Assembly: GCA_045541135.1 (NCBI GenBank)
Contig: JAZQIO010000028.1
Location: forward strand, 32,897-96,896
Origin: Clostridia bacterium
GTDB taxonomy: Bacteria; Bacillota; Clostridia; Monoglobales; Firm-18
Direction of reading: 5' to 3'
DNA length: 64,000 nucleotides
In this document: in pieces, positions 1 to 64,000 of the stretch
Layout of the letters: each line of letters starts with the position of its first letter
How positions within the stretch are numbered: the first letter of the stretch is position 1
The notes under the pieces: model-generated
Told to the model about the DNA's origin: nothing
Databases searched by the model: none
The model's input: the letters and a program-made list of their open reading frames with translations, nothing else
Translations under genes and position numbers: made by a program

Positions 1-1
1 A

Positions 2-598
2 GAACTTGTGTTGATGATTCCTTATACCTTATCAAATAAAGATAATATGATTGCATGGGCTGCCGTAAGATGTACGGGAGAAAATTACGGTCAGATGATT
101 GTATATAACTTCAGTCAGTCGGAAAATATATCCGGTCCATACCAGATTGAAAACAGAATTGACAGTGATGACAATATTTCAAAAGATATTTCATTATGGG
201 AAAGTTCAGGCTCATCTGTTATAAGAGGTAATCTGTTGGTTGTACCTGTTGAAAATAACCTTTTGTATGTTGAGCCAATATATATAACTTCCGGTGTTGA
301 TGGGAGTTCTTTACCACAAATAGCAAGAATTGTTATGACGTATAATGATGTTGTTGTATCAGAATCTACGATAGATAAATGTCTGGAAAAATTATTCGGC
401 TTCACATCTTTTTCGGAAGATTACACGGAAAATACAACTTCGGATTCTTTGGAAGGTTATCTAAATAATTTAGTTAGTAGTTATAATAATGCTAAAGAAC
501 ATTCTAAAAATGGTAATTGGGAAGAATTCGGCAAATATATGGATGAGCTTGATTACTATATTAACAATATTGAAAGTGTTTTGAATTCAGAACAGTAA
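2..598 (+). CDS. UPF0182-family membrane protein, C-terminal part (5' end is outside the window)
   Basis: The frame is open to the left edge of the window. The C-terminal sequence (...VIRGNLLVVPVENNLLYVEPIYITS...) resembles the conserved C-terminus of UPF0182 proteins as I recall it. Confidence 0.6.
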   Translation, partial: ELVLMIPYTLSNKDNMIAWAAVRCTGENYGQMIVYNFSQSENISGPYQIENRIDSDDNISKDISLWESSGSSVIRGNLLVVPVENNLLYVEPIYITSGVDGSSLPQIARIVMTYNDVVVSESTIDKCLEKLFGFTSFSEDYTENTTSDSLEGYLNNLVSSYNNAKEHSKNGNWEEFGKYMDELDYYINNIESVLNSEQ

Positions 599-633
599 AT
601 TTTAAAAAATTACAAAATAATTACAAATATATC

Positions 634-662
634 TTGACACAACACAATATTTAGTGTATAAT
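634..662 (+). promoter_or_regulatory. sigma-A type promoter for ylxM-ffh
   Basis: TTGACA (634-639), a 17-nt spacer, then TATAAT (657-662). It lies about 35 nt upstream of the AAGGAG SD (684-689) and the ATG at 698. Confidence 0.6.
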
Positions 663-697
663 ATGTAAAGTGATTTGCTTTACAAGGAGTAATTGTT

Positions 698-1057
698 ATG
701 AGTAAAAACTTAGATATAATAATGCTTTTCGATTTTTATCGCAATATCCTTACCGAAAAGCAAATAGAAGTTGTAGACTTGTATTACAACGAGGATTTAT
801 CTCTTGCGGAAATAAGTGAACATCTGAATATTACAAGGCAGGGTGTACGTGACAATATAAAGCGTGCCGAAAATATTCTTATTGATATGGAAGATAAGCT
901 TCATCTTGTTGAAAAACACAACAGAATTATGAGTGCTGTTACCGGTATTTCCAAGGAAATAGTAGAAATGCAGGAGAATGAATCAGCTTCTACTTTACCT
1001 TGGGTAATGGAGCATATTGATAATATCAAATCTTTACTTGACGGAATTGATGATTAA
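698..1057 (+). CDS. ylxM: YlxM/UPF0122 putative helix-turn-helix protein associated with SRP
   Basis: 119 aa with a sigma-70 region-4-like HTH (LSLAEISEHLNITRQGVRDNIKRA). It lies immediately upstream of ffh, as in other Firmicutes. Confidence 0.85.
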   Translation: MSKNLDIIMLFDFYRNILTEKQIEVVDLYYNEDLSLAEISEHLNITRQGVRDNIKRAENILIDMEDKLHLVEKHNRIMSAVTGISKEIVEMQENESASTLPWVMEHIDNIKSLLDGIDD

Positions 1058-1118
1058 GTAAAAGTCTTGCCTACTGTATATTGGCAATTTAAATAATGTG
1101 AAAGGTAGGTGTTGTTTT

Positions 1119-2477
1119 ATGGCTTTCGATAATCTTACTGAAAAATTGCAGAATGCTTTTAAAAAGTTACGTGGTAAGGGCAAAATAACTCAGGCAGACC
1201 TTAAAGAAGGTATGAGAGAAATTAAATTTGCTCTTTTGGAAGCTGATGTTAATTTTAAGGTTGTTAAGGAATTTATTGCTACTGTTACAGAAAGAGCAAG
1301 CGGAGCTGATGTTTTAGAATCACTTACTCCGGGACAGCAGATAGTTAAAATAGTAAATGAAGAACTTATAAACCTGATGGGTGTTGAAAACAACAAAATT
1401 AACCTTTCCAATAATCCTCCATCGGTTATAATGATGACAGGCCTTCAGGGTGCCGGTAAAACTACAACTGCCGGTAAACTTGCTAAAATGTTTAAAAGTA
1501 AAGGAAGAAGACCTTTGCTTGTTGCGGGTGACGTATACCGTCCGGCTGCTATACAACAGTTGCAGGTTATAGGAGGCAAGATAGAGGTTCCGGTATATAC
1601 TATTGACGGAAATAAAAATCCTGTTGATATCTCTAAAAAGGCTATAGAACATGCAAAAAAATACGGCAATGATATTGTTATTATAGATACGGCGGGTCGC
1701 CTTCATATAGATGAAGAGCTTATGGATGAACTCCGTAATATTAAAAGCAGTATAAATATCAATGAAACCTTACTTGTTGTAGATGCTATGACAGGTCAGG
1801 ATGCCACTCAGGTTGCAGATACATTCAATAAACAGCTTGAAATTGACGGCGTTATTCTGTCAAAGCTTGACGGTGATGCACGAGGCGGTGCGGCTTTGTC
1901 TGTTCGCTGTGTAACACAAAAGCCTATAAAATTTGTTTGTACCGGTGAAAAGTTTGATGACTTTGAACCGTTCTATCCCGACAGAATGGCTTCAAGAATT
2001 CTCGGTATGGGTGATGTGCTTTCTCTTATAGAAAAAGCAGAGCAGATGTTTGATGAAAAACAAGCAAAAGAACTTGAAGAAAAAATGCGAAAGCAACAGT
2101 TTGATCTTGACGATTTCCTCAATCAGATGCAGCAAGTCAAGAAAATGGGACCTATCAAAAACCTTTTGGGTATGATGCCCGGTATTGATTCCAAGGCTTT
2201 GGAGAATGCAGATATTGATGAGAGAAAACTTGACAGAGTTGAAGCAATTATTAAGAGTATGACGAAAAAAGAACGCTCCAATCCTGCAATTATTAACTCA
2301 AGCAGAAAACGTAGAATTGCTGATGGTAGCGGTACTAATATTGCACAAGTTAACGCTCTGCTTAAGCAGTTTGAACAAATGCAAAAGATGTTTAAACAAC
2401 TTAACAGTAAGGGTGCAAAAAAGATGATGAAAAAGTTCAAAGGTGGTCCAAAGGGAATGAATTTTCCTTTTGCATAA
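1119..2477 (+). CDS. ffh: Signal recognition particle protein Ffh
   Basis: SRP54 N/G/M domains are present: GLQGAGKTTT P-loop, DTAGRL, and a Met-rich M domain. The ATG at 1119 (MAFDNLTEKL) follows AGGTAGGTG, so the GTG at 1098 in the ORF track is probably an artefactual extension. Confidence 0.97.
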   Translation: MAFDNLTEKLQNAFKKLRGKGKITQADLKEGMREIKFALLEADVNFKVVKEFIATVTERASGADVLESLTPGQQIVKIVNEELINLMGVENNKINLSNNPPSVIMMTGLQGAGKTTTAGKLAKMFKSKGRRPLLVAGDVYRPAAIQQLQVIGGKIEVPVYTIDGNKNPVDISKKAIEHAKKYGNDIVIIDTAGRLHIDEELMDELRNIKSSININETLLVVDAMTGQDATQVADTFNKQLEIDGVILSKLDGDARGGAALSVRCVTQKPIKFVCTGEKFDDFEPFYPDRMASRILGMGDVLSLIEKAEQMFDEKQAKELEEKMRKQQFDLDDFLNQMQQVKKMGPIKNLLGMMPGIDSKALENADIDERKLDRVEAIIKSMTKKERSNPAIINSSRKRRIADGSGTNIAQVNALLKQFEQMQKMFKQLNSKGAKKMMKKFKGGPKGMNFPFA

Positions 2478-2511
2478 ATTGTAAATTAATCTTTTAGGAG
2501 GTGAAATAAAA

Positions 2512-2751
2512 ATGGCAGTAAAGATTCGTTTGAAGAGAATGGGTGCTAAGAAAGCTCCTTTTTACCGTGTTGTAGTAGCAGATTCAAGATATCCTCGTGA
2601 TGGCAGATTCATCGAAGAAATCGGTACTTATAACCCACTTACAGATCCTGCATCAATCAACATTGATACAGAAAAAGCTCAGAAGTGGATTAAAAATGGT
2701 GCTCAGCCAACAGATATCGTTAAGAAACTTCTTAAAGAAAGCGGTATGTAA
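2512..2751 (+). CDS. rpsP: 30S ribosomal protein S16
   Basis: [26 protein letters not shown] is the canonical S16 N-terminus. An AGGAGG SD lies upstream. Confidence 0.98.
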
Positions 2752-2849
2752 TTGAAGAATTGGTGTATAAATAGGCTCTAAATAACCTTGCTTATTCCAT
2801 AGAGCCTATTAAAATGCCGATTGCAAGGCGGCGGAAAGGCTAATTTAAA

Positions 2850-3077
2850 ATGAAAGAATTATTAGAAACAATTGCTAAATCATTAGTGGACAATCCTGAC
2901 GCAGTTAATGTAACAGTTGTAGAAAAAGAAGATACAATTGTTTTGGAATTGCGCGTTGGTGAAGGTGATATGGGTAAAGTAATCGGACGTCAGGGCAGAA
3001 TTGCCAAGGCTATCAGAACTGTTATCCGCAGTGCAACAACACAGTCACCTAAAAAGGTTGTTGTTGATATATTATAA
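2850..3077 (+). CDS. khpA: KH-domain RNA-binding protein (KhpA/YlqC family)
   Basis: 75 aa with the KH GxxG motif (VIGRQGRIAKAIRTV). It holds the conserved position between rpsP and rimM. Confidence 0.9.
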   Translation: MKELLETIAKSLVDNPDAVNVTVVEKEDTIVLELRVGEGDMGKVIGRQGRIAKAIRTVIRSATTQSPKKVVVDIL

Positions 3078-3084
3078 TAAACAT

Positions 3085-3112
3085 AGGGTGGGATTTTTCC
3101 TCACCCTTTTCG
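3085..3112 (+). terminator. Weak hairpin plus T-run between khpA and rimM (possible partial terminator or attenuator)
   Basis: AGGGTG (3085-3090) pairs with CACCCT (3102-3107), followed by TTTTCGTGCTTATTTT. The stem is short and imperfect. Confidence 0.35.
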
Positions 3113-3154
3113 TGCTTATTTTGGTATTTTATATTTGGAAAGGAAAGAGCTTTT

Positions 3155-3655
3155 ATGCCACAGATTGAAATTGGTAAAATTGTAAATACTCATGGTCTTA
3201 GAGGTCATATAAAAGTCGAACCATGGTGCGACGGCATAGAAACTTATGAATACCTAAACAGAGTTTTTATAAACAATTTTGAGTATGAAATAGAAAGTGT
3301 AAAACTGCAGAAGAATTTATTTTTGCTTAAATTTACAAACCTTAATTCTATTGAGGATGCAGAAAAACTCAAAAATAAAATTATCTATGCCAACGAAGAG
3401 GAAATGCCACCTTTACCGGAAGGTGTATTCTATATCAAAGATATAATTGGTCTTTCGGTATATGATGGTGATAAGTTTGTTGGCGAGATTGTTGACTGGA
3501 TTGAAACAGGGGCAAACAATGTTTATATAATCAAACGCCCTGATGGTAAGGATGTTTTGATACCTGCAATAGATTCCGTAATCAAAGAAATCGATATCGA
3601 AAACAAGAAAATGTCTGTAAATATGTTGGAAGGATTGATGGAAGATGACGATTGA
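3155..3655 (+). CDS. rimM: 16S rRNA processing protein RimM
   Basis: 166 aa. The N-terminus IGKIVNTHGLRGHIKV is typical of RimM, a PRC barrel forms the C-terminal half, and synteny with trmD fits. Confidence 0.93.
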   Translation: MPQIEIGKIVNTHGLRGHIKVEPWCDGIETYEYLNRVFINNFEYEIESVKLQKNLFLLKFTNLNSIEDAEKLKNKIIYANEEEMPPLPEGVFYIKDIIGLSVYDGDKFVGEIVDWIETGANNVYIIKRPDGKDVLIPAIDSVIKEIDIENKKMSVNMLEGLMEDDD

Positions 3656-4337
3656 TATTCTTACATTATTTCCTGAAATGATGGAAACTGTTCTGGATGA
3701 AAGCATAATTGGCAGAGCACGTAAGGCAGGCATTATTAACATAAATTGTACTAACATCAGAGATTTTGCCGAAAATAAACATAACCGTGTTGATGATTAC
3801 CCGTACGGTGGAGGAAACGGTATGGTTATGCAGCCCGGACCAATTTATCGGGCATATAAGTATATTGCTGATAAATATGATAAAAAACCTTATGTAATTT
3901 ATATGTCCCCCCAGGGGAGAGTTTTTAATCAGCAAATTGCTAAAGAATATTTGCATAAGGAACATATTGTTATTTTATGCGGTCACTATGAAGGTGTTGA
4001 CGAAAGAATAATAGAAGAAATTGTTGATGAAGAACTGTCTGTTGGGGATTATGTACTTACCGGAGGAGAATTGCCTGCGCTTGTGGTATGTGACTGTGTA
4101 AGTCGCATGGTACCGGGTGTGCTTTCCAATGAAGAATGTTTTTCAGAAGAATCACATTTTAACGGTAAATTAGAATATCCCCAGTATACAAGACCGCCTG
4201 TTTTTATGGGACGTGAAGTACCTGAAGTATTACTTAGCGGACATCATGCGAATATAGAAAAATGGCGACAAGAACAATCTTATTTACGTACAAAAATCAA
4301 ACGACCTGATATGCTTAAGGATGATAATAATGAGTAA
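3645..4337 (+). CDS. trmD: tRNA (guanine37-N1)-methyltransferase TrmD
   Basis: IDILTLFPEMM, DDYPYGGGNGMVM and LCGHYEGVDERI are TrmD signature blocks. It overlaps the end of rimM by 11 nt. Confidence 0.97.
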   Translation: MTIDILTLFPEMMETVLDESIIGRARKAGIININCTNIRDFAENKHNRVDDYPYGGGNGMVMQPGPIYRAYKYIADKYDKKPYVIYMSPQGRVFNQQIAKEYLHKEHIVILCGHYEGVDERIIEEIVDEELSVGDYVLTGGELPALVVCDCVSRMVPGVLSNEECFSEESHFNGKLEYPQYTRPPVFMGREVPEVLLSGHHANIEKWRQEQSYLRTKIKRPDMLKDDNNE

Positions 4338-4926
4338 AATTGGTGTTTTTGGAGGCTCGTTTAATCCAATTCATAACGGGCACATATATGTTGCTGATAA
4401 AGTGAAAAAAATACTTAATTTGGATGATATCGTTTTTGTTCCTACAGGTATTGCTCCACATAAAGATAACAGTTGTTTTGCATCTAAAGAACATAGGTAC
4501 AATATGGTAAAATTAGCTGTTGAAAATAAATTCAGTGTATCTGACATAGAACTCACAACAGATAAAGTGTGTTATGCCGTTGATACAATGTCAGAAATTA
4601 AAAAGTTATATACAACTGATGATTTGTATTATATTATAGGTGCCGATTCTCTTGTAACATTTATGCAATGGAAAGACCCGTTAAAGTTATTTGAAATGTT
4701 GCATATTGTAGTTGTTGACAGAGAAGGTACTGATATTGATAAAGTTGCTGATGAATATCGACAAAAATATGGTGCTAAAATAACAATTTGTCACATTGAA
4801 GAATATAATGTTTCTTCAACAGAAATACGAGATGCAATAAAAACTACCGGAAAATGTAATGATCTGGTGCCTGAAAAAGTGGAAGAGTATATGAAAAATA
4901 ATAAATTATACACGGAGGATTTATAG
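4321..4926 (+). CDS. nadD: Nicotinate-nucleotide adenylyltransferase NadD
   Basis: The GVFGGSFNPIHNGH (HxGH) motif and an ISSTEIR-like motif (VSSTEIRD) are present. The start may be the ATG at 4330 (MSKIGVFGG), 8 nt after AAGGA. Confidence 0.93.
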   Translation: MIIMSKIGVFGGSFNPIHNGHIYVADKVKKILNLDDIVFVPTGIAPHKDNSCFASKEHRYNMVKLAVENKFSVSDIELTTDKVCYAVDTMSEIKKLYTTDDLYYIIGADSLVTFMQWKDPLKLFEMLHIVVVDREGTDIDKVADEYRQKYGAKITICHIEEYNVSSTEIRDAIKTTGKCNDLVPEKVEEYMKNNKLYTEDL

Positions 4927-5499
4927 GTGGATATTTTAGAAATTGAACAGTGTATAAAGAAAATGACAAAAGAAACTCGTTTTAATCACAGCAAAGGTGT
5001 TCAAAAAACCGCCGGTGAACTTGCAAAACATTATGGTCTTGATGTTGATAAGGCAGAACTTGCCGGTCTTATGCATGATTGTGTGAAAAATCTTCCTATT
5101 GAAGAAATGATGCGTCTTTGTGACGAGTTAGGATGTAAGCTTGATTTTGTTACACAAAGAGAATATAAACTAATACATGCGCCTTTGGGTGCGTATTATG
5201 CAAAAAAAATCTTTGGTGTAGATGATGATGAGATTTTTAATGCCATATACTGGCATACAACCGCAAAGGCTGATATGACTATGTTTGAGAAGATTATATA
5301 CATAGCTGATGTTATAGAACCAAACAGAAAGTATGATATTATAGATGAAATGAGAAAACTTGCCTATGAAGATATTGATGTTGCTATGCTTAAAATTCTG
5401 AATTATACAATAGGTAAACAGTTGGCAGCAGGTAAAATGCTACATAGCGAAACTATAAATGCAAGAAATTTCTTAATTGCAAAAGGGGTAAACATATGA
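4927..5499 (+). CDS. yqeK: HD-domain protein YqeK (bis(5'-nucleosyl)-tetraphosphatase family)
   Basis: HD-domain residues are present (RFNHSKGV ... GLMHDCVK). It holds the conserved position between nadD and rsfS. GTG start. Confidence 0.88.
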   Translation: MDILEIEQCIKKMTKETRFNHSKGVQKTAGELAKHYGLDVDKAELAGLMHDCVKNLPIEEMMRLCDELGCKLDFVTQREYKLIHAPLGAYYAKKIFGVDDDEIFNAIYWHTTAKADMTMFEKIIYIADVIEPNRKYDIIDEMRKLAYEDIDVAMLKILNYTIGKQLAAGKMLHSETINARNFLIAKGVNI

Positions 5500-5852
5500 G
5501 TAAAGAATTAGTAAAGAAAATAGTTAAAGCTCTTGATGATAAAAAAGCGATTAAAATTGATGTTATTGACATTCAGGAACTTAGCCAGATTGCGGATTAT
5601 TTTGTAGTCTGCACAGGTTCGTCAACTACACAGGTTAAAGCACTTGCGGATGAAGTTGAATTTCAGTTGGGCAGTGATATTGAGCATGAAGTTGGTTACC
5701 ATAAGGAAGGTTACGGTTCTGCCGAATGGATTTTGCTTGATTACAAAGATGTTATTGTTCACATTTTCTGTGGGGAAATCAGAGAGTTTTATAATTTGGA
5801 ACACTTGTGGTCAGATGGCAAAGCAGTAGATGTAAATGAATTTTTGGATTAA
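5496..5852 (+). CDS. rsfS: Ribosome silencing factor RsfS
   Basis: 118 aa. DYFVVCTGSSTTQVKALADEV and WILLDYKDVIVHIF are RsfS/IojAP blocks. Confidence 0.93.
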   Translation: MSKELVKKIVKALDDKKAIKIDVIDIQELSQIADYFVVCTGSSTTQVKALADEVEFQLGSDIEHEVGYHKEGYGSAEWILLDYKDVIVHIFCGEIREFYNLEHLWSDGKAVDVNEFLD

Positions 5853-5867
5853 ATGGAGGTTTTATAT

Positions 5868-8285
5868 ATGAGCAAATATGATTTTAAATCAATTGAGAAA
5901 AAGTGGCAGCAATATTGGGATGATAACAAAACTTTTGAAGCTTCAAATACAGATAAAACAAAGCCTAAGTTTTATGGTCTTGTAGAATTTCCTTATCCAT
6001 CGGGTCATGGTTTGCATGTTGGTCATCCAAGAGGTTATACAGCAATAGATATTATAACACGTAAAAAACGTCTTGAGGGTTATAATGTACTTTTCCCTAT
6101 GGGGTGGGATGCTTTTGGTCTTCCTACTGAAAACTTTGCAATAAAAAACAATATTCATCCTGCAATTGTTACTAAAAACAATATTGAAAATTTCAAGCGA
6201 CAGCTTAAAATGCTTGGATTTGGTTTTGACTGGTCAAGAGAAGTAAATACCACTGATCCAAACTATTACAAATGGACACAGTGGATATTCCTTAAACTTT
6301 TTGAAAAAGGACTTGCTTATAAAACAAAAATGCCAATCAACTTCTGTACAGGCTGTAAAGTAGGTTTGGCTAACGAAGAAGTTGTTAACGGAGTTTGCGA
6401 ACGTTGCGGAAGCGAAGTTGTTCAAAAGGAAAAGAGCCAATGGATGCTAAAAATTACTGAGTATGCACAGCGTCTTATAGATGACCTTGATGGCCTTGAT
6501 TACATCGAAAGAGTTAAAGTTCAGCAGACTAACTGGATTGGAAGAAGTGAGGGTGCTGAAGTTGATTTTAAAATCAAGGGTACTGATGATAAAATAAGAG
6601 TTTATACAACACGTCCTGATACACTTTTTGGTGCTACATATATGGTACTTGCACCTGAACATCCTTATGTTGAAAAATATAAGAATATGATTGAAAATTA
6701 TGACGAGGTTGAAGCATATAAACTTGAAGCATCCAAAAAAAGTGACTTTGAAAGAGCTGAACTTGACAAGAATAAAACAGGTGTTATGCTAAAAGGTATT
6801 GTGGCAATTGACCCTGTAAATAATGCAGAGATTCCAATTTGGATTTCTGATTATGTACTTGTTACTTATGGTACCGGTGCAATTATGGCGGTACCTGCTC
6901 ATGATACCCGTGACTGGGAATTTGCAAAGAAATTTAATATGCCAATCATCGAGGTTGTTGGTGGCGGCAAGAATGTACAGGAAGAAGCTTTTACAGATGT
7001 AGAAACGGGTGTAATGGTTAATTCGGGATTCCTTACAGGAATGCAGGTTTCTGAAGCTAAAAAAGCTATTATAGATTATCTTGAAAAAGAAGGAATCGGA
7101 ACACGAAAGGTAAACTATAAGCTTCGTGACTGGGTATTCTCACGCCAACGTTATTGGGGTGAACCAATTCCGTTGGTTAACTGCCCTAAGTGTGGATGGG
7201 TTGCAATTCCCGAAAGTGAATTACCATTGCAGTTGCCTGATACAGAAAATTTTGAACCAGGGGAATCCGGTGAATCACCGCTTATTAAAATCAGAGATTG
7301 GGTAGAAACAGCATGTCCTAAGTGTGGCGGCAAAGCTGAAAGAGAAACTGATACCATGCCACAGTGGGCAGGTTCATCTTGGTATTTCCTTAGATATATT
7401 GATCCTAACAATTCTGATTTCCTTGCAGGAATGGAAGAATTAAAATATTGGTTGCCAATCGACTGGTATAATGGTGGTATGGAGCATACAACACTTCATT
7501 TGCTATATTCGAGATTCTGGCATAAGTTCCTTTACGATATCGGTGCAGTTCCTACAAAAGAACCTTATCAGAAGAGAACTTCACACGGTATGATTCTTGG
7601 TGAGAACGGCGAAAAAATGTCAAAATCAAGAGGTAATGTAATTAATCCTGATGATGTTGTTAATGAATACGGTGCAGATACATTCAGAACTTACGAAATG
7701 TTTATTGGTGCTTTTGATCAGGCTACACCATGGTCAATGAACGGTGTTAAGGGTTGCTATAAATTCCTTGAAAGAGTATGGAATTTACAAAACATTCTTG
7801 TTGATGGTGATGAATATTCAAAAGAACTTGAATCTTCACTTCATAAGACTATTAAAAAGGTTACTGATGACTATAACAGAATGAAATTCAATACCGGTAT
7901 TGCAGCTTTGATGGCTTTCATTAACGATGTAACAAAGGTAGGAAAAATTAACAAAGCGGAATTTAAATCATTTATCACATTACTAAACCCGGTTGCTCCG
8001 CATATAACTGAAGAATTATGGCAGATTGCAGGTTTTGATGGTGTTTTGTCAGGAACGCAGTGGCCACAGTATGATGAAGCCAAAACTGTTGATGATGAAA
8101 TTGAAATTGTTGCACAGATTAACGGTAAGGTTAAATGCAAACTTGTTGTAGGTGCAGAAGAGTCAGAAGATTCAATTAAAGAAAAAGCTTTAGCAGATCC
8201 TAAAATTGCAGAGGCCGTAGATGGTAAAAATGTTGTTAAAGTTATTGTAATTCCTAAACGTTTAATAAATATTGTTGTAAAATAA
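5868..8285 (+). CDS. leuS: Leucyl-tRNA synthetase
   Basis: Contains the class I HIGH motif ([12 protein letters not shown]) and KMSKS (EKMSKSRGN), plus the CP1 editing domain. The ATG at 5868 lies 8 nt after GGAGG (5855-5859). Confidence 0.98.
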
Positions 8286-8295
8286 TATGTAATAT

Positions 8296-8319
8296 AAGGA
8301 AAGTCAAATGACTTTCCTT
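8296..8319 (+). terminator. Hairpin after leuS
   Basis: AAGGAAAGT, a loop, then ACTTTCCTT, giving a 9-11 bp stem. The only T-run is the one inside the 3' arm. Confidence 0.4.
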
Positions 8320-8341
8320 AATTACTGTTCAGGAGGTTAGT

Positions 8342-9154
8342 ATGTTATATTTAGTTGGAACACCTATTGGTAATTTTGATGATATGACATATCGTGCAGT
8401 TGATACACTAAATAAAGTAGATTTAATTGCCGCTGAGGATACTCGCAATACATTAAATTTATTAAATCATTTTGATATTAAAACCAAACTTACAAGTTAC
8501 CACGAACACAACAAAGCTTCTAAAGGCAAACAAATTCTTGAGCTTTTGTTGGATGGAAAGGATGTTGCTGTTGTTACAGATGCGGGTATGCCGGCAATAA
8601 GTGATCCGGGAGAAGATATTGTAAGGCTTTGTATTGAAAATAATATTGATGTAACTACAGTACCCGGACCAACCGCCTTTGTATCGGCTTTAGTTATGTC
8701 GGGGCTGCCTGCAAAAGGAGTAATTTTTGAGGGCTTTTTATCTGCAAAAAATTCCGAAAGGGAAAGGCGTCTTAATGAATTAAAGGATTATAAAGAAACA
8801 ATAATTTTTTATGAAGCGCCGCATAAACTTCTCAGAACTCTTGAACATATAAAAAATGTTTTTGGAGAACGTGATATTTCGGTTTGCAGAGAAATAACAA
8901 AAAAATTTGAAGAAACCTTAAGAGGTAAGATAAGTGAAATAATCGAACATTTTAGTAACTGTGCTCCTCGGGGTGAATTTGTTTTGGTTATAAAAGGAGC
9001 AGAGGAAAAAGAAGAAGTTTACATAATATCTGTTGTTGAGCATGTTGACAAGCTGATTTCAGAAGGTTTTGATAAAAAAGAGGCTATTGCCGAGGTAGCC
9101 AAACTTCGCAAAATACCTAAAAGAAACGTATATAATGAGTATGAAAACAGATAA
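8342..9154 (+). CDS. rsmI: 16S rRNA (cytidine1402-2'-O)-methyltransferase RsmI
   Basis: LYLVGTPIGNFDDMTYRAVDTLNKVDLIAAEDTRNT and SYHEHNK are RsmI (tetrapyrrole-methylase fold) signatures. Confidence 0.93.
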   Translation: MLYLVGTPIGNFDDMTYRAVDTLNKVDLIAAEDTRNTLNLLNHFDIKTKLTSYHEHNKASKGKQILELLLDGKDVAVVTDAGMPAISDPGEDIVRLCIENNIDVTTVPGPTAFVSALVMSGLPAKGVIFEGFLSAKNSERERRLNELKDYKETIIFYEAPHKLLRTLEHIKNVFGERDISVCREITKKFEETLRGKISEIIEHFSNCAPRGEFVLVIKGAEEKEEVYIISVVEHVDKLISEGFDKKEAIAEVAKLRKIPKRNVYNEYENR

Positions 9155-9163
9155 TTTTAAAAT

Positions 9164-9208
9164 TGTTAACAAAGTATTAATGTTACAGGAATATTACACA
9201 AATGTTAC
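9164..9208 (+). promoter_or_regulatory. Array of T[G/A]TTA[A/C] hexamers with 11-bp phasing (WalR-like TGTWAH-N5-TGTWAH boxes)
   Basis: TGTTAA (9164), N5, TATTAA (9175). Then TGTTAC (9181), N5, TATTAC (9192), N5, TGTTAC (9203). The array ends 8 nt before the -35 of the hydrolase promoter. Confidence 0.4.
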
Positions 9209-9216
9209 AAATTGAC

Positions 9217-9245
9217 TTGACATATACCACAATATATGGTAGAAT
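9217..9245 (+). promoter_or_regulatory. sigma-A promoter with extended -10 for the SH3b-NlpC/P60 gene
   Basis: TTGACA (9217-9222), a 17-nt spacer, then TGgTAGAAT (-10 at 9240-9245). Confidence 0.55.
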
Positions 9246-9289
9246 AATATACGTAATAAATAACAAATGAGAAAGATTGGAGTGATTCA

Positions 9290-9970
9290 GTGGAGTTAGC
9301 TAAGAAGTTAATTAAGTTCACTATCGCATTAACAATTTCGATTTTGGGAACAGTTATTATAGTTAATGCGGATCCCGGTGTAGTTACCGGAAATGGAGTA
9401 AATTTCAGAAGTGGCCCCGGAACAGGTTACGATATATATGCTTGTTTACCAAGAGGTACATATGTTACAGTAGATGGTACTGAAGGTAACTGGTATAAAA
9501 TTACATACAACGGTGTAAGCGGATATATGTCATCCGACTATGTTAGTGTAAGAAAAGGTGTGGAAGTTGACCGTTCAGGTCTTACAGTGGACAGATATGG
9601 AACAACAGGTGAAGTAATTGTTAATTATGCAGCTCAGTTTTTGGGTACACCATATGTATATGGTGGTTCATCACCAAGCGGTTTTGATTGTTCTGGCTTT
9701 GTTTCATATGTTTACGGTAGTTTTGGTTATTCTCTTAACAGAACTGCTGCAGGACAGAATTCGAATGGTATATGGGTTTCAAGAGATAATCTTGTAGCCG
9801 GTGATATAGTTTTGTTTAACACAAGCGGCGGTATAAGTCATGCCGGTATTTATGTTGGTAATGATACTTTTATCCACGCTGTTAAGCCGGGCACACCATT
9901 ACAGTATGACAGTTTAAATTCTTCTTATTATTCATCAAGATATGTTTCTGCAAGAAGAATAATCTATTAA
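9290..9970 (+). CDS. Secreted SH3b-domain / NlpC-P60 family peptidoglycan endopeptidase
   Basis: N-terminal signal/anchor, then an SH3b-like segment (GNGVNFRSGPGTGYDIY...GNWYKITYNGVSGYM). The NlpC/P60 catalytic block follows (YVYGGSSPSGFDCSGFVSYVY ... HAGIY ... IHA). GTG start after TGGAGTG. Confidence 0.9.
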   Translation: MELAKKLIKFTIALTISILGTVIIVNADPGVVTGNGVNFRSGPGTGYDIYACLPRGTYVTVDGTEGNWYKITYNGVSGYMSSDYVSVRKGVEVDRSGLTVDRYGTTGEVIVNYAAQFLGTPYVYGGSSPSGFDCSGFVSYVYGSFGYSLNRTAAGQNSNGIWVSRDNLVAGDIVLFNTSGGISHAGIYVGNDTFIHAVKPGTPLQYDSLNSSYYSSRYVSARRIIY

Positions 9971-9976
9971 TTTTAT

Positions 9977-10015
9977 ACAACCTTTATGTTTTTTTACATA
10001 AAGGTTGTTTTTCTT
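9977..10015 (+). terminator. Rho-independent terminator after the NlpC/P60 gene
   Basis: ACAACCTTTATGT, loop TTTTTT, ACATAAAGGTTGT (13-bp perfect stem), followed by TTTTTC. Confidence 0.8.
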
Positions 10016-10090
10016 TTGTTAAGTACTTGTCAAACCGTTAAAAATAGTATAAAATATAATAAGTTATATGTGTATGAAAGGAAATATAAT

Positions 10091-10921
10091 ATGATATTTA
10101 CAAAAATGCAATGTATTGGTAATGATTTTCTTATACTTAACGGTTTTGATGATATAATTGAAATTCCTGAAGATTTACCACTTAGAGTATGTGACAGACA
10201 TTTTGGCATAGGTGCTGACGGTTTGGCTTTAATTTTGTACTCTAATGATGCAGATTTTAGATTGGATTTTTTTAATCCGGACGGAATAAAATCACCTTGT
10301 AATACAAATATATTAAGATGTGCGGTAAAATATGCACTTGACAATAACATTGTTGATAAAGATTTAATTTCTGTAGATACCGATAACGGAATTAAATATG
10401 TGAAGGCTGAGAATGACGAAAGAAGCAATCTGATTATAAACATAGGAGAGCCTATTTTTACTCCACATTTAATTCCTGTTGACTACACAGGTGATGAATT
10501 TATTGAAAAAGTTATTCCTGTGGGAGCTAATGATTATGTTGCCAGCTGTGTTTTGATTAACTCAAATCCGTGTACTGTAATTTTTACTGAAAATACTGAA
10601 AAATTAAATGATATTGAAATTAATAAAATTGCTCCTTTTATTGAGAAACACAATGTTTTTCCTAATAACACAAACGTAATATTTGCAAACATTGAAGATC
10701 ACAATACAATTCAAGTACGATGTTGGCAGATGAATTCGGGTGAAGTTATCGGTTGTGATTTTGGAGCTGTTGCTGCTTTTGTTATAGCAAATCATTTGGG
10801 GAAGGTTGATGATAAGGTATCTGCGGAACTTTATGGCGGTGACCTTAAACTTGAACTTAGTGATGATAATTTCGTATATGTTATTGCATCTGCAGAAAAT
10901 GTTTTTGAAATTAACTGGTAA
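10091..10921 (+). CDS. dapF: Diaminopimelate epimerase family protein (divergent DapF)
   Basis: The N-terminus FTKMQCIGNDFLILNG equals the DapF F-x-K-M-x-G-x-GNDF block. Both Cys-containing motifs are recognisable but altered (see findings). The ATG at 10091 follows AAAGG. The ORF-track start at 9986 reads through the upstream terminator. Confidence 0.75.
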   Translation: MIFTKMQCIGNDFLILNGFDDIIEIPEDLPLRVCDRHFGIGADGLALILYSNDADFRLDFFNPDGIKSPCNTNILRCAVKYALDNNIVDKDLISVDTDNGIKYVKAENDERSNLIINIGEPIFTPHLIPVDYTGDEFIEKVIPVGANDYVASCVLINSNPCTVIFTENTEKLNDIEINKIAPFIEKHNVFPNNTNVIFANIEDHNTIQVRCWQMNSGEVIGCDFGAVAAFVIANHLGKVDDKVSAELYGGDLKLELSDDNFVYVIASAENVFEINW

Positions 10922-10971
10922 ATTCACATATATAAGACATAATATAATTAAGATGTTTAGTAGGTGCATAT

Positions 10972-11616
10972 ATGTTTAAAAGAATCAGAAGTGATGTTAG
11001 GGCAGTTTTAGAACGAGATCCTGCTGCGAGAAGTTTTTGGGAAGTGTATTTCTTATATTCCGGTGTAAGGGCAATAAGAAGTTACAGAAAGGCACATTGG
11101 TTTTATAATAAGAAAATGTATTTTATTGCAAGATACATTTCTCAAAGAGCGAGAAAGAAAACAGGTATTGAAATTCATCCTGCAGCAGTAATAGGTGATG
11201 GAGTATTTATTGACCATGGTATGGGTGTTGTAATAGGTGAAACCACTGTTATTGGTGATAACTGTACCATTTATCAGGGTGTAACCCTCGGGGGTACAGG
11301 TAAGGATAAGGGAAAACGTCATCCTACAATAGGAAATAACGTGGTTATTGGTTCCGGTGCAAAAGTTTTGGGTCCGTTTAAAGTAGGTGACAATTCAAAA
11401 ATTGCTGCCAATGCCGTAGTTTTATCTGAAATACCGGATAACTGTACTGTAGTGGGTGTTCCCGGACGAATTGTTAAGAAAAATAATGTTAAGATTAATG
11501 TTGTTGCAGACCTTGACCAGGTTCATATTCCCGACCCGATTTCTATGGAGCTTTGTAAGCTGAATGTAAGGTTGGATAAGTTAGAAAAGGAGAATAATGA
11601 AGATGAAAATATATAA
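10972..11616 (+). CDS. cysE: Serine O-acetyltransferase
   Basis: Contains a SATase N-terminal helix region and hexapeptide repeats ([41 protein letters not shown]). It sits in cysE-cysS synteny. Confidence 0.92.
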
Positions 11617-12997
11617 CACTTTAACAAGAAAAAAGGAAGAGTTTGTACCATTAGTACCCAATGAAGTTAAAATGTATTCTTGTGGTCCCACTGTATACAA
11701 CTATTTTCATATAGGTAATGCAAGACCTTTTATTATTTTTGATACAATGCGTAAGTATCTTGAATATAACGGCTACAAGGTTACCTTTGTTCAAAATTTT
11801 ACGGACATTGATGATAAAATGATTAATAAAGCAAATGATGAAGGAATTACCGTAAAAGAGCTTGGTGAAAGATTTATTGAAGAATATTTCAAGGATGCAG
11901 ATTCTTTAGGCATTTCCCGCGCATCTGTTCATCCAAAAGCTACTGAAAATATTGATTCTATTATTAATATTGTAAAAAAGCTTGAAGATAACGGCTATGC
12001 ATATAATGTAGACGGAGATGTATATTTTTCAACTAAGAAATTTAACGAATACGGCAAACTTTCACACCAACCGCTTGATGAGCTTGAAGCAGGTGCAAGA
12101 ATTAATGTTAATGAAAGCAAAGAAGAGCCGATGGATTTTGCTTTATGGAAAAAGCAAAAACCCGGTGAACCTGCATGGGAAAGTCCATGGGGTATGGGTA
12201 GACCGGGATGGCATATTGAATGTTCTGCTATGGCAAATAAATATCTTGGCGAAACAATAGATATTCACAGTGGTGGTCAGGATTTGATTTTCCCTCATCA
12301 CGAAAATGAAATTGCACAGAGTGAATGTGCAAATTGCAAACCGTTTGCAAGATATTGGATGCATAACGGATACATTAATGTAGACAATAAAAAAATGTCA
12401 AAGTCTCTTGGTAATTTCTTTACAGTAAGAGATGTACTTAAAGAATTTGATGGTGAAGTTATTCGTTTCTTTATGCTTTCGGCACACTACAGAAGCCCCA
12501 TCAACTTTTCTAAAGACCTTATTGAACAGGCAAAGACAGGCCTTGAAAGACTTTACACTTGCATTAATAATCTTGAATTTTTGAAACAAAATTCAAATGA
12601 AGGCGAATTAAGCGATAAAGTTAAAGAAATGACTGTTAAATACAAAGATGCTTTTTGTGAAGCGATGGATGATGATCTTAATACAGGTCTTGCAATAGCT
12701 GCACTGTTTGATTTGGTAAGAGATATTAATACAACATTTACATCATCTTCTGTCCAGAGTGTTAAGGATTTAGATGAATGCATTAACTTACTTAAAGAAT
12801 TAGGTGGTGTACTTGGTATTCTTCAAAATACAGAGACCGAATCAATAGACAATGAAATTGAAGAACTTATTGCAAAACGTCAGGAAGCGAGAAAAGCTAA
12901 AAACTTTGCTTTGGCTGATGAAATAAGAGATAATCTTAAAGCTCAGGGCATTGTTTTGGAAGATACACCAAACGGTGTTAAATGGAAGAGAATATAA
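11597..12997 (+). CDS. cysS: Cysteinyl-tRNA synthetase
   Basis: [14 protein letters not shown]-terminus, HIGN (HIGH) motif, KMSKS (KKMSKSLGN). The start may be the second ATG at 11603. Confidence 0.97.
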
Positions 12998-13383
12998 GCT
13001 TGAACGGAGATGATATTTTGACAGAAGCAGAACAGTATTCTCCATTGGTACTTGCTTATATGGGTGATGCAGTATATGAACTTTATGTTCGTAAAATGCT
13101 TGTTTCAAAAGCAAATACTCAAGTTGATAAACTTCATAAATCTGCTGTGCAGATTGTAAAGGCAGAGGCACAATGTGAAGCATTCAGAAAAATTGAAAAT
13201 GAACTTACAGAAAAAGAAATGGCTGTTTTTAAACGCGGACGTAACACGAAGTCAAGTGTTCCGAAGCATTCATCCGTTGCGGAATACAGAACAGCTACCG
13301 GCTTGGAGGCTTTGATTGGGTACATATATCTTACAGGTGATACAAACCGCCTGAATTATATAATGAACTTGATTTTAGAATAA
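12982..13383 (+). CDS. mrnC: Mini-ribonuclease III (Mini-III, YazC family)
   Basis: 133 aa with [14 protein letters not shown] and [14 protein letters not shown] blocks. It follows cysS as in Bacillus. Confidence 0.88.
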
Positions 13384-13396
13384 AGTCGGTGATAAA

Positions 13397-14233
13397 TTGA
13401 AAAAAGAAGTTGCAATTTTAAAAAAATATCTATCAATAACAATAGGATGTGCACTTGCCGGTTTTTCTCTCAGTTGCTTTTTAGCATCCAACGATATAAT
13501 AGCCGGTGGTGTATCAGGTATTGCAACTATAATCAACCATTTTTCCCCACTATCTATTGGTTTTATGATAATCTTAATAAATGTCCCCATTTTTATATGG
13601 GGCATTGTTAAGTTTGGTAAGTCATTAGGTATAGCAACTTTATATGCAACTGTTGCGCTTTCGATATTTACTGATTTGTTTGCATGTATCGGATCTTTAA
13701 CAAACGATATGCTTTTGGCATCTGTTTTTGGCGGTTTGATAGCAGGTGTCGGTTACGGTATGGTATTTTACTCTAACGCAACAACAGGTGGAGTAGATAT
13801 AATTGCCAATATAATTAAGTTAAAATATAGGCATATGCCACTTGGCAAAATAATTTTGATTGTTGATTTGGTTATAATTTTGCTTGCAATGTATGTGTAT
13901 AAAAACATAAATATAGGACTATATTCAATTATTTCGCTTTGGCTAACTGCATATATACTTGATTTGATTTTGGAAGGATTTAATTTTTCGAAGCTTGTTT
14001 TGATTATATCAGAACATAATGAAGAAATTGCAAAATCAATAAATTTTGATTTAAACAGAGGAGCAACTTTTTTAAATGGTCAGGGCACATATACAAATCA
14101 GGATAAAAAAGTAATTATGTGTACTATAAAAGAAAAGGAAATACCACTGTTAAAGGACATTATAAAATCAATTGACAGAAATTCATTTGTTCTTATAACA
14201 GATGCAAAAGAAGTTTTGGGTAACGGATTTTAA
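13397..14233 (+). CDS. YitT-family integral membrane protein with C-terminal DUF2179 domain
   Basis: Multiple TM helices, GGVSGIA and GGVDI motifs, and a soluble C-terminal domain. TTG start 4 nt after GGTGA. Confidence 0.8.
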   Translation: MKKEVAILKKYLSITIGCALAGFSLSCFLASNDIIAGGVSGIATIINHFSPLSIGFMIILINVPIFIWGIVKFGKSLGIATLYATVALSIFTDLFACIGSLTNDMLLASVFGGLIAGVGYGMVFYSNATTGGVDIIANIIKLKYRHMPLGKIILIVDLVIILLAMYVYKNINIGLYSIISLWLTAYILDLILEGFNFSKLVLIISEHNEEIAKSINFDLNRGATFLNGQGTYTNQDKKVIMCTIKEKEIPLLKDIIKSIDRNSFVLITDAKEVLGNGF

Positions 14234-14278
14234 TTATTTGACAGATTGTCAAAAAATTCAACAATTGTATTTAACATA

Positions 14279-14307
14279 TTGAAAATAATTTTTTCGTGTG
14301 TTATAAT
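14279..14307 (+). promoter_or_regulatory. sigma-A promoter with extended -10 for the transketolase genes
   Basis: TTGAAA (14279-14284), a 17-nt spacer, then TGtTATAAT (-10 at 14302-14307). Confidence 0.6.
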
Positions 14308-14365
14308 ATAAAAAATGTAAAAAATACACAAAAGAGGAGGTCAGCAATTTTATATTGCGAAATTT

Positions 14366-15205
14366 ATGAATAACAGAGAGTTAGAAATTATTGCATGTAA
14401 AATCAGACATCATGTTATTAATGCGGTACACTCTGCAAAAGCAGGTCATCCGGGTGGTTCACTGTCTATGGCTGATATTATTACAGAAATTTATTTTGAA
14501 CAAATGAATGTTGATCCTAAAAATCCTAAATGGGATAAGAGAGATAGATTTGTACTTTCTAAAGGACACTGTTCACCTGCACTATATGGCGCTTTGGCTG
14601 AAAAGGGATTTTTCCCTGTTGAAGACATTACAACATTCAGACACACAGGAAGCTATCTTCAGGGACATCCAAGCCTTAAGGATACACCAGGGGTGGATAT
14701 GTCTACAGGTTCACTTGGTCAGGGAATTTCTGCTGCAAACGGTATGGCAATTGCAGCCAAACTAAACGGTGATGATTACCGTGTATATACAGTTTTGGGT
14801 GATGGTGAAATAGAAGAGGGTCAGGTTTGGGAAGCTGCAATGTTTGCTGCTCACTATAAACTTGATAATCTTTGTGCAGTTGTTGACTGGAACGGTTTGC
14901 AGATTGACGGTAAAATTGAAGATGTTATGTCATCACTTCCAATAGATGAAAAATTTGCTGCTTTTGGTTGGAATGTAATTTTAGTTGATGCACACGATTT
15001 TGATTCTTTAAGAGACGGCTTTAACAAGGCAAAAGAATGTAAAGGCAAACCAACTGTATTGGTTGCAAAAAGTATTAAGGGTAAAGATGTATCCTTTATG
15101 GAAAATCTTGCAAGCTGGCATGGTGTTGCACCTAACGATGAACAGCGTGATCAGGCTATTGCAGAGCTTGACAAGAAGTTAGAAGAATTGGGAGGTAAAA
15201 TGTAA
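14366..15205 (+). CDS. tkt: Transketolase, N-terminal (TPP-binding) subunit
   Basis: GHPGGSLSMADI, LSKGHCSPALY and GDGEIEEGQVWEA are transketolase PP-domain motifs. It is the short split form (279 aa). Confidence 0.95.
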   Translation: MNNRELEIIACKIRHHVINAVHSAKAGHPGGSLSMADIITEIYFEQMNVDPKNPKWDKRDRFVLSKGHCSPALYGALAEKGFFPVEDITTFRHTGSYLQGHPSLKDTPGVDMSTGSLGQGISAANGMAIAAKLNGDDYRVYTVLGDGEIEEGQVWEAAMFAAHYKLDNLCAVVDWNGLQIDGKIEDVMSSLPIDEKFAAFGWNVILVDAHDFDSLRDGFNKAKECKGKPTVLVAKSIKGKDVSFMENLASWHGVAPNDEQRDQAIAELDKKLEELGGKM

Positions 15206-16140
15206 TGGCTGATATAATTGCTACAAGAGAAGCTTACGGCAAAGCTTTAGCTGAATTTGGAGATACATATGATATGGTTGTTATGGATGCCGACCTTTCC
15301 GGTTCAACCAAAACAGGTGTTTTTGCAAAGAAATTTCCTGAAAGATTTATAAACTGCGGTATTGCAGAAGGTAATATGATGACTACTGCAGCAGGTATCG
15401 CTACAACCGGTAAGACAGTTTTTGCTTCTACATTCGCTGTTTTTGCATCCGGTCGTGCTTTTGAACAGATCAGAAACTCAATTTGCTACCCTAATCTTAA
15501 TGTTAAAATAGGTGCAACTCATGCGGGTTTATCTGTTGGCGAAGATGGTGCATCACATCAGGCAATTGCCGATATGGCAGTTATGCGTGCGTTGCCAAAT
15601 ATGATTGTTCTTAATCCTGCAGATGCTGTTGAAACAAAATGCGCTATTAAAGCAGCTATTGAATACAATGGTCCTGTATATATAAGACTTGGCAGACTTG
15701 GTGTGCCTGTGATTTTTGATGAAGCAACATACAAGTTTGAAATTGGTAAAGGTCAGCTTATCAACGATGGTGACGATATTACTATTATTGCAACAGGTCT
15801 TATGACAACAGAAGCTATAAAAGCTGTTGAAACATTAAAAGCTGAGGGTGTTAATGCAAGACTTATAAATATTCATACAATAAAGCCTATTGATAGGGAT
15901 ATTATTATAAAAGCAGCAAAGGAAACAGGACATATTGTTACTGTTGAAGAACATTCCGTTATCGGTGGTCTTGGTAGCGCAGTTGCTGAAGTTCTGGCAG
16001 AAGAATATCCTTGCAAAGTGACTCGAATTGGCGTTCAGGATGTGTTTGGTCAGTCAGGTAAGCCTTATGAACTTTTGGATATGTATGGTCTTACAGACAA
16101 AAATATTGTTGCAAAAGTAAAAGAAATTCTAGGTAAATAA
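15205..16140 (+). CDS. tkt: Transketolase, C-terminal (pyrimidine-binding) subunit
   Basis: Contains FINCGIAEGNMM and THAGLSVGEDGASHQ. The start overlaps the stop of the N-terminal subunit (ATG within TAATG). Confidence 0.95.
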   Translation: MADIIATREAYGKALAEFGDTYDMVVMDADLSGSTKTGVFAKKFPERFINCGIAEGNMMTTAAGIATTGKTVFASTFAVFASGRAFEQIRNSICYPNLNVKIGATHAGLSVGEDGASHQAIADMAVMRALPNMIVLNPADAVETKCAIKAAIEYNGPVYIRLGRLGVPVIFDEATYKFEIGKGQLINDGDDITIIATGLMTTEAIKAVETLKAEGVNARLINIHTIKPIDRDIIIKAAKETGHIVTVEEHSVIGGLGSAVAEVLAEEYPCKVTRIGVQDVFGQSGKPYELLDMYGLTDKNIVAKVKEILGK

Positions 16141-16150
16141 TTTTTAAAAA

Positions 16151-16183
16151 ATCCTGTATTGTTAAAATACAGGATTTTTTTTT
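16151..16183 (+). terminator. Rho-independent terminator after transketolase
   Basis: ATCCTGTAT (16151-16159), loop, ATACAGGAT (16167-16175), followed by a run of 9 T. Confidence 0.85.
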
Positions 16184-16190
16184 GCAAAAA

Positions 16191-16218
16191 TGAACCTTTT
16201 TAATTATTTTTTTGTCTA
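16191..16218 (+). promoter_or_regulatory. Candidate ECF-type (autoregulatory) promoter upstream of the sigma gene
   Basis: TGAACC (16191-16196), then GTCTA (16214-16218), with 18 nt between AAC and GTC. This resembles the GAAC...GTCT/TCTA architecture of ECF promoters. It lies 45 nt upstream of the ATG. Confidence 0.3.
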
Positions 16219-16263
16219 TATATGTGAAATAAGTTTTGATATTGAAGGCGAGGAGGTGATGAT

Positions 16264-17535
16264 ATGGATTTGTTTGAAGAATTATTGTCAAAACACAGTC
16301 CTTTGGTAGAAAGATACGTAAAATTCAGATTGCCGGAAGTCGCAGATAAAGAGGATGTAATTCAGGAAATTTACTTTTCTGCATTTAAAAATTTTGGACA
16401 GCTTAAAAATATTAATTCTTTTAAACCGTGGATTATAGGTATTGCAATAAACAAATGCAATGACTGGTACAAAGCTAATGCAAAAAAGTCAGAAATACCT
16501 ATTGATTCGGTGGAAGAAAGCAAACTGATTTATGGACGTTATGGTTTAACAGAATCAAATGAAGTTAAAGAAACACTTGATTTGATGAAGGATAAATATA
16601 GGCAAATACTTGATTTGTATTTTATAAAAGAAATGCAACAGAAGGATATTTCTAAATATTTGTCAATACCATTGGGTACTGTTAAAAGCCGTATTTATAA
16701 GGCAAAACATGAATTTAAAAAAATATATCCGCATCATCCTGACAGTAAGAAGGGAGAAATAAATATGAAAATTATTCCTGGAATTTTACCGGAGTATAAA
16801 ATTGAATATTCGGATAAAAAACCGTTTAATGTAAAATGGGAAGAGCTTATGGGATGGTTTCTCGTACCCAAGCTTGGTGAAAAAATAACCTGGGGAATGT
16901 ATGATATTCCATCACGAAAATGCAATCATATTTATGATATGAAGGTTACCGGCAAGGCAATGGTGCACGGAATAGAGGGAGTAGAGCTTACTGCACGTGA
17001 GGCTAATTATTCCGAAAAAAAGGAGGCAATATACCGCACTTTTGTAGCACAGCTTACAGATACACATTGCCGTTATCTTGCAACTATTCGAAATGACGGA
17101 GATGTAAGAAATTATATAACCTTTCTTGATGAGGAAGCATTTATGCCTAACTGGGGGTTTGGTGAAGATAATTGCGGCAATGAAACTAATCTGAAAGTTA
17201 AAGGAGATATTAAAAGAGAAGGGAATATTGTTACAAGTACTGACAAAGGTTTTCTTCTTGATATTGTGGGAAGATATACAGTTACAATTAACGGCAAAAG
17301 TTATGATACCGTATGTGTTATGGATATTGAAACATATAACTGCGGAGTTGTTTCTGAACAATTTCTTGACAAAAACGGTAAAACAATTCTATGGAGACGT
17401 TTCAATCGTGATGACTGGGCATTTAAAACATATAATAAAAAATGGAGCGAAATGATGCCCGGCAATGATAGATTGATTGTAAACGGAACAACTTATGTAC
17501 AATGGTACGATTGTATAACGGATTATATTTTATAA
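16264..17535 (+). CDS. ECF-type sigma-70 family factor (about 160 aa) fused to a soluble C-terminal domain of about 255 aa with unknown function
   Basis: Region 2 is DVIQEIYFSAFKNFGQL...FKPWIIGIAINKCNDWYK. Region 4 is YRQILDLYFIKEMQQKDISKYLSIPLGTVKSRIYKAKHEF. The remaining 255 aa are Trp/Cys-rich with no TM segment, and I do not recognise the domain. Confidence 0.8.
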   Translation: MDLFEELLSKHSPLVERYVKFRLPEVADKEDVIQEIYFSAFKNFGQLKNINSFKPWIIGIAINKCNDWYKANAKKSEIPIDSVEESKLIYGRYGLTESNEVKETLDLMKDKYRQILDLYFIKEMQQKDISKYLSIPLGTVKSRIYKAKHEFKKIYPHHPDSKKGEINMKIIPGILPEYKIEYSDKKPFNVKWEELMGWFLVPKLGEKITWGMYDIPSRKCNHIYDMKVTGKAMVHGIEGVELTAREANYSEKKEAIYRTFVAQLTDTHCRYLATIRNDGDVRNYITFLDEEAFMPNWGFGEDNCGNETNLKVKGDIKREGNIVTSTDKGFLLDIVGRYTVTINGKSYDTVCVMDIETYNCGVVSEQFLDKNGKTILWRRFNRDDWAFKTYNKKWSEMMPGNDRLIVNGTTYVQWYDCITDYIL

Positions 17536-17568
17536 AAAAAGAACTGTTGGTTCAACAGTTCTTTTTTT
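17534..17568. terminator. Bidirectional terminator between the convergent sigma and SLH genes
   Basis: AAAAAAA, GAACTGTT, loop, AACAGTTC, TTTTTTT. The A-run and T-run can serve both strands. Confidence 0.85.
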
Positions 17569-17571
17569 GAG

Positions 17572-20097
17572 TTATAGAATAGTATACAATATTTTTGCCG
17601 CCTCGGCTTTTGTTACGTTTTTGTTTGGAAGTATTGTTCCATCCTCATAGCCGTTTATTGCACCAATATTAATCAAAATTTCAAAGCCTTCTGTAAACCA
17701 TTCTTTTATGTCATTCTTATCTGAAGAGGTGATTTCGGCTTTCTTCAGACCATTTGGCAATGTTCTTGAAATTATTGTTGCAGTTTCGGCTCTTGTTATA
17801 CTATCAGTTGGATTTGCATAAAGTTTGCCGTTGTTATCACTGCCCTTGACAACACCTAATTCATATAGTGCTTTAAAGCTGTTCAATGCCCATTGAGGTA
17901 TTTTGTCTGCGTCTGTATACGGTAATTCAACATCTGAATATTCTGTAACATCAATTCCAAGATAATTTGTTGTCATAACGGCAAATTCTGAACGTGTCAT
18001 TGATTTTCCGGGGTTGAATTTTAAGCTGTTATCGATAATTTCACCATTAACTATTTTTGCTGAATACATATATGATAAAACATCTTTTGCCCAATGTTCA
18101 CTTGTGTCAGCAAACGGATTATCAAATTCGTTTGCGGTAATTACCTTTGTTTTAAAGGAGGTGAATCCTTCAGAATTTGTTGCAAATACAGTGATTTTAT
18201 TTATTGATTCGTCAATAGCTACAGTTGCTATACCATTTTTGTATTCAAAATCAATTTTCTTTCCGTCTGCCTTTATAATAATGTTATCCTTTTCAACAGG
18301 TAATCCTTCATTTGTATTAAGATTTACCGTTAACAAATCATTTTCAACATCAATATCAATGGGATTATAAATAATGTTTAAACCTTTTACATTAACAGGA
18401 ATTTTAACAGTTGTTTTTCCTGCTGTCACATATATGTTGCCGCTTACATCCGTAATAGAGTCAGTAGCAGTAAAAACACCGTTATCTGTGATTGTACCTA
18501 TAACTTCATCGCATGACCATTTGAAGCTTTTGTCCGAAGCAATAAGTTTATTGTAACCTTTATAGGCTTCGGCTTTTAAGGTCAGTGATTTTTCGCGGTT
18601 GATTGTAATATTATCAACAGAAGCACCGTTTTCTTTCATAACTTTAATGGTTGGTTTATCAACACAAACTATGTCGGTATTACCGGTTATATTTTTTGAT
18701 TTTGCATATATGGTTGCAGTTCCGTCTTCGTTAGCAGTAAAATAACCTTTTTCAGTAATTGTATTTTTGGAATTTTTATCAACTGAATATGTTATATTTG
18801 TCAACTTAACAGGGTATGATGCTGTATCAGAGCCCTTGGCACTTATCTGAACCGAATTACCAACCAACACATAGGAAGTAAGAGGATATACCGTTATTTT
18901 ATCAAGTATTCCGGTGGGTTCTTGATTGTTTTTTAAGAAGAAGAAATTGGAAACATTGCGTAATTTACCGTCAGATGGTTTATTTATAAGTGTTGTTGTT
19001 GCATCTCCCGGGAGCTGAACAATATAACTTGTAGAACCTCCGCCGTCAAGGTTTATTGCATCTACACAACCCAGTTCGGACATTCTTTTGGCAAGTGTTT
19101 TAAGTTGAACACCATAGCTGTAACCTTTTTGTCTTCCGTCAATTGTATAGAAAATTATACTTCCGTCTTCTTTTATACCCATTGCAGTTCGCGGGTGAGC
19201 ACCTGCAGTAAATTCTGTATATACAGTACCGTTTTCTATAAGAACTTCACCTGTTGCACCTATTCCTAATTTTACATTTTCCCAGCGTTCATCACCTTCA
19301 AAACCAAATGTAATTTTGATTTCTTCGCCAATCTGAAGTGAAGTAAGAGCTTGTACATATTCTTCAGGAGCGTTGGCATCAACAGTAAGGACTATTTTGC
19401 CTTCAGGTATTGCTATGGAACCGTTATATTCATCAACGGATTCTACAGTTGCTTTTATTTCTGAGCCAATTTTTATTTCACCTTCAATATCCGTTAATAT
19501 AACATCATACCCATTTGTGGTGTTGTATGTTTGTGTTCCAAAATCGTTAGTTAACATATAAATGGAATAAGGCTGGCGAAGCTTGTTTATATTGCTAATT
19601 GCAATTACAGTTTCATCATCTTTGTAAAGCGTTGAGTAAAGCGTGAATTCAGACATAAATGCAGTATTATCTTCGAGTATGCCTATACCGTATTGTGGAC
19701 CTTCTGTTTTGGTAATAATTTTACTGTCTGATATAATATTGCTCATTGGCAGTCCTGTTTGTAGTGAAAAGTAATCGGCATTAATACCGGCAATGGAATT
19801 TATGCCATTATTTCTAAGTCGGGATACCTCATCACTTATTTTGCCTGCACCATATAAATATTCACCATGTGTTATTATAGGCTCTATATGCTCGTTGGGT
19901 TTGTAGGTAATATAATTTTCCACCTGTTGGCCTACCCCACTTTGGTCACTGTACCATTTGTTGTGAGTTGACGTAGTTCCCTTACCTATTTCTATTGTAT
20001 AACCGTCAATCAACGTTGAACCTAATGTTGATGCGTTGACTGATGTTGATGAAAATATCATAAGCAAAAGTATTGCTGCAATTCGTATTTTTTTCAT
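17572..20097 (-). CDS. Cell-surface protein: signal peptide, phosphodiester glycosidase (NAGPA/DUF2233-like) domain, Ig-like (Big_2-like) repeats, and three C-terminal SLH domains
   Basis: Signal peptide MKKIRIAAILLLMIFSSTSVNAS. INLDGGGSTS is the hallmark block of phosphodiester glycosidases. Three SLH repeats are present (FADTSEHWAKDVLSY..., PYTDADKIPQWALNSFKALYELGVVKG..., ...INGYEDGTILPNKNVTKAEAAKIL). The ATG at 20097 lies 11 nt after AAGGAG. The ORF-track GTG at 20109 abuts the SD directly. Confidence 0.85.
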   Translation of the reverse strand: MKKIRIAAILLLMIFSSTSVNASTLGSTLIDGYTIEIGKGTTSTHNKWYSDQSGVGQQVENYITYKPNEHIEPIITHGEYLYGAGKISDEVSRLRNNGINSIAGINADYFSLQTGLPMSNIISDSKIITKTEGPQYGIGILEDNTAFMSEFTLYSTLYKDDETVIAISNINKLRQPYSIYMLTNDFGTQTYNTTNGYDVILTDIEGEIKIGSEIKATVESVDEYNGSIAIPEGKIVLTVDANAPEEYVQALTSLQIGEEIKITFGFEGDERWENVKLGIGATGEVLIENGTVYTEFTAGAHPRTAMGIKEDGSIIFYTIDGRQKGYSYGVQLKTLAKRMSELGCVDAINLDGGGSTSYIVQLPGDATTTLINKPSDGKLRNVSNFFFLKNNQEPTGILDKITVYPLTSYVLVGNSVQISAKGSDTASYPVKLTNITYSVDKNSKNTITEKGYFTANEDGTATIYAKSKNITGNTDIVCVDKPTIKVMKENGASVDNITINREKSLTLKAEAYKGYNKLIASDKSFKWSCDEVIGTITDNGVFTATDSITDVSGNIYVTAGKTTVKIPVNVKGLNIIYNPIDIDVENDLLTVNLNTNEGLPVEKDNIIIKADGKKIDFEYKNGIATVAIDESINKITVFATNSEGFTSFKTKVITANEFDNPFADTSEHWAKDVLSYMYSAKIVNGEIIDNSLKFNPGKSMTRSEFAVMTTNYLGIDVTEYSDVELPYTDADKIPQWALNSFKALYELGVVKGSDNNGKLYANPTDSITRAETATIISRTLPNGLKKAEITSSDKNDIKEWFTEGFEILINIGAINGYEDGTILPNKNVTKAEAAKILYTIL

Positions 20098-20131
20098 ATA
20101 TTCCGACACTCCTTGTATTTTTTACACAGAG

Positions 20132-20160
20132 ATTATATCATATTTGAAAATTTAAGTAAA
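20132..20160 (-). promoter_or_regulatory. sigma-A type promoter for the SLH protein gene
   Basis: Read on the minus strand: TTTACT (20160-20155), a 17-nt spacer, then TATAAT (20137-20132). Confidence 0.4.
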
Positions 20161-20190
20161 TGTATATATAAATCTTTAACAAATAATTAA

Positions 20191-21024
20191 TCATTTATGC
20201 AGTAATTTGCCAATTAAGGTAAAAATTACAAACATAATAACATCAATTACAACAATGCTTGCTCCTGTTGGCGTGTTAAGTATTACGGATAAAAACATAC
20301 CAATTGAAAAATTTATTACCGACAAAACAGCAGAGGATATTATAACTGTCTTAAAGGTGCGGAATATTCTCATTGTTGTAAGTGCAGGGAAAATAATTAA
20401 TGCTGATATAAGCATGGCACCCATCATTTTCATTCCTATTACAATGACAATAGCAGATAAAAGAGCAATTGTCATGTTATAAAAATCTGTATTTGTACCT
20501 GTTGATTTTGCAAATTTTTCATCAAATGCTACTAAAAACATTTTGTTGTATGTTAGAATGTACATTATAATTGTAAATGAAGACAGTATGGTAATCAGCA
20601 CTATGTCCTGTTCAGTAAGGGCTAATATACTGCCAAACATATAATTATAAACATCTGTATTTCCGCCGGAAGTATATGATATAAATATAATACCTATTGC
20701 AAGTGATGATATGGAAATCATGGCTATTGCAGAGTCACCTTTTATATTACTGCTGTCTTTTAATTTTAGCAGTAAAAATGCCGCAATAATAACTACGGGA
20801 ATTGTAAAATACATCGGTGAAAAACCCAATGCAGTTGCAATGGCTAAGGCTCCGAAGGCAATGTGGGATAATCCGTCACCTATCATAGAAAAACGTTTTA
20901 AAACAAGTATTACTCCCAAAAGTGCACAGCATAGTGATATCAGTATCCCTCCTAATAAAGCTCTTTGCATAAAACCCAGAGAAAAAATGGAAATAATGTC
21001 ATTAATCATTATCATTACCTCCAA
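20191..21024 (-). CDS. znuB: Metal (Zn/Mn-type) ABC transporter permease
   Basis: About 8 TM helices of the ABC-3 family. Last gene of the zur-SBP-ATPase-permease operon. The substrate is inferred from the Zur-like regulator. Confidence 0.85.
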   Translation of the reverse strand: MEVMIMINDIISIFSLGFMQRALLGGILISLCCALLGVILVLKRFSMIGDGLSHIAFGALAIATALGFSPMYFTIPVVIIAAFLLLKLKDSSNIKGDSAIAMISISSLAIGIIFISYTSGGNTDVYNYMFGSILALTEQDIVLITILSSFTIIMYILTYNKMFLVAFDEKFAKSTGTNTDFYNMTIALLSAIVIVIGMKMMGAMLISALIIFPALTTMRIFRTFKTVIISSAVLSVINFSIGMFLSVILNTPTGASIVVIDVIMFVIFTLIGKLLHK

Positions 21025-21712
21025 TCATAAATTTAGCAATATCACTTTTTAGGTAATCATCAGTTGTTCCGTAAAAGAGAGGTTTGTTGTTAAGGTGTAA
21101 TATATGTGACGAATCCTTTACCGCACTTTTTATATCGTGAGAAACCATAATTATCGAAACATTGTGTTCTTTGTTTATTTTTTTAATTACAGAATATAAT
21201 GAAGCCGTAGCCAAAGGGTCAAGTCCGGCAACAGGCTCGTCAAGTAACAGTAATTTTTTTGTTGCACATAAAGCTCTTGCAAGTAATACTCGTTGTTGCT
21301 GACCACCGGAGAGATTGTTGTAGCATTTATTTTTTATATTGCTTATTTCAAGTAATTCCATATTTTTTTCAGCAATGCTTTTTTCACTCTTTCTATAAAA
21401 AGGGAAAAATTTCAGTCTGCTTGCACATCCGGATAATACAACCTCGTATACAGAGGCAGGAAAATTTTTTTGTATTTCTGACCGTTGCGGAATGTATCCT
21501 ATTTCCCCGGCAGATATATCTTTTGAAATTTTAATTTCACCTTTTTGTGGCTTGATAAGTCCTAATATACCGTTTATAAGTGTAGTTTTGCCGGAACCAT
21601 TTTCGCCTACGATACATAAGTAATCACCTGAATTAAATTCAAACGATACATCTTTTAATACAGCTTTTCCGTTATACTGAAACTCTGCATTTTTACATGA
21701 TATAAGGCACAT
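21002..21712 (-). CDS. znuC: Metal ABC transporter ATP-binding protein
   Basis: Walker A GENGSGKTT, signature LSGGQQQR, Walker B LLLLDEP. Confidence 0.9.
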   Translation of the reverse strand: MCLISCKNAEFQYNGKAVLKDVSFEFNSGDYLCIVGENGSGKTTLINGILGLIKPQKGEIKISKDISAGEIGYIPQRSEIQKNFPASVYEVVLSGCASRLKFFPFYRKSEKSIAEKNMELLEISNIKNKCYNNLSGGQQQRVLLARALCATKKLLLLDEPVAGLDPLATASLYSVIKKINKEHNVSIIMVSHDIKSAVKDSSHILHLNNKPLFYGTTDDYLKSDIAKFMIGGNDND

Positions 21713-22644
21713 TATTTAATCGCCTCCCTAAGGTTTTCCAGGTTTTGCTGCATAAGTGAAATGTATGTTTTTCCTGAACTGAATTCATCCTGTGTAATAT
21801 TATGACAAGAATGGAAGAGGAGCTTCTTGGCACCTGTCTCAGTTTGTATTGTATCTGCAATTTTCTGATTGGAAAATTCAATATAAAATATTGCAGATGT
21901 ATTTTCTGTTTTTACTGTATCTATAATTTTTGCCATTGTCTGTGCACTTGGTTCAGATTCTTCAGAACAGCTTGGAAATGCTGAAATATAATTTAAGTCG
22001 TAATCATTTGCAAAATACGAAAAGGGGAATCTATCAGCAAATATTAATGTTTTATCCGATAATTCAATTGTTTCTTTAAATTGTATATCTAAATTATTAA
22101 TTTCTTCTGTAAGCCTTTGGGCATTTCCTTTATATATATCCTTATTTTGAGGGTCAATTTCACATATAACATCACATATTTCAAAAATAATTGTTTTTGA
22201 GTTTTTAAGAGATGTCCACACATGTTCATCGTTGGAAATTTTGCCGTGATGTTCATAAGTCAGAGGTGTTATATAATCCATTACTTTGATTATTTTTGTT
22301 TTATTCGTATCAATTGAAGACAGAATTGTTTCTACCCATTTGTCTGATTCACCACCTGTATATATGAATATATCAGAATTTTTAATTGTAATGATATCTT
22401 CTGTGGTAGGCTCATATGTGTGACTTTCGGCTCCGGGTTTTAAAAGCATAACTACATTTCCGTCAAAATCACATATTTCACTTGCAAAGCTGTAATATGG
22501 AAATATGGATGTTGTAATCTGAATTTTGTGTTGTGTGTTACCCGGAGTTTTGTTTTTGTATAAATATATAAATGAAACAATCAACGAAGCAATCAGTGCA
22601 ATAAGAACAATAAAATAAATTGTTTTTTGATATTTTAAATTCAT
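21712..22644 (-). CDS. znuA: Metal ABC transporter substrate-binding protein (ZnuA/TroA cluster-9 family), N-terminally membrane-anchored
   Basis: Fold-typical blocks PGAESHTYEPT and DEHVW. It has an N-terminal TM anchor rather than a lipobox. Confidence 0.85.
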   Translation of the reverse strand: MNLKYQKTIYFIVLIALIASLIVSFIYLYKNKTPGNTQHKIQITTSIFPYYSFASEICDFDGNVVMLLKPGAESHTYEPTTEDIITIKNSDIFIYTGGESDKWVETILSSIDTNKTKIIKVMDYITPLTYEHHGKISNDEHVWTSLKNSKTIIFEICDVICEIDPQNKDIYKGNAQRLTEEINNLDIQFKETIELSDKTLIFADRFPFSYFANDYDLNYISAFPSCSEESEPSAQTMAKIIDTVKTENTSAIFYIEFSNQKIADTIQTETGAKKLLFHSCHNITQDEFSSGKTYISLMQQNLENLREAIK

Positions 22645-23045
22645 AGTTTTTCATACCTTTCGTTACATTTTGAACAAACTCCGTACAGAATAGTTTTACT
22701 TGTATCAATACTGAATTTATGATGCTGATTAATGTGTTCGTTTAATGAACTTATATATTCACAATTTAAATGAATTAATTGTCCGCAATCGGTACATTTA
22801 AGGTGATAGTGTGTATTACATTCATTATGCTCACCAATATACTGATACAAAACAGATTTTCCGTCATTACCTCTGAAACGTCTTACCGTGCCGTCTTTGG
22901 ACATTTTATCTATTAGTCTGTATATGGTACTTTTTCCTATATTTGATTTTGAAAAGGCATCAGTAATTTCTTTGATTGAAAAATGTTTATCGATGTTTTT
23001 TGATAAATAATCAGTTAATACTTGTTTTTGTTTTGTGTTATACAT
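22641..23045 (-). CDS. zur: Fur-family transcriptional regulator (Zur-like)
   Basis: Winged-helix N-terminus plus CxxC...CxxC (CTDCGQ...CSKCNE). First gene of the metal ABC operon. The ATG at 23045 lies 5 nt after GGAGG (23055-23051). The ORF-track ATG at 23057 overlaps the SD. Confidence 0.85.
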   Translation of the reverse strand: MYNTKQKQVLTDYLSKNIDKHFSIKEITDAFSKSNIGKSTIYRLIDKMSKDGTVRRFRGNDGKSVLYQYIGEHNECNTHYHLKCTDCGQLIHLNCEYISSLNEHINQHHKFSIDTSKTILYGVCSKCNERYEKL

Positions 23046-23064
23046 TATGTCCTCCATATAAATT

Positions 23065-23079
23065 TGAGAATTACTCTCA
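23065..23079 (-). promoter_or_regulatory. Fur-family 7-1-7 inverted repeat (candidate Zur box), immediately downstream of the -10
   Basis: TGAGAAT-T-ACTCTCA, with 6 of 7 positions symmetric. It lies between the -10 (23086-23081) and the SD of zur. Confidence 0.5.
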
Positions 23080-23080
23080 T

Positions 23081-23109
23081 ATTATACAATGTGCTTTAAA
23101 AAAAGTCAA
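23081..23109 (-). promoter_or_regulatory. sigma-A promoter of the zur-znuACB operon
   Basis: Read on the minus strand: TTGACT (23109-23104), a 17-nt spacer, then TATAAT (23086-23081). Confidence 0.55.
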
Positions 23110-23110
23110 T

Positions 23111-23138
23111 AAAAAAGCCGACGACTTAAATCGTCGGC
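23111..23138 (-). terminator. Rho-independent terminator after the EamA transporter gene
   Basis: GCCGACGA (23117-23124) pairs with TCGTCGGC (23131-23138). On the minus strand it is followed by UUUUUU (23116-23111). Confidence 0.8.
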
Positions 23139-23165
23139 CGGTAAAATAATAGTATATTAAAAATA

Positions 23166-24095
23166 TTATTTCTTTTCCGAAAATTTATTTACGATAACGA
23201 TACCTACGGAGACAAGAACCAGAGCAATTATATTTTCCGGTTTGAATGCTCCCATACGTTCACTTTCAACAAGAAGTGCCGAAAGGATAACACCGAAAAC
23301 AGGTATCATAAAACTGTATACGGTAACATTTGATACTTTATTGTGTTTTAAAATAATACCCCACAAAGAATAAGCTATTGCGGAGAGTAGTCCAAGGTAG
23401 AGTAAAACAGAAACTGATCCGATTGTAAAATTGCTCAGTCTTCCACCCATAAATAAGCCAACCAAAGTTAAAATCAAACCACCGATAAAGAACTGATAAC
23501 CGCTTAATGTAACGGGATTTTCCTTCTGTGAATACATTTTAATTAAAACAGAAGAAAATGCATAAGATACCGTTGAAACCAAAATCATAAGATCGCCTGA
23601 AAGACCTGTTTCAAAACTTACACCATTGATGTTGGATATTATAACGCCACCAAAACCGATTACGCAGGCAACAATTTTCAGCCATGTTAGCTTTTCTTGT
23701 TTGAAAATAAGACTTGCAATCAGTATTGAAAAGAAAGCACAAGTACCTTCAATAAGGGAGGCTTTAACACCTGTTGTAATTGAAAGACCTATGTAAAAGA
23801 ATAAATACTGTACAAAAGTCTGAAAGAAACTCAATGTACAAACATATTTCCATGAACTCTTAAGAGGAAACAAAAATTTTCTGTTAAGAATACTGCCGAT
23901 TATAATTGTCATAATCCCTGCCAGTGTAAATCTTAATCCTGCAAAAAGTATCTGAGAAGCAGTATCTGTTATATTAAAGAGTTTATAGCCAATTTTTACG
24001 TACGGAAAAGCACTTCCCCAAAGCCCGCAGCATATTATTGCTATGATACAAACTACAATTTTATTTGAAAATATATTATTTTTAGTATTATTCAT
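23166..24095 (-). CDS. EamA/DMT-superfamily transporter
   Basis: 309 aa with 10 predicted TM helices, as two EamA repeats. Confidence 0.85.
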   Translation of the reverse strand: MNNTKNNIFSNKIVVCIIAIICCGLWGSAFPYVKIGYKLFNITDTASQILFAGLRFTLAGIMTIIIGSILNRKFLFPLKSSWKYVCTLSFFQTFVQYLFFYIGLSITTGVKASLIEGTCAFFSILIASLIFKQEKLTWLKIVACVIGFGGVIISNINGVSFETGLSGDLMILVSTVSYAFSSVLIKMYSQKENPVTLSGYQFFIGGLILTLVGLFMGGRLSNFTIGSVSVLLYLGLLSAIAYSLWGIILKHNKVSNVTVYSFMIPVFGVILSALLVESERMGAFKPENIIALVLVSVGIVIVNKFSEKK

Positions 24096-24165
24096 ATGTA
24101 TTCTCCTTATATAAAATCTTTCTACATTATATAATTAAAATCAGATAATGTCAAATTCTTTTTAA

Positions 24166-24194
24166 TTGACACTTTTGGGCAATTATGTTAGAAT
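24166..24194 (+). promoter_or_regulatory. sigma-A promoter with extended -10 for the pseudouridine synthase gene
   Basis: TTGACA (24166-24171), a 17-nt spacer, then TGtTAGAAT (-10 at 24189-24194). Confidence 0.55.
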
Positions 24195-24230
24195 AAAAAA
24201 GATTGTGATTAAAACACAGGAGGTGTTATT

Positions 24231-24935
24231 TTGGAAGAAATAAGATTACAGAAATTTATGGCAGACTGCGGTGTGGCATCACGCAGAAAATGTGAAGAAA
24301 TAATACTTCAGGGAAAGGTTAAGGTTAACGGTATTAAGGTTACTGAACTTGGTACTAAGGTAACAGAAGATGATGAAGTATCTGTTGATGGAAAGGTTAT
24401 AAAAAAGGTATTTAAAAAAGTTTATATCGCAATGAATAAACCTGTAGGATTTATTACATCTGTTTCAGATGAATTTAACAGACCTACAGTAATAAATCTT
24501 GTTGAGGACGAAATACACACAAGGGTATATCCTGTAGGACGACTGGATTTTGATACCGAAGGGTTACTTATTATGACCAATGACGGAGAGCTTACCTATA
24601 AGCTTACACATCCTAAACATCTGGTGTATAAAACCTATGTTGCAACTCTTAATGATGTACCTCATCCAAAGGATATTGAAAAGCTTAAAAAAGGTGTGTT
24701 TATAGATGGAAGAAAGACTCAACCGCCCAAAGTAAATTGGTTAAGAGATAATATAGTAGAAATTTCAATATTTGAGGGCAGAAACCGTCAGGTAAGAAAA
24801 ATGTTTGAAGCAATTGGCTATGAAGTGGTAAATCTTCAAAGAATTGCTGTGGGAAATTTAACATTGGGAAATATCCCTTTAGGCAGGTGGAGACACCTTA
24901 GTAATGCGGAAATTAATTATCTTAAATCTTTATAA
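24231..24935 (+). CDS. rluB: RsuA/RluB-family rRNA pseudouridine synthase with N-terminal S4 domain
   Basis: S4 motif RLQKFMADCGVASRRKCEEII..GKVKVNG and catalytic GRLDFDTEGLL. TTG start 7 nt after AGGAGG. Confidence 0.88.
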   Translation: MEEIRLQKFMADCGVASRRKCEEIILQGKVKVNGIKVTELGTKVTEDDEVSVDGKVIKKVFKKVYIAMNKPVGFITSVSDEFNRPTVINLVEDEIHTRVYPVGRLDFDTEGLLIMTNDGELTYKLTHPKHLVYKTYVATLNDVPHPKDIEKLKKGVFIDGRKTQPPKVNWLRDNIVEISIFEGRNRQVRKMFEAIGYEVVNLQRIAVGNLTLGNIPLGRWRHLSNAEINYLKSL

Positions 24936-25012
24936 AATGAAAAATATAATTCATTTATTGACAATGTTGTAAAAAAATATGTAAAAATTACAAAATTTGT
25001 GTCAAAAAACTA

Positions 25013-25041
25013 TTGAAGATAATTTAATTTTATAGTATAAT
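25013..25041 (+). promoter_or_regulatory. sigma-A promoter for the decarboxylase cluster
   Basis: TTGAAG (25013-25018), a 17-nt spacer, then TATAAT (25036-25041). Confidence 0.5.
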
Positions 25042-25074
25042 TTTAAATGTTGAATAAAATTTGGAGGTAGACTT

Positions 25075-26568
25075 ATGAACAATATGGATAAGCTTGCTGA
25101 ATTACAGTCAAAACGTGCTTCAATTGAGGCTGCATGTGAAAGCGTTAATGGCAAAAATTCTGCAAGAGAACGAATAAAGCTTTTATTCGATGAAGGAAGT
25201 TTTGTTGAAATTAATGCATTTGTTACCGGTGAAGCTGCTGCAGAAGGCGTTGTTTCCGGATATGGTACAGTAAATGATAGACTTGTATATGCATATTCAC
25301 AGGACTACAGTTCAATTGGTGGTGCATTGGGTGGTGCTAATGCAAAGAAAATCACTTACACCTTGGATTTGGCTGCTAAGATGGGTGCTCCTGTTGTAAG
25401 TATTCTTGATTCAAAGGGTGCTAAAATTGCAGAAGGCATTGATGCTTTAGCTGCAATTGGAGAAATTTATGCAAAAAATACTGAACTTTCGGGCTTAGTA
25501 CCTCAGGTTTCAGTTGTTCTTGGCGACTGTGCAGGCGGCGCTGTTTACACACCGTCAATATCTGACTTTGTTTTTATGTCAGAAAAAAATGCAAATATGT
25601 ACATAAACAGCCCATCTGTTATTACAGGTGTTTCAGGTGAAGCTTGTACTGCTGATGAAGTAGGTTCTGCAAAAGCTTGTGCCTCAAACGGTACTGCTGA
25701 TTTTGTGTGTGCAACAGAGGAAGAATGCTTTGCAAATGTTAAAAAGCTTCTTGATTATTTGCCATCAAACAATCTTGAGGGAACTCCTGTAGAAATTCCT
25801 ACAGATGATATTAACAGAATTTCTGAAAATATTATTAATATGATTCCTGATAACGATGATGGATTTGATATTAAAAATATCATTAAAGAAGTTGCAGACA
25901 ATGCAGAACTTTTTGAAGTTTCATCGGAATATTCAAAAAATATGGTTACGGGTTTTGTTAAACTTAATGGTATGACTGTTGGTGTTGTTGCCAATAACTC
26001 TGCCGAATACAATGGCGATCTGTGCATAAATGCTGCTAAGAAAGCTTCAAAGTTTATCAATTTCTGTGATTCTTTCAATATTCCTGTTGTAACATTTGTT
26101 GATTGCGGCGGCTTTGCTGCATGCAAATATCAGGAAAACAATGGCCTTGCTGATGCTGCTGCTACGCTGTTAGCCACATATGCAAGTGTTACAATTCCAA
26201 AGGTAACTGTTGTTGTTCGTAAGGCTTATGGAAGTGCTTATCTTGCAATGGGCTCTAAAGTATGCGGTGCAGATATGGTATTTGCATATCCTACTGCTGA
26301 AATCGCAATTATGGCTCCTGAAGGTGCCGCAAACATTATGTACAATGAAGAAATTGCGGCTTCTGCTGATCCTGTTGCATGCAGAACACAGAAAATAGAT
26401 GAATACAAAAACGTTATTGCAGCTCCATATACTGCTGCATCAAAAGGATACATTGATGATGTTATTGAGCCTGACAGCACAAGACCTCGCCTTATCAGTG
26501 CTCTTGAAATGCTTTCTGCAAAAAGAGTTAACTCAATTGCTAAAAAGCATATCAATATGCCACTTTAA
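25075..26568 (+). CDS. mmdA: Acyl-CoA carboxyltransferase (methylmalonyl-CoA decarboxylase alpha / transcarboxylase 12S-like)
   Basis: 497 aa of the Carboxyl_trans family, with two crotonase-like halves. Its size matches MmdA/12S rather than GcdA (about 590 aa). Confidence 0.85.
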   Translation: MNNMDKLAELQSKRASIEAACESVNGKNSARERIKLLFDEGSFVEINAFVTGEAAAEGVVSGYGTVNDRLVYAYSQDYSSIGGALGGANAKKITYTLDLAAKMGAPVVSILDSKGAKIAEGIDALAAIGEIYAKNTELSGLVPQVSVVLGDCAGGAVYTPSISDFVFMSEKNANMYINSPSVITGVSGEACTADEVGSAKACASNGTADFVCATEEECFANVKKLLDYLPSNNLEGTPVEIPTDDINRISENIINMIPDNDDGFDIKNIIKEVADNAELFEVSSEYSKNMVTGFVKLNGMTVGVVANNSAEYNGDLCINAAKKASKFINFCDSFNIPVVTFVDCGGFAACKYQENNGLADAAATLLATYASVTIPKVTVVVRKAYGSAYLAMGSKVCGADMVFAYPTAEIAIMAPEGAANIMYNEEIAASADPVACRTQKIDEYKNVIAAPYTAASKGYIDDVIEPDSTRPRLISALEMLSAKRVNSIAKKHINMPL

Positions 26569-26587
26569 CAGATAAGGAAGTGATTTT

Positions 26588-26962
26588 ATGTCATTGTTAG
26601 ATAAATTAGGTCAGGGTGTTCCGATTGCCATAATCGGATATGTTATGGTTTTTGTTGTTTTGGCAATTCTTTGGGGGATCATTGAATTGATGCATATTAT
26701 TTTAACACCTAAAACATCAAAAAACAAAAAGAAGGAAGAAGTAAAGGTTACACAGAATTCACTTATTGAGAAAGAAACAGAAGCTGTTGTCGAAACCGAA
26801 CAGGTTGATGAAGGTGAATTGGTTGCGGTTTTGACTGCTGCTGTTGCTGCATCGCTTAACACTTCAACTTATAATTTAAAAATAAAATCTTTTAAACGCA
26901 TAGATACAAAAAATAATGCTTGGTCGAACGCATCAAGAAATGATGCAATTAATAAGTTTTAA
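26588..26962 (+). CDS. OadG/MmdD-family small membrane subunit of Na+-translocating decarboxylase
   Basis: 124 aa with a single N-terminal TM helix (IAIIGYVMVFVVLAILWGIIELM) and then an acidic linker. The position between the CT and BCCP genes fits this role. Confidence 0.7.
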   Translation: MSLLDKLGQGVPIAIIGYVMVFVVLAILWGIIELMHIILTPKTSKNKKKEEVKVTQNSLIEKETEAVVETEQVDEGELVAVLTAAVAASLNTSTYNLKIKSFKRIDTKNNAWSNASRNDAINKF

Positions 26963-26980
26963 TTTTGGAGGATTATAAAA

Positions 26981-27358
26981 ATGAGAAAATTTGTTATAAA
27001 TGTAAATGGTAAATCCTATGATGTAGAAGTAGAAGAAATAAGAGATGGCGTTGCAGTTGCAACACCTGTTGTTACAGCTCCTGTTGCTGCACCTGCACCA
27101 CAGACTGCTCCTGCTGCGTCTCCAAAGGCTACAGGTACAGCCGGTTCAGTAAAAGTTGAAGCACCTATGCCCGGTACTGTTCTTAAAATGAACGTTAAGG
27201 TTGGCGATACTGTTGCTGAAGGACAGGCTGTTGCTGTTCTTGAAGCTATGAAGATGGAAAACGATATTGTTGCACCAAGTGCCGGTACAGTTGCATCCGT
27301 AAACGTTTCTGTTGGTGATGCTGTAAACACAGGTGATGTACTTGTTACTCTTAACTAA
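26981..27358 (+). CDS. mmdC: Biotin carboxyl carrier protein (decarboxylase gamma / 1.3S-like subunit)
   Basis: Ala/Pro-rich linker (ATPVVTAPVAAPAPQTAPAASP) followed by a biotinyl domain with the EAMKMEN motif. Confidence 0.92.
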   Translation: MRKFVINVNGKSYDVEVEEIRDGVAVATPVVTAPVAAPAPQTAPAASPKATGTAGSVKVEAPMPGTVLKMNVKVGDTVAEGQAVAVLEAMKMENDIVAPSAGTVASVNVSVGDAVNTGDVLVTLN

Positions 27359-27391
27359 GTAGTAATTAAGTAAAATACTACTTAAGAAAGG

Positions 27392-28645
27392 GTGAAGATA
27401 TTGTTTAGTTTTTTGTTAGAAGGTATTGTTAAATTTTTTGAAAGTACAGGTATATACAAAATAATATCCGCCGCATCTAATCCTGATGTTGTATTCAAAT
27501 TGGGAAGTGTTGATATTGGTACAATCGTTATGATTGGTATTGCTTGTCTTTTGGTTTATCTTGCAATAGGTAAGGGTTTTGAACCATTGCTTTTGCTACC
27601 TATCGCTTTTGGTATGTTGCTTGCAAATATGCCCGGTGCAAATTTGCTACATAATGAATTATTTGTTGGTGACGGTACAAATCCTAATTTTGTTGTTGAT
27701 TACGGAGAAGTACTGAAAAATGGCGGTCTTTTAGATTTACTTTATATGGGCGTTAAACTTGGTATTTATCCATCGCTTATTTTCCTGGGTATTGGTACAA
27801 TGACAGACTTCAGTCCGCTTATTGCTAATCCCAAAAGCTTAATGCTTGGTGCTGCTGCACAGCTTGGTGTATTCGTAGCTTTCCTTGGCGCTTTGGTACT
27901 TGGTTTCTCAATTTATCAGGGCTTTGCTATCGGTATTATCGGCGGTGCTGACGGTCCTACAGCTATTTTGGTTACTAAATATACTGCTCCGGAATTATTG
28001 CCGGCTATTGCAATTGCGGCATATTCATATATGGCTTTGATTCCTATTATTCAGCCACCGATTATGAAATTGCTCACTACTAAAAAAGAACGTTCTGTTG
28101 TTATGAAGACATTACGTCCTGTTTCAAGAATTGAAAAGCTATTGTTCCCTATTATTGTTACAATAGTTGTTGCTTTGATTGTTCCTGATGCCGTTCCTTT
28201 GGTAGGTATGCTTATGCTTGGTAACCTGTTTAAGGAAAGTGGTGTTGCTGACAGACTTTCTAAAACTGCCCAGAATGAACTTATGAACATTGTTACAATT
28301 TTCCTTGGTGTTACAGTTGGTGCTACAGCTTCTGCAAGTACATTCCTAAGACCACAAACTTTATATGTAATTGTACTTGGACTTGTTGCTTTCTCGATAA
28401 GTACGAGCGGTGGCTTACTTGCCGGTAAGGTTATGTATATTCTCACAAAAGGTAAGATTAATCCGCTTATCGGTTCTGCAGGTGTATCTGCTGTTCCTAT
28501 GGCTGCACGTGTTGCGCAGAATGTTGGTCAGAAGGAAGTTCCTACCAACTATCTTTTGATGCATGCTATGGGACCAAATGTTGCAGGTGTTATAGGTTCT
28601 GCGGTTGCGGCAGGTGTATTCCTGACATTCTTTAAGATTTTATAA
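27392..28645 (+). CDS. oadB: Na+-translocating decarboxylase beta subunit (OadB/MmdB/GcdB family)
   Basis: Polytopic membrane protein of about 410 aa with OAD_beta-like blocks (GADGPTAI, GSAGVSAVPMAARV). The start is uncertain: GTG 27392 or TTG 27401. Confidence 0.88.
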   Translation: MKILFSFLLEGIVKFFESTGIYKIISAASNPDVVFKLGSVDIGTIVMIGIACLLVYLAIGKGFEPLLLLPIAFGMLLANMPGANLLHNELFVGDGTNPNFVVDYGEVLKNGGLLDLLYMGVKLGIYPSLIFLGIGTMTDFSPLIANPKSLMLGAAAQLGVFVAFLGALVLGFSIYQGFAIGIIGGADGPTAILVTKYTAPELLPAIAIAAYSYMALIPIIQPPIMKLLTTKKERSVVMKTLRPVSRIEKLLFPIIVTIVVALIVPDAVPLVGMLMLGNLFKESGVADRLSKTAQNELMNIVTIFLGVTVGATASASTFLRPQTLYVIVLGLVAFSISTSGGLLAGKVMYILTKGKINPLIGSAGVSAVPMAARVAQNVGQKEVPTNYLLMHAMGPNVAGVIGSAVAAGVFLTFFKIL

Positions 28646-28660
28646 TTGGAGGTAAAAGTA

Positions 28661-30058
28661 ATGAGTAAAGTAAAAATTACCGAAACGGTTTTAAGAGATG
28701 CTCATCAGTCACTTATTGCAACTCGTATGACAACTGACGAAATGTTGCCGATGATTGAGATGCTTGACGATATAGGTTATAATGCTTTGGAAGCATGGGG
28801 CGGTGCTACATTTGATTCATGCTTAAGATTTTTAAATGAAGACCCGTGGGAAAGACTAAGAAAAATTAAAGCTAAGGCAAAGAAGACACCTTTGCAGATG
28901 CTATTCAGAGGTCAGAATATTTTGGGTTACAGACATTATGCTGATGATGTTGTAGAATATTTTGTACAGAAGTGTGTTGCTAATGGTATTGATATTATCA
29001 GAATTTTTGATGCACTTAACGACATTAGAAACCTTGAAACAGCTATTAATGCTACAAAGAAGGAAAAAGGTCATGTTCAGGCTACTTTGTCTTATACAAT
29101 CAGCCCTGTACACAATAATGAATCCTTTGTAAAATTAGCAAAAGATTTGGAAAATATGGGTGCTGATTCTATCTGTATTAAAGATATGGCAGGTCTTTTA
29201 ACACCATATGTTGCTTATGATTTGGTTAAGGACATCAAATCTTCTGTTAAAATTCCGATTGAACTTCACACACACTATACAAGCGGTGTTGCTTCAATGA
29301 CATACTTAAAAGCTATTGAAGCAGGTGTAGATATAGTTGACTGTGCATTGTCACCAATGGCTCTTGGTACATCACAGCCACCTACAGAACCGTTGGTAGC
29401 TACTTTAGCTGGTACTGAATACGATACAGGTCTTTCACTTGACAAATTGTCTGAAATTTCAGAATATGTTAAGACTTTAAGAGATAAATATATCTCAAGC
29501 GGTCTTTTGGATACAAAACTTTTGGGTGTTGACATTAACACACTTAAGTATCAGGTTCCCGGCGGTATGCTTTCAAATCTTGTTTCTCAGCTAAAACAGC
29601 AGGGTAAGGAAGATAAGCTTGACGATGTTTTGAGAGAAGTTCCTGAAGTCAGAAAAGATTTTGGTTATCCTCCACTTGTAACACCTTCAAGCCAGATTGT
29701 CGGTACACAGGCTGTCCTTAACGTTCTTATGGGCGAAAGATACAAGATGGTTACCAAAGAATCAAAGGCTATCGTTAAGGGCGAATACGGTTCAACAACA
29801 GTTCCGATTGATCCGGAATTTGTGAAGAAAATTATCGGTGATGAAGAACCTATCACTTGTCGTCCTGCAGATTTAATTAAACCTGAGCTTGATAAACTAC
29901 GTGCTGAAATTGCTGAATATATTGAACAAGATGAAGACGTACTTTCATATGCGTTGTTTGATCAGGTTGCAGTTAAATTCTTCAAAGAAAGACAGGCTGC
30001 AAAATATAAGTTGGATCCGAATTTGGCTGATACAAAGGCTAAAACTCATCCATTTTAA
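28661..30058 (+). CDS. oadA: Oxaloacetate decarboxylase alpha / transcarboxylase 5S-like carboxyltransferase, lacking a biotinyl domain
   Basis: KITETVLRDAHQSL (HMGL-like TIM barrel) plus the PYC_OADA region. It ends at 465 aa with no AMKM motif. The ATG at 28661 lies 7 nt after GGAGG. Confidence 0.88.
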   Translation: MSKVKITETVLRDAHQSLIATRMTTDEMLPMIEMLDDIGYNALEAWGGATFDSCLRFLNEDPWERLRKIKAKAKKTPLQMLFRGQNILGYRHYADDVVEYFVQKCVANGIDIIRIFDALNDIRNLETAINATKKEKGHVQATLSYTISPVHNNESFVKLAKDLENMGADSICIKDMAGLLTPYVAYDLVKDIKSSVKIPIELHTHYTSGVASMTYLKAIEAGVDIVDCALSPMALGTSQPPTEPLVATLAGTEYDTGLSLDKLSEISEYVKTLRDKYISSGLLDTKLLGVDINTLKYQVPGGMLSNLVSQLKQQGKEDKLDDVLREVPEVRKDFGYPPLVTPSSQIVGTQAVLNVLMGERYKMVTKESKAIVKGEYGSTTVPIDPEFVKKIIGDEEPITCRPADLIKPELDKLRAEIAEYIEQDEDVLSYALFDQVAVKFFKERQAAKYKLDPNLADTKAKTHPF

Positions 30059-30076
30059 TATTTGATTATCTAAAAT

Positions 30077-30114
30077 ACGGTGTAATGACTTTGGCGTTCG
30101 TTACACCGTTTTTT
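30077..30114 (+). terminator. Rho-independent terminator after the decarboxylase cluster
   Basis: ACGGTGTAA (30077-30085), a 15-nt loop, TTACACCGT (30101-30109), then TTTTT. Confidence 0.75.
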
Positions 30115-30130
30115 GAGGAGAGATTTATCC

Positions 30131-31000
30131 ATGAGTAATACTGCTAATTTGTTGGAAAAGATTGAAAAAGCCTATCCGAAATTCAGTAAAGGTCAAAAAA
30201 AGATTGCTAATTATATATTAAAAAATTATGAAAAGGCTGCATTTATGACAGCGGCTTCACTTAGTGAAAATACAGGTGTGAGTTGTTCTACGGTTGTACG
30301 CTTTGCGGTGGAACTTGGTTATGACGGATATCCCCAGCTTCAAAAGGCGTTGCATGAAATGGTAAGAACAAAGCTTACTGCTGTACAACGTATGGAAGTA
30401 ACGTCCAATCGTATGGGTGATAAGGATGTTTTGTCTACTATACTGAATTATGACATTTTAAAAATCAAGCAAACACTTGAAGAAATAGACAAAGAAGCAT
30501 TCGAAGAAGCTGTAAGCACAATTGTAAATGCAAAGAAAATTTATATTTTAGGTGTAAGAAGTTCTTCGTCACTTGCCGGTTTTTTAGGATTTTACCTCAA
30601 TATCATATTTGATAATGTCAGACTTATAAATACAACAAGTGCAAGTGAAATTTTCGAACAAATTATGAAAATTGATGAAGATGATGTTGTAATTGGTATT
30701 AGTTTTCCCCGTTACTCTGCAAGAACCTTAAAGGCAATACAATATGCCAAAAACCAAAATGCTAAGGTTGTTGCAATTACAGACAGTGAAACTTCACCAC
30801 TTACAAAATATGCAAACAATACTTTGATTGCAAGAAGTGATATTGCATCTTTTGTGGATTCTTTGGTTGCACCTCTTAGTGTTATCAATGCACTCATTGT
30901 GGCACTTGGTATGATAAAAAAAGAAAATGTATACGACAGTTTTAACAAGCTTGAAAAAATTTGGGATGAATACAATGTATATGAAAAGGTTGATAAATAA
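30131..31000 (+). CDS. MurR/RpiR-family transcriptional regulator (HTH + SIS domain)
   Basis: N-terminal HTH_6 (AASLSENTGVSCSTVVRFAVELGYDGY) and a C-terminal SIS domain. ATG at 30131 after GAGGAG. Confidence 0.88.
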   Translation: MSNTANLLEKIEKAYPKFSKGQKKIANYILKNYEKAAFMTAASLSENTGVSCSTVVRFAVELGYDGYPQLQKALHEMVRTKLTAVQRMEVTSNRMGDKDVLSTILNYDILKIKQTLEEIDKEAFEEAVSTIVNAKKIYILGVRSSSSLAGFLGFYLNIIFDNVRLINTTSASEIFEQIMKIDEDDVVIGISFPRYSARTLKAIQYAKNQNAKVVAITDSETSPLTKYANNTLIARSDIASFVDSLVAPLSVINALIVALGMIKKENVYDSFNKLEKIWDEYNVYEKVDK

Positions 31001-32223
31001 TGAAAACTGATGTGGTTGTTATAGGTGGAGGCCCTGCCGGTTTATTTAGTGCAGCCATTGCCGCAAAAAACGGCAACAAAGTAATATTGATAGACAAAAA
31101 TGATGTTCTTGCAAGGAAATTAAGGATTACCGGAAAAGGAAGATGCAATGTTACAAATTCTGCTGATATTTCTGATTTTATTGGTATGGTATGCTCTAAT
31201 CCTAACTTTATGTACAGTGCATTTTATTCATTTACAAATGAAGATTTAATTAACTTCTTTGAAAATGCAGGTGTACCTCTTAAAGAAGAAAGAGGAGGCA
31301 GAATTTTTCCTGTTTCTGATTCTGCAAAAGATATTGCAAATGCGTTAATTAAATATGCCAAAGATAATGGCGTTGTTTTTATTAAAGATGCTGTTACAAA
31401 AGTTATGCAGGAAAATAACAGTATATGTGGTGTTTTAACCAAAACAGCTAAAAAAATTGATTGTAGCAGAGTTATTGTTGCAACCGGTGGTGCTTCATAT
31501 CCTCTTACAGGTTCAACCGGTGACGGTTATAAATTTGCAAAAGAACTTGGTCACACTGTTGTTACACCATATCCTTCTTTGATTCCTTTAGTGATACAGG
31601 AAGATTATGTAAAAGATTTACAGGGATTGTCACTAAAAAATGTTGCTGTAAAAGTAACCAAAGGGACAAAATGTGTATATGAAGACTTCGGTGAAATGAT
31701 TTTTACACACTACGGTTTATCCGGACCGGTTATTTTAAGTGCAAGTTCCAATTTGAAAAATATAGAAAACAGTGGGTATAAAATTTCCATTGATTTAAAA
31801 CCTGCACTTACATTTGAGCAGTTGGATAAAAGAATTCAGCGTGATTTTGAAAAAAATATAAATAAAAACTTTTCAAATTCACTTGATGAGCTTTTACCGA
31901 GCAAAATGATTGATACAATAATTAAACTTAGTGGGATAGACCCATACATTAAAGTGCATCAGATTAACAAGCAACAACGTACAGAACTTTGTAATTTGCT
32001 TAAGAATTTCACGTTAACCGTAACCGGGGTACGTCCAATTGAAGAAGCAATCATTACTCGCGGAGGAATCAGCACAAAAGAAATAAATCCATCTACAATG
32101 GAATCTAAAATAATCGAAGGTTTGTTTTTTTGCGGAGAAGTAATAGATGTAGATGCATACACGGGAGGCTTTAATTTACAAATAGCCTTCAGTACTGCCT
32201 ATCTTGCAGGTTCAAACGTATAA
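31000..32223 (+). CDS. HI0933/YhiN (BaiN-like) family FAD-dependent oxidoreductase
   Basis: DVVVIGGGPAGL dinucleotide fold, ITGKGRCNVTN and FCGEVIDVDAYTGGFNLQ are characteristic family blocks. Confidence 0.88.
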   Translation: MKTDVVVIGGGPAGLFSAAIAAKNGNKVILIDKNDVLARKLRITGKGRCNVTNSADISDFIGMVCSNPNFMYSAFYSFTNEDLINFFENAGVPLKEERGGRIFPVSDSAKDIANALIKYAKDNGVVFIKDAVTKVMQENNSICGVLTKTAKKIDCSRVIVATGGASYPLTGSTGDGYKFAKELGHTVVTPYPSLIPLVIQEDYVKDLQGLSLKNVAVKVTKGTKCVYEDFGEMIFTHYGLSGPVILSASSNLKNIENSGYKISIDLKPALTFEQLDKRIQRDFEKNINKNFSNSLDELLPSKMIDTIIKLSGIDPYIKVHQINKQQRTELCNLLKNFTLTVTGVRPIEEAIITRGGISTKEINPSTMESKIIEGLFFCGEVIDVDAYTGGFNLQIAFSTAYLAGSNV

Positions 32224-32262
32224 AATAATTTTTTTAAAATATGCTAATATCGGGGTGATATT

Positions 32263-32685
32263 ATGCGTAAAATTAAAATTTTTATTTCTTTACTGTTTGT
32301 ATTTGCATTTTTTGTTATGGTTATATCACAGATATTTTTAAAAAATGATTTTTTTAAAAATAAGCTTTCTGTATTGTATGAAATGGAATCCATGTATGTA
32401 TATTCCGAAAAAATGGAAAGTTGCGGATATGTTGTTATTGAAATATCTGCTCCGTCGGAAAATTTGTTTTTAATGCAAAACGGAGAAAAAATATTGAATT
32501 TGTCAAAAAAACAAGTAAAAATAAACGTTCAGGACAATTCTGTAATAGAAGTAGATGGACGCAAAAACGACGCGATTTGTAAAATAAAAATTACTGAAAT
32601 ATCGGATAATACAGAGGGTTTTTACGAAAAAGAAATTGAAGTAAAATCAAATATCGTAATTTTGGGCAGATTTTTTGTAAAATAG
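32263..32685 (+). CDS. Hypothetical membrane-anchored protein
   Basis: 140 aa with an N-terminal TM helix (IFISLLFVFAFFVMVISQIFL). I recognise no domain. Confidence 0.5.
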   Translation: MRKIKIFISLLFVFAFFVMVISQIFLKNDFFKNKLSVLYEMESMYVYSEKMESCGYVVIEISAPSENLFLMQNGEKILNLSKKQVKINVQDNSVIEVDGRKNDAICKIKITEISDNTEGFYEKEIEVKSNIVILGRFFVK

Positions 32686-32746
32686 TATTGTTAAATATTT
32701 GAAAATGTAGTATAATATTGTACAGTAATTGTTAGTAGGTGATTGA

Positions 32747-33430
32747 GTGAAGTATATTTCAATTGCAATTGATGGTCCTGCAGGTGCGGGAAAAAGCTCT
32801 ATTTCAAAAGAGCTGGCAAAAAAATTGAATTTTATATATGTTGATACCGGTGCAATCTACCGCTCCTTGGCATATATATCTTTAAAAAATAATTTAAATA
32901 CAAAAACTGATGTTGAAAAAATATCCGATTTAGCGAATAATTGTAAGATCGATTTAAAATATATAAACAACGTTCAACATATATTTGTTGATGGCTGTGA
33001 TGTTACCGAATTTATCAGAACACCTGAGGTTTCAAAAGGTGCATCCGATGTTTCGTCAATTCCGAAAGTTCGAGAAGCTTTGTTATCAATTCAAAGAGAC
33101 ATTGCGGATAATAATAATGTACTTATGGATGGAAGGGATATCGGAACTGTTGTTTTGCCTCGGGCAACCGTCAAAATTTTCCTTACAGCATCAATTGACG
33201 AACGTTCTAAGAGAAGATACAAGGAAATGCTTGAAAAAGGTGTAGAGTGCAATTTTGAAGATATTAAAGCAGATATTGCATACAGAGATAATCAGGATTC
33301 AAACAGATCCGTTGCTCCATTAAAGCCGGCTGAGGATTCTGTTATATTTGATAACAGCAATTATAATTTTGAAGAATCTGTTGATTTTTTGTACAAACTT
33401 ATAAAGGAGAAAGTTCAAGTTGTTATATAG
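32747..33430 (+). CDS. cmk: Cytidylate kinase
   Basis: IAIDGPAGAGKSS P-loop, then VDTGAIYR. GTG start. Confidence 0.95.
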   Translation: MKYISIAIDGPAGAGKSSISKELAKKLNFIYVDTGAIYRSLAYISLKNNLNTKTDVEKISDLANNCKIDLKYINNVQHIFVDGCDVTEFIRTPEVSKGASDVSSIPKVREALLSIQRDIADNNNVLMDGRDIGTVVLPRATVKIFLTASIDERSKRRYKEMLEKGVECNFEDIKADIAYRDNQDSNRSVAPLKPAEDSVIFDNSNYNFEESVDFLYKLIKEKVQVVI

Positions 33431-34043
33431 CATATCGGCCTTTTTGGTAAAGTTATATTATAAAATTATATATTTTGCAAAAGTTGAAGGAATTGAAAAT
33501 GTTCCAAAATCCGGCGGAATGATAATGTGCGGTAATCATAGCTCATTTAACGACCCAATTATTATTGCAGCCTTTTCTCCTAAAAGATTGAAATTTCTTG
33601 CTAAGGCAGAATTATTCAAAAACAAATTGTTTGCATGGTTTCTACGTAGTTTGGGATGTGTTCCGGTAGACCGTAGCGGCGGTGACCTGAAAGCAATGAG
33701 AACGTGTATAAAAATTCTTAAAGAAGATAATCCTCTTTTGCTTTTTCCGGAAGGAACAAGAAGCTGTATACATATAGATGATGTTAAACCCGGAGCTTTA
33801 CTTTTTGCGACTAAAGCAGAAGTTCCTATTATTCCTGTCGGAGTAAGCAACCTGAAGCCATTCAGACGTGCAAAAGTGACATTTGGCAAACCTATATTCT
33901 ATAGTGATTACTATGGTAAAAAGATTTCAAGCGAAGAATATAAAAAACTCACAAATGCTCTTATGTACGAAATTTACAACCTTGTTGATAATAAATGTTG
34001 CTATTACGATGAAATAAAAGCGAGTGTTGAAAATGAAAATTAA
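33420..34043 (+). CDS. plsC: 1-acyl-sn-glycerol-3-phosphate acyltransferase
   Basis: Acyltransferase motifs NHSSFND (HX4D) and FPEGTRS. Confidence 0.9.
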   Translation: MLYSISAFLVKLYYKIIYFAKVEGIENVPKSGGMIMCGNHSSFNDPIIIAAFSPKRLKFLAKAELFKNKLFAWFLRSLGCVPVDRSGGDLKAMRTCIKILKEDNPLLLFPEGTRSCIHIDDVKPGALLFATKAEVPIIPVGVSNLKPFRRAKVTFGKPIFYSDYYGKKISSEEYKKLTNALMYEIYNLVDNKCCYYDEIKASVENEN

Positions 34044-36009
34044 TCTTGCTAAATATGCCGGCTTTTGTTTCGGTGTGAAAAGAGCTATGGATATTGTTAT
34101 TGAAACTGCTGAAAAAAGCAGTGGAAAAATATACACCTTAGGTCCTCTTATTCACAACGAGCAGGTTGTTAAGTATTTGGAAAACAAGAATGTCTATGCA
34201 ATCGATTCAATTGATGAAATTCCTGATAATAGCAATGTTATAATAAGAACTCACGGAGTACCAAAACTTTATTACGAGAAATTAGAACAAAAAAACTGTA
34301 AGTTTATTGATGTTACATGTCCTTTTGTGAAAAAAATCCATAATATTGTTCACAAAAATCACATTGAAGGAAAACAGATAATAATTGTCGGAGATGCTAA
34401 TCATCCGGAGGTTATCGGTATAAACGGATGGTGTGATAATTCAGCACATATAATATCATGCGTGGAAGATTTTGGTAAAATTAACATAGAAAAACCTATT
34501 TGTATGGTAGTTCAGACTACTTTTTCACTAAAAGTTTGGAATAAAATAAAGAAATTTGTAAAAACATCTTGCCAAACAGTACAAATATTTGATACAATAT
34601 GTAGTGCGACGGAAGATAGACAGGACGAAGCTGAAAAAATGGCGGCTTCTGTTGATACTGTTATTGTTATTGGTGGCAAACACAGCTCCAATACAAAAAA
34701 ATTAGTTGATATTTGTAAAAGCCATTGTGCTGATACGTATCATATAGAAACGGTTTCCGAGTTACCTAATGAGACTTGGAATAACCGTAACATCGGTGTT
34801 ACGGCAGGAGCTTCAACACCGGAATGGATAATTAAGGAGGTCATTAGTAAAATGTCAGAAGAAAAAGTAATGGAAGTAACAGACGAAATCAGCTTTGCTG
34901 AAGAATTGGAGAAATCATTGGTTAGCCTAAAAACAGGCGACATCGTAAAAGGTGTTGTTATAGGCATCACACCAACTGAGGTTTATGTGGACCTTGGTTC
35001 AAAGGCTGATGGTATTATACCGGTTGGAGAGCTTACAGAGGATCCGTCTGTTTCACCTGAAGATATAGTAAAGGTGGGCGATGAAATCGACGTATTCGTT
35101 GTTAGAGTAAACGATGTCGAAGGTACAATCAAGCTTTCTAAAAAGAAGCTTGACATTATTGCAGGTCAGAAGAAATTTGAAGCTGCAGTTGAAACAAAGG
35201 AAATTCTTGAAGGTAAAGTTGTAGAAGCTGTTAACGGTGGTATTATCGTTATTTCTAACGGCACAAGAGTATTTGTTCCTGCAAGACAGGCTGCTTCTAA
35301 ATTTGTTCAGGATTTGGAAACATTAGTTGGTACAACAGTTCAGTTCAGACTTATTGATTTTAATCCAAGAAGAAGAAAAATCGTTGGCTCAATCAAGTCA
35401 GTTACAGATGAAATTGCTGCAAAGGCTCTTGATGAATTCTGGGCATCTGCTGAAGTTGGTAAGGAATACACAGGTACAGTTAAATCACTAACAAATTTTG
35501 GTGCTTTCGTAGATATCGGCGGCGTTGACGGTTTGGTTCACATTTCCGAACTTTCGTGGGGCAGAGTTAAACACCCATCAGATGTTTTGAAGGTTGGAGA
35601 TACAGTTAAGGTTTACATCCTTGCTCTTGATAAAGAAAAGAACAAGATATCTCTTGGTTATAAGAGAGCTGAAGACAATCCTTGGGAGATTATCAAAACA
35701 AAGATTGCTCTTGATGATGTTATTAAAGTTAAAATTGTAAGAATTGTTTCCTTCGGTGCATTTGCTGAAATCATTCCTAACGTTGATGGTTTGATTCACA
35801 TTTCACAGATTGCTAACAAGCACATCGATACAGTTTCAAGTGTACTTAAAGTTGGCGACGAAGTTGATGTAAAGGTTACTGAATTTGACGTTGAAAATAA
35901 GAAAATCAGCCTTAGCATGAGAGCTTTGTTGGAACCTGAAAAGGTTGAAGAACCAACAGAAGAACCTGCTGCTGAAGAAGCTGTTGAAGAAACTCCAACA
36001 GAGGAATAA
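34033..36009 (+). CDS. ispH: Bifunctional fusion: 4-hydroxy-3-methylbut-2-enyl diphosphate reductase (IspH/LytB) + ribosomal protein S1-like (four S1 domains)
   Basis: The N-terminal 275 aa carry IspH Cys motifs (YAGFCFGVKRA, DVTCPFV, DTICSAT). The C-terminal 380 aa carry four S1 repeats (e.g. GTVKSLTNFGAFVDIGGVDGLVHISE). The ATG at 34033 (MKINLAKYAGFC) is preferred over the ORF-track GTG at 34024. Confidence 0.92.
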   Translation: MKINLAKYAGFCFGVKRAMDIVIETAEKSSGKIYTLGPLIHNEQVVKYLENKNVYAIDSIDEIPDNSNVIIRTHGVPKLYYEKLEQKNCKFIDVTCPFVKKIHNIVHKNHIEGKQIIIVGDANHPEVIGINGWCDNSAHIISCVEDFGKINIEKPICMVVQTTFSLKVWNKIKKFVKTSCQTVQIFDTICSATEDRQDEAEKMAASVDTVIVIGGKHSSNTKKLVDICKSHCADTYHIETVSELPNETWNNRNIGVTAGASTPEWIIKEVISKMSEEKVMEVTDEISFAEELEKSLVSLKTGDIVKGVVIGITPTEVYVDLGSKADGIIPVGELTEDPSVSPEDIVKVGDEIDVFVVRVNDVEGTIKLSKKKLDIIAGQKKFEAAVETKEILEGKVVEAVNGGIIVISNGTRVFVPARQAASKFVQDLETLVGTTVQFRLIDFNPRRRKIVGSIKSVTDEIAAKALDEFWASAEVGKEYTGTVKSLTNFGAFVDIGGVDGLVHISELSWGRVKHPSDVLKVGDTVKVYILALDKEKNKISLGYKRAEDNPWEIIKTKIALDDVIKVKIVRIVSFGAFAEIIPNVDGLIHISQIANKHIDTVSSVLKVGDEVDVKVTEFDVENKKISLSMRALLEPEKVEEPTEEPAAEEAVEETPTEE

Positions 36010-36019
36010 TTTTGTTCTT

Positions 36020-36054
36020 AAAGCACCTATAATACTATAGGTGCTTTAAATTTT
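36020..36054 (+). terminator. Rho-independent terminator after ispH/S1
   Basis: AAAGCACCTATA (36020-36031), loop ATAC, TATAGGTGCTTT (36036-36047), then AAATTTT. Confidence 0.7.
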
Positions 36055-36074
36055 ATAATGCGAGGGTTTTGTTT

Positions 36075-37085
36075 ATGGAAAATCTAATTGAAATGTGTTC
36101 ATTAAATTCTGTTTCGGGAAATGAATTTAAAATGTCAGAATTTATGAAACAATGTACAGAATCTTTTTGTGATGATGTAATAACAGATAGTCTGGGAAAT
36201 GTTATTGCAAATATAAACAATAATTCCGATGTTACTGTTGCATTAGAAGCTCATATAGATAATATCGGTTTAGTTGTAAAAGAAATTGATGATAAGGGAT
36301 TTATAAAATTTGTATGTTCAGGCGGTGTGGACTCGAGTATACTTCCTACGGCAGAAGTCGTTGTACATGGTAAAAAAGACTTGTTTGGAATAATTGGTGC
36401 AAAACCACCGCATCTTCAGACTAAAGACGATGTTGGCAAAAAAAATGGTGTGGAAGATATGTACATTGATTGCGGATATGACTTTAAAAAAATAACAGAA
36501 TATGTTGCAATTGGTGATACAATAACACTTTTATCGAAATATGACGATTTAAAAGGCGATTTTTTAACTTCTGGTTCGTTAGATAACAGAATTGGCTGTT
36601 ATATTGTAACAGAGTGCTTAAAACGTCTTAAAACGCAAAAATTGAGCTATAATTTGTGTGGTGTGTATTCTGTTCAGGAGGAAGTAGGTTGCAGAGGGGC
36701 AAAAAAAGCCGTTTCTGTGGCAAAACCTGATATTGCAATAATTGTAGATGTTACATTTGGAATATCACCTTATACAGACGACGAACACGGTTTTTTGGTT
36801 GGTGATGGAATTACCATAGCAGTAGGACCAAACCTTGACAGAAAACTTACAAATAAATTTATGGAATCATGTGATATAAATAATATACCATACAAAAAAG
36901 AGGTTTGCAGTGATCATACGGGTACTGATGCATGGCCCATACAGATTGCTTGTGAAGGTATACGGTGCATTTTGATATCTGCACCAATAAAATATATGCA
37001 TACTACTGTTGAGATTGCAAATAAAAAAGACATCAATACCGCAATTAATGCAATATGTTTAGCATTGGAAGGAGGTATCTTATAA
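36075..37085 (+). CDS. M42-family metallo-aminopeptidase (TET/FrvX/CelM-like), paralogue 1
   Basis: Metal and catalytic blocks are intact: EAHIDNIG, SLDNRIGC, VQEEVGCRGA, IIVDVT, KYMHT. The ATG at 36075 lies 8 nt after GAGGG. Confidence 0.88.
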   Translation: MENLIEMCSLNSVSGNEFKMSEFMKQCTESFCDDVITDSLGNVIANINNNSDVTVALEAHIDNIGLVVKEIDDKGFIKFVCSGGVDSSILPTAEVVVHGKKDLFGIIGAKPPHLQTKDDVGKKNGVEDMYIDCGYDFKKITEYVAIGDTITLLSKYDDLKGDFLTSGSLDNRIGCYIVTECLKRLKTQKLSYNLCGVYSVQEEVGCRGAKKAVSVAKPDIAIIVDVTFGISPYTDDEHGFLVGDGITIAVGPNLDRKLTNKFMESCDINNIPYKKEVCSDHTGTDAWPIQIACEGIRCILISAPIKYMHTTVEIANKKDINTAINAICLALEGGIL

Positions 37086-38098
37086 TGCTTCAGAAACTTT
37101 CTAATGCTTTTGGCCCTTCGGGATGTGAGGATGAAGTTCGTGATATTATAAAAATTGAAATGGAAAAATACTGTGATGAAATTTATGAAGACTGTATAGG
37201 AAATCTTATTTGTCATAAAAAAGGAGAGCTAATTAACAATAAAAGTATTATGTTAACAGCACATATGGATGAAGTTGGTTTTATAATAAGTTATGTTACT
37301 AATGACGGGTATTTCAAATTTCAGACTGTAGGTGGAATTGACCCAAACGTATTGATTTCCAAAAAAGTAGTTATTGGTGATAATAGAGTTTGCGGTGTAA
37401 TAGGTACTAAACCAATACATCAGAATAAAGATAGTAATTCCGTATTAAAAATTTCAGATTTGTATATAGACATTGGTGCCACAACAAAAGAAGATGCTTT
37501 AAAATATGTTAATTTAGGAGACTATGCTTGTTTTGACAGTAGCTATATTGAATTTGGTGACGGATTTGTAAAAGCAAAAGCACTTGATGACCGTGTAGGA
37601 TGCTATGCTTTAATAAATATAGCAAAAAGAAAAACCAAAGCAGATATTTATTATGTATTTGCAGTACAGGAAGAAGTCGGACACAGAGGAGCAATAATAG
37701 CTTCCAAAAAAATTAATCCTGCATTTGCAATAGTGTTGGAGGGTACAACCTGTTCAGATGTTCCCGGAACAGACGAGTTTGGATTTTCAACACATATTGG
37801 TAAAGGTGCTGCACTTTCTATTCGTGATGGCGGATGCTATTCGGATGTTGAACTTACACGTGAAATAATTGATATTGCAAATCAAAACAATATTGAATGT
37901 CAGTATAAACAAACAACATTAGGCGGTAATGATGCTTCTGCAGTACAGCTGTCTGACAATGGCGTTAAGGTAGCTGCAATATCCGTGCCGTGCAGATATA
38001 TACACTCTCAGTCTAATGTAGCAAAATTAAGTGATATTGAATCTATGGAAGAAATACTATATACTTTTATTGAAAGTAAGGTGAAAAACAATGATTGA
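37085..38098 (+). CDS. M42-family metallo-aminopeptidase, paralogue 2
   Basis: Blocks are intact: TAHMDEVGF, ALDDRVGC, VQEEVGHRGA, RYIHS. The ATG at 37085 overlaps the stop of paralogue 1 (TAATG) and lies 9 nt after GGAGG. Confidence 0.9.
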   Translation: MLQKLSNAFGPSGCEDEVRDIIKIEMEKYCDEIYEDCIGNLICHKKGELINNKSIMLTAHMDEVGFIISYVTNDGYFKFQTVGGIDPNVLISKKVVIGDNRVCGVIGTKPIHQNKDSNSVLKISDLYIDIGATTKEDALKYVNLGDYACFDSSYIEFGDGFVKAKALDDRVGCYALINIAKRKTKADIYYVFAVQEEVGHRGAIIASKKINPAFAIVLEGTTCSDVPGTDEFGFSTHIGKGAALSIRDGGCYSDVELTREIIDIANQNNIECQYKQTTLGGNDASAVQLSDNGVKVAAISVPCRYIHSQSNVAKLSDIESMEEILYTFIESKVKNND

Positions 38099-39026
38099 AA
38101 AATTATCCAACGCATATGCGTCGTCGGCAAAAGAGGAAGAAGTGCGTAAAATAATTATAAAAGATTTGTCTGATTTTTATACCGATATCAAAGTAGATAA
38201 TTTAGGTAATCTGATTATTCATAAACCGGGCAAAATGAAAACCATAGCAATTACAGCACCTATGGATGAGGTAAGTTTTCTTGTTACTCATGAAAAAGAT
38301 AAAAATATATTGATTTCAACATCAATATGTGGTGTAAAGTCAAAAAGTTTACAAAATTCTATTTTGATTGATAAAGATAGCAAAAAATTCATCGTTGATA
38401 AAGTACCAAAAATCACTGATGAAAACGAAAAGATTAAAAATATTGAATTAATAAAACTGGATAGTTGTAAAGGTGATTCACTTAACAATGATTTTATTTC
38501 AAAATCTCTTGTTTATTCTAATAATTTTCACGAAACAGAAGATTTTTATATTGGTAAAGCACTTGAAAGATCTGTTTGCTGTTCTGTTTTATGCGATATT
38601 GCAAGAAATGTTGTAAATTCTATTTATGAGTATTATTTTGTATTTTCTGCTCAAAATTATTGTGATAAAAAAGGTGCTTTAACAGCTACTTTTGATTTGG
38701 AAATAGATGAACTTTACAACCTTTGCTTTGTAGATGCAGATAATGAAAATGTAGAAATAAACAAAGGACCGGTTGTTATAATAAGAGATAAAATGCTGAT
38801 TTCTGATATTGAATTAGCAGACAGATTTAATGATAATTCAAATGTTCAGAGGCTGATAAGCTCAAATTTCATTTCTGAGGGCGGTTATTATCAAAAACAA
38901 CAATCTACTCAAAAAGTAATTTCTGTTGGAATACCGACTAATTTTTTGGGTTGTTTTAATGAAATGGTTTCCAAAAATGACGTCAAAGAGTTAAAATATT
39001 TAATTTTAGAGAAAGTGTTACCATAA
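38091..39026 (+). CDS. M42-like paralogue 3 with degenerate active site (probable pseudo-peptidase)
   Basis: It is collinear with paralogues 1 and 2, but the motifs read TAPMDEVSF, ALERSVCC and SAQNYCDKKGA, with no His in the C-terminal block. It overlaps paralogue 2 by 8 nt. Confidence 0.75.
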   Translation: MIEKLSNAYASSAKEEEVRKIIIKDLSDFYTDIKVDNLGNLIIHKPGKMKTIAITAPMDEVSFLVTHEKDKNILISTSICGVKSKSLQNSILIDKDSKKFIVDKVPKITDENEKIKNIELIKLDSCKGDSLNNDFISKSLVYSNNFHETEDFYIGKALERSVCCSVLCDIARNVVNSIYEYYFVFSAQNYCDKKGALTATFDLEIDELYNLCFVDADNENVEINKGPVVIIRDKMLISDIELADRFNDNSNVQRLISSNFISEGGYYQKQQSTQKVISVGIPTNFLGCFNEMVSKNDVKELKYLILEKVLP

Positions 39027-39033
39027 TTATATT

Positions 39034-39219
39034 ATGTTAACATATGGTGATTTTATGAGAAAATGCGTTTTATATGATAGAGAATGTATAGAATGTGGTG
39101 AATGTAATATGTGTGATTTGGATCCGGGAAAAATATGTGATAACTGTGGTAAATGTATCGAAATTGATTCAGATTATGCAGAAATAGAAATTGAATCAGT
39201 TGAAACAGATAACAGGTAA
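39034..39219 (+). CDS. Small cysteine-rich protein (8 Cys; CxxCxxCxxC ... CxxCxxC) with an acidic tail
   Basis: MRKCVLYDRECIECGECNMCDLDPGKICDNCGKCIEIDSDYAEIEIESVETDNR. The start is either ATG 39034 or ATG 39055. No strong SD is present. Confidence 0.5.
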   Translation: MLTYGDFMRKCVLYDRECIECGECNMCDLDPGKICDNCGKCIEIDSDYAEIEIESVETDNR

Positions 39220-39276
39220 AATAAGTTTTAGTCTATACTACATGAAAAATACGAATTCGTGGGGTGTCGAAATATT

Positions 39277-39888
39277 ATGAAAATACCATTTTGGGAAGAT
39301 TCTTTTAATGATGATTCAACCTTTTTATTTGAAAAAACCACAAATAAAACTATTCTGCGCTTTGAAAAACTTTTTAACAAAAAGTGGAACGTATTAGATG
39401 TTGGATGTGGTGACGGAATAAATTCTATCTATTTGGCTAAACAAGGTTTTGATAATATCCATGCATTTGATATATCTGAAAGTGCAATTAAAAAAATAAA
39501 CAGATTATGCCAAAACACCGAATATAAAATAAATACACAGGTAACATCAGTTGAAAATTTTATTTTCAAACAGCAATATGGTTTAGTTATTTCATTTGGC
39601 GTATTTCATTTTATTGAGAAACAGTGTTGGAAAAAATTTATTAGGGAAGCACAAGAAAATACTATAGTAGGTGGTATTCATATAATACAAATATTCACAG
39701 ATGACATTGCTCCAACACCTGATATAAAGCCTTATGCTATTGGACTGGCTGAGGATGGTGAAATTAAAGATTTATACGAAGAATGGGATATAATTCAATT
39801 TATATCGTATACTTTCGAAGAAGAGCATCCTGGTGTTCCCTTGCATAAGCATGCATCAAACAAACTTGTCGCAAGAAAAATAAAATAA
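39277..39888 (+). CDS. Class I SAM-dependent methyltransferase (TehB-like small-molecule MTase fold)
   Basis: Motif I VLDVGCGDGINSIYLAKQG and motif post-I AFDISE. The ATG at 39277 (MKIPFWED) is preferred over the GTG at 39259. Confidence 0.8.
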   Translation: MKIPFWEDSFNDDSTFLFEKTTNKTILRFEKLFNKKWNVLDVGCGDGINSIYLAKQGFDNIHAFDISESAIKKINRLCQNTEYKINTQVTSVENFIFKQQYGLVISFGVFHFIEKQCWKKFIREAQENTIVGGIHIIQIFTDDIAPTPDIKPYAIGLAEDGEIKDLYEEWDIIQFISYTFEEEHPGVPLHKHASNKLVARKIK

Positions 39889-39918
39889 AGAACCATTTAA
39901 AATGGTTCTTTATTTTTT
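39887..39918. terminator. Bidirectional terminator at the convergent junction between the methyltransferase and the recombinase
   Basis: AAAGAACCAT (39887-39896), loop TTAAA, ATGGTTCTTT (39902-39911). It is flanked by an A-run on the left and ATTTTTT on the right, and overlaps both stop codons. Confidence 0.75.
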
Positions 39919-40875
39919 ATCTGAATAATTAGCAAGAGGATTACTTTTTAACGCATTTTCAATAGCCTGGTCATCGGTATGAGTATAAATTTGTGTTGTA
40001 GATAAATTAGTATGACCAAGTATTTTTTGAAGTGCCAAAACGTCTACATGACCATGCTTATACATAAGTGTAGCTGCAGTATGGCGTAGTTTATGTGTTG
40101 TATAGCTTGTATAATCAAGGCCTGCAAGCATCAAATATTTCTTTACAATTAACTGGATTCCGCGAACACTGATTCGTTCATTATTTTTATTTAGAAACAG
40201 TGCATTTGAATGTTGCGGTTTAGCTTTGGGACGAACTTTTTTGTATTCTTCAATAGCATTTAAGCAAGCATCATTTAAAAATACCTGGCGTTCTTTGTCA
40301 CCTTTACCAATTACACGAAGATTTGTGCCCTGAATATCTGTCATATTAATACCAACAAGCTCAGATACACGCAAACCGCAATTTAAAAGTATAGTAAGAA
40401 TGCAGAAATCACGCTGATTAAGGTTTTCTGCGGCATCTAAAAGCTTAATACTGCTGTCTAAATCGAGATATTTTGGCAGTCTTTTGCTTAATTTTGGAGC
40501 ATCAAGCTCGATTGTAGGGTCAATATCCAAAAGTTCAGCTTTGTTAGTAAGGTATTTAAAATATGTTTTTAAGCTTGAAACCTTACGTGCACGTGCAGAA
40601 GAAGAATTTGAACGACTACGGTTAACGTAATTCATATAATCATATAAATCAGTTAAGCGAATTTTTTTTATGTAATCAAATGGAACATCGGAAATTTCAA
40701 TTGAATTAATTTCATCTAAAGATAATTTAGAATTATTTTTTATTTTGATATATCTGTAAAATAATCTTAAATCATAATAATACGCATTAACTGTATTTTT
40801 AGATTTACCTTTAATAACTTCAAGATATGTTATGAAATCCTTAAGTTCAGGGGTACAATCATCAAAATTAATCAT
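39910..40875 (-). CDS. Tyrosine recombinase, XerC/XerD-like (phage-integrase family)
   Basis: N-terminal SAM-like core-binding domain (FITYLEVIKGKSKNTVNAYYYDLRLFYRYI). The catalytic residues are present: GLRVSEL (Arg), HKLRHTAAT (His-x-x-Arg), LGHTNLSTTQIYTH (His, Tyr). ATG 5 nt after GGAGGG. Confidence 0.88.
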   Translation of the reverse strand: MINFDDCTPELKDFITYLEVIKGKSKNTVNAYYYDLRLFYRYIKIKNNSKLSLDEINSIEISDVPFDYIKKIRLTDLYDYMNYVNRSRSNSSSARARKVSSLKTYFKYLTNKAELLDIDPTIELDAPKLSKRLPKYLDLDSSIKLLDAAENLNQRDFCILTILLNCGLRVSELVGINMTDIQGTNLRVIGKGDKERQVFLNDACLNAIEEYKKVRPKAKPQHSNALFLNKNNERISVRGIQLIVKKYLMLAGLDYTSYTTHKLRHTAATLMYKHGHVDVLALQKILGHTNLSTTQIYTHTDDQAIENALKSNPLANYSDKK

Positions 40876-40890
40876 TTTAACCCTCCATCC

Positions 40891-40920
40891 AACTTCGCGA
40901 AATTTTTATTTCGCGAAGTT
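40891..40920. repeat. Perfect 30-bp palindrome (13-bp arms, TTTT centre) immediately upstream of the recombinase gene
   Basis: AACTTCGCGAAAT-TTTT-ATTTCGCGAAGTT. I checked every arm position pair for complementarity. There is no flanking U/T tract on either strand. Confidence 0.9.
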
Positions 40921-40970
40921 GCTATATCTACCTTTTAAGTGAAAATATATATCTGTTTTTGCTGTTTTGC

Positions 40971-41327
40971 TCATAATTCCATTAGAGTATTATTTTTGAA
41001 ATAATATATATTTTCTTTTTTGTAACCATAATTTGAATTTTTCAAACTTATATGAGGTTCAAATGTAAAATATTCTACATGGGACAATTTATTTTTATTA
41101 CCTTTTTCAATATAAATTCTATCAGATTTCTTTTCAGCTATTGAATGACCTAAATTACCAATAAAATCCAAATTAATAAACCCATGTAAATTTATCATGT
41201 TATTCATATAAAAATATAATTCTTCAAATGTAGTTTCTGGGGTTGCGTACTTTAACAATTCGTCATGTAATTTTTCCTCCATCATCAATCCTTGTTTCCA
41301 TTCCGAATTCATAGTATTTTTTTGCAA
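40971..41327 (-). CDS. Short ORF resembling only the C-terminal half of an M24 (creatinase/prolidase-fold) metallopeptidase; possible gene remnant
   Basis: 118 aa. GNLGHSI, FTFEPHI and YKKENIYYF line up with the His, Glu and Glu metal-ligand blocks of M24 enzymes. The N-terminal half carrying the two Asp ligands is absent, and copA ends only 26 nt upstream. Confidence 0.4.
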   Translation of the reverse strand: MQKNTMNSEWKQGLMMEEKLHDELLKYATPETTFEELYFYMNNMINLHGFINLDFIGNLGHSIAEKKSDRIYIEKGNKNKLSHVEYFTFEPHISLKNSNYGYKKENIYYFKNNTLMEL

Positions 41328-41353
41328 GTGATTGTACAGTTGAGTATTTCATT

Positions 41354-43468
41354 TTACATCACTTTCTTATTTTTTAATCTTAATGAATTCAATACAACAG
41401 AAACTGATGATAAACTCATTGCCATTGCCGCAAGCATTGGATTTAATAAAATTCCTGTAAAAGGATATAAAATTCCTGCAGCAATCGGAATACATATACT
41501 GTTATAACAAAAAGCCCAGAAAAGATTTTGTTTTACTGTCTTCATTGTAAGCTCGCTTGTGTTTACAGCCTTTAGTATTGTATCCAATCCTTCGTTAAGC
41601 AATATAACGTCTGCAGAATCTATTGCTATATCTGTACCATTCATAACAGCTATTCCTACATCTGCTTTAATAAGTGCCGGTGAGTCATTGACGCCGTCAC
41701 CTACCATGGCAACCTTGTGTTTTTCCATTAATTCACCAACAACATTGCTCTTTTCATCTGGCATTACATTTGCAATTACAGATGTTATGTCAACCTTTTT
41801 TGCAATTTTCTCAGCAACACTTTGTGAATCACCGCTAAGCATAACAACTTCTTTATTATGTTTCAGTGCTTTGATTATATCAGGTGTTTCTTTTCTTATT
41901 GTATCGGCAAATTCTATATAGCCCAATAATTCACCGTCACATTTAAGTCCTATTACAGTATTATCAGACTGTATAGTTTCTCCTATGAATTTTGGACTAC
42001 CAAGCAATATTTTACTTCCGTTTATTACTCCGCTTAGTCCTAAACCGTTATGTGATTCAAAATTTTCTGCTGTTTCAAACGTAATATTGTTCTTTTTACA
42101 ATATTCTATTACAGCATTTGCAAGTGGATGTTGTGAAAATTGTTCGAGTGCAGCAGCATATGACATCAATTTTTCTTCATTATTCGATATTATGTTAACC
42201 ACTTCAGGCTTTCCATAAGTAAGTGTGCCTGTTTTATCGAATACAATGCAATTTACTGTATTTAGTGTTTCAATAGCTTCGGCACTTTTAAAAAGTATGC
42301 CGTTTGTAGCACCAAGTCCACTACCAACCATTATTGCCATAGGTGTTGCTAAACCTAAAGAACACGGGCAGGCAATAACTAAAACCGCAACAAAAATTTG
42401 AAATACAAAATCTATATCTTTACCTGCTATAAGCCATATTATTGCAGATAATAAAGAAATTGCGAATACTGTTGGAACGAATATACCTGCAATTTTATCA
42501 GCAACTCTTTGAATTGGAGCTTTTGTGCTTTGGGTATCCTGAACAAGCTTGATGATTTTGCTTAGCAGAGTGTCTTCACCAACACTTGTAGCCTTGTATG
42601 TTATACTACCGTTGTAATTTAAACTGCCGCCTATAAGGTTATCTCCTATGTTTTTATCAACGGGCATACTCTCACCTGTAAACATACTTTCATCAACTGT
42701 TGTAAAGCCATTTTCAACAACACCATCTACAGCAACAGCTTCACCAGGCTTTAAAACAAGTATATCACCTATTTTAATATCTTTTACATCTACCTCTACT
42801 TGTTTATCTTCTACAAGCATAGTTGCTTTAGTCGGAGCAACATTCATAAGTTTTTTAATAGCATCACCTGTACGTGCCTTTGAAATTTTTTCAAGCTGTT
42901 TGCCAATTGATACAAACATTATTATTGTTGCAGAACTTTCAAAATAAAGATGATGAGCGTTTATATCAGTAAACATTGTATACAGACTGTAAATTATTGA
43001 CGCCGCTGAGCCTATTGCCACAAGGCTGTTCATATTAGGATGAAACTTAAACAATGACTTAAAACCGTCAAATAACAATTCTCTGCCGCATATAAGTACC
43101 GGAATAAGTAAAATAATCTGTATATATGCTACAACCATCATGTCTGTGTGCACAGCCGGAAGTCCTAACATATGTCCCATGGAAACATACATCAAAGCCA
43201 ACGCAAAAACAATGATAATAACAAGGTTAAAATCAAATTTTTTATTTGCCTCTTCCTTTTTTTCGTCAATGAAAAAGCCACATTTTTTTACAATCTTTTC
43301 AATATCTTTTATTGTTAACTTTGAATTATCATATTCAAAGGTTGCAGTATTTGTTGCTATACTTACAGCAGGATTAACTACACCTTCGGTTTTAGACAAT
43401 TCTTTTTCTAAATACGCAGAACATGCAGCACAATGCATTCCGCCAATTTTAAGAGTAATTTTTTCCAT
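41354..43468 (-). CDS. copA: Copper-translocating P1B-type ATPase
   Basis: One N-terminal HMA domain (GMHCAACSAYL), CPC (ACPCSLGLATP), DKTGTLT, SQHPLA, GDGVNDSPAL. Cu(I) selectivity motifs YN (FCYNS) and MxxSS (MAMSLSS) are present. Confidence 0.93.
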   Translation of the reverse strand: MEKITLKIGGMHCAACSAYLEKELSKTEGVVNPAVSIATNTATFEYDNSKLTIKDIEKIVKKCGFFIDEKKEEANKKFDFNLVIIIVFALALMYVSMGHMLGLPAVHTDMMVVAYIQIILLIPVLICGRELLFDGFKSLFKFHPNMNSLVAIGSAASIIYSLYTMFTDINAHHLYFESSATIIMFVSIGKQLEKISKARTGDAIKKLMNVAPTKATMLVEDKQVEVDVKDIKIGDILVLKPGEAVAVDGVVENGFTTVDESMFTGESMPVDKNIGDNLIGGSLNYNGSITYKATSVGEDTLLSKIIKLVQDTQSTKAPIQRVADKIAGIFVPTVFAISLLSAIIWLIAGKDIDFVFQIFVAVLVIACPCSLGLATPMAIMVGSGLGATNGILFKSAEAIETLNTVNCIVFDKTGTLTYGKPEVVNIISNNEEKLMSYAAALEQFSQHPLANAVIEYCKKNNITFETAENFESHNGLGLSGVINGSKILLGSPKFIGETIQSDNTVIGLKCDGELLGYIEFADTIRKETPDIIKALKHNKEVVMLSGDSQSVAEKIAKKVDITSVIANVMPDEKSNVVGELMEKHKVAMVGDGVNDSPALIKADVGIAVMNGTDIAIDSADVILLNEGLDTILKAVNTSELTMKTVKQNLFWAFCYNSICIPIAAGILYPFTGILLNPMLAAMAMSLSSVSVVLNSLRLKNKKVM

Positions 43469-43479
43469 TTAATCATTTC

Positions 43480-45219
43480 CTACATTAACATTTTTAGTAT
43501 TTCTGAACTTCTTTCGATAAACTCTGTCATTTCCTCTGTTGTAAGCGGATTATGACAAACTCTGGCAATATCATAAATTTGTTTACATACAAGTTCTTTT
43601 TTGTTTACATCTTCTATTTTCTCAATTTTATTGATTATTTCACTGTCTGTATTTAAAACGAGTGTATATTTTTGTTTTGTGAAAGCATTTCCAAACATCT
43701 TTGTCATATCATTAATTCGACGTTCCTGTTCGTCTTCAACTATGATTGCAGGAAGTGAAATTTTCAAAGATGAAGCAGTTACTTTCAAATCCTCAATATT
43801 TAATATGTTTTTAAAAACTTCAACAATTGATTCATCGTCTTTTGTTTCCTGAGGAAGTGTATCAATTCTTGTAAATTTCCACTGTTCCTTCATTTCAAGG
43901 AAGTTTATAAAATGAGTATCAATAAGGTGAGGCATAATTACAGCACTTCTGCCTTCTTCCTTTAGCATCTTGATATACTGAGCTTGTTGATTTTCATCTG
44001 ATATATAAGTAATGTTTTTATTTTGTGCTTCTGCATATTCTATAAGTGAAACAAAATCTCCTAATGTTGTTTTAACTTGAAGTACAGGTTTCAGTTTATC
44101 ATAGAATTTTTCATCACGCATACAGCCGTATTCTATAAAAGGTGAAATATCATCATAATACTCATCAAAATGTTCTTTTTCAAGCTTGTGTAATGAAATT
44201 ATCTTATCAGCAACCTTCTTAGTTATATGAGAAGAAATTTTAGTTACATAACCGTCGTTTTGAAGTGAACTTCTTGATACATTAAGTGGTATTTCGGGAC
44301 AATCAATAACGCCCTTTAAAAGCATCAAGAATTCCGGAATAACTTCTTTGATATTATCTGCAACAAAAACCTGATTGTTGAAAAGTTTAATCTGACCTTG
44401 TGCAGATTCAAATTCGTGTGTAAGCTTCGGGAAATAAAGAATCCCCTTTAAGTTAAACGGATAATCAACATTAAGATGTATCCAGAATAATGGATCATTA
44501 AAATCACTGAATAAACGGTGATACAATTCCTTATATTCCTCATCCTTACAGTCTGCAGGTGATTTTGTCCACAAGGGATTAGTGTCATTTACAGGTTTTT
44601 CTTCATCATTAAGATGAATTGGATATGGCAAGAAAGCACAATATTTTAAAAGAACACTGCGAAGTCTTTCGGACTGCAAAAATTCTTCTTCTGCATCTGA
44701 AACGTGTAGCGTAATAATTGTGCCTCTTTCAGTCTTTGTTGATTCTGAAATTTCGTATTCGGTACCGCCATCACAAGACCATTTAACAGCAGGTTCGTCC
44801 TTGTATGATTTTGTTTCAATTTCTACAAGGTCTGCAACCATATATGCAGAATAAAAACCAAGACCAAAATGACCTATAATCTGACTTTTTTCATCTTTGT
44901 CTTTATATTTGGACAAAAATTCTTCCGCACCCGAAAAAGCAATTTGATTTATATATTTATCAATTTCTTCTTCAGTCATACCAATACCGTTATCTTTAAT
45001 TGTGATTGTTTTATTTTCTTTATCACAATATATATCAACGCGAAAATCAGTATCATTTGATTTACATTCGCCTATGCTCTGTAATTTTTTTATTTTAGTA
45101 ATTGCATCACAAGCATTAACCGTAAGTTCTCTTAAAAAAATATCTTTATCTGAATATAACCATTTTTTAATTACAGGAAATATATTTTGTGTCTGTACCT
45201 CAATATTGCCTTTTTTCAT
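43480..45219 (-). CDS. htpG: HSP90-family molecular chaperone HtpG (short form)
   Basis: GHKL ATPase N-domain (LYSDKDIFLRELTVNACDA ... IGHFGLGFYSAYMVA), plus middle and C-terminal domains. 579 aa. Confidence 0.9.
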   Translation of the reverse strand: MKKGNIEVQTQNIFPVIKKWLYSDKDIFLRELTVNACDAITKIKKLQSIGECKSNDTDFRVDIYCDKENKTITIKDNGIGMTEEEIDKYINQIAFSGAEEFLSKYKDKDEKSQIIGHFGLGFYSAYMVADLVEIETKSYKDEPAVKWSCDGGTEYEISESTKTERGTIITLHVSDAEEEFLQSERLRSVLLKYCAFLPYPIHLNDEEKPVNDTNPLWTKSPADCKDEEYKELYHRLFSDFNDPLFWIHLNVDYPFNLKGILYFPKLTHEFESAQGQIKLFNNQVFVADNIKEVIPEFLMLLKGVIDCPEIPLNVSRSSLQNDGYVTKISSHITKKVADKIISLHKLEKEHFDEYYDDISPFIEYGCMRDEKFYDKLKPVLQVKTTLGDFVSLIEYAEAQNKNITYISDENQQAQYIKMLKEEGRSAVIMPHLIDTHFINFLEMKEQWKFTRIDTLPQETKDDESIVEVFKNILNIEDLKVTASSLKISLPAIIVEDEQERRINDMTKMFGNAFTKQKYTLVLNTDSEIINKIEKIEDVNKKELVCKQIYDIARVCHNPLTTEEMTEFIERSSEILKMLM

Positions 45220-45230
45220 TAGATTTCACC

Positions 45231-46601
45231 TCATATTAAATAAAATGCTTTATAAAGCTTATATGACATATACACATCCATTTTTGCAACAATTTCAAAG
45301 GGTGCATGCATAGAAAGAACCGGAACACCGCAATCGATTGTGTCAATGTTTCTGTTAGCGACAAACTGTGCAACAGTACCGCCGCCACCTTCATCAACCT
45401 TACCAAGTTCACCGATTTGCCATACAATGCCATTGTCTTTACAAATTTTACGGATTTCACCCATAAATTCTGCACTTGCGTCGGATGAACCGCTTTTGCC
45501 TCGTGCACCCGTATATTTACAAATCATAACACCATAGTTTGCTTTAGGTGCATTACGGGGTTCGGAAACCTCCTTGTAATTAGGATCCATAGCCGCACCA
45601 ACATCTGCTGAAAGACATTTTGAATTAGCAAAACATTTTCTCAACATTAATTCATTAAAATTACCTGTCTGAGAATTAATCATTGCTGAAATTGCATACT
45701 CAAAATATTCAGCCTGCATACCCGTATTACCCATGCTGCCGATTTCTTCTTTATCTGCAAGTAAACAAACTGCAGTTTTTTCAGGATTATCAATTTCAAG
45801 AATACCTTTTAATGCACCGTATGAGCATACTCTGTCATCGTGGCCGTACGCACCTATTAAACCTCTGTCAAAACCGATATCACGTGCTTTTCCGCTTGGT
45901 ACTACTTCAATTTCAGCACTTAAAAAATCCTCTTCTTCTATTCCATATTTATCATTAAGAATTTTCAAAACAGCAGATTTTATTTTTTCTTTGTCGGCAT
46001 CAGCAGGAATACTTCCGATTAACACGTTAAGGTTTTCGCCCGGTATAGCTTCACTTAATTTTTGAGACATCTGTTTTTGAGCAAGATGCGGTAAAAGGTC
46101 TGTAATGCAAAAAATCGGATCATTATCATCATCACCAATTGCAATGTTAACTTTTGTTCCATCCCCTTTTACTATCACACCATACATAGCCAAAGGAATT
46201 GTTGTCCACTGATATTTTTTAATACCACCATAGTAATGGGTCTTAAACAAGGCAAGTTCAGTATCTTCATACAAAGGATTCTGCTTTAAGTCAAGACGTG
46301 GTGAATCAATATGCGAAGCAACAAGATTAATTCCTTCAGTTATATCTTTTTTTCCTATAACAGCAAGAATAACACTTTTGCCTCTGTTATTGATATATAT
46401 TTTATCACCGGATTTTAACTGTTTGTTTTCATCATATTCTACAAACCCTGCATCTTTTGCAAGTTTAACAGTATAATCAACACAAAGTCTTTCGGTTTTA
46501 CCGTTATCTAAATATTTTTTATATAACTCGCAAAAATCAAAAACCTGCTTTTTTTCTGTTTCATCAATTATTTCCCATCCATTTTTTTGTTCATACATCA
46601 T
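45231..46601 (-). CDS. M18-family aminopeptidase
   Basis: 456 aa. Blocks VASHIDSPRLDLK, GHDDRVC, ADKEEIGS and PVLSMHAP are typical of M18 (aspartyl/aminopeptidase I family). Confidence 0.85.
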   Translation of the reverse strand: MMYEQKNGWEIIDETEKKQVFDFCELYKKYLDNGKTERLCVDYTVKLAKDAGFVEYDENKQLKSGDKIYINNRGKSVILAVIGKKDITEGINLVASHIDSPRLDLKQNPLYEDTELALFKTHYYGGIKKYQWTTIPLAMYGVIVKGDGTKVNIAIGDDDNDPIFCITDLLPHLAQKQMSQKLSEAIPGENLNVLIGSIPADADKEKIKSAVLKILNDKYGIEEEDFLSAEIEVVPSGKARDIGFDRGLIGAYGHDDRVCSYGALKGILEIDNPEKTAVCLLADKEEIGSMGNTGMQAEYFEYAISAMINSQTGNFNELMLRKCFANSKCLSADVGAAMDPNYKEVSEPRNAPKANYGVMICKYTGARGKSGSSDASAEFMGEIRKICKDNGIVWQIGELGKVDEGGGGTVAQFVANRNIDTIDCGVPVLSMHAPFEIVAKMDVYMSYKLYKAFYLI

Positions 46602-46613
46602 AATTATCTTCTC

Positions 46614-47144
46614 CTAATATAAAAATTTGTATATTTTTAAATTATTATTAATTTTTGTTATGTATCTGTTGGTTTCTTCGTAAGGAGTTGTTTTTATGGT
46701 TTTACTGTCATCAGAATATTTTTTATCATTTAACCATTTGTCTACCTTACCCATACCTGCATTATAGGCAGCAAGAGCTGTATTCATATCTCCATATCTT
46801 TCAAAAAGATAGTTATAGTAGTAAACACCAAGTTTAATATTAATTTCCGGATTGAGCAAATCTGCTTCCGAAACTTCATCAATGCCTATATTTTTCGCAC
46901 ACCAATTTGCCGTATCTAAAGTTAATTGCATAAGACCGCATGCGTTTTTTGATGAAACCGCATTGGAATCAAAATTACTTTCAGCCTTTATTATTGACAA
47001 AATTTCATATTTATCAATATTATATTTTTGACATTCTTCACTTATAATATCACTATAAGCAATTTTATATATCATTTTTGCCGCAACAAACAAAACAGTT
47101 ACAGCCAATATAATAAAAATTAAAAATTTAATTGTTTTTTTCAC
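46614..47144 (-). CDS. Membrane-anchored lytic transglycosylase (SLT domain)
   Basis: N-terminal TM helix. SLT catalytic block IIKAESNFDSNAVSSKNACGLMQL and AYNAG. Confidence 0.88.
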   Translation of the reverse strand: MKKTIKFLIFIILAVTVLFVAAKMIYKIAYSDIISEECQKYNIDKYEILSIIKAESNFDSNAVSSKNACGLMQLTLDTANWCAKNIGIDEVSEADLLNPEINIKLGVYYYNYLFERYGDMNTALAAYNAGMGKVDKWLNDKKYSDDSKTIKTTPYEETNRYITKINNNLKIYKFLY

Positions 47145-47739
47145 TAATACACCTCTTGATTACCTGTAAAGATTTATTATATAAGTCAGTAATATCAGAG
47201 TCACTTGTAATGACATAATCTGCGAAATTTGTATAAAATTCGTTGTCCGGCTGGCTTTTTATACGTTTTAGAGCAATTTCAGAACTTACATTATCTCTGT
47301 CGCAAATAAATTCTACACGTCTTTCATCGGAATTTATAACCGCAATGATAAAATCGCACATATCAACTATTTCTTTTGTGTTATGAAGCACAGCACCGTC
47401 GATCACGGTAAAATCACCAAGCATTTGCTTTGTTTTTTCGACTATTGCAGGATGAACAATACTGTTGAGTTTAAGTAATTTTTTCGAATCGGAAAATACA
47501 ATGTTACCAAGTTTTTTTCGATCAATTTCGCCGTTATCACCAAGTATTGATTCTCCAAATTCTTCAATTAATCTGTAGTACGCGTTACTGGGTTTTAAAA
47601 TCACATTATGTCCTAATTTATCGGTGTCAATATGTATAAAACCAAGGTCGGTAGCGGCTTTTGATACAATACTCTTGCCGCATCCGCTTCCACCTGTAAC
47701 TCCTATAATCAGCTTATTTTGCTTCATACCATGTTTCAC
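47128..47739 (-). CDS. coaE: Dephospho-CoA kinase
   Basis: IGVTGGSGCGKS P-loop, in polA-coaE synteny. The start may be the ATG at 47727. Confidence 0.92.
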   Translation of the reverse strand: MKHGMKQNKLIIGVTGGSGCGKSIVSKAATDLGFIHIDTDKLGHNVILKPSNAYYRLIEEFGESILGDNGEIDRKKLGNIVFSDSKKLLKLNSIVHPAIVEKTKQMLGDFTVIDGAVLHNTKEIVDMCDFIIAVINSDERRVEFICDRDNVSSEIALKRIKSQPDNEFYTNFADYVITSDSDITDLYNKSLQVIKRCISEKNN

Positions 47740-50224
47740 CTACATTCATATCTGCCACAAGGGGCACGATTAATTTTACAGCATTCTCCATCTCTGATTT
47801 AAGAATATTCTTAACCAATTCTAATTCGCTTTTTAATGCATCAATAATTAGCTCATCGTGTACTTGTAAAACAAGCTTGGATTTTAAATTTTCCTTCTTC
47901 AATCTTTTATAAATATTAACCATTGCAATTTTAATGATATCTGCCGCTGTACCTTGTATTGGTGTGTTCATTGCCACACGTTCACCAAAGGAGCGTTGAA
48001 TAAAATTGCCCGCATTAAGCTCCGGGAGATATCTTCTGCGATTAAAAAGTGTTTTAACGTATCCGTCTTTTTTTGCAATTTCAACAATGTTTTCCATATA
48101 TTTTTTAACACCGTTGAAATTTTTAAAATAGTTTTCTATATATTCCTTAGCTTCGTATTTTTTTATTCCAAGTTCCTGAGCAAGCGAAAAATCACCCATG
48201 CCATACACGATTCCAAAATTAACAGTCTTTGCTCTTGAACGCATTTCACTTGTTACATCAGATTTGTTAACATTAAAAATCTGTGAAGCTGTACGGGTAT
48301 GAATGTCTTCATTTTTGTTAAAAGCATCTGTCATATTTGCATCTTCGGATATGTGTGCAAGAACACGTAGCTCAATTTGTGAATAATCGGCATCAACCAA
48401 GATATGTTCGTTATCCGATGCTGTAAACATCTTACGAACTTCTCTGCCCAATTCTGTTCTTATAGGAATATTTTGTAAGTTTGGTTCTGTGCTGCTTATT
48501 CTACCTGTTACTGTAACTGTCTGGTTAAAATTAGAATGTATTTTCTGAGTATTTTTATTTATTACAGCTAAAAGTCCGTCTGCATATGTTCCCTTAAGTT
48601 TCACAAGATGTCTGTATTCCATAATAAGATCTATAACATCATGTGTACCCTTTAGTTTTTCTAAAACTTCTACACTTGTTGAATAACCGCTTTTAGTTTT
48701 CTTGATTATTGGAAGACGCAACTTTTCAAACAATACTTCTCCAAGCTGCTTTGGTGAGTTAATATTGAATTCTTCGTCGCATAATCCGTAAATTTCGTCA
48801 GTGATTTTGTCGATTCGTAAAGCAAGCATTTGCTGAAATTCCAACAAATTATCTTTATCAACCAACACACCTTGTATCTGCATACTTGCAAGTACTTCAA
48901 TCAAAGGCATCTCGATATTATAGAAAAGGTTTTCTTGATCATTTTCTTTAATTTCTTTTTTTAATTTATTATATATTGAAATAATTTCAACAAGCTTATT
49001 TGTATCGGTGTTGCCAAGAACTTCAAGTGAAACGGTATCCAATGCATAGTCAGTTGCAGAAGGATTTATAATATAATATGCAATCATAGTGTCGAAATAT
49101 CCGTTTTCATAAGCAATATTTTTATTGTTAAAAAATAAAATATGTTCTTTGATATTATGAGAAATCTTTTTGATTTCCGGATTTTCAATTATTGGTTCTA
49201 TATCCATTACATTTAAGTTTGTAATATCATCAATGGTTGTTGCACCATAACATACTTCACCATCAAAATAATAAAAAAACTCTTTTTTTGTTTCTATATT
49301 TTTAAAAAGTTTTTCTTTGTCATTCGATATTGTGATGTTAGTTTCGGATTCGGTTTTTACATCAAGTTTTTTTAAAAAACTGGTGAAATTTAATTTTGTA
49401 AATAAAGGCACAAGTAAATCGTTGTTATATTCTTTTATAACACAATCATCTATATTGAAATCAATTGGTACTTCACGGTCTATGGTTGCAAGAAATTTGC
49501 TGTTAAACGCATCATTTTTACCGTCTGTAAGCTTTGCACGAACACCTTTTGATACATCAATACTATCTATATTTTCATATATATGTTCAATACTTTTATA
49601 TTTCTGAATTAAAGAAAACGCTGTTTTTTCACCAATACCGGCAACTCCGGGTATATTATCTGATGTATCACCCATAAGTCCTTTTACATCGATAAACTCC
49701 ATAGGTGTTACGCCATATTTTTCAAAAACTGTTTCATCTGTATAATTTACCGTATCAGTAACTCCACTACGAGTTGTTATAAGTTTTACAATTGTATTTT
49801 TGCTTGCAAGTTGCAAGTCATCTTTATCTCCGGTAAGAATATCACAAACAACATCAGATTCATCGCAGATTCTTGAAACAGTACCTATAATATCATCTGC
49901 TTCGTAGCCTTCAAGTTCCAGCATTTTTATATTCATAGCAGATAATATTTCTTTCAAAATAGGCATTTGCTGTCTTAGTTCATCAGGCATACCCTTTCTT
50001 TGAGCTTTATATTCAGAAAAAACTTTGTGTCTGAATGTTGGAGCATGAACATCAAATGCCACACATAAATGTGTAGGATTTTCTTCAGCAATATATTTAA
50101 AAAGTATGTTTAAAAATCCATAAATGGCATTAGTGTATATACCATCTTTATTTGTAAGAAGTCTTATGCCGTAAAATGCTCTGTTTACTATACTGTTACC
50201 GTCAAGTATCATTAATTTATTCAT
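47714..50224 (-). CDS. polA: DNA polymerase I
   Basis: 5' nuclease domain (MILDGNSIVNRAFYG), family A polymerase motifs (DYSQIELRVLAH, RRRAKTVNFGIVYG-like RSRAKTVNFGIVYG, QVHDELI). The ATG at 50224 lies 8 nt after GGAGG. The ORF-track extension to 50338 reads through the ftsZ terminator. Confidence 0.97.
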   Translation of the reverse strand: MNKLMILDGNSIVNRAFYGIRLLTNKDGIYTNAIYGFLNILFKYIAEENPTHLCVAFDVHAPTFRHKVFSEYKAQRKGMPDELRQQMPILKEILSAMNIKMLELEGYEADDIIGTVSRICDESDVVCDILTGDKDDLQLASKNTIVKLITTRSGVTDTVNYTDETVFEKYGVTPMEFIDVKGLMGDTSDNIPGVAGIGEKTAFSLIQKYKSIEHIYENIDSIDVSKGVRAKLTDGKNDAFNSKFLATIDREVPIDFNIDDCVIKEYNNDLLVPLFTKLNFTSFLKKLDVKTESETNITISNDKEKLFKNIETKKEFFYYFDGEVCYGATTIDDITNLNVMDIEPIIENPEIKKISHNIKEHILFFNNKNIAYENGYFDTMIAYYIINPSATDYALDTVSLEVLGNTDTNKLVEIISIYNKLKKEIKENDQENLFYNIEMPLIEVLASMQIQGVLVDKDNLLEFQQMLALRIDKITDEIYGLCDEEFNINSPKQLGEVLFEKLRLPIIKKTKSGYSTSVEVLEKLKGTHDVIDLIMEYRHLVKLKGTYADGLLAVINKNTQKIHSNFNQTVTVTGRISSTEPNLQNIPIRTELGREVRKMFTASDNEHILVDADYSQIELRVLAHISEDANMTDAFNKNEDIHTRTASQIFNVNKSDVTSEMRSRAKTVNFGIVYGMGDFSLAQELGIKKYEAKEYIENYFKNFNGVKKYMENIVEIAKKDGYVKTLFNRRRYLPELNAGNFIQRSFGERVAMNTPIQGTAADIIKIAMVNIYKRLKKENLKSKLVLQVHDELIIDALKSELELVKNILKSEMENAVKLIVPLVADMNVGETWYEAK

Positions 50225-50293
50225 TAAAACATACCTCCAACGACAATACAAATCTAATATATATTTTACCACAAAATCAGCATAAAGTAAACT

Positions 50294-50330
50294 AAAAAAA
50301 CAAAAAAGCCTCAGAAAAAATCCGAGGCTT
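50294..50330 (-). terminator. Rho-independent terminator after ftsZ
   Basis: On the minus strand: AAGCCTCGGA, loop, TCTGAGGCTT (one G-U pair), followed by TTTTTTGTTTTTTT. Confidence 0.75.
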
Positions 50331-50339
50331 AAATACAAG

Positions 50340-51464
50340 TTATTTTTTTAAGAAATCAGGAATATCCAAATCATCATTTTTTGCGTCATTTATGATACGA
50401 GCAAAAGGATCATCATCTTTCTTTTCTTCCTTTTTTTCAACAGTAGGCACAGTTGTAGCTGTGCGAACAGGTTCATAAGAATATAACGATGGCATATCAG
50501 GATCGTCATTATCAAAACCTGTAGCAACCAATGTAATTTCAATTTCATCTTCAAGTGAATCCTTTATAATAGCACCAAAGATAAATTCTGCATCAACATC
50601 AGCAAGTTCCTGAACAAGCTCGTTTGCTTTCTGAATTTCAAGCATACCAAGATCAGGACCACCGGAAATGTTAAGCAAAATACCCTTTGCACCGGCAATT
50701 GAAGTTTCAAGCAACGGACTGTTGATGGCCATTCTTGTAGCTTCTTCAGCTCTGTTTTCGCCCTTAGCACGACCAATACCCATATGAGCAAGACCCGTAT
50801 TCTTCATAACTGCCTTAACATCAGCAAAGTCAAGATTAATAAGCCCCGGAGCAACAATAAGCTCACTGATACCCTGGAGGCCCTGTCTTAAAACATCATC
50901 AGCAACACGAAGAGCTTCTTCAAAAGTGATGTTGTTTTTAGTGTGGGCGATGTCTAAAAGTTTGTCATTATGTATAATTACAAGAGAGTCAGAATTTTTC
51001 TTTAATTCTTCAATACCGCGTTCCGCCTGAGACATTCTCTTTTTACCTTCAATAGTAAAAGGTTTTGTAACAATTGCAATTGTTAACTTACCAAGCTCCT
51101 TAGCGATACCTGCAATAACAGGAGCAGCACCGGTACCTGTACCGCCACCCATACCGGCAGTAACAAACACCATATCAGCATCTTTAATTGCAGCAGCAAT
51201 ATCATCTCTGCTTTCTTCAGCAGCTTTTCTTCCTACTTCGGGATTTGCCCCGGCACCTAAACCTCGTGTTACTTTTTCACCTATCTGGATTTTTGTATTG
51301 GAATTTGCTCTTTTTAATGCCTGAGCATCAGTGTTTACAGAAATAAATTCAACAGATCTAAGACCTGCTTCAATCATTCTGTTAACAGCATTATTACCTG
51401 CTCCGCCTACACCTACTACTTTTATATTGGCAAGTGATTCATTTTCTATTTCAAGTTCAATCAC
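50340..51464 (-). CDS. ftsZ: Cell division protein FtsZ
   Basis: [10 protein letters not shown] and [11 protein letters not shown] tubulin signature, with C-terminal peptide [11 protein letters not shown]. The GTG at 51464 lies 6 nt after GAGGAGG. The ORF-track GTG at 51479 overlaps the SD. Confidence 0.97.
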
Positions 51465-51496
51465 AATAATCCTCCTCACATTATATACATATTACT

Positions 51497-51525
51497 ATTA
51501 TATATAATTTTTTTTGTTTTGTAAA
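51497..51525 (-). promoter_or_regulatory. Candidate sigma-A promoter for ftsZ
   Basis: Read on the minus strand: TTTACA (51525-51520), a 17-nt spacer, then TATAAT (51502-51497). Confidence 0.4.
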
Positions 51526-51547
51526 GTAATTTTTTATTTTTTTATGA

Positions 51548-51907
51548 TTATATTTTTTTTTCGCTTAATTTTTTCGAAATTTTACTAATAGCATATCTTC
51601 GTAATGTAGCAAAATTCTGGAATAATCTTGTACCGAAAACGACTATAGCCGCAATTGATAAGTCAACATTAAGTAAATTACCTATATATAAAATCAAGGC
51701 AGCAAGTATGGTATTTCCACAAAAACCGGATATAAAAATATTAAGTTTGAATTTACCGTTAAAATGTGCGACTAATCCACCAAAAATAGAATCAAAACCG
51801 GCTAAAAGCGCAATTGCAATGTAATGAGTCATATCGGTGGGTATATTAAATGGCACAAACAAGGCAATCATAGTGCCTACCATAATACAAAATATAACAA
51901 TCAACAT
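51548..51907 (-). CDS. sbp: Small basic protein Sbp (DUF1290)
   Basis: 119 aa with 4 TM helices and the LLAGFDSIFGG block. It sits upstream of ftsZ as in the Bacillus division cluster. Confidence 0.8.
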   Translation of the reverse strand: MLIVIFCIMVGTMIALFVPFNIPTDMTHYIAIALLAGFDSIFGGLVAHFNGKFKLNIFISGFCGNTILAALILYIGNLLNVDLSIAAIVVFGTRLFQNFATLRRYAISKISKKLSEKKI

Positions 51908-52648
51908 TTATTCTTCCTCGCTTCCTTCTGTAATTGGTACGGCGTATTCAAATTCTACCAAGCCGTTATAAGCAGGGATAACAAGGTCGGTTGCCTTATT
52001 TATTTCAATTTCAAGACCCCATGCCGTAAGTGAATCATATGCTCCGCCTCGCATCATTAAAGAGTTTTCAAGAGTTATTGGATCTCCAATTGCTTTAATA
52101 ACAAACGGAGCTGTTATTTTAGTACTGTTAACACTTACGGTAGGTCCGACACATCTTATTTCTGTAGTTGATATAATACGCTCATTGTTTATTGATAATG
52201 CTTCTGCACCTGCTCCACGTAATTCGTTTACAATAGTCAACAAATCGGAATCGTGTATCAGATAGTTATTTATATCACCGCTAAGGTCTGATTTTGTACT
52301 GTCTTTAACTGTAACAATTATACCGACGCCCTCTACTTCTACTAATCCTGCCATAATTTCAGCTCTTTTTAATTGGTTAACAAGAGTTTTGGAATAGTCA
52401 CTGTTTGCAGCTGCCTCATCTTTGAAAGACTGCAAATCAAACTGTAGTGTGTTATTTAGTTCAACTAACTGGGCATTCTTTTTTCTCGTTTCCTCAAGTT
52501 CATTTAAAAGTTCATCTTTACGCATTGAACCTGCAGGGTCATATGTGTGATTATATATAACACTTTTAATTTGTAGTGTAACAAGAAAAGCCATAATTAA
52601 TGCAATAATCCCAATAGAAAAAGTTGCGCTTGTTAATGTTTTTTTCAA
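51908..52648 (-). CDS. DUF881-family division-associated protein (YlxW/YlxX-like)
   Basis: N-terminal TM helix, a coiled-coil region, then a DUF881-like C-terminal domain (LLTIVNELRGAGAEALSINNERI). The TTG at 52648 lies 8 nt after AGGAG. The ORF track extends to 52699 and overlaps ftsQ. Confidence 0.78.
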   Translation of the reverse strand: MKKTLTSATFSIGIIALIMAFLVTLQIKSVIYNHTYDPAGSMRKDELLNELEETRKKNAQLVELNNTLQFDLQSFKDEAAANSDYSKTLVNQLKRAEIMAGLVEVEGVGIIVTVKDSTKSDLSGDINNYLIHDSDLLTIVNELRGAGAEALSINNERIISTTEIRCVGPTVSVNSTKITAPFVIKAIGDPITLENSLMMRGGAYDSLTAWGLEIEINKATDLVIPAYNGLVEFEYAVPITEGSEEE

Positions 52649-52673
52649 AAAACTCACTCCTACCGTAAGTAAA

Positions 52674-53453
52674 TTAATCAAGATATGCTTTGCCGTCAAT
52701 GATATTCAGTGTTCCGGACTTGGTGCTTTCAGGTGAATTGTATGCATTTGACGCCATAATATTAATTTTATAGTTTAGATTGTAAATATCGCCTAAAACA
52801 ACTGTAAAATTTTCATTTACAGTAAACTTAATTTTATTGACATCTGAAATATCTATTGCGGTAACCATACCGGCAAATGTGGAATTTTCAAGAGTCTGAA
52901 TTAACGCTTTATAAATAAATATGTGACCGGAATTTTCAAAACCTATAACATCATTTACATTGTTCTCTGTTATTTTTAAATTTTCAAGAACGGGAACCTT
53001 ATCTTCAGGCTTTTTATTGGAAATTTCAAGAACTTTTCCGGTTTCATCAAGATATATAAATTCTTTATTTTTTTCAATGTATGAATAAATCTGACATTCT
53101 GTTATTTTTATATTGATTGTAGAAGGATACTTCTTGATAATTTCAGCACTTTTTACATAAGGAATATTTTCTATTGAATCAATAGCTTTTCCTTTACCTG
53201 TTCTTATAATATTATCTCCTGTTTTTATATTTGAAGCAGAAATAATTTCTTCAGATGTAACCTTGCTGTTTCCTGTACAATTAATATGTCTTATCTGCAT
53301 AAATGGTGCAAATAAAAGAATAATCATAAGTATAATTAAAAGTAATGAAATCAGCAATAGTTTTCTTTTGATTTTATTGATTTTTGCACGTCGTTTATAA
53401 TTTTTCAGCTTAACAACTTTGCCGTCATCATTTTTTTTGGTTATATATTTCAT
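52674..53453 (-). CDS. ftsQ: Cell division protein FtsQ/DivIB
   Basis: A basic cytoplasmic N-terminus, one TM helix, a POTRA domain (IRHINCTGNSKVTSEEII), and an FtsQ-type domain. Confidence 0.85.
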   Translation of the reverse strand: MKYITKKNDDGKVVKLKNYKRRAKINKIKRKLLLISLLLIILMIILLFAPFMQIRHINCTGNSKVTSEEIISASNIKTGDNIIRTGKGKAIDSIENIPYVKSAEIIKKYPSTINIKITECQIYSYIEKNKEFIYLDETGKVLEISNKKPEDKVPVLENLKITENNVNDVIGFENSGHIFIYKALIQTLENSTFAGMVTAIDISDVNKIKFTVNENFTVVLGDIYNLNYKINIMASNAYNSPESTKSGTLNIIDGKAYLD

Positions 53454-53465
53454 AAGTAACCTCCG

Positions 53466-54719
53466 TTAAGAAGTATAGTTGATTTCCACACCCAGTTTGC
53501 ATAAATTTCCGACAAAATCTTCATAACCGCGTTCTAAATATTCTATGCCGTCAACCACGGTAATTCCATCAGCACCTAAACCTGCTACAATAAGACCGGC
53601 TGCACCGCGAAGGTCATTTGCAGTAACATTAGCCCCATATAATTTTTTTACTCCGCGTATAACAGCATTTCTTTCCATAACACTGATATCTGCTCCCATT
53701 CTGTTTAATTCACAGATATGTTTGAATCGGTTTTCAAATAAATTTTCTGTTATAATACTCATTCCATCTGCTATGCATAGTAATGGTGTTATAATAGACT
53801 GAACATCTGTTGGGAAACCGGGATAAGGCATTGTTCTGATAAGGTCAACAGGTTTTATAACATCTGTTTTGCATATTTTTATGTTATTACTGTCATGCTC
53901 CGTGGCAAAGCCACATCTGTTTAATACAGAAATTACGGAATGCAAATCCTCAATGCAGGCATTTTTTACTTCTATTTCACTATTTGTAATTGCAGATGCA
54001 ATTAAGTAGGTTGCAGAAACAATGCGGTCCGGCATTACGGAATAATTGGTACCCGATAATTTATTTACACCGTATATTTCTATTGTATCGGTACCACAAC
54101 CGCGTATATTTGCCCCCATAGAATTAAGGAAATTTTGCAAATCTGTTATTTCAGGCTCTTTAGCCGCATTATGTATAGTTGTTTTACCACGGCATCTGCA
54201 TGCTAACAGCATAATGTTTTCGGTAGCACCTACGCTTGGAAAATCAAGACAAATATCATTACCTGTAACAGTTTTGCAAAAACATTCATAGTAACCATAA
54301 TGCTCTGTAATTTTAACACCAAGTTGTTCAAATGCTTTTAAATGCAAATCTATGGGTCTGGCGCCAAGCTCACATCCTCCAGGCAATGTTATTTTAACAT
54401 ATCCGTATTTATTAAGTAATGCACCCATAAACAAAATTGATGAACGCATTTTGCGAATCATATTATCCGGAATCACTCCGCAAAAATCATCGTTTTTATA
54501 AACGGTAAAAGTATTGTTTACCTGCTTAATGTCGTGACCTATATATTTTAAGATTTCTGCTGTATTTTTAACATCGGAAATTTTCGGACAATTGTATATA
54601 CAGCAATCATCTTCCGCCAGGACAGATGCTGCCAGAATTGGCAATACTGCATTTTTCGAGCCCTGAACAGATACGCTTCCACTTAATACGGCATTACCCA
54701 TTATTGAAACTTTTTTCAA
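53466..54719 (-). CDS. murA: UDP-N-acetylglucosamine 1-carboxyvinyltransferase
   Basis: EPSP-synthase fold with VQGSKNAVLPILAA. The active-site loop LPGGCELGARPIDLH retains the Cys. TTG start 5 nt after GGAGGTG. Confidence 0.95.
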   Translation of the reverse strand: MKKVSIMGNAVLSGSVSVQGSKNAVLPILAASVLAEDDCCIYNCPKISDVKNTAEILKYIGHDIKQVNNTFTVYKNDDFCGVIPDNMIRKMRSSILFMGALLNKYGYVKITLPGGCELGARPIDLHLKAFEQLGVKITEHYGYYECFCKTVTGNDICLDFPSVGATENIMLLACRCRGKTTIHNAAKEPEITDLQNFLNSMGANIRGCGTDTIEIYGVNKLSGTNYSVMPDRIVSATYLIASAITNSEIEVKNACIEDLHSVISVLNRCGFATEHDSNNIKICKTDVIKPVDLIRTMPYPGFPTDVQSIITPLLCIADGMSIITENLFENRFKHICELNRMGADISVMERNAVIRGVKKLYGANVTANDLRGAAGLIVAGLGADGITVVDGIEYLERGYEDFVGNLCKLGVEINYTS

Positions 54720-54729
54720 AAAAACACCT

Positions 54730-54772
54730 CCGCAACAATATATTTCATATTATGTTCAAAATATTGTTGCGG
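54730..54772 (-). other. 12-bp-stem hairpin between PBP1A and murA, abutting the murA SD
   Basis: CCGCAACAATAT (54730-54741), a 19-nt loop, ATATTGTTGCGG (54761-54772). On the mRNA the 3' arm ends in ...GCGG, which runs directly into the SD GGAGGTG. Confidence 0.6.
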
Positions 54773-54781
54773 TGAATTACA

Positions 54782-56923
54782 TTATAATCCGGTATCAGAC
54801 AATGGCGGTGTATAAGTTGAATCATCAATATCTGTCTGATTATCTTCCTCGGGAGTTTCCGGTTCAACTTCTCCGTGGATGTCACAGAAATTATCAGTCA
54901 AAGGTTCTCCTTCTTTGATAGAAGCTACAGGACAATTGTCTGTTGCTTTAAGACCGCTTGCATCACATATAAGTCCATCCAAAGATACGGAAGGTTCAAC
55001 AACGTAAATTGGCGTATAATTAAAGGATTTGGCTGCAAGATTTTTTGTACTGTGTACTTCTTCCATCACTTTTTTCCAAAGCGGAATAGCAGGATTACTG
55101 CTGAAGAAGCTTAATGTCTCATTTGTATCATACCCAACCCATACCGCTGCACAATAATACGGTGTGTAGCCAACAAACCAACGATCTTTATCATTATCGG
55201 TTGTTCCGGTTTTTCCGGCTATCGAATAAGACCCAAATCTTGCAGGAGTACCTGTACCGGTGCTTGAATTACATACAGAGTATAAAAGACCGTTAACTGT
55301 ACGTGCGGTAGATTTGCTTATTGCAACATTGCTTGTTGATTTACTTTCAAGAATAACCTCGCCATTACTGTCAATAACTTTAGTATAAGTTATTGGGGTA
55401 TTATATTCGCCGTCGTTTACAAACGTACAATATGCAGCAGTAAGTTCCATATTTGAAATACCGTTTGTCAAACCACCTAAAGCAAGTGCAGGTAGGTTTT
55501 TATCCGAAGAAACCAAAGATGTTATACCAAGCTTTTTTGTAAGAAAATTATATGAAGTTTCAACACCCATTTGTTGTAAAATCTGTACAGGTACTGTATT
55601 TATTGATTTATCAATGGCATATTTAACAGTTACTTTTCCTTTAAAACCACTGTAATAATTCTTTGGTGACCAGTTGCCAACAGTAATTGGCTTATCTTCA
55701 TATATTGACCCGGGTTTTATCATTCCCATTTCCAACGCAGGGGCATACACAGCTATAGGTTTTATTGTAGAACCCGGCTGACGTGGGAAGTTCTTATTGT
55801 CGGTAGCTCTGCGTTTTGTACGTGATCCCTCTTTTTCGCCGAAACCACCAATAATAGCTTTAACTTCTCCGGTATACGGATCCATAACACACATAGATGC
55901 TTGTGGTTTTCCGTTAGGTCCTGAAGCAAGATTATCAGGATTAGCAAAAACTTTTTCAGCTATTTGCTGAATTTGAGGATCGACAGTTGAATAAATTTTC
56001 AGACCGCCGTTATATAAAAGATTTGCTGCTACAGCTTTTGAATATCCGCATTCATTCTGTAAATCTTCAATAACTTCCTCTATTATCTGATCAACAAAAT
56101 AAGATTGTTTGCTCATTCCGACACTTTTGTCTGCAACAAATTTAAGTTCTTCTGCAACCGCAGCTTTGTATTCCGCTTCCGAAATATAATCAAGTTCGTA
56201 CATTTTTTTAAGAACAGTTTCTTGTTTTTCTTTGTTTTTATCCGGATTAAGTAATGGGTCATACAGTGAAGGGTACTGTGTTATTCCAACAAGGCACGCG
56301 CCTTCAGCAATAGACAATTCAGAAACATTTTTTCCAAAATAAAATTTTGCCGCACTTTGAATACCGTTACAACCCTGACTTAGATATATAGTATTTAGAT
56401 ACAGTTCAAGAATTTCATCTTTTGAAAGCTTTTTTTCAAGTTGAATAGCTCTTCCCATTTCCTGAATTTTTCTTGATACATTTTTGTCGGAATCACCTGT
56501 AAGATTTTTAACAAGCTGTTGTGTTATGGTGCTTCCTCCACGAGCAGTACTTTTATTAAAAATATAACCGAAAGCCGCTTTAAAAGTACTCATTATATCT
56601 ACGCCTGAATGTTCATAAAATCTTTCGTCTTCTATTGCAACAGCAGCATTTCTTACATGTGAGGGAATGTCTTCAAATTCAGCCCACACACGATTGTCCT
56701 CACCGTAAATGCGCTCATACTCCTTATATTCACCTGTATCAGGGTCAACACAGTAAACATAAGAAGACAAGCTAAGACTAAGGTCAACATCTTCAAGATG
56801 CAAAGCATCCAGATTGCCTACACATCCAAAATTTATTGCAACAGCCATACTTGCAAAAATAATGGCAAAAATTAAAATTATTGATAAAAAAACTTTCAAA
56901 AAAACTTTAACGGGTTTTTTCAT
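54782..56923 (-). CDS. Class A penicillin-binding protein (PBP1A-type glycosyltransferase + transpeptidase)
   Basis: GT51 motifs EDERFYEHSGVD and GGSTITQQLVKN. Transpeptidase motifs STIKP and KTGTT. The ATG at 56923 (MKKPVKVF) follows AGAGGA. Confidence 0.93.
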   Translation of the reverse strand: MKKPVKVFLKVFLSIILIFAIIFASMAVAINFGCVGNLDALHLEDVDLSLSLSSYVYCVDPDTGEYKEYERIYGEDNRVWAEFEDIPSHVRNAAVAIEDERFYEHSGVDIMSTFKAAFGYIFNKSTARGGSTITQQLVKNLTGDSDKNVSRKIQEMGRAIQLEKKLSKDEILELYLNTIYLSQGCNGIQSAAKFYFGKNVSELSIAEGACLVGITQYPSLYDPLLNPDKNKEKQETVLKKMYELDYISEAEYKAAVAEELKFVADKSVGMSKQSYFVDQIIEEVIEDLQNECGYSKAVAANLLYNGGLKIYSTVDPQIQQIAEKVFANPDNLASGPNGKPQASMCVMDPYTGEVKAIIGGFGEKEGSRTKRRATDNKNFPRQPGSTIKPIAVYAPALEMGMIKPGSIYEDKPITVGNWSPKNYYSGFKGKVTVKYAIDKSINTVPVQILQQMGVETSYNFLTKKLGITSLVSSDKNLPALALGGLTNGISNMELTAAYCTFVNDGEYNTPITYTKVIDSNGEVILESKSTSNVAISKSTARTVNGLLYSVCNSSTGTGTPARFGSYSIAGKTGTTDNDKDRWFVGYTPYYCAAVWVGYDTNETLSFFSSNPAIPLWKKVMEEVHSTKNLAAKSFNYTPIYVVEPSVSLDGLICDASGLKATDNCPVASIKEGEPLTDNFCDIHGEVEPETPEEDNQTDIDDSTYTPPLSDTGL

Positions 56924-57072
56924 AAAAATCCTCTTTTCTGTGAGAAATATTACAGTTTTATGTAACAATAAACTTATACATTATTATTATAACACAATGT
57001 AAAAAAAAATCTACTGTTTTTTGAATAATAATTAAGTTTTTTGTTAATTATTTATATGCGAGGTGCACAAAA

Positions 57073-57432
57073 ATGAGAAAAATTCATATACTATATCTTG
57101 TATTCATCATTGTAATCGCTATACTATTTATACCGAAGCTTATATCCTGTACTAAAAATAATGATGAAGAGGCTCAAAGAAAGCTTGAAAGTATTAATAA
57201 AAATTTTGACATATTTGACATAGAAAATAATAAAGATGAATTAGATAATTTATACATCATCAAAGCACACGGTGAAGAAATATATTTATATGACAGTAAT
57301 TTTAATGTAATTGAAAAAATGAATATAGACTACAGCAGTTTAAGAGAATATGATAAAACACTGTTTATTAACGGTATATATATTGACAATATGGAAGACG
57401 TTTACAGTCTGGTTGAGGATTTTTCAAATTAA
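57073..57432 (+). CDS. Hypothetical small lipoprotein
   Basis: 119 aa. The signal sequence ends in the lipobox-like L-I-S-C (FIPKLISC). I recognise no domain. Confidence 0.5.
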   Translation: MRKIHILYLVFIIVIAILFIPKLISCTKNNDEEAQRKLESINKNFDIFDIENNKDELDNLYIIKAHGEEIYLYDSNFNVIEKMNIDYSSLREYDKTLFINGIYIDNMEDVYSLVEDFSN

Positions 57433-57462
57433 AAGCGGAAATCAAGTAGATTTCCGCTTTCG
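57431..57462. terminator. Bidirectional terminator between the lipoprotein gene and the ABC exporter gene
   Basis: AGCGGAAATC (57434-57443), loop AAGTA, GATTTCCGCT (57449-57458), flanked by AAA on the left and TTTCGTT on the right. Confidence 0.7.
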
Positions 57463-57464
57463 TT

Positions 57465-59228
57465 CTATAAAGAGGCATACATACTGTACAAATTATTATA
57501 TAGCCCGCCTTTTTCAATTAATTCTTTATGTGTTCCCTGCTCCTCTATTCCATTTTCTGTAAGAACAAGAATTAAATTTGCATTGCGAATAGTTGTTAAT
57601 CTGTGTGCAATTGTAAATACAGTTCTCCCTTTTGCAAGCTTTTCCAATGAATCCTGAACAATTTTTTCACTCTCGTTATCCAAGGCTGAGGTTGCTTCAT
57701 CAAGTATAAGAATCGGAGGATTTTTAAGAAAAACTCTGGCAATACTTATTCTTTGTTTCTGACCGCCGGACAGTTTTACGCCACGTTCTCCAACATATGT
57801 GTCATATCCTTTTTCAAGATTAGAAATAAATTCATGAGCACCTGCAAGCTTTGCAGCCTCAACAACCGCCTCTCGGCTTGCACCGGGAAGACCATAGGAT
57901 ATATTTTCAAAAACAGTACCTGAAAATAAATACACATCCTGTTGAACAACACCAATAGAATTACGTAATGATTTTAAAGTTAAATCTTTAATGTCACATC
58001 CGTCAATAAGTATTCTGCCTTCCGTAACATCATAGAAACGGGGTATGAGGTTACAAAGGGTTGTCTTACCTCCTCCGGAAGGTCCGACAAGAGCAACACT
58101 GTCTCCCTTTTTAATGTCAAGGTTAATTCCTGATAACACCTCGGTATTATCATCACTGTAATGAAAACTTACATTTTCAAACTTTATATTTCCCTGTACG
58201 TTTGAAATATCAATGGCATTTTCTTTTTCTACAATTTCAGATTCAGTATCTAAAATTTCCAAAAATCTTTCTATACCTGTCATACCTCTTTGAAACTGTT
58301 CCGTAAATTGAATAATTGTGCGTAAAGTTGCAAGCAAGGTTGTAATGTAGAGCAAGTAAGCGGTTAAGTCAGCAGGTGTTATTTTATTATTAATCATAAA
58401 AATTGAGCCTGCAACAACAACGATAATATACAATAAACCTTCAAAAGCTCTATTAGAAGTTTGAAATCCTGCCATATAAAGATACGAAAGTCTTTTTATA
58501 CCTAAAAATTCATTATTATCTTCCTCAAATTTCTTTGATTCAATATCTTCATTTGCAAATGATTTTACAACACGAATTCCAAGCAAGGTATCTTCTACCT
58601 GAGCATTGATTTCTCCCACCTGGTTACGTTGTTCTTTAAACGCTTTTCTCATACGCGTGTTAAAAAATTTCACAATAACAAATATAACCGGAAGGGATGC
58701 AAACATTATAAGTGTTAAAGGGATATTTATTCCACAAAGAATTATAAAGGAAACTATAATTTTAAGACCTGCTATGAAAATTTCTTCAGGGCAATGATGT
58801 GCAAACTCAGTAACATCAAAAAGGTCACTTGTAAGCCTAGCCATAATCTGACCAACCTTATGCTCAGAGTAGTACGAATGAGAAAGAGTTTGCAAATGAT
58901 TAAATAAATCATGACGCATATCAGTTTCAATTTTAGCACCCATTATATGCCCCGTGTTTGCCATATAAAAATTAGCTGCAGAGTCTATAACTCTTAAAAT
59001 CAGGTAAAAAAATCCGATCTTTAAAACCAAACCAATGGTCAGGCTCTGAATATCGTTTATTCCCATATCTGTTATGTATCGTACAAGCATAGGAAAAACA
59101 AGTTCACAAACTGTTGTTAGTGAAGCACAAATCAAATCAAGAACCAGTATCCACTTATACTTCTTAAAATATGGAATAAATCTTTTTAATAGATAACCCA
59201 TTTTCATTTGCTTTTCAGTATTTTCCAT
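57465..59228 (-). CDS. ABC exporter, fused permease/ATPase (MsbA/multidrug type)
   Basis: Six TM helices plus an NBD: Walker A GPSGGGKTT, signature LSGGQKQR, Walker B ILILDEATSALD. Confidence 0.9.
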   Translation of the reverse strand: MENTEKQMKMGYLLKRFIPYFKKYKWILVLDLICASLTTVCELVFPMLVRYITDMGINDIQSLTIGLVLKIGFFYLILRVIDSAANFYMANTGHIMGAKIETDMRHDLFNHLQTLSHSYYSEHKVGQIMARLTSDLFDVTEFAHHCPEEIFIAGLKIIVSFIILCGINIPLTLIMFASLPVIFVIVKFFNTRMRKAFKEQRNQVGEINAQVEDTLLGIRVVKSFANEDIESKKFEEDNNEFLGIKRLSYLYMAGFQTSNRAFEGLLYIIVVVAGSIFMINNKITPADLTAYLLYITTLLATLRTIIQFTEQFQRGMTGIERFLEILDTESEIVEKENAIDISNVQGNIKFENVSFHYSDDNTEVLSGINLDIKKGDSVALVGPSGGGKTTLCNLIPRFYDVTEGRILIDGCDIKDLTLKSLRNSIGVVQQDVYLFSGTVFENISYGLPGASREAVVEAAKLAGAHEFISNLEKGYDTYVGERGVKLSGGQKQRISIARVFLKNPPILILDEATSALDNESEKIVQDSLEKLAKGRTVFTIAHRLTTIRNANLILVLTENGIEEQGTHKELIEKGGLYNNLYSMYASL

Positions 59229-59293
59229 ATTTTTATCCTCCGCAAATATTAATAATACATTAATATTTTACAACTTAAAAAAATTAAAGTCAA

Positions 59294-59333
59294 CAAAAAA
59301 ACAGACAAAAGATTTTTAAAATCCTTTGTCTGT
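59294..59333 (-). terminator. Rho-independent terminator after the uxuA-SDR operon
   Basis: On the minus strand: ACAGACAAAGGAT, loop, ATCTTTTGTCTGT (13-bp stem, one G-U pair), followed by TTTTTTT. Confidence 0.8.
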
Positions 59334-59344
59334 ATATTCAAATA

Positions 59345-60193
59345 TTAAACACCGCTGTATGCTGAGAAACCACCATCAACAGGAACTACAATACCATCAA
59401 CAAATGATGCACCGTCAGAAAGTAACCAAAGCAATGTACCAGTAAGCTCATCAGCTTCGCCAAAACGCCCCATTGGAGTATTGTTGATAATCTTCTGTGA
59501 ACGTTCTGTGTAGTTGCCGTTTTCATCAATAAGCAATGCTTTATTTTGTGCTGTAAGGAAGAAGCCGGGAGCAATAGCATTTACCCTGATACCAACCTTT
59601 GAAAAATGCACTGCTAACCACTGTGTGAAGTTTGAAATAGCAGCCTTTGCACCGCTGTATGCCGGAATTCTTGTAAGCGGACAAAAAGCATTCATTGATG
59701 ATATGTTAAGAATGCACGCATCCTTGGCCTCAATCAAGTCAGGTGCAAAAACCTGTGTTGGTAATAAAGTACCAAGGAAATTCAGGTTGAATACAAATTC
59801 AATACCCGCAGGGTCAAGTTCAAAGAAAGACTTAACATCTTCCCTGTCTTCATCACCGATTTCGTAGTAATCCTTAGAGGTAGTACCCTTAGGATTATTA
59901 CCACCTGCACCGTTGATTAAAATATCAATTTTACCAAGTTTTTCGTTTATAACTTTTTTAGCTTCAACAAGACTTTCTTTTTGAAGAACGTTTGTTGAAA
60001 CACCGATTGCTGTACCACCAGCTACATTAATTTCATTCGCTACTTTATCTGCAGCTTCGCCGTTGAGGTCTAATATTGCAACTTTTGCACCGCATTCTGC
60101 AATAACCTTTGCAAAGTTTGAGCACAAAATACCTCCACCACCTGTAACAACAGCAACTTTATTACTTAAATCAATTTTAAAAGGTAGATTCAT
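59345..60193 (-). CDS. uxuB: SDR-family oxidoreductase, D-mannonate oxidoreductase-like (YjmF/UxuB type)
   Basis: VAVVTGGGGILC Rossmann motif and YSGAKAA catalytic motif. It is translationally coupled downstream of uxuA. Confidence 0.75.
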   Translation of the reverse strand: MNLPFKIDLSNKVAVVTGGGGILCSNFAKVIAECGAKVAILDLNGEAADKVANEINVAGGTAIGVSTNVLQKESLVEAKKVINEKLGKIDILINGAGGNNPKGTTSKDYYEIGDEDREDVKSFFELDPAGIEFVFNLNFLGTLLPTQVFAPDLIEAKDACILNISSMNAFCPLTRIPAYSGAKAAISNFTQWLAVHFSKVGIRVNAIAPGFFLTAQNKALLIDENGNYTERSQKIINNTPMGRFGEADELTGTLLWLLSDGASFVDGIVVPVDGGFSAYSGV

Positions 60194-61233
60194 TATTTTT
60201 CACTCCTATCCAATGCTTCCCAGATACCGTTAATGTAAACAGCACCCAAAGCTCTGTCAAACAAACCGTAACCAGGTCTGCCTGTTTCGCCCCAAATCAT
60301 TCTGCCGTGGTCCGGTCTTATGTAACCGTCAAAACCGCTGTCGTGGTAAGCTTTGATAATACCATAAATATCAAGTGAACCACACTCTGTTTTATGTGCA
60401 GCTTCTTCGAAACACTTTTCACCTGTAATTTTAATATTTCTGATATGTGCAAAATGAATTCTGTCAGCGAAAGATTTAACAAGGTCAACGATATCGTTGT
60501 CAGGGTCAACACCCAAAGAGCCACTGCAAAGTGTAAGACCGTTATACTTACTATCGTATAGTTTCAAAAATCTTTCTAGATTAGCCTTGTTTGTAATAAT
60601 TCTCGGCAAACCGAAAATGCTCCACGGTGGATCATCCGGATGTATAGCCATTTTGATTTTAACCTCTTCCGCTACCTTAATTACTCTGTCAAGGAAATAT
60701 TTAAGGTTGTTCCAAAGGTCTTCTTCGGTAATTGACTGATATTTTGTAAGTAATGCTTTCATACCATCTTTTGTATAACTTGCATCCCAACCCGGTAAAG
60801 CAAGGTCACCTGTAAGAGGATTCATATCATGTACAGTTTCCTCACGGTAAATAAGTGCATGTGAACCGTCTGGCAATTCAAAATTAAGATCAGAACGTGT
60901 CCAGTCAAAAACAGGCATAAAGTTATAGCATACACAGTCAACGCCTGCCTGAGCAAGATTTCTTAGTGTCTGGCAGTAGTTTTCAATATACTTATCTCTG
61001 TTGCCGTCACCGGTTTTTATATCTTCATGTACCGGAACACTTTCAATTACACTAAGGTTAAGACCCTTAGCCTCAATATCATTTTTCAACTTTAAAATTC
61101 TTTCAAGTGGCCACACTTCACCTACAGGAATATCATAAATTGCAGATACTATACCTGTAACACCCGGAATTTGTCTGATTTTATCAAGAGTAACCGGATC
61201 GTCATGACCATACCATCTGAAAGTCATTTCCAT
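60193..61233 (-). CDS. uxuA: Mannonate dehydratase
   Basis: [14 protein letters not shown] is the UxuA N-terminus, on a xylose-isomerase-like TIM barrel. The ATG at 61233 lies 9 nt after AAGGAG. The ORF-track ATG at 61242 abuts the SD. Confidence 0.93.
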
Positions 61234-61335
61234 AAAATTCATCTCCTTTTCAAATTTATAAAAGACTTATTTCGTCTTTTGAGGTAATTATATTACAATT
61301 TTTTTAAGAAAACTATATAAATATTGATATTAACA

Positions 61336-61364
61336 TTGAAAATATTGCTGTTTTGTTGTATAAT
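61336..61364 (+). promoter_or_regulatory. sigma-A promoter for the AraC-family regulator gene
   Basis: TTGAAA (61336-61341), a 17-nt spacer, then TATAAT (61359-61364). Confidence 0.55.
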
Positions 61365-61382
61365 AAAATCAGAGGTGATATT

Positions 61383-62243
61383 ATGAGTGATGAAATGCTT
61401 AGTTATACGGGATTTGATGATACAAATTACTCTTATTCTCATAAGATGTTTGTGCCCGGATATAAAAACTTTAAACTACATACACATAAGGCTTATGAAA
61501 TATATATTTTTTTAAAGGGCAATGCCGAATACGTTATTGAAAGTAAAATATTTCCAATGAAGCAATATGATATATTAATTACCAAAAACGATGAATTACA
61601 TCAGGTAAGGCACCTTGAAAAAGAAGTATATGAACGTATTGTAATAGAGGTTAACGATATTTTCTTTGAAGAAAATGACTGTATTGAGTATTCCCACCTG
61701 CTAAAAAACCGAAAATTTGATACTGATAATATCATTTCTCCTGATTCTTCTGATAAAATTAAACTTATGGATTGCATATCAAGAATTGAAAAATACATAA
61801 AAGAGTCAAAAAAATTTAATAAAACTATTATAAAATGTTCTGTTATTGAACTTTTGCACATTATAAATACAATAAAAAGTAAAAATGTCAAAATCAAAAG
61901 CAATCATAATATTGATGAAATTATAAATTATATAAATAATAACCTTTCAAATGATATAAAACTTGACGATATTGCCACACATATGTTTATGAGCAAATAT
62001 CATTTGTGCAGAATCTTTAAAGAACACACAGGTCTTACAATAAACAAATACATTACAAATAAAAGAATCAAATTAGTTCAAAATTTATATGCGGAGGGTA
62101 ATTCGTTGACTACTGCTTGCATAAAAGCGGGATATTCAAGTTACTCAAGCTTTTATAAGGCATATATAACAGAAACAGGAAAATCACCAAAAAGTGATAT
62201 AGAAAATTATAATTTATTTAATGAAATAGATATACAGGAGTAG
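61383..62243 (+). CDS. AraC-family transcriptional regulator (cupin sensor + HTH)
   Basis: N-terminal cupin-like domain and a C-terminal double HTH ([22 protein letters not shown] ... [12 protein letters not shown]). ATG at 61383 after AGAGGTGA. It is divergent from uxuA. Confidence 0.88.
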
Positions 62244-62247
62244 AAAA

Positions 62248-62685
62248 ATGAAAATAGTATTACAAAGAGTTAAAAGAGCAAAAGTCACAATTGATAACAA
62301 AGTTAACGGAGAAATTAAAAAAGGTTATCTCCTTCTTCTTGGTATTGGAAAAAATGACAACGAAGAAACTGCTGTTCAAATGATAGAAAAAGTAAAAAAA
62401 TTAAGATTATTTGAAGACGAAAACGGCAAAACCAATTTATCCTTAGAGCAAGTTGGCGGAGAGGTTTTGGTTGTATCTCAATTTACCCTATATGCCGATT
62501 GTCGTAAAGGAACACGTCCAAGCTTTACAGATGCAGCACCTCCTGAAATGGCAGAAAATTTATATAAGTTCTTCCTTTTGAAATGCAAAGAATTATTCGG
62601 AGATGTACAACACGGGGAGTTTGGCGCCGATATGGAAGTTGAGCTTTTGAATGACGGTCCGTTCACAATATACCTTGAAATTTAA
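62248..62685 (+). CDS. dtd: D-aminoacyl-tRNA deacylase
   Basis: [21 protein letters not shown] and RPSF blocks; 145 aa. Confidence 0.95.
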
Positions 62686-62699
62686 TATTTTTATAACAT

Positions 62700-62733
62700 A
62701 AGAACCTCCATTTCTATTGAAATAGAGGTTCTT
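62700..62733. terminator. Bidirectional terminator between dtd and the RND pump gene
   Basis: AAGAACCTC-c-ATTTC, loop TATT, GAAAT-a-GAGGTTCTT (14 bp with one mismatch). Confidence 0.65.
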
Positions 62734-62742
62734 TAAACATTT

Positions 62743-63999
62743 TTATGCTTCAAAAACTTTATGTTCTTTTAGTTTTGCTTCTTTTTTTGCTTTTTTCTTA
62801 ATGTCCCTATCATCAAATACTGTGTAGAAAACAGGAATTACAAACAAAGTAAGCAAAGTTCCAACAAAAAGTCCGCCTACAAGCACTGTTGCAAGTGGTC
62901 TCATCATTTCAGAACCGCTTGCCGTAGAAATCGCCATAGGCAAGAAACCAAGTATTGAGGTAAGACTTGTCATAAGAATAGGTCTCATACGAGCTTTACC
63001 GGCATAAACCAATACTTCAGTTCTGGACCATTCAGGATGTTCATCTTTTGCAACTTTTATAAAGTCAATAAGAACTATGGCATTATTAACTATAATACCA
63101 ATAAGCATCAATATACCTATACATCCAACAACAGACAAAGGATTCCAGCCTATAACCAGCGAAATAACTACACCAATTATAGCCAAAGGTATTGTCATAA
63201 GAATAATCAGCGGAAGCTTTACATTTTCAAACTGTGCTGCCATTACCATGTACATCAGTAATATACCAAGCATAATTGCAAGTAAAAGCGATGACATTGC
63301 ATCAATCATTACTTCGTAAGTACCTGCTGTTACAAAACTTATTCCATCCGGTAATCCTTTTTTATTTATAAGTTCAGTAAATTTTGTATTTACGGTAGCC
63401 ATATCTGTGCCATATATTTTCCCACTTAAGGTAACAACCCTTTTTTGATCAATTCTTGTAAGCGTAGTACTTGTATTTGAAATACTAACATCAGCAATAT
63501 CTGACAACGAAACCCATTGTCCTACAGGAGTTTTAATCTGAAGATTTTTTAGCTCATTATAATTTTCGACATAATTGTCCGGATAGCTGACAACGATATC
63601 ATATTCGGTTCCATCAGCAGAATATTGAGCTGCTGTTGTACCGTCTAATACACCCTTTACAAAGACTGACACGCTTGCTGTATTCATACCGTATCTTGCT
63701 GCTTTTGACGGATCAATCTTAATTTTCACCTCTTGTTTTTGTGAAGCAACAGAAGTTGAGGTTTCTTTAACGCCGTCTATTGAAGCAAGTACTTTTTCTG
63801 CTTCAGCAACAAAAGATTCAAGCTTTGCATCATCATTTCCTGTAAATTGAAATTCTATTGCATCGGAAGACATAGACATCATTGTGCTTGATGCCTCAAC
63901 GGAAATTGTAGCTCCTGATATATTTTTAATATCATCACGTATATCCTGTACAATGTCTTCTGTGCTACTGTTGCGATTTTCTTTTAGTGTTACAGTAAT
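62743..63999 (-). CDS. RND (AcrB/HAE1-like) efflux transporter permease, C-terminal part (5' end is outside the window)
   Basis: I checked by hand that the frame stays open from 63882 up to 63999. It contains a periplasmic subdomain followed by the last TM bundle (...AAQFENVKLPLIILMTIPLAIIG..., PILMTSLTSILGFLPMA). Confidence 0.88.
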   Translation of the reverse strand: MTVTLKENRNSSTEDIVQDIRDDIKNISGATISVEASSTMMSMSSDAIEFQFTGNDDAKLESFVAEAEKVLASIDGVKETSTSVASQKQEVKIKIDPSKAARYGMNTASVSVFVKGVLDGTTAAQYSADGTEYDIVVSYPDNYVENYNELKNLQIKTPVGQWVSLSDIADVSISNTSTTLTRIDQKRVVTLSGKIYGTDMATVNTKFTELINKKGLPDGISFVTAGTYEVMIDAMSSLLLAIMLGILLMYMVMAAQFENVKLPLIILMTIPLAIIGVVISLVIGWNPLSVVGCIGILMLIGIIVNNAIVLIDFIKVAKDEHPEWSRTEVLVYAGKARMRPILMTSLTSILGFLPMAISTASGSEMMRPLATVLVGGLFVGTLLTLFVIPVFYTVFDDRDIKKKAKKEAKLKEHKVFEA

Positions 64000-64000
64000 T

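Follow-up and report, generated by a model that had tools for sequence, protein, structure and literature searches.

A predicted autoregulated ECF sigma factor of gut Clostridia, fused to a previously unnamed all-beta domain that may also be made as a free protein

Introduction

ECF sigma factors constitute a major class of bacterial signalling systems. Soluble anti-sigma factors are exemplified by the RsrA/SigR-type ZAS proteins and by the cytoplasmic ASD domains in the SigW-RsiW and SigE-RseA systems, and all anti-sigma domains known to us are helical bundles. Among the types of regulatory extension fused to ECF sigma factors few are, to our knowledge, understood, and almost none of these in gut Firmicutes; the TPR extension of ECF42 is required for activity. 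The ECF classification 2.0 distinguishes 19 groups with fused C-terminal regulatory extensions (PMC7826278; reviewed in PMC8999054), among them SnoaL-like domains in ECF41 and ECF56, TPR domains in ECF42 and Cys-rich tails in ECF238 and ECF288 (PMC7826278; PMC8999054). The C-terminal extension of ECF262 (SFB89493.1 from Ruminococcus albus) has an uncharacterised mechanism (PMC8999054).

Here we describe a gene present in a 64-kb stretch of Clostridia DNA, which we refer to as the window. Like ECF41, ECF42, ECF56, ECF238 and ECF288, its product carries, behind a sigma2-sigma4 core, a C-terminal extension longer than 50 aa, and like the ECF groups with extensions in general, it is a lone gene with a putative ECF-type promoter and no anti-sigma gene nearby. 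Its extension, hereafter called the C-terminal domain (CTD), departs from those described. Coordinates are those of the window and refer to the plus strand unless stated otherwise.

Results

A sigma factor gene framed by two terminators

The gene (16264..17535) is one intact open reading frame with an ATG start codon and encodes a protein of 423 aa; the Shine-Dalgarno sequence read for the full-length product is GAGGAGG (16250..16256), and relatives carry GGAGGTGA at the equivalent position. The initial annotation had described an ECF sigma factor with a fused extension, and domain and family matches confirm this. Sigma region 2 (residues 8-73; 16285..16482) is matched by Pfam PF04542 (Sigma70_r2; 5.8e-10) and sigma region 4 (residues 100-148; 16561..16707) by PF08281 (Sigma70_r4_2; 7.1e-10) and also by PF04545, while the NCBIfam model TIGR02937 (sigma70-ECF), whose cutoff is 42.9 bits, gives a score of 72.4 bits. 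With about 155 aa and no region 3, the sigma part belongs to the ECF (group 4) sigma-70 factors; none of the specific NCBIfam equivalogs scored above its own cutoff for it. With Foldseek, the sigma part found structures of ECF sigma factors, SigW, SigE and SigH among them, and the match to SigG1 (7qh5) runs through the sigma part only. SigZ or an ECF238-type factor, the named NCBIfam model with the highest score, was considered and rejected: NF007215 reached 71.8 bits (cutoff 212) and TIGR02959 67.6 bits (cutoff 168.65), and the extension here is a folded domain of 256 aa in place of a short Cys-containing tail. The AF2 model of the full-length protein has a pLDDT of 86 and a pTM of 0.70, a value that is only suggestive of a contact between the CTD and the sigma part.

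Upstream of the gene lie two transketolase subunit genes, whose operon ends in an intrinsic terminator, a stem-loop followed by a T-run (16146..16183), that insulates the sigma gene from it; the segment 16146-16180 folds with -16.8 kcal/mol (z -5.5 versus shuffles). Downstream, a bidirectional intrinsic terminator recognised by folding (17533..17569, both strands) is shared with a convergent gene for an NAGPA (phosphodiester glycosidase) protein with SLH domains (-17.8 kcal/mol on the plus and -17.3 kcal/mol on the minus strand; z -6.2 and -7.2 versus shuffles). A simple terminator scanner called neither of the two, probably because A/T runs extend the stems. Folding and gene calls thus bear out what the initial annotation had said of both terminators and both neighbours, and its statement that no anti-sigma gene is nearby also holds: the neighbours are unrelated, and a comparison of 82 related loci revealed no conserved neighbour. 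Its hint at cell-envelope signalling, drawn from the SLH glycosidase, is unsupported, since this neighbour is not conserved. ABC exporters are linked to the gene in two lineages, L213 and L123, and in L123 they belong to the same operon as the sigma gene. We rejected this as a general association; such a gene is nearby in only 4 of 82 main-clade loci, and the L213 exporters lack the upstream motif described below. The gene has the GC content of the window (33%), and we likewise rejected recent transfer on this ground. A plasmid location was rejected too, as none of 72,556 plasmids contained a CTD match.

The fusion is genuine and widespread

A long open reading frame of this kind could stem from faulty sequencing or assembly, or from a frameshift merging two genes, and the existence of two-gene versions in relatives as near as about 62% CTD identity (L008) speaks for such a reading. 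However, the identical or a 94%-identical 423-aa protein occurs on independent contigs, and clusters with a protein of about 423 aa number in the hundreds. In gut Clostridia, the fused frame is uninterrupted in 78 of 80 genomes representing one species each, which were drawn from at least 580 species with a relative, and every full-length protein from the 120 closest clusters shows the fusion. The cluster survey and the intact frames refute the artefact, to which we attach practically no probability. The homologue survey proposed in the initial annotation found a conserved fusion, and the merging of two separate frames for which that annotation had allowed did not turn up. Among the carriers is a cultured organism, Acetatifactor muris DSM 23669. 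The homologues run to several thousand.

The extension belongs to a previously unnamed domain family

The CTD comprises residues 168-423 (256 aa; 16765..17535, from the in-frame ATG at 16765-16767) and is joined to the sigma part by a linker (residues 155-167; 16726..16764) that is predicted to be disordered, with pLDDT below 50 for residues 160-168. Its AF2 model (pLDDT 92.9, pTM 0.91) consists of beta strands and three short helices, and the domain is predicted to be soluble: no transmembrane segment was found, the top Kyte-Doolittle window of 19 residues reaching 0.74. The initial annotation had noted the missing transmembrane helix and an extension rich in Trp and Cys that it could not recognise, and all three observations were confirmed (Trp makes up 3.1% and Cys 2.3% of the residues). 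Pfam and NCBIfam yielded no family match for the window CTD and 38 relatives, and neither a single-sequence nor a profile search of the PDB with the CTD gave a match. The best Foldseek matches of the CTD in the PDB are the YmcC-like beta-barrel proteins 3fzx (BF2203) and 4fvs (BDI_3050), with E values of about 7e-4 to 9e-4, TM-scores of only 0.33-0.45 and 7-10% identity; both are exported lipoproteins without a known link to transcription. A fold search in a viral library returned no match.

The described regulatory domains fit no better. No SnoaL or TPR domain was detected in the extension by Pfam at E values up to 1, and membership in ECF41, ECF56 (SnoaL-like) or ECF42 (TPR) was rejected in view of this and of the all-beta AF2 model. 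Neither was there a zf-HC2, RskA or RsiW-like/ASD match in the CTD, and we rejected a Class I anti-sigma domain (ASD/ZAS), the CTD being formed mostly of beta strands. Judged by its sequence, the CTD is a member of a previously unnamed domain family. Mean pairwise identity is 82% for the CTD versus 69% for the sigma part, with the CTD the more similar in 98.5% of pairs. The polar and aromatic residues E194, H235, R378, R379, N381, W394, W414 and D416 are invariant across the whole family, and the near-invariant His at position 413 is Gln in the window protein.

Relatives carry the domain as a separate gene or on other regulators

In all seven distant relatives examined, a standalone CTD gene lies directly downstream of a gene for an ECF sigma factor of 153-194 aa. 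These split loci belong to diverse clades, and the distance between the two genes ranges from -11 to +39 nt, so that the CTD gene is either translationally coupled to the sigma gene or begins no more than 39 nt from its end. At all four split junctions that we read, the CTD gene has its own Shine-Dalgarno sequence and ATG, and in an alignment the start codons of standalone CTD genes coincide with Met168 of the window protein; the fusion evidently arose through loss of the stop codon of the sigma gene. Since the CTD is encoded separately downstream of sigma in relatives, the "missing" partner of this lone sigma factor would be the extension itself, and the occurrence of the same sigma factor and domain in both split and fused form argues that they work jointly. 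The CTD is also fused to an XRE HTH domain (P0197, P0208 and P0388, the last with an hhalign probability of 98.3%) and to Mor-like DNA-binding domains (P0238 and P0149). To stand beside, or be fused to, three kinds of transcription module is typical of regulatory domains.

Regulation need not mean inhibition, and what the XRE and Mor fusions suggest is less an inhibitor specific to sigma factors than a sensor or oligomerisation module of general use. The sigma factor could depend on the CTD as a positive co-factor or sensor for its activity, be it promoter binding, RNA polymerase engagement or oligomerisation; the CTD would then be comparable to the TPR extension in ECF42 or to the domains at the C-terminus of XRE-type regulators. 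An anti-sigma role would be senseless on XRE and Mor-like modules, purifying selection is stronger on the CTD than on the sigma part, and reviews class the known ECF C-terminal extensions as activity modulators (PMC7826278, PMC8999054). Nevertheless, a sigma gene followed by a CTD gene, translational coupling and positive autoregulation (see below) form the classic layout of a sigma/anti-sigma pair, and an extra supply of free CTD from an internal start, also predicted below, is easier to explain for a titrating inhibitor. On balance, we regard the co-factor role as unlikely.

A promoter motif predicts autoregulation

Upstream of the gene we identified a putative ECF-type promoter (16187..16223) by means of a motif in related loci and a position weight matrix (PWM). 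In the window, it consists of a -35 element TGAACC (16191-16196), followed directly by TTT, and a -10 element TGTCTA (16213-16218). In 72 of 74 loci, the gene is preceded by the family consensus TGAACCTTT-N13-CGTCTA at fixed spacing, and the window -10 element departs from the CGTCTA of the family. The site scores 24.9 bits and is the sole match of at least 8 bits in the window; 19 of 20 shuffled controls contained no such match, and the best single match in a shuffle scored 9.2 bits. TGAACC-N16-CGTC also occurs in distant relatives with 52-66% GC (L008, L214 and L217), whereas in the remaining split or distant loci only the -35 sequence GAACC(TTT) is recognisable. Such a promoter predicts that the sigma factor controls its own gene. 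A metagenome scan with the exact motif returned 120 matches. For 78 of these, BLAST confirmed an autoregulatory site; a further 14 or so have the same downstream sequence, which brings the number to about 92 in all, and the remaining matches, mostly on high-GC contigs, presumably belong to other ECF systems. A TGAAAC-CGG-TTTCA dyad located at the presumed start of transcription is a candidate operator. RNAalifold gave no consensus RNA structure in the 5' UTR.

When the window and about 0.8 Mb of DNA around the loci of relatives were scanned with the PWM, no second promoter site turned up, and therefore no output regulon can be named. That the search gave no other target would suit a CTD that is itself the output, an enzyme or an effector binding a small molecule, with sigma factor and CTD co-expressed and neither regulating the other. 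The number of its polar positions that are invariant (E, H, R, R, N, D) is reminiscent of an active or binding site, and its weak fold matches are beta-barrel ligand binders and barrel proteins of unknown function. Against this stand the repeated fusion or adjacency of the CTD to three kinds of transcription module, the lack of an enzyme family match and the implausibility of a positive-feedback loop without a brake, and we consider an effector of this kind very improbable.

A putative second start site is conserved in the linker

The linker contains a sequence resembling a Shine-Dalgarno site (AAGGGAG, 16750-16756) that precedes the in-frame ATG codon of Met168. In 73 of 73 fused genes, a Shine-Dalgarno core is positioned 5-18 nt before this conserved Met codon (as a 5-mer in 70 of them), while such a core precedes only 47 of 483 other internal Met codons (9.7%). 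In its family form, the site reads AAAGGAG, with an in-frame ATG (or GTG) at canonical spacing in all 73 genes. The Gly codon of the KGE motif in the linker is GGA in every gene listed, compared with a gene-wide GGA frequency of 33%, and GGAG is retained even if the amino acids that it encodes change. The linker site is also seen in two distant fused genes, which come from genomes of high GC content. Since a Shine-Dalgarno sequence and an ATG are kept in the linker exactly where standalone CTD genes start, a free CTD is probably co-produced from this site. The initial annotation had missed both this conserved putative ribosome-binding site and the predicted autoregulatory ECF promoter.

The internal Shine-Dalgarno sequence could also be a relic left over from the time when the two genes were separate, or a site at which translation pauses to aid the folding of the two halves, with the fusion protein as the sole product. 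A relic is indeed to be expected if the fusion was made, as is evident, by loss of the sigma stop codon. Yet a relic should decay, and the core persists in 73 of 73 genes whose sigma parts are about 69% identical; the invariant GGA codon, the survival of GGAG through amino-acid changes, the start codon at canonical spacing in every gene and the retention of the site in distant high-GC fusions all weigh in the same direction. We consider a single product somewhat unlikely.

Discussion

The explanation that we favour, and hold to be probable, is that the gene is a self-contained ECF sigma module in which the CTD serves as the cognate regulator, expression is autoregulated and two products are made. 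The CTD would hold the sigma factor in check or gate it in response to a cytoplasmic signal, which might bind in a pocket lined by E194, H235, R378, R379, N381, W394, W414 and D416; it would thereby act in the manner of soluble anti-sigma factors and of the extensions fused to ECF41, ECF42 and ECF56, to all of which its fold is unrelated. The sigma factor is predicted to transcribe its own gene, creating positive feedback, and the same mRNA would also yield free CTD (M168-L423) by way of the Shine-Dalgarno sequence and ATG in the linker. This free CTD may provide regulator beyond the 1:1 copy present in cis and could set the threshold of the feedback.

The initial annotation had viewed the gene as a one-component ECF regulator whose extension acts as a sensor or an auto-inhibitory domain. 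The split operons and the XRE/Mor fusions support the regulatory part of this view; an inhibitory role would follow by analogy, the all-beta CTD not being a known anti-sigma fold. Whether as inhibitor or as sensor, the CTD is given its function by inference, and the same holds for its ligand and for the regulon. Taken to its full extent, our reading is of one gene for two proteins, in which a sigma factor is tethered to a sensor or anti-sigma domain of a new fold and a selected internal ribosome-binding site supplies a free, trans-acting copy of that domain to tune a positive-feedback switch. Found both as a separate partner of ECF sigma factors and in fusion with them, and borne by XRE and Mor regulators as well, this unnamed family of modules would be present in hundreds of species of gut Clostridia and beyond. 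We put this full version forward tentatively and hold it to be nearly as likely as not.

The CTD, very strongly conserved and carried by at least 580 species, is a candidate for a new regulator domain without a sequence or close structural precedent, and the start nested within the gene may determine how much regulator is made per sigma factor. Gene, promoter and terminators form one compact unit, which could possibly serve as an orthogonal switch in synthetic biology.

How does the module compare with known systems? ECF262 is similar by description only, as a Clostridia ECF group with a C-terminal extension and no studied member; the fused sigma family may be ECF262, another catalogued group or an uncatalogued one, and our literature search found no paper on the CTD family or on ECF262 biology. 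The likeness to soluble anti-sigma factors lies in the split CTD gene, which is directly downstream and translationally coupled, in the predicted solubility of the CTD and in the predicted autoregulation of the operon. Unlike these factors, the CTD is all-beta in its model and has no zf-HC2, RskA or ASD match, and inhibition would be attributed to it by analogy. From the ECF groups with extensions, the module differs in its 256-aa all-beta domain, which matches no SnoaL, TPR or Cys motif and has no close structural relative, and in the occurrence of this domain as a separate downstream gene and on XRE/Mor regulators. It differs from them further in that conservation is higher in the CTD than in the sigma core, and in that the fused gene keeps a putative internal ribosome-binding site.

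Architecture of the Sigma Factor Gene and Its Extension

The gene under study (16264-17535, + strand) is a single reading frame for a 423-amino acid protein, is preceded by a strong Shine-Dalgarno (SD) sequence (GAGGAGG; 16250-16256, + strand) and has the same GC content as the window (33%). As the initial annotation had proposed, its N-terminus is that of an ECF sigma factor with regions 2 and 4: residues 8-73 match Sigma70_r2, residues 100-148 match Sigma70_r4_2, and the NCBIfam ECF superfamily model TIGR02937 was passed with 72.4 bits (cutoff 42.9). None of the specific NCBIfam equivalogs was passed, and the top named models were of the SigZ type (71.8 bits vs. a cutoff of 212). All PDB sequence matches and all full-length Foldseek matches were ECF sigma factors (SigW, SigE, SigH and others) and span only the first ~160 residues; residues 77-98 and 160-168 form disordered linkers in the full-length AlphaFold2 model. 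Two antisense reading frames within the gene (- strand; 16912-17361, 149 amino acids, and 16734-16925, 63 amino acids) recur among the relatives, where the neighbour analysis grouped them into clusters of 25 and 22 loci; we rejected them as genes and regard them as shadow frames of the conserved sense frame.

The C-terminal domain (CTD; residues 168-423) had been described as a soluble, Trp- and Cys-containing extension of no recognised family, and this description holds. No hydrophobic segment was found in it (the Kyte-Doolittle 19-residue window peaks at 0.74), Trp and Cys make up 3.1 and 2.3% of its residues, and neither Pfam, NCBIfam nor the PDB yielded a sequence match, even with a 38-sequence profile. 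An AlphaFold2 model of this domain from a diverse alignment is confident (pLDDT 92.9; pTM 0.91) and consists of ~15 strands and three short helices. Its Foldseek matches in the PDB are weak (TM ≤0.45) and are beta-barrel proteins, with the YmcC-like entries 3fzx and 4fvs first, followed by nitrobindin, YceI and CpeS; a viral library gave no fold match. Ten CTD residues are invariant family-wide (F188, E194, H235, G336, R378, R379, N381, W394, W414, and D416).

The Fusion Is Widespread and Its Extension Is the More Conserved Part

The CTD alone as query retrieved 3,698 protein clusters. Among the best 120 of these, CTD identity is 78-100% and nearly all members are ~423 amino acids long with sigma domains; the few shorter proteins resemble fragments. 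When a single genome of each species was scanned, at least 580 species proved to have a relative. The best 80 are Clostridia of the mammalian gut (with the labels Lachnospiraceae, Oscillospiraceae, Christensenellales, Monoglobus, and others) and include Acetatifactor muris DSM 23669, a cultured isolate. The whole 423-residue frame aligns without interruption in 78 of these 80 species representatives, and this, together with the ~423-amino acid length across clusters, excludes an assembly or frameshift artefact. The two departures, a frame break near residue 70 (L037, ~4502-5768) and a match limited to residues 145-423 (L077, 4932-5768), could be explained by pseudogene formation, an assembly error or a local split. 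No CTD homologue was present among 72,556 plasmids.

Across 75 species, mean pairwise identity is 82% for the CTD vs. 69% for the sigma part, and the CTD value is the higher one in 98.5% of the pairs. CTD identity of ~80% is maintained with zero shared synteny across genomes labelled as different Clostridia families and orders (80 species representatives, L011-L090), taxonomic labels of metagenome-assembled genomes that may be unreliable. Such identity without synteny implies either extreme purifying selection or the horizontal spread of a self-contained gene.

Split Operons and Other Fusions of the CTD

Among 1.84 billion cluster representatives we found 397 CTD relatives; the full-length ones comprise ~36 fusions to an ECF sigma factor and ~20 standalone proteins (250-280 amino acids). 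Each of the seven standalone genes examined, which come from different clades and have 28-62% identity to the window CTD, lies directly 3' of an ECF sigma gene (153-194 amino acids) on the same strand, with the two genes overlapping by up to 11 nt or lying up to 39 nt apart; all four whose junction was read have their own SD sequence and ATG. Hence, members of the family occur either as a two-gene operon or fused into one gene, and the seemingly missing partner of the sigma factor is the extension itself. In one split locus (L006, 6785-7567), and only there among the loci examined, a nitrilase-family CN_hydrolase gene begins 14 nt past the CTD gene in the same orientation, and the two may share a transcript.

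The CTD is also joined to XRE-type HTH domains (P0197, P0208, and the P0388 group, the last with an hhalign probability of 98.3%) and to Mor-like domains (P0238, P0149). These fusions identify it as a portable regulatory module, and they favour a role as co-activator or sensor.

A Conserved Putative Start Site Within the Fused Genes

The linker of the fused proteins is disordered and variable except for a conserved K-G-E-x-x-M motif; in the alignment, its Met coincides exactly with the initiator Met encoded by the standalone CTD genes. At the DNA level the motif reads AAAGGAG(A)-N7-8-ATG. In all 73 fused genes analysed (65 distinct sequences) an SD core lies 5-18 nt 5' of this Met (a 5-mer in 70 of the 73), vs. 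47 of 483 (9.7%) other internal Met codons in the same genes. Of the 65 distinct sequences, 64 have ATG as the putative start codon and the remaining one has GTG. For the Gly of KGE all genes listed use GGA, which accounts for only 33% of Gly codons gene-wide; GGAG persists even where the linker residues differ (HGMEV, EMEI, KEE, NGG), and in a distant high-GC clade two fusions have AAGGAG or AGGAAGG upstream of the corresponding ATG, at a spacing of 7-8 nt. The window copy reads AAGGGAG (16750-16756, + strand) and is followed by the linker ATG (16765-16767, + strand). This conservation points to selection on the nucleotides and not on the protein. The simplest reading is that a free 256-amino acid CTD would be translated from the same mRNA as the fusion; a relic or a translational pause site is the less probable explanation.

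Promoter, Predicted Autoregulation and a Dyad at the Predicted Transcription Start

Upstream of the gene, 72 of 74 loci carry AAAATGAACCTTT-N13-CGTCTATATAA with invariant spacing, by its sequence a textbook ECF promoter. The window copy (-35 TGAACC, 16191-16196; -10 TGTCTA, 16213-16218, CGTCTA in the family) scores 24.9 bits and is the sole match of at least 8 bits across the 64 kb; 19 of 20 shuffles had no such match, and the top shuffle match reached 9.2. TGAACC-N16-CGTC is also found upstream of one split locus (L008) and of two distant loci with 52-66% GC (L214, L217); in the remaining split or distant loci the -10 is different, and all that can be recognised is the -35 element GAACC(TTT). 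With an ECF promoter conserved in front of its own gene, the sigma factor is predicted to activate its own synthesis, as ECF sigma factors usually do. Neither the window nor ~0.8 Mb of DNA flanking the relatives yielded a second site. When metagenomes were scanned for the exact motif, a sigma-CTD gene lay downstream in 78 of 120 hits (BLAST-confirmed), and ~14 further hits share the downstream UTR sequence, giving ~92 putative autoregulatory sites.

At one locus (L123, 4960-10151, - strand) the family promoter precedes two ABC exporter genes (556 and 696 amino acids), which are followed by a sigma-CTD gene (59% identical to the window protein) without a promoter of its own. Two ABC exporters also lie downstream in the split locus L213, where the motif is lacking; we rejected a general association, since it concerns four of 82 loci.

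In most relatives (e.g., L012, L031, L024), a dyad, TGAAAC-CGG-TTTCA, lies just 3' of the -10 element at ~+1 to +16 of the predicted transcript (window 16222-16238). Variants retain the palindrome (TGAAATCGATTTCA, TGAAAACGTTTTCA), the window copy is degenerate (TGAAATAAGTTTTG), and RNAalifold found no consensus RNA structure there. The retained palindrome suggests that the dyad may be bound by a dimeric protein, rather than folding as RNA into a hairpin.

The window protein has Gln in place of the near-invariant His of the YVHWYDC motif (YVQWYDC; residue 413, 17500-17502), and the sigma part shares only ~50% identity with its counterparts in the nearest species representatives. With its TGTCTA -10 element as well, this copy is a somewhat divergent member of the family.

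Genomic Neighbourhood

Strong terminators on both sides of the gene had been noted and are real: one lies upstream (16146-16180; folding z -5.5) and a bidirectional one downstream (17533-17569; z -6.2 and -7.2). The gene context likewise agrees, with transketolase upstream and a convergent NAGPA/SLH protein, the SLH phosphodiester glycosidase, downstream. The transketolase (14366-16140) is encoded by two genes, one for an N-terminal and one for a C-terminal subunit, with overlapping stop and start codons at 15205, the usual arrangement in Clostridia. No neighbour is conserved among 82 related loci, so that the gene is a free-standing unit; this is in keeping with the proposed lack of a nearby anti-sigma gene, and it makes the adjoining glycosidase, taken as a hint of cell-envelope signalling, incidental. 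Two distant loci each have a second long ECF sigma fusion close to the family gene: a 550-amino acid protein with an unannotated extension (L004, 7814-9466, - strand) and a 560-amino acid, ECF42-like sigma-TPR protein (L217, 175-1857, - strand).

Proposed Mechanism and Comparison With Known Systems

We propose that the CTD would bind and gate its sigma factor on a cytoplasmic cue, probably perceived through the invariant polar and aromatic residues, that the sigma factor would activate its own promoter, and that free CTD would serve as regulator in excess; overall, we consider this model moderately probable. The sigma-then-CTD operon layout, the predicted positive feedback and the putative extra free CTD make us lean towards inhibition of the sigma factor by the CTD over the co-activator or sensor role favoured by the XRE and Mor fusions.

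Nineteen groups of ECF sigma factors with fused extensions have been described (PMC7826278; reviewed in PMC8999054). By analogy, the window protein may work like ECF41, 42, 56, 238 and others of this kind, and the module like soluble anti-sigma systems. The defining SnoaL, TPR, Cys-tail and ASD/ZAS domains were looked for in the window protein and are absent, so that it is not a member of those types. Our literature search found no paper on the sigma-CTD family, which may be one of the uncharacterised groups already listed in the ECF Hub; a candidate is ECF262, an example of which comes from Ruminococcus albus (PMC8999054). Subject to this possible relation to ECF262, the new elements among these systems are the CTD family, its existence in split and fused form, its stronger conservation relative to the sigma core, and the putative nested start site.

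Follow-up and report, generated by a model that had tools for sequence, protein, structure and literature searches.

Na+-translocating oxaloacetate decarboxylase (OadGAB of Klebsiella, Vibrio, and Salmonella) resembles the five-gene cluster found here in 64,000 nucleotides of Clostridia bacterium DNA (the window). The cluster encodes an OadB with all tested Na+-site and catalytic residues, an OadG-like anchor, an OadA-type carboxyltransferase (CT) with the equivalents of D17, K178, H207, and H209, and the association and biotinyl domains. It differs from OadGAB in that the alpha subunit is split over two genes with that for OadB between them, in that the operon opens with an extra acyl-CoA CT of the 12S/PCC-beta type, and in its location within a housekeeping block, unlinked to genes for citrate lyase or citrate transport. 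A variant of the enzyme with an extra subunit occurs in Enterococcus faecalis (mentioned in PMC8100219). The E. faecalis variant reportedly has a biotin-less OadA and a separate carrier.

In the methylmalonyl-CoA decarboxylases of Veillonella parvula and Propionigenium modestum (MmdABCD(E)), the genes follow the same order as the first four of the cluster (CT, gamma/delta-like subunit, carrier, OadB-type pump), and CTs of this kind are 46–53% identical to that of the window. Mmd loci, however, lack an OadA-like CT and are flanked by genes for a CoA-transferase, mutase, B12 subunit, MeaB, and epimerase. The Propionibacterium transcarboxylase (12S/5S/1.3S), which also accepts acetyl-CoA (PMC8085960), combines CTs of the same two superfamilies with a small separate carrier, but is soluble, without OadB or OadG. 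In addition, the OadA-like CT of the window scores 608.8 against the 5S equivalog, below the cut-off of 827, and the acyl-CoA CT is 44% identical to 12S, with remodelled conserved sites. The fused transcarboxylase of Entamoeba and Mastigamoeba, which makes malonyl-CoA and pyruvate from oxaloacetate and acetyl-CoA in an anaerobe that lacks the conventional route to malonyl-CoA (PMC8136499), shares the proposed chemistry and physiological logic, but is a single eukaryotic polypeptide without a membrane pump. The Propionibacterium and Entamoeba enzymes set a precedent for oxaloacetate-to-acetyl-CoA transcarboxylation.

In the literature, the closest relatives of the five-gene operon are the four-gene "oxaloacetate decarboxylase/putative transcarboxylase" operons of Clostridium thermocellum (Cthe_0699-0701, Clo1313_1523-1526) and Caldicellulosiruptor (Athe_1316-1319, B5X54_RS07175-07190), with which we group two loci of our comparison, L010 and L087. 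All have the same composition, order, and neighbourhood, minus OadB; the published operons appear to be orthologous, judging by the gene lists in the papers and by the locus tags nearby. Because OadB is absent, and the G-like protein of L010 has lost the membrane anchor present in the window, the four-gene versions cannot pump Na+. They have been read in conflicting ways, as oxaloacetate decarboxylase (PMC3561251) or as a transcarboxylase forming malonyl-CoA, the function under which those of C. thermocellum and C. bescii were modelled (PMC5414155, PMC7071700). The C. bescii operon, which carries a FapR site and is derepressed when fapR is deleted, was called a malonyl-CoA biosynthesis unit (PMC7071700). 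Oxaloacetate decarboxylase activity was reported as undetected in C. thermocellum (PMC5414155), which fits the absence of OadB and has no direct bearing on the five-gene operon. In the literature, we found no enzymatic characterization of the four-gene operons and no biochemical characterization of the five-gene arrangement.

Organization and recurrence of the operon

The preliminary description of five co-directional, tightly spaced genes was borne out in coordinates and order (acyl-CoA CT, OadG-like anchor, biotin carrier, OadB, and biotin-less OadA/5S-like CT, spanning 25,075–30,058; Table 1). The intergenic gaps are 19, 18, 33, and 15 nt, too short to hold a promoter or terminator within the operon. 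The GGAGG ribosome-binding site of the last gene (28,649–28,653) starts 4 nt past the OadB stop codon, so that this gene is not separately transcribed. Two different CTs, a single carrier, and one each of OadB and the OadG-like subunit are encoded in one transcription unit, as had been proposed, and the carrier is the sole biotinyl domain in the window.

Table 1. Features of the operon and its immediate surroundings (positions in the window)
Feature	Position	Strand	Evidence
Promoter-like -35/-10 pair	25013..25041	+	TTGAAG-17-TATAAT, 10/12 consensus matches, 5' of first gene
Acyl-CoA carboxyltransferase, 497 aa	25075..26568	+	PF01039 Carboxyl_trans, E 2.7e-135; 12S/PCC-beta/MmdA superfamily
OadG/MmdD-like small subunit, 124 aa	26588..26962	+	PF04277 OAD_gamma, E 1.6e-16
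Biotin carboxyl carrier, 125 aa	26981..27358	+	PF00364, E 9.7e-22; EAMKMEN motif
OadB-type membrane carboxybiotin decarboxylase/Na+ pump subunit, 417 aa	27392..28645	+	PF03977 OAD_beta, E 6.9e-156
OadA/5S/PycB-type oxaloacetate-pyruvate CT without biotinyl domain, 465 aa	28661..30058	+	PF00682 + PF02436
Intrinsic-terminator hairpin with U-run	~30071..30115	+	RNA fold -18.9 kcal/mol, then UUUUUU
RpiR-family regulator (HTH_6 + SIS)	30131..31000	+	PF01418 + PF01380; immediately downstream of operon

Of the promoter proposed earlier, the block from position 25,013 to the ATG is kept in L001 (a 90%-identical relative), while the sequence farther upstream diverges; the consensus match, however, is no commoner than in shuffled sequence (30 promoter-like sites against 28 expected) and alone is not significant. 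The terminator predicted after the operon proved to be a strong hairpin (z = -3.5 against shuffles). The RpiR-family gene, a candidate regulator by its conserved adjacency only, lies directly 3' of the cluster in L001, L002, and L085–L087, and one to two genes farther downstream in L012, L084, and L088. Pfam scans of the window found no mutase or epimerase gene, in agreement with the preliminary description, and none for MeaB, CoA-transferase, biotin carboxylase, fab, or citrate lyase. We found no FapR box preceding the cluster, either in the window or in 14 related loci. All five genes are under purifying selection (dN/dS 0.04–0.17).

At least 15 other loci of Clostridia share this gene order, among them those of two isolates, Petroclostridium xylanilyticum and Ructibacterium gallinarum, so that it does not reflect chance. 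In every case the cluster sits between scpAB-ytfJ-dacB-rluB and rpiR-cmk-plsC-ispH; the operon is thus a housekeeping one, widespread and conserved in position, a fact overlooked previously. Versions without OadB (CT, G-like protein without an anchor, carrier, and OadA-like CT) occupy this same position in L010 and L087, the latter having the short CT, the carrier, and the OadA-like CT. With neither OadB nor a biotin carboxylase, transcarboxylation between the two CTs is the only complete catalytic cycle in these loci, which makes the two CTs partners. Both the Petroclostridium and the C. thermocellum clusters are near genes for spermidine synthase and DAP decarboxylase, which supports their positional orthology.

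Subunits of the predicted Na+ pump

Each of the Pfam families expected from the preliminary description (PF01039, PF04277, PF00364, PF03977, and PF00682 with PF02436) was matched. The operon has the four components that an oxaloacetate decarboxylase pump needs, and judging from sequence each of them looks functional. OadB scores 494 bits against TIGR01109 (cut-off 190.6) and 388 bits against Salmonella OadB (6iva), and conserves 10 of 10 residues functionally important in Salmonella or Klebsiella (E64, D187, Y213, R288, N295, N357, G361, S366, N396, and S403). The OadG-like subunit, which scores 42.5 bits against TIGR01195 (cut-off 36.05), begins with a single hydrophobic helix and has a conserved C-terminal segment; over its last 80 residues it aligns with the L010 homologue that lacks the anchor (36% identity, E 2e-07).

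The OadA-like CT matches the NCBIfam profile NF008985, "oxaloacetate decarboxylase subunit alpha", which has 465 positions (815.7 bits, cut-off 718). Against solved structures it scores 530 bits with the V. cholerae OadA CT (2nx9), 531 with PycB (5ks8), and 483 with 5S (1rqb). V. cholerae OadA D17, K178, H207, and H209, which we take to be the metal ligands and the catalytic lysine, are conserved here as D13, K174, H203, and H205 (numbering of the 465-aa protein). The catalytic and Na+-site residues of this CT and of OadB are thus intact. The mechanical list of open reading frames starts the gene at TTG 28,646; we chose the ATG at 28,661, just after the GGAGG, and this start, together with the profile searches, agrees with the earlier claim that the protein stops at 465 aa without a biotin domain. 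The part of OadA absent from it (association domain, linker, and biotinyl domain) is supplied by the carrier, which has an N-terminal association-domain-like segment, an Ala/Pro linker, and a biotinyl domain. Its residues 4–121 align to positions 475–582 of TIGR01108 (oadA), and residues 3–124 to positions 481–594 of PRK14040.

Proposed reaction scheme

Tentatively, and at somewhat short of an even chance, we read the operon as encoding a membrane-bound, biotin-dependent Na+ pump of the oxaloacetate decarboxylase type, its alpha subunit divided between two genes, whose carboxybiotin can also be passed to an acyl-CoA, probably acetyl-CoA. The OadA-like CT (gene 5), the carrier (gene 3), OadB (gene 4), and the OadG-like anchor (gene 2) would form the pump, with gene 1 joined to it as a second, acyl-CoA-specific CT. 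The OadA-like CT would transfer CO2 from oxaloacetate to the biotin of the carrier, releasing pyruvate. OadB could then decarboxylate the carboxybiotin, exporting Na+ and conserving energy, which with PEP carboxykinase would give a route from PEP via oxaloacetate to pyruvate; or the acyl-CoA CT could hand the CO2 to an acyl-CoA, the likeliest such step being ATP-free conversion of acetyl-CoA to malonyl-CoA for fatty-acid synthesis. All steps would be reversible in principle, with the pump running backwards on a Na+ gradient or the acyl-CoA product being decarboxylated.

Most likely, one carrier serves both energy conservation and the ATP-free synthesis of an acyl-CoA (probably malonyl-CoA), not propionate fermentation; the malonyl-CoA link is drawn from distant relatives, and the missing FapR boxes speak against it. 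We infer how the proteins assemble, that they share the carrier, which acyl-CoA is used, and which way the flux runs. A shared carrier, as suggested earlier, is the natural reading of two CTs, one carrier, and one OadB in an operon. The operon joins a second, unusually divergent acyl-CoA CT to a complete Na+-pumping oxaloacetate decarboxylase.

The divergent carboxyltransferase and alternative readings

The 497-aa CT had been labelled 12S/MmdA-like. It is instead a member of a short, strongly remodelled subfamily under strong purifying selection (dN/dS 0.068 against L001), a new finding. The short forms are monophyletic in 200 of 200 bootstraps, and 40 of 151 near-invariant positions, kept by 12S, Mmd, and PCC enzymes, are lost across 22 members of the lineage. 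The nearest solved structures are 1vrg (468 bits) and 12S (1on3, 427 bits), while GcdA reaches merely 110–117 bits. The CT is 51–56% identical to those of other five-gene loci and 46–53% to mutase-linked CTs, and its sequence does not resolve the substrate; in 164 of 200 bootstraps the five-gene CT clade is free of Mmd-type CTs. Because the region near the second oxyanion hole is heavily remodelled, the CT may act on something other than acetyl- or propionyl-CoA.

That this CT acts on methylmalonyl-CoA/propionyl-CoA is unlikely. Its best NCBIfam match is TIGR01117 (mmdA), it is 44% identical to 12S, Leu occupies the position of PccB D422 as in 12S and most mutase-linked CTs (Ile in canonical five-gene CTs), and its relatives carry public names such as "methylmalonyl-CoA decarboxylase alpha" or "methylmalonyl-CoA carboxyltransferase". 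The mmdA score (569 bits), however, is far under the cut-off of 998.8, as are those of the carrier and gamma subunits under the MmdC and MmdD cut-offs, and the 40 lost positions also argue against this substrate. Among the 88 loci examined, the five-gene loci are separate from the mutase-linked Mmd loci: the latter, eight loci (L009, L014, L016, L018, L023, L025, L029, and L035), carry CoA-transferase, mutase, B12 subunit, MeaB, and epimerase genes directly upstream and never an OadA-like gene, and none of these five genes was found beside the five-gene loci. In addition, the cluster belongs to a housekeeping block of many saccharolytic Clostridia, and the apparent OadB-less equivalents have been published as malonyl-CoA-forming or plain oxaloacetate-decarboxylating, not as propionate enzymes. 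Thus, while two CTs, one carrier, and one pump stand from the earlier interpretation, its methylmalonyl-CoA decarboxylase half is not supported.

It is very unlikely that the operon encodes just an oxaloacetate decarboxylase Na+ pump whose divergent CT has given up carboxyl transfer to act as a scaffold or regulatory subunit. At least one of the window, L001, and L002 is changed in 55 of the 151 near-invariant columns (control clades, 1–10), including the first residue of the second oxyanion hole (Ser in place of Gly) as well as the motifs GGIIRHGAK and PGFLPG; the lineage itself is variable at several of these sites, and the CT is far less conserved than the OadA-like CT and OadB. On the other hand, its dN/dS is as low as that of OadB, the first oxyanion hole (AGG) is intact, and the second works via backbone amides, with MCC having Ala at the same position. 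Moreover, in L087, which has no OadB, the short CT must be active for there to be any catalytic cycle.

We also give a slim chance to an ATP-dependent biotin carboxylase, encoded elsewhere in the genome, charging the carrier, with the CTs belonging to an acetyl-CoA carboxylase and a two-subunit-type pyruvate carboxylase, and OadB as a side outlet. The OadA-like CT does score as well on PycB (5ks8; PRK09282, 758 bits, cut-off 402) as on OadA, and relatives of the acyl-CoA CT are named "acetyl-CoA carboxylase carboxyltransferase component" or "acyl-CoA carboxylase subunit beta". But biotin carboxylase is absent from the window and all flanks of the five-gene loci, and C. thermocellum, with its apparently equivalent OadB-less cluster, has no recognizable one, so that model builders borrowed carbamoyl-phosphate synthase in its place (PMC2852388). 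OadB and OadG in the same operon also point to decarboxylase chemistry.

Oxaloacetate and methylmalonyl-CoA decarboxylase pumps are reportedly reversible, carboxylating pyruvate and acetyl-CoA, and every part needed is present and intact here; a pump working mainly in reverse, with a Na+ gradient generated elsewhere driving OadB to carboxylate biotin and the CTs making malonyl-CoA and/or oxaloacetate without ATP, is nevertheless quite improbable, as it has no direct evidence behind it and the OadB-less variants in the same position show that the pair of CTs functions pump-free.

Organization and chromosomal position of the five-gene cluster

ORF calling and Pfam/NCBIfam assignment confirmed the five consecutive forward-strand ORFs at 25075–30058 reported in the preliminary description (see table). 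Translated from the ATG at 28661, the last of them has the length claimed for it and, as claimed, no biotinyl domain; its GGAGG ribosome binding site begins 4 nt past the OadB stop codon. The intergenic gaps are only 19, 18, 33, and 15 nt, and the last gene is followed by the expected terminator, a hairpin of −18.9 kcal/mol (RNA fold, z = −3.5) preceding a U-run. The promoter proposed upstream was upheld in part. From its hexamers to the start codon, the sequence is kept in L001, a relative with 90% identity, but farther upstream it is not; the consensus match by itself is not informative, as such sites are not enriched in the window (30 found, 28 expected). Based on the gaps, the position of the ribosome binding site, the conserved promoter block, and the terminator hairpin, the cluster is predicted to be transcribed as a single unit, which encodes one carrier. 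Separate transcription of the 5S-like gene is therefore not supported.

Features of the window and their coordinates
Feature	Coordinates	Strand	Length (aa)	Assignment
Transketolase, two genes	14366–16140	+	279; 311	N-terminal TPP-binding part; pyrimidine-binding/C-terminal part
Protein with sigma-70 regions	16264–17535	+	423	Sigma-70 regions 2 and 4
Promoter-like site	25013–25041			Consensus hexamers
Gene 1, acyl-CoA carboxyltransferase (CT)	25075–26568	+	497	Carboxyl_trans PF01039, E 2.7e-135
Gene 2, OadG-like subunit	26588–26962	+	124	OAD_gamma PF04277
Gene 3, biotin carrier	26981–27358	+	125	Biotin_lipoyl PF00364; motif EAMKMEN
Gene 4, OadB	27392–28645	+	417	OAD_beta PF03977, E 6.9e-156
Gene 5, OadA-like CT	28661–30058	+	465	HMGL-like + PYC_OADA (PF00682 + PF02436); no biotinyl domain
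Small ORF	32263–32685	+	140	No Pfam match
IspH-S1 fusion	34024–36009	+	661	IspH/LytB domain fused to four S1 RNA-binding repeats
M42-family aminopeptidases, three in tandem	36069–39026	+	338; 347; 311	M42 family
Tyrosine recombinase	39910–40875	−		Phage-integrase family
Heavy-metal P-type ATPase	41354–43468	−		HMA domain

In the 64-kb window, Pfam searches identified ffh, rimM, trmD, leuS, cysS, a split transketolase, a zinc-uptake operon, an EamA transporter, and an RluB-type pseudouridine synthase upstream of the cluster, and an RpiR/SIS regulator, an HI0933-type flavoprotein, cmk, a PlsC-type acyltransferase, and an ispH-S1 fusion downstream of it, with peptidases, polA, ftsZ, murA, and others farther on. 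Pfam scans of the other ORFs detected no mutase, epimerase, MeaB, CoA-transferase, biotin carboxylase, fab, or citrate lyase genes in the window, so the earlier remark that mutase and epimerase genes are missing from it is correct.

The window CT (gene 1) had no exact match in the contig collection, and its relatives were found by homology; in the genome-collection scan the best identity among the matches listed was 53%. An identical gene set and order was observed in the close relatives L001 (GCA_045545235.1) and L002, in Ca. Roslinia caecavium, Ructibacterium gallinarum DSM 107454, Monoglobus, Oscillospiraceae, and other Clostridia MAGs (L003, L004, L006, L007, L011, and L012), and in Petroclostridium sp. 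X23, one 2.39-Mb genome, a human-associated MAG, and P. xylanilyticum (L083–L086 and L088). Accessions of assemblies with the cluster include GCA_902473755.1, CP124862.1, and GCA_002252565.1. Wherever flanks were available, the cluster lay between scpA-scpB-ytfJ-dacB-rluB and rpiR-HI0933-cmk-plsC-ispH. With this fixed position between the same housekeeping genes, the cluster looks like a vertically inherited core operon and not like a mobile catabolic island. The five-gene arrangement is thus a conserved clostridial core operon and not a one-off, which makes it more general than the preliminary description supposed.

Some variation was seen around this position. Relative to L001, dS was 0.58–0.90 for the cluster genes and 1.15–1.79 for the flanking rluB, rpiR, HI0933, cmk, and plsC (24231–24935 and 30131–34043), and the lower values of the cluster could reflect codon-usage constraint through high expression or a more recent exchange of the cluster. 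Several relatives carry a small ORF of ~105–135 aa without Pfam match between rluB and the CT gene (L002, 9533–9847; L084, 9443–9850; L085 and L086, 7624–7941; L087, 7508–7837); the window and L001 have none there. The 140-aa ORF downstream of the cluster (family F22) keeps its position in L001 and L002, and the IspH-S1 fusion is also found in L001, L002, L084, and L087.

Relation to known biotin-dependent systems

Genes 2 to 5 correspond to an oxaloacetate decarboxylase. The OadA-like CT scores above the cut-off of the model for oxaloacetate decarboxylase subunit alpha (NF008985, 815.7 bits; cut-off 718), and in an alignment to 2nx9 it has the same residues as V. cholerae OadA at D17, K178, H207, and H209, which are reported to be the metal ligands and the catalytic lysine (Studer et al. 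2007). Full-length OadA profiles end in ~110 positions to which the 125-aa carrier aligns (475–582 of the oadA profile), so it would supply what the 465-aa protein lacks, namely an association domain, a linker, and a biotinyl domain. Because a biotinyl carrier with the MKM motif and an association domain is present as a separate protein, the alpha subunit appears to be split rather than truncated. OadB matches Salmonella OadB (6iva) with 388 bits and, in that alignment, retains 10 of the 10 tested Na+-binding or catalytic residues (Salmonella/Klebsiella to window: E40 to E64, D203 to D187, Y229 to Y213, R304 to R288, N311 to N295, N373 to N357, G377 to G361, S382 to S366, N412 to N396, and S419 to S403), listed from mutagenesis as mattering for Na+ binding or decarboxylation (PMC7274780). 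The gamma subunit has a hydrophobic N-terminal stretch (residues ~12–40) and is recognized by PF04277 (E 1.6e-16) and, above the cut-off of 36.05, by TIGR01195 (42.5 bits). Judged by these residues and domains, the oxaloacetate decarboxylase module looks fully functional. A review mentions an E. faecalis variant of the oxaloacetate decarboxylase pump with an extra subunit (PMC8100219).

By gene content, the cluster shares with the 12S/5S/1.3S transcarboxylase the combination of two CTs of different superfamilies with one small carrier. The OadA-like protein falls below the 5S equivalog cut-off (NF008984, 608.8 versus 827 bits), and the transcarboxylase is soluble, whereas this operon encodes OadB and an OadG-like anchor.

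It had also been proposed that a methylmalonyl-CoA and an oxaloacetate decarboxylase share one carrier and one pump. The idea of two CTs on one carrier and one pump stands, but the methylmalonyl-CoA half is left without support by profile thresholds and gene neighbors. The CT, the carrier, and the gamma-like subunit are all well below the respective mmdA (TIGR01117, 569.2 bits; cut-off 998.8), MmdC (NF047903, 98.5; cut-off 200), and MmdD (NF047902, 22.6; cut-off 150) thresholds. In 8 of the 88 related loci collected (L009, L014, L016, L018, L023, L025, L029, and L035; families confirmed by Pfam on L025), genes for a CoA-transferase, methylmalonyl-CoA mutase, B12-binding subunit, MeaB, and glyoxalase-fold epimerase lie directly upstream of the CT, and none of these eight carries an OadA-like gene; conversely, mutase, B12 subunit, MeaB, epimerase, and CoA-transferase neighbors occur in no five-gene locus of the 88. 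A neighbor-joining tree agrees with moderate support: in 164 of 200 bootstraps no methylmalonyl-CoA decarboxylase-like (Mmd-type) CT fell inside the smallest clade of five-gene CTs, so that the window CT, described earlier as MmdA-like, groups apart from the mutase-linked enzymes. As it is ~50% identical to both classes, overall similarity does not reveal its substrate. In two four-gene Mmd-like loci without adjacent mutase, from Sedimentibacter and a relative (L013 and L015), a gene for a FlK-type thioesterase, resembling those specific for fluoroacetyl-CoA, directly follows OadB (L015, 11588–11989).

A two-subunit pyruvate carboxylase (PycA/PycB) differs in that its carrier is fused to PycB, while here it is a separate gene, and no biotin carboxylase was found in the 64-kb window or the flanks of related loci. 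A glutaconyl-CoA decarboxylase was rejected, since the window CT matches GcdA (1pix, 3gf3) with only 110–117 bits, compared with 420–468 bits to PCC-beta and 12S-type CTs. The system builds on known biotin-dependent decarboxylase and transcarboxylase machinery, in a new arrangement.

Loci without OadB and a proposed role in acyl-CoA carboxylation

Two loci at the same chromosomal position, L010 and L087, encode the CT, a G-like protein, the carrier, and the OadA-like CT, without OadB. In L010 the G-like protein (9579–9851) has lost the N-terminal membrane helix and kept the conserved C-terminal ~45 residues, which suggests that this segment is an assembly element and that the helix may be needed only alongside OadB. 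As these operons have neither a pump nor a biotin carboxylase, the only complete cycle predicted for them is CO2 transfer between oxaloacetate/pyruvate and an acyl-CoA, in which the two carboxyltransferases would be partners.

Their composition is that of published operons of C. bescii (CT, hypothetical protein, carrier, and 'oxaloacetate decarboxylase') and C. thermocellum (Clo1313_1523-1526); orthology to the C. thermocellum and Caldicellulosiruptor operons is drawn solely from published gene lists and neighboring locus tags. The C. thermocellum cluster is near genes for spermidine synthase and DAP decarboxylase, and the Petroclostridium five-gene clusters adjoin the same kinds of genes. The best 120 matches to the Petroclostridium CT were all metagenome or MAG proteins of at least 79% identity, none from C. 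thermocellum or Caldicellulosiruptor. In C. bescii, a FapR site belongs to the operon, mutation of fapR derepresses it, and it has been described as a unit for the biosynthesis of malonyl-CoA (PMC7071700); the same C. thermocellum and C. bescii clusters are listed elsewhere as plain oxaloacetate decarboxylase (PMC3561251), and the CT of one of these operons was found in the membrane fraction. No enzymatic characterization of a five-gene or four-gene cluster was found in the literature, the cited operon papers included.

We propose that the OadA-like CT would carboxylate the biotin of the carrier from oxaloacetate, and that the carboxybiotin would be discharged by OadB with export of Na+ or, alternatively, its CO2 would be diverted by the acyl-CoA CT to an acyl-CoA, for which acetyl-CoA is the most plausible candidate. 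An oxaloacetate:acetyl-CoA reaction has precedents in the Propionibacterium transcarboxylase, with its relaxed specificity (PMC8085960), and in the Entamoeba transcarboxylase (PMC8136499). We give this model with two outlets slightly less than an even chance, and its oxaloacetate-pump part, taken alone, is considerably more likely. One weak point of the model is that no FapR site was found near a five-gene cluster: the operator TTAGTACCWGGTACTAA had no match in the window at up to three mismatches, and the best FapR-like 17-mers in the 260 nt upstream of 14 related clusters had 6–8 mismatches, which gives no support for FapR control. Another is that the specificity position PccB D422 is ambiguous as a substrate predictor: the window lineage, 12S, and most Mmd-type CTs have Leu there, and Ile is found in T. 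maritima 1vrg as well as in the canonical five-gene CTs. A wider reading, which we consider rather doubtful, is that a large clade of Clostridia has swapped the ATP-dependent acetyl-CoA carboxylase for a carboxybiotin hub of oxaloacetate CT, acyl-CoA CT, and Na+ pump around one swinging carrier, which would make malonyl-CoA at the expense of oxaloacetate or the Na+ gradient instead of ATP and turn surplus carboxybiotin into ion-motive force, with the CT of the window lineage rebuilt around its biotin/acyl site for a new acceptor specificity.

If the shared-carrier model were true, many gut and cellulolytic Clostridia would make malonyl-CoA without ATP and gain a Na+ gradient via PEP, oxaloacetate, and pyruvate, which would matter to organisms living on very small energy margins. 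Relatives of the CT are abundant in metagenomes under inconsistent public names (methylmalonyl-CoA decarboxylase alpha, methylmalonyl-CoA carboxyltransferase, acetyl-CoA carboxylase CT, and acyl-CoA carboxylase beta). Genes of the mmdA type are used as markers of propionate production, and CTs of the five-gene type could therefore be miscounted as propionate-pathway genes. The question is directly testable in the cultured carriers Petroclostridium xylanilyticum, Petroclostridium sp. X23, and Ructibacterium gallinarum DSM 107454.

The remodelled carboxyltransferase and other features of the window

The canonical five-gene CTs are 62–91% identical among themselves, a degree of conservation similar to that of OadB and the OadA-like CT, whereas the window CT is only 51–56% identical to them. 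The OadB and OadA-like CT of the window are not unusually divergent, with 70–73% and 65–81% identity to the canonical loci, respectively (74–81% for the latter without L012). In 85 other CTs (PCC-beta, 12S, Mmd-type, and archaeal), 151 alignment columns show conservation of at least 95%. Of these columns, 55 differ in one or more of the three sequences from the window, L001, and L002, compared with 1–10 changes in control clades, and 40 are lost across the 22 members of the lineage. Canonical DSGGARIQEG has become DSKGAKIAEG, PGFLPG..QEHGGIIRHGAK has become GGFAACKYQENNGLADAAAT, and KAYGGAY has become KAYGSAY; two loops are also deleted. The new Ser of KAYGSAY, present in 21 of the 22 members, is the first residue of oxyanion hole 2 (G419-A420 in ScPccB), while oxyanion hole 1 (ScPccB G182-G183) is intact as AGG, G154-G155. 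Because hole 2 makes its contacts through backbone amides, and because Ala occupies this first position in MCC, activity may be kept.

The short forms (492–497 aa, against 516 aa for a canonical CT) were monophyletic in 200 of 200 bootstraps and nested inside the five-gene clade. Relative to L001, dN/dS was 0.068 for the CT, 0.059 for OadB, and 0.040 for the OadA-like CT, indicating strong purifying selection, and a decaying CT gene was rejected by its value. The occurrence of a short CT in L087, which has no OadB, argues that the short form is still catalytic. Altered properties or specificity are therefore favored over loss of function, and the remodelled CT offers a natural experiment on which of the 'invariant' CT residues are truly required.

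Some other genes of the window were also noted. The third of the tandem M42 paralogues matches its family much more weakly than the others (69 versus 254–290 bits), transketolase is encoded as two genes, and the tyrosine recombinase adjoins the heavy-metal P-type ATPase. In the 423-aa protein, the sigma-70 regions occupy only the first ~150 residues, the other ~270 having no Pfam match, and a homologous ORF (family F31) is located just after the five-gene cluster in the Monoglobus locus L007.

Follow-up and report, generated by a model that had tools for sequence, protein, structure and literature searches.

Two Xer proteins are usual in Firmicutes, the pair of Bacillus subtilis being CodV and RipX (PMC5357621). 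Other described systems comprise XerS/difSL of streptococci and lactococci, XerH/difH of Helicobacter and Campylobacter, archaeal XerA/dif, and XerL/dif of the Legionellales (PMC9765430). The difSL site has 31 bp, with unequal and imperfect arms around an 11-bp centre (PMC5357621). The authors of the XerS work speculated that the site, located in or after the promoter, autoregulates the gene (PMC1914069). For Clostridium, a 2011 survey of dif sites left the site unpredicted or placed it ~175 degrees from the skew shift (PMC3025954), and in the open-access literature we found neither a palindromic dif nor a single Xer described in Clostridia.

Here, we analysed a palindrome located next to a recombinase gene in a 64-kb stretch of clostridial DNA (called the window hereafter), together with its relatives in other genomic stretches and in metagenome contigs.

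Results

The original prediction was that a tyrosine recombinase gene and the palindrome in front of it form an Xer/dif-like module. The palindrome was described as two 13-nt arms around four T residues, and these are present at positions 40891 to 40920 (AACTTCGCGAAAT-TTTT-ATTTCGCGAAGTT). Perfect symmetry extends one base further on each side, yielding CAACTTCGCGAAAT TTTT ATTTCGCGAAGTTG at 40890 to 40921, and it stops exactly past arm position 14. The site is intergenic, has no assigned strand, and forms a 32-bp, perfectly symmetric, dif-like 14-4-14 sequence that is conserved in orthologue loci. Its sole asymmetry is the 4-nt spacer at 40904 to 40907, the presumed crossover region, which reads TTTT on the plus strand and AAAA in the orientation of the gene. 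An alternative 11-6-11 reading, ACTTCGCGAAA TTTTTA TTTCGCGAAGT at 40892 to 40919, places within the palindrome a core with the inverted arms of about 11 bp and the centre of 6 to 8 bp that characterize Xer/dif sites.

A second copy had not been seen by eye, and a search of the 64-kb window tolerating up to three mismatches likewise found none; the same search returned no match in 100 shuffles of the window. The single 13-nt arm, with up to two mismatches, occurred five times against 2.5 expected, which is chance level. We regard an arm copy with one mismatch at 9102 as a chance match inside the coding ORF 8342-9154. The same holds for the best dif-like match, at 9016 on the minus strand, which contains a perfect ATATTATGTAAACT and lies in the same coding ORF, 31 kb from the skew switch. 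The likeness of the window site to the dif site of B. subtilis (17 of 28 positions) was not taken as evidence, as 65 positions of the window reach that score.

The recombinase gene (39910 to 40875, minus strand) is the first of a block of minus-strand genes and codes for a 321-residue Xer-family tyrosine recombinase. Its ATG at 40875 is 14 nt downstream of the palindrome, and its Shine-Dalgarno sequence GGAGGG is where it had been placed, at 40886 to 40881, 3 nt past the 14-nt arm. The catalytic residues R169, K194, H261-x-x-R264, H288, and Y297 were invariant across 23 homologues. Pfam searches detected the phage integrase domain (PF00589, 5.5e-38) and a SAM-like N-terminal domain (PF02899, 1.3e-8), such that the protein combines the R-K-H-R-H-Y set with an N-terminal SAM-like core-binding domain, as Xer proteins generally do. 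Its closest relatives of solved structure are Escherichia coli XerD (2e-33) and Pyrococcus abyssi XerA (2.9e-31), and the match to XerH (PDB 5jjv; E value of 4.9e-17) was weaker than both and limited to the catalytic domain. With respect to the named NCBIfam families, the protein was not an equivalog of XerC (TIGR02224, the best match, 214.6 bits for a cut-off of 335.15), XerD (TIGR02225, 199.1 for 329.6), XerA (NF040815, the nearest miss, 201.8 for 220), or XerS (NF003462, 141.8 for 267), and there was no XerH model among its NCBIfam matches.

The best NCBIfam match and the public annotations, which name the orthologues XerC, favor a dif site of the ordinary two-recombinase type. The adjacent protein would then be of the XerC type, and an unlinked XerD-type protein would act on the other arm and couple to FtsK, in keeping with the two Xer proteins of most Firmicutes. 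In addition, the arm most common in the family of sites described below, ACTTCGTAAAA, matches 9 of 11 positions of a B. subtilis dif arm, ACTTCCTAGAA, which we take to be the XerC (CodV) side of that site. Nevertheless, the protein is as far below the XerC cut-off as below that for XerD, and neither the 64 kb of the window nor any of the related stretches contained a second Xer gene. The sites themselves also argue against this arrangement. In canonical dif sites, only about 6 of 11 positions are common to the two arms, as the outer positions discriminate XerC from XerD. Here, in contrast, the two arms agree at all 14 positions, and from one lineage to the next they change jointly. We consider an ordinary two-recombinase system less likely than not, albeit the most serious of the alternatives.

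The gene was said to end in a hairpin at a convergent strand switch, and this holds: its stop codon overlaps a perfect 17-1-17 hairpin (39882 to 39916, no assigned strand) with T-runs on both strands, a bidirectional terminator where the convergent methyltransferase and recombinase genes meet. Rfam gave only sub-threshold matches to this hairpin. Apart from two local exceptions, the genes of the window are on the plus strand up to 39888 and on the minus strand from 39910.

The neighbors are housekeeping genes such as copA, htpG, polA, ftsZ, M42 peptidase genes, and ispH-rpsA, and we found no mobile-element genes flanking the site and the recombinase gene in the window. This bears on the possibility that the recombinase is the integrase of a mobile element with its attachment site, or that the pair is a lox-like resolution module of a plasmid or phage, rather than serving chromosome maintenance. 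A recombinase gene beside its site is the normal layout of integration modules, an argument also made for XerS (PMC1914069), and both the lox-like perfect arms and a duplicated arm found 550 bp from the full site in one related locus (L135) would suit such an element. However, the gene sits at the skew switch (see below) in orthologues from 97% down to ~45% identity, which fits vertical inheritance, and the full site was absent from 2.9 million viral contigs. Together with the housekeeping neighborhood, these observations make a mobile module very improbable.

In front of every close orthologue (63 to 97% identity), the site formed an island of conservation while the flanking DNA and genes differed. 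It was invariant or nearly so at 30 to 37 nt before the ATG, and the genes upstream were as diverse as those for an M24 peptidase, HSP90, CopA, an EF-G-like protein, and methionine gamma-lyase. When 11 metagenome contigs were considered with all the close orthologues, the distance to the ATG ranged from 16 to 100 nt. Of 42 orthologue loci that are more distant, about 19 had a relative of the site with altered but still symmetric arms, and such relatives were also present in 68 metagenome contigs, with one site per stretch. The window, each of ~86 related stretches, and each metagenome contig contained a single site, unlike a dispersed, REP-like element. As had been anticipated for orthologous loci, a palindrome of the same geometry was kept before the gene or within a few kilobases of it, both arms changing in concert. 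Across lineages, the arm cores included CGCG, CGCA/TGCG, CGTA/TACG, ATACA/TGTAT, and TTCACT/AGTGAA, among others. Perfectly symmetric sites of this kind very probably make up a widespread, apparently undescribed family of dif sites in uncultured Clostridia, at which small filamentous phages integrate as well. Genomes with members of the family include those of Acutalibacter sp. 1XD8-36 (NZ_QZDU01) and Clostridium sp. Bc-iso-3 and the metagenome-assembled genome GCA_045660545.1.

The geometry was fixed at 32 bp throughout the family. The search pattern left arm positions 13 and 14 free, and yet 37 and 33 of the 44 distinct sites, respectively, showed complementarity there, the maxima over 2000 shuffles being 30 and 22; complementarity at positions 15 and 16 was at background. 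The spacer always had 4 nt and was self-complementary in none of 36 distinct sites, against 4.7 expected (P ~0.007). Beyond pairing, the outer AACT and inner AAAT were kept as sequence. The site occurred in either orientation relative to the gene (L003 and L010 versus L004). In some loci it was 0.4 to 9 kb away from the recombinase gene, and some sites had no xer gene within reach and were located between convergent, unrelated genes.

A few additional arm copies were seen in the family. One was the duplicated arm of L135 mentioned above. We did not count an extra copy in L033 as an insertion scar, given its location inside a host ORF, and the arm copies with one mismatch in L008, L035, L085, L088, L099, L107, L112, and L130 correspond to chance expectation across 86 loci.

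A mere RNA hairpin between the two genes had been put forward as the alternative to a recombination site. Such an element could be a stable hairpin in the 5' untranslated region (5'-UTR) of the recombinase mRNA or a terminator of the upstream gene, and it would govern mRNA stability or translation. As RNA, the palindrome forms a 14-bp stem just before the Shine-Dalgarno sequence, with a z-score of -4.6 for the whole fragment, and the covariation of the arms keeps the pairing; covariation as strict as this would also be expected of the arms of a nucleic-acid hairpin. In the imperfect sites for which the orientation of the gene is known (L084, L085, L135, and L143), the single mismatch is a transition that leaves a G-U pair on the sense strand, and extended -10-like boxes found by alignment 24 to 25 nt upstream in L086, L130, and L152 would put the palindrome inside the transcript. 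In contrast with this alternative, the same site is found kilobases from xer between convergent, unrelated genes, in both orientations relative to the gene, and its AACT and AAAT bases are kept as sequence. The fixed length of the loop, which is never self-complementary, likewise speaks against it, as does the absence of a U-tract, noted in the original prediction and borne out by RNA folding, and of any Rfam match to the palindrome. A function as an RNA element only is hence most improbable.

We determined the cumulative G-C skew over the window. The original prediction called for a skew extremum at the locus, and the window maximum, at 40747, indeed falls at the site; the related loci agree. 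The maximum is part of a plateau (39786 to 41118, no assigned strand) with a terminus-like switch from plus to minus, which includes the palindrome, and the gene-strand switch is 1 kb from the palindrome. The site is thus located where Xer/dif sites are found, at the terminus or skew shift. The distance from skew maximum to site was 38 to 1400 nt in 19 of the 21 related loci. Where site and gene are kilobases apart, it is the site that the maximum tracks, at distances of 66 nt in L015, 58 nt in L020, and 38 nt in L005, which argues further against an RNA element attached to the gene. All seven close orthologue loci with flanks showed a plus-to-minus switch at the recombinase gene, and canonical XerC/D loci of other phyla had no skew switch at the gene. 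Of the metagenome contigs, 20 extend for 2 kb or more to either side, and in 18 of these the upstream skew exceeded the downstream skew, with a clear plus-to-minus switch in 7 and the reverse in none. We also looked at KOPS-like polarity. Of 28 GAAGAAG motifs, 26 pointed towards the site, but this motif is a string of Glu-Glu codons and is confounded with coding-strand bias, making it weak evidence.

A symmetric, 32-bp site at the terminus that overlaps a probable promoter or 5'-UTR region might also be bound by another protein, such as an RTP-like terminator protein or a transcription factor, its proximity to the recombinase gene being incidental. To our knowledge, the site does not resemble the boxes of Fur, PerR, Zur, Rex, CodY, or LexA. 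In many lineages, moreover, a member of one and the same recombinase family is physically linked to the site, and the site is single, whereas known systems have several terminator or matS-type sites around the terminus. In addition, the junctions of a phage and a small element fall inside the site, as they do at a recombination core (see below). That the site serves a different protein is accordingly very doubtful.

Mobile elements integrated at such sites provided indirect support beyond the checks that the original prediction had proposed. In the metagenome contig L145, a complete inovirus-like genome of 4.95 kb, encoding a rolling-circle Rep and Zot, is inserted exactly at the site beside xer. 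IMG/VR contains the same phage in free form (L189), with an attP whose left arm and spacer are perfect and whose right arm is degenerate. The L145 junction is known from one metagenome contig; with only ~20 nt in common between attP and dif, it is unlikely to result from a chimeric assembly. A second element, of 2 kb, was found in L020 with a hybrid site on one side and the full site on the other. The junctions of both elements break within or just after the spacer, and such precise insertion is not what one expects of an RNA element. The element of L020 codes for a small tyrosine recombinase of its own, and the host Xer need therefore not have catalyzed its insertion. No match to the full-site pattern was found in the 2.9 million viral contigs, and a half-site scan of viral contigs gave 36 matches, 35 of which were chance-like. 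The combination of hybrid and full junctions resembles that of Xer-exploiting elements (IMEX), for which we found no case described in Firmicutes in the open-access literature.

Discussion

Taken together, the data indicate that the palindrome is very probably a chromosomal dif site served by the adjacent Xer-family recombinase. The Xer/dif module that had been proposed is supported by the single copy of the site in the window and in each related stretch, by its position relative to the skew, and by the palindromes of the orthologue loci. As a whole, the explanation that combines a dif-type site, an adjacent recombinase acting on it, and an Xer-like mechanism is the best that we can offer, and we consider it likely.

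By analogy with Xer, Cre, and XerH, one recombinase monomer would bind each of the identical arms, and two sister sites would synapse once a chromosome dimer is trapped at the septum. Strand cleavage and exchange across the asymmetric, A/T-rich centre would then turn the dimer into monomers, the predicted cleavage positions being separated by 6 to 8 nt and located on either side of the spacer. In such a scheme, the centre alone would give the site its direction, and an FtsK/SpoIIIE-type translocase arriving along the two replichores would be the probable trigger.

With identical arms that vary jointly, occupation of both by a single protein species is the most economical interpretation, and this would make the module a single-recombinase system. 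That the adjacent recombinase is the only Xer involved is about as likely as not. A broader picture can be drawn tentatively, and we hold it with slightly less confidence still. A large group of mostly uncultured Clostridia, i.e., relatives of Oscillospiraceae, Acutalibacteraceae, Ruminococcus, and Acetivibrio together with the clade of the window, might resolve chromosome dimers with an undescribed single-recombinase Xer system whose dif, a lox-like and perfectly symmetric 14-4-14 site, in many cases forms part of the promoter or 5'-UTR region of the recombinase gene, and Gram-positive inoviruses that integrate there might represent the first IMEX outside Proteobacteria.

The position of the site also raises the possibility of a feedback on the gene. 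A consensus scan of the window detected no promoter of the sigma-70 type directly in front of the recombinase gene, and the idea comes from the -10-like boxes seen in the alignment of related loci. Binding of the recombinase between the probable promoter and the ribosome-binding site may throttle its own expression.

A defined family of sites would provide a precise marker of the terminus for thousands of metagenome-assembled genomes from guts and digesters, which would aid the ordering of contigs and coverage-based estimates of growth rates. It also poses a mechanistic question. In a fully symmetric dif, the identical arms leave only the 4 to 8 central bases to determine which strands are exchanged first and in which direction the reaction runs, and one may ask how an FtsK-type translocase could activate one side of such a site. 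The family gives an entry to the filamentous phages of anaerobic Firmicutes as well, whose attachment site and probable host recombinase can now be identified. Finally, a compact recombinase and a 32-bp site from an anaerobe are a possible genetic tool for Clostridia that are hard to engineer.

How does the module compare with those described? It shares with canonical XerC/XerD-dif of E. coli and CodV/RipX-dif of B. subtilis the protein superfamily and the catalytic residues, as well as a 28-bp-type core at the skew switch that is non-coding, has variable flanks, and serves integrative filamentous phages as a target. Unlike in those systems, gene and site are linked, the protein scores below the cut-off of either equivalog model, and the arms match each other over 14 bp instead of being specific for XerC and XerD, most members of the family being symmetric. 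XerS/difSL is similar in being a single module of a Firmicute in which the site directly precedes the recombinase gene at the terminus, an arrangement that we also observed here. Nevertheless, XerS has 356 residues and the recombinase described here has 321 and scores below the XerS cut-off, and a 32-bp, perfectly symmetric site with a 4-nt spacer departs from the geometry of difSL.

In XerH/difH, a single Xer, as may be the case here, recombines a nearly palindromic site close to the terminus, and related recombinases there also serve mobile elements; its sequence is only distantly similar, however, its hosts belong to another phylum, and the symmetry of the clostridial site is perfect. Archaeal XerA/dif has one recombinase and an 11-6-11 inverted-repeat site, and our protein comes near the XerA model, but its score is below the cut-off, its host is a bacterium of the Clostridia, and the archaeal gene and site are not generally adjacent. 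XerL/dif resolves dimers with a single recombinase, as the clostridial module may, was first recognized through an integrated mobile element, and uses a palindromic, non-coding terminus site of ~30 bp with varying flanking genes (PMC9765430). It belongs to an unrelated lineage, the Gammaproteobacteria, and the likeness drawn here is one of description.

The integrated phage recalls the IMEX phages CTXphi, VGJphi, and TLCphi of Vibrio. Like them, it is small and filamentous, has a rolling-circle Rep and Zot and no integrase, carries an attP that imitates one good dif arm and the centre, and is inserted at dif such that the intact site is regenerated on one side. The differences are that the host is here a Gram-positive-type anaerobe and that the target is a symmetric site. 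With Cre/loxP and Flp/FRT, lastly, the module has in common perfect inverted arms of 13 to 14 bp, a short asymmetric spacer that alone sets direction, and one recombinase species that binds both arms, as we infer for the clostridial protein. Those systems serve plasmid or phage maintenance and have an 8-bp spacer, whereas the site described here is chromosomal, bound to the terminus, and probably vertically inherited.

Palindrome and recombinase gene

The site is a perfectly symmetric 14-4-14 inverted repeat, CAACTTCGCGAAAT TTTT ATTTCGCGAAGTTG, at window positions 40890-40921. The original prediction had described a palindrome of 30 bp; its sequence was correct, and the symmetry extends one further base per side. 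No second copy of the 30-mer was present in the window, even with three mismatches allowed, in agreement with what had been noticed by eye, and none appeared in 100 shuffles. Single arms with at most two mismatches occurred at chance level. The only near-copy, at 9102, was rejected, as it lies inside a coding ORF.

The Shine-Dalgarno sequence GGAGGG lies 3 nt after the site and the ATG of a 321-aa ORF (39910-40875, minus strand) 14 nt after it, confirming the predicted arrangement. At the other end of this gene, a perfect 17-1-17 hairpin with T-runs (39882-39916) overlaps the stop codon and is common to the convergent plus-strand methyltransferase gene. As proposed, it marks a convergent strand switch: large ORFs are plus-strand as far as 39888 and minus-strand from 39910 onward, apart from a block on the minus strand at 17.6-24.1 kb and a single gene on the plus strand at 61.4 kb.

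The ORF product has a SAM-like N-domain and a Phage_integrase catalytic domain. The catalytic residues R169, K194, H261, R264, H288 and Y297 are unvarying across 23 homologues, which bears out the full R...HxxR...H...Y set reported earlier. By sequence comparison, the protein is a member of the Xer subgroup but of none of its named families; its NCBIfam scores were 214.6 bits for XerC (cut-off 335), 201.8 for archaeal XerA (220), 199.1 for XerD (330) and 141.8 for XerS (267). The closest solved structures are Escherichia coli XerD (2e-33), Pyrococcus abyssi XerA (2.9e-31) and Thermoplasma XerA, with XerH more distant. Nearly all homologues come from uncultured Clostridia. They form a tight clade of 63-97% identity and a broad shell of ~40-60% that takes in Acetivibrio, Thermoclostridium, Oscillospiraceae, Acutalibacteraceae and Ruminococcus.

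Conservation and geometry of the site

We fetched close orthologue loci whose recombinases are 96, 84, 81, 77, 70 and 63% identical to that of the window. The gene preceding the recombinase varies among them (M24 peptidase, HSP90, an unknown protein, CopA, an EF-G-like protein, Met gamma-lyase), and in several the downstream genes differ too. The palindrome was present in all of them, as expected from the original prediction, with its centre 30-37 nt before the start codon, and it forms a block of invariant columns amid otherwise non-aligning DNA. In L087 both arms are changed (CGCG to CGCA, and TGCG) with symmetry retained, while L084 and L085 each carry one transition in one arm.

In eight of 41 more distant orthologue loci from species-representative genomes, an unconstrained palindrome search picked out a perfect or nearly perfect site with this geometry shortly before the gene, such as AACTATACAAAAT-N4-ATTTTGTATAGTT and AAGTTTCACTAAAT-N4-ATTTAGTGAAACTT; in one more it found an asymmetric relative. 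A half-site weight matrix gave one standout site per locus, with a far lower runner-up score, and added ten loci with the site 0.4-9 kb from the gene. Public metagenome contigs scanned with the pattern ACTTCGYRAAAT-N4-ATTTYRCGAAGT gave 68 contigs with one site apiece. In 11 of these the orthologue begins 16-100 nt from the site, and in 14 it lies 2.4-3.5 kb away; it was absent from the fetched stretch in the other 43, some with more than 5 kb on both sides. In one contig (L103), site and recombinase gene have murE-like and asd-like genes of the opposite strand between them; in another (L129), no Xer gene is nearby, and the site is flanked by convergent ldh and flavin-reductase-like genes. In a distant member of 34% identity (L135:443-1007), one arm and 2 nt of spacer are duplicated 550 bp away from the full site; the arrangement is opposite to that of the L020 and L145 insertions described below and does not match a simple single-insertion model.

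Half-sites share the consensus nAAyTwyryrAAAT, in which the outer AA-T and inner AAAT are kept as sequence and the five bases between them change together in both arms. Of 44 distinct sites, 37 are complementary at arm position 13 and 33 at position 14 (maxima in 2000 shuffles, 30 and 22); both positions lie just outside the metagenome search pattern and were hence unconstrained. Positions 15 and 16 show background complementarity, and the element thus measures exactly 14-4-14. Of the 44 sites, 38 have symmetric bases at the two degenerate inner positions (shuffle mean, 18.7). None of 36 distinct family members has a self-complementary 4-nt spacer, against 4.7 expected (P ~0.007), as should be the case for a recombination core whose centre sets its direction. 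The spacer is GAAT in L003 and L010 and ATTC in L004 between like arms, so the site can face either way relative to the gene.

The original prediction had offered a pure RNA hairpin as an alternative. Arm covariation does keep pairing, and four changes confined to one arm would still allow G-U pairing on the sense strand; however, the existence of sites far from any xer gene, the two orientations, the fixed geometry, the conservation of outer and inner bases at the sequence level and the elements inserted at the site contradict that explanation.

Chromosomal position

GC skew in the window is positive up to 40 kb and negative beyond. Its cumulative maximum is at 40747, where an extremum at about 40 kb had been sought, and the plateau (39786-41118) includes the site. 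The same positive-to-negative switch, in gene orientation, occurs at the gene in all seven close-clade loci and in L003, L004, L011, L015 and L021. Orthologue loci without a nearby site mostly have no switch, and none was seen at canonical XerC/D gene loci of other phyla. With the site as reference point, 19 of 21 loci have their maximum 38-1400 nt away, and in loci with site and gene apart it tracks the site (38 nt in L005, 58 nt in L020, 66 nt in L015, 111 nt in L017). Among 20 metagenome contigs that extend 2 kb or more to either side, upstream skew exceeds downstream skew in 18; seven of the 20 have a clear switch, and none the opposite one. The lactococcal KOPS-type motif GAAGAAG is directed toward the site in 26 of 28 occurrences, a polarity to which we give little weight because it tracks coding-strand bias.

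An integrase module of a mobile element is contradicted by the housekeeping genes of the neighbourhood and by a terminus position retained from 97% down to ~45% identity.

Five large minus-strand ORFs (17572-24095) with near-zero or slightly negative skew lie within the plus-strand, positive-skew replichore and may have arisen by local inversion or by insertion of a segment. The TehB-like SAM methyltransferase gene at the convergent junction (39259-39888, plus strand) is missing at the equivalent place in the closest relative, L081 (96% identical), which, with the shifting neighbours in L083-L087, indicates high gene turnover at the terminus itself. Just upstream of the site, 40971-41327 (minus strand) encodes a 118-aa C-terminal M24 peptidase fragment (Pfam, 1.5e-5); L081 has a 229-aa gene in its place, and the window copy looks shortened by ~300 nt. 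An ispH (LytB)-S1 domain fusion gene and, after it, three M42-peptidase paralogues in tandem (34024-39026) are kept as a block beside the terminus in L081, L084 and L086; in L087 the block is on the other side of xer.

Elements integrated at the site

In L145, a contig from activated sludge with a recombinase 62% identical to that of the window, a complete inovirus-like genome (979-5999) is inserted exactly at the site beside the orthologous xer. The full site lies 20 nt before the recombinase gene, directly after 4.95 kb of phage DNA encoding a rolling-circle Rep, a Zot-like assembly ATPase, a large membrane protein (493 aa) and small ORFs; no integrase was found in these 4.95 kb. The opposite end repeats the left arm, the spacer and three further bases before running into unrelated sequence (AACTTCGCAAAAT AAAA AATTGGTTAAAA). 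The 55 nt preceding this copy repeat the phage end, which identifies it as the phage-phage (attP) junction. The insertion is known from a single short-read contig with ~20 bases shared at the junction, and an assembly chimera through these bases is unlikely. The same phage was found independently as a free genome of 4955 nt (L189; IMG/VR UViG_3300025678_000212), with Rep, Zot and large protein 100% identical and the same attP. In GenBank, it comes closest to uncultured faecal 'bajarodino' and 'Dulem' viruses, with at most 36% Rep identity. The layout is that of integrative elements exploiting Xer (IMEX), in which attP mimics one dif arm and the centre and insertion restores an intact dif on one side, making this phage a candidate for the first IMEX-type phage of Clostridia.

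A 2-kb element in a Ruminococcus MAG (L020:6634-8668), with host genes on both sides, encodes a Rep of the same family and a 176-aa minimal tyrosine recombinase. It is bounded by a hybrid site (AAGTTTCACTAAATAG/CCGTTTAGCGCC) and a full site (AAGTTTCACTAAATAG/AAATTTAGTGAAACTA); its own recombinase, rather than the host Xer, may have carried out the insertion. After another 29 nt comes an inverted copy of the hybrid site with one mismatch (~6690-6712), and the pair could fold as a hairpin, like the single-stranded attP of CTXphi.

The palindrome might instead bind another terminus protein or a transcription factor, but this would leave unexplained both the recurrent linkage to one recombinase family and the insertion junctions.

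Possible autoregulation

In L086, L130 and L152, the site is preceded at 24-25 nt by an extended -10 box (TGnTATAAT); such boxes (TGGTATAAT, TGATATAAT) stand at constant distance 5' of the site in these loci and in L145. In the L145 lysogen, the phage end provides TGGTAAAAT at the equivalent aligned position, as if the phage had replaced the displaced xer promoter. The window is weakly -10-like there, and a consensus scan called no promoter immediately 5' of the gene. With such a box upstream, the site would fall in the 5'-UTR, where bound protein might dampen recombinase expression; we propose this tentatively. Similar autoregulation has been speculated for difSL-xerS (PMC1914069).

A probable dif site and comparison with known systems

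The palindrome resembles dif, the chromosome-dimer-resolution site, in its ~30-bp core, inverted arms, short centre and low G+C flanks. It is also non-coding, occurs once in the 64-kb window, has variable neighbours and coincides with the skew shift, and sites of its type are targeted by integrative elements. On these grounds we read it as very probably the chromosome's dif site, served by the adjacent Xer-family protein, in support of the module originally proposed. Identical, co-varying arms would be expected if one protein species occupied both, which favours a single-recombinase system. There is about an even chance that the adjacent recombinase is the only Xer involved; no second Xer-like gene was found within the 64-kb window. 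A two-recombinase variant with an unlinked XerD partner is a serious, if rather unlikely, alternative.

A large dif survey in 2011 covered only about six Clostridium genomes and failed for two; in others, its predicted dif lay ~175 degrees from the skew shift (PMC3025954). In full-text literature drawn mostly from outside the subscription journals, we found no description of a symmetric dif or single Xer in Clostridia, or of IMEX in Firmicutes. Single-recombinase systems known elsewhere are XerS/difSL, XerH/difH, archaeal XerA/dif and XerL in Legionellales (PMC5357621, PMC1914069, PMC2958812, PMC9765430). The putative system described here may be likened to these, and the architecture of its site resembles that of loxP.
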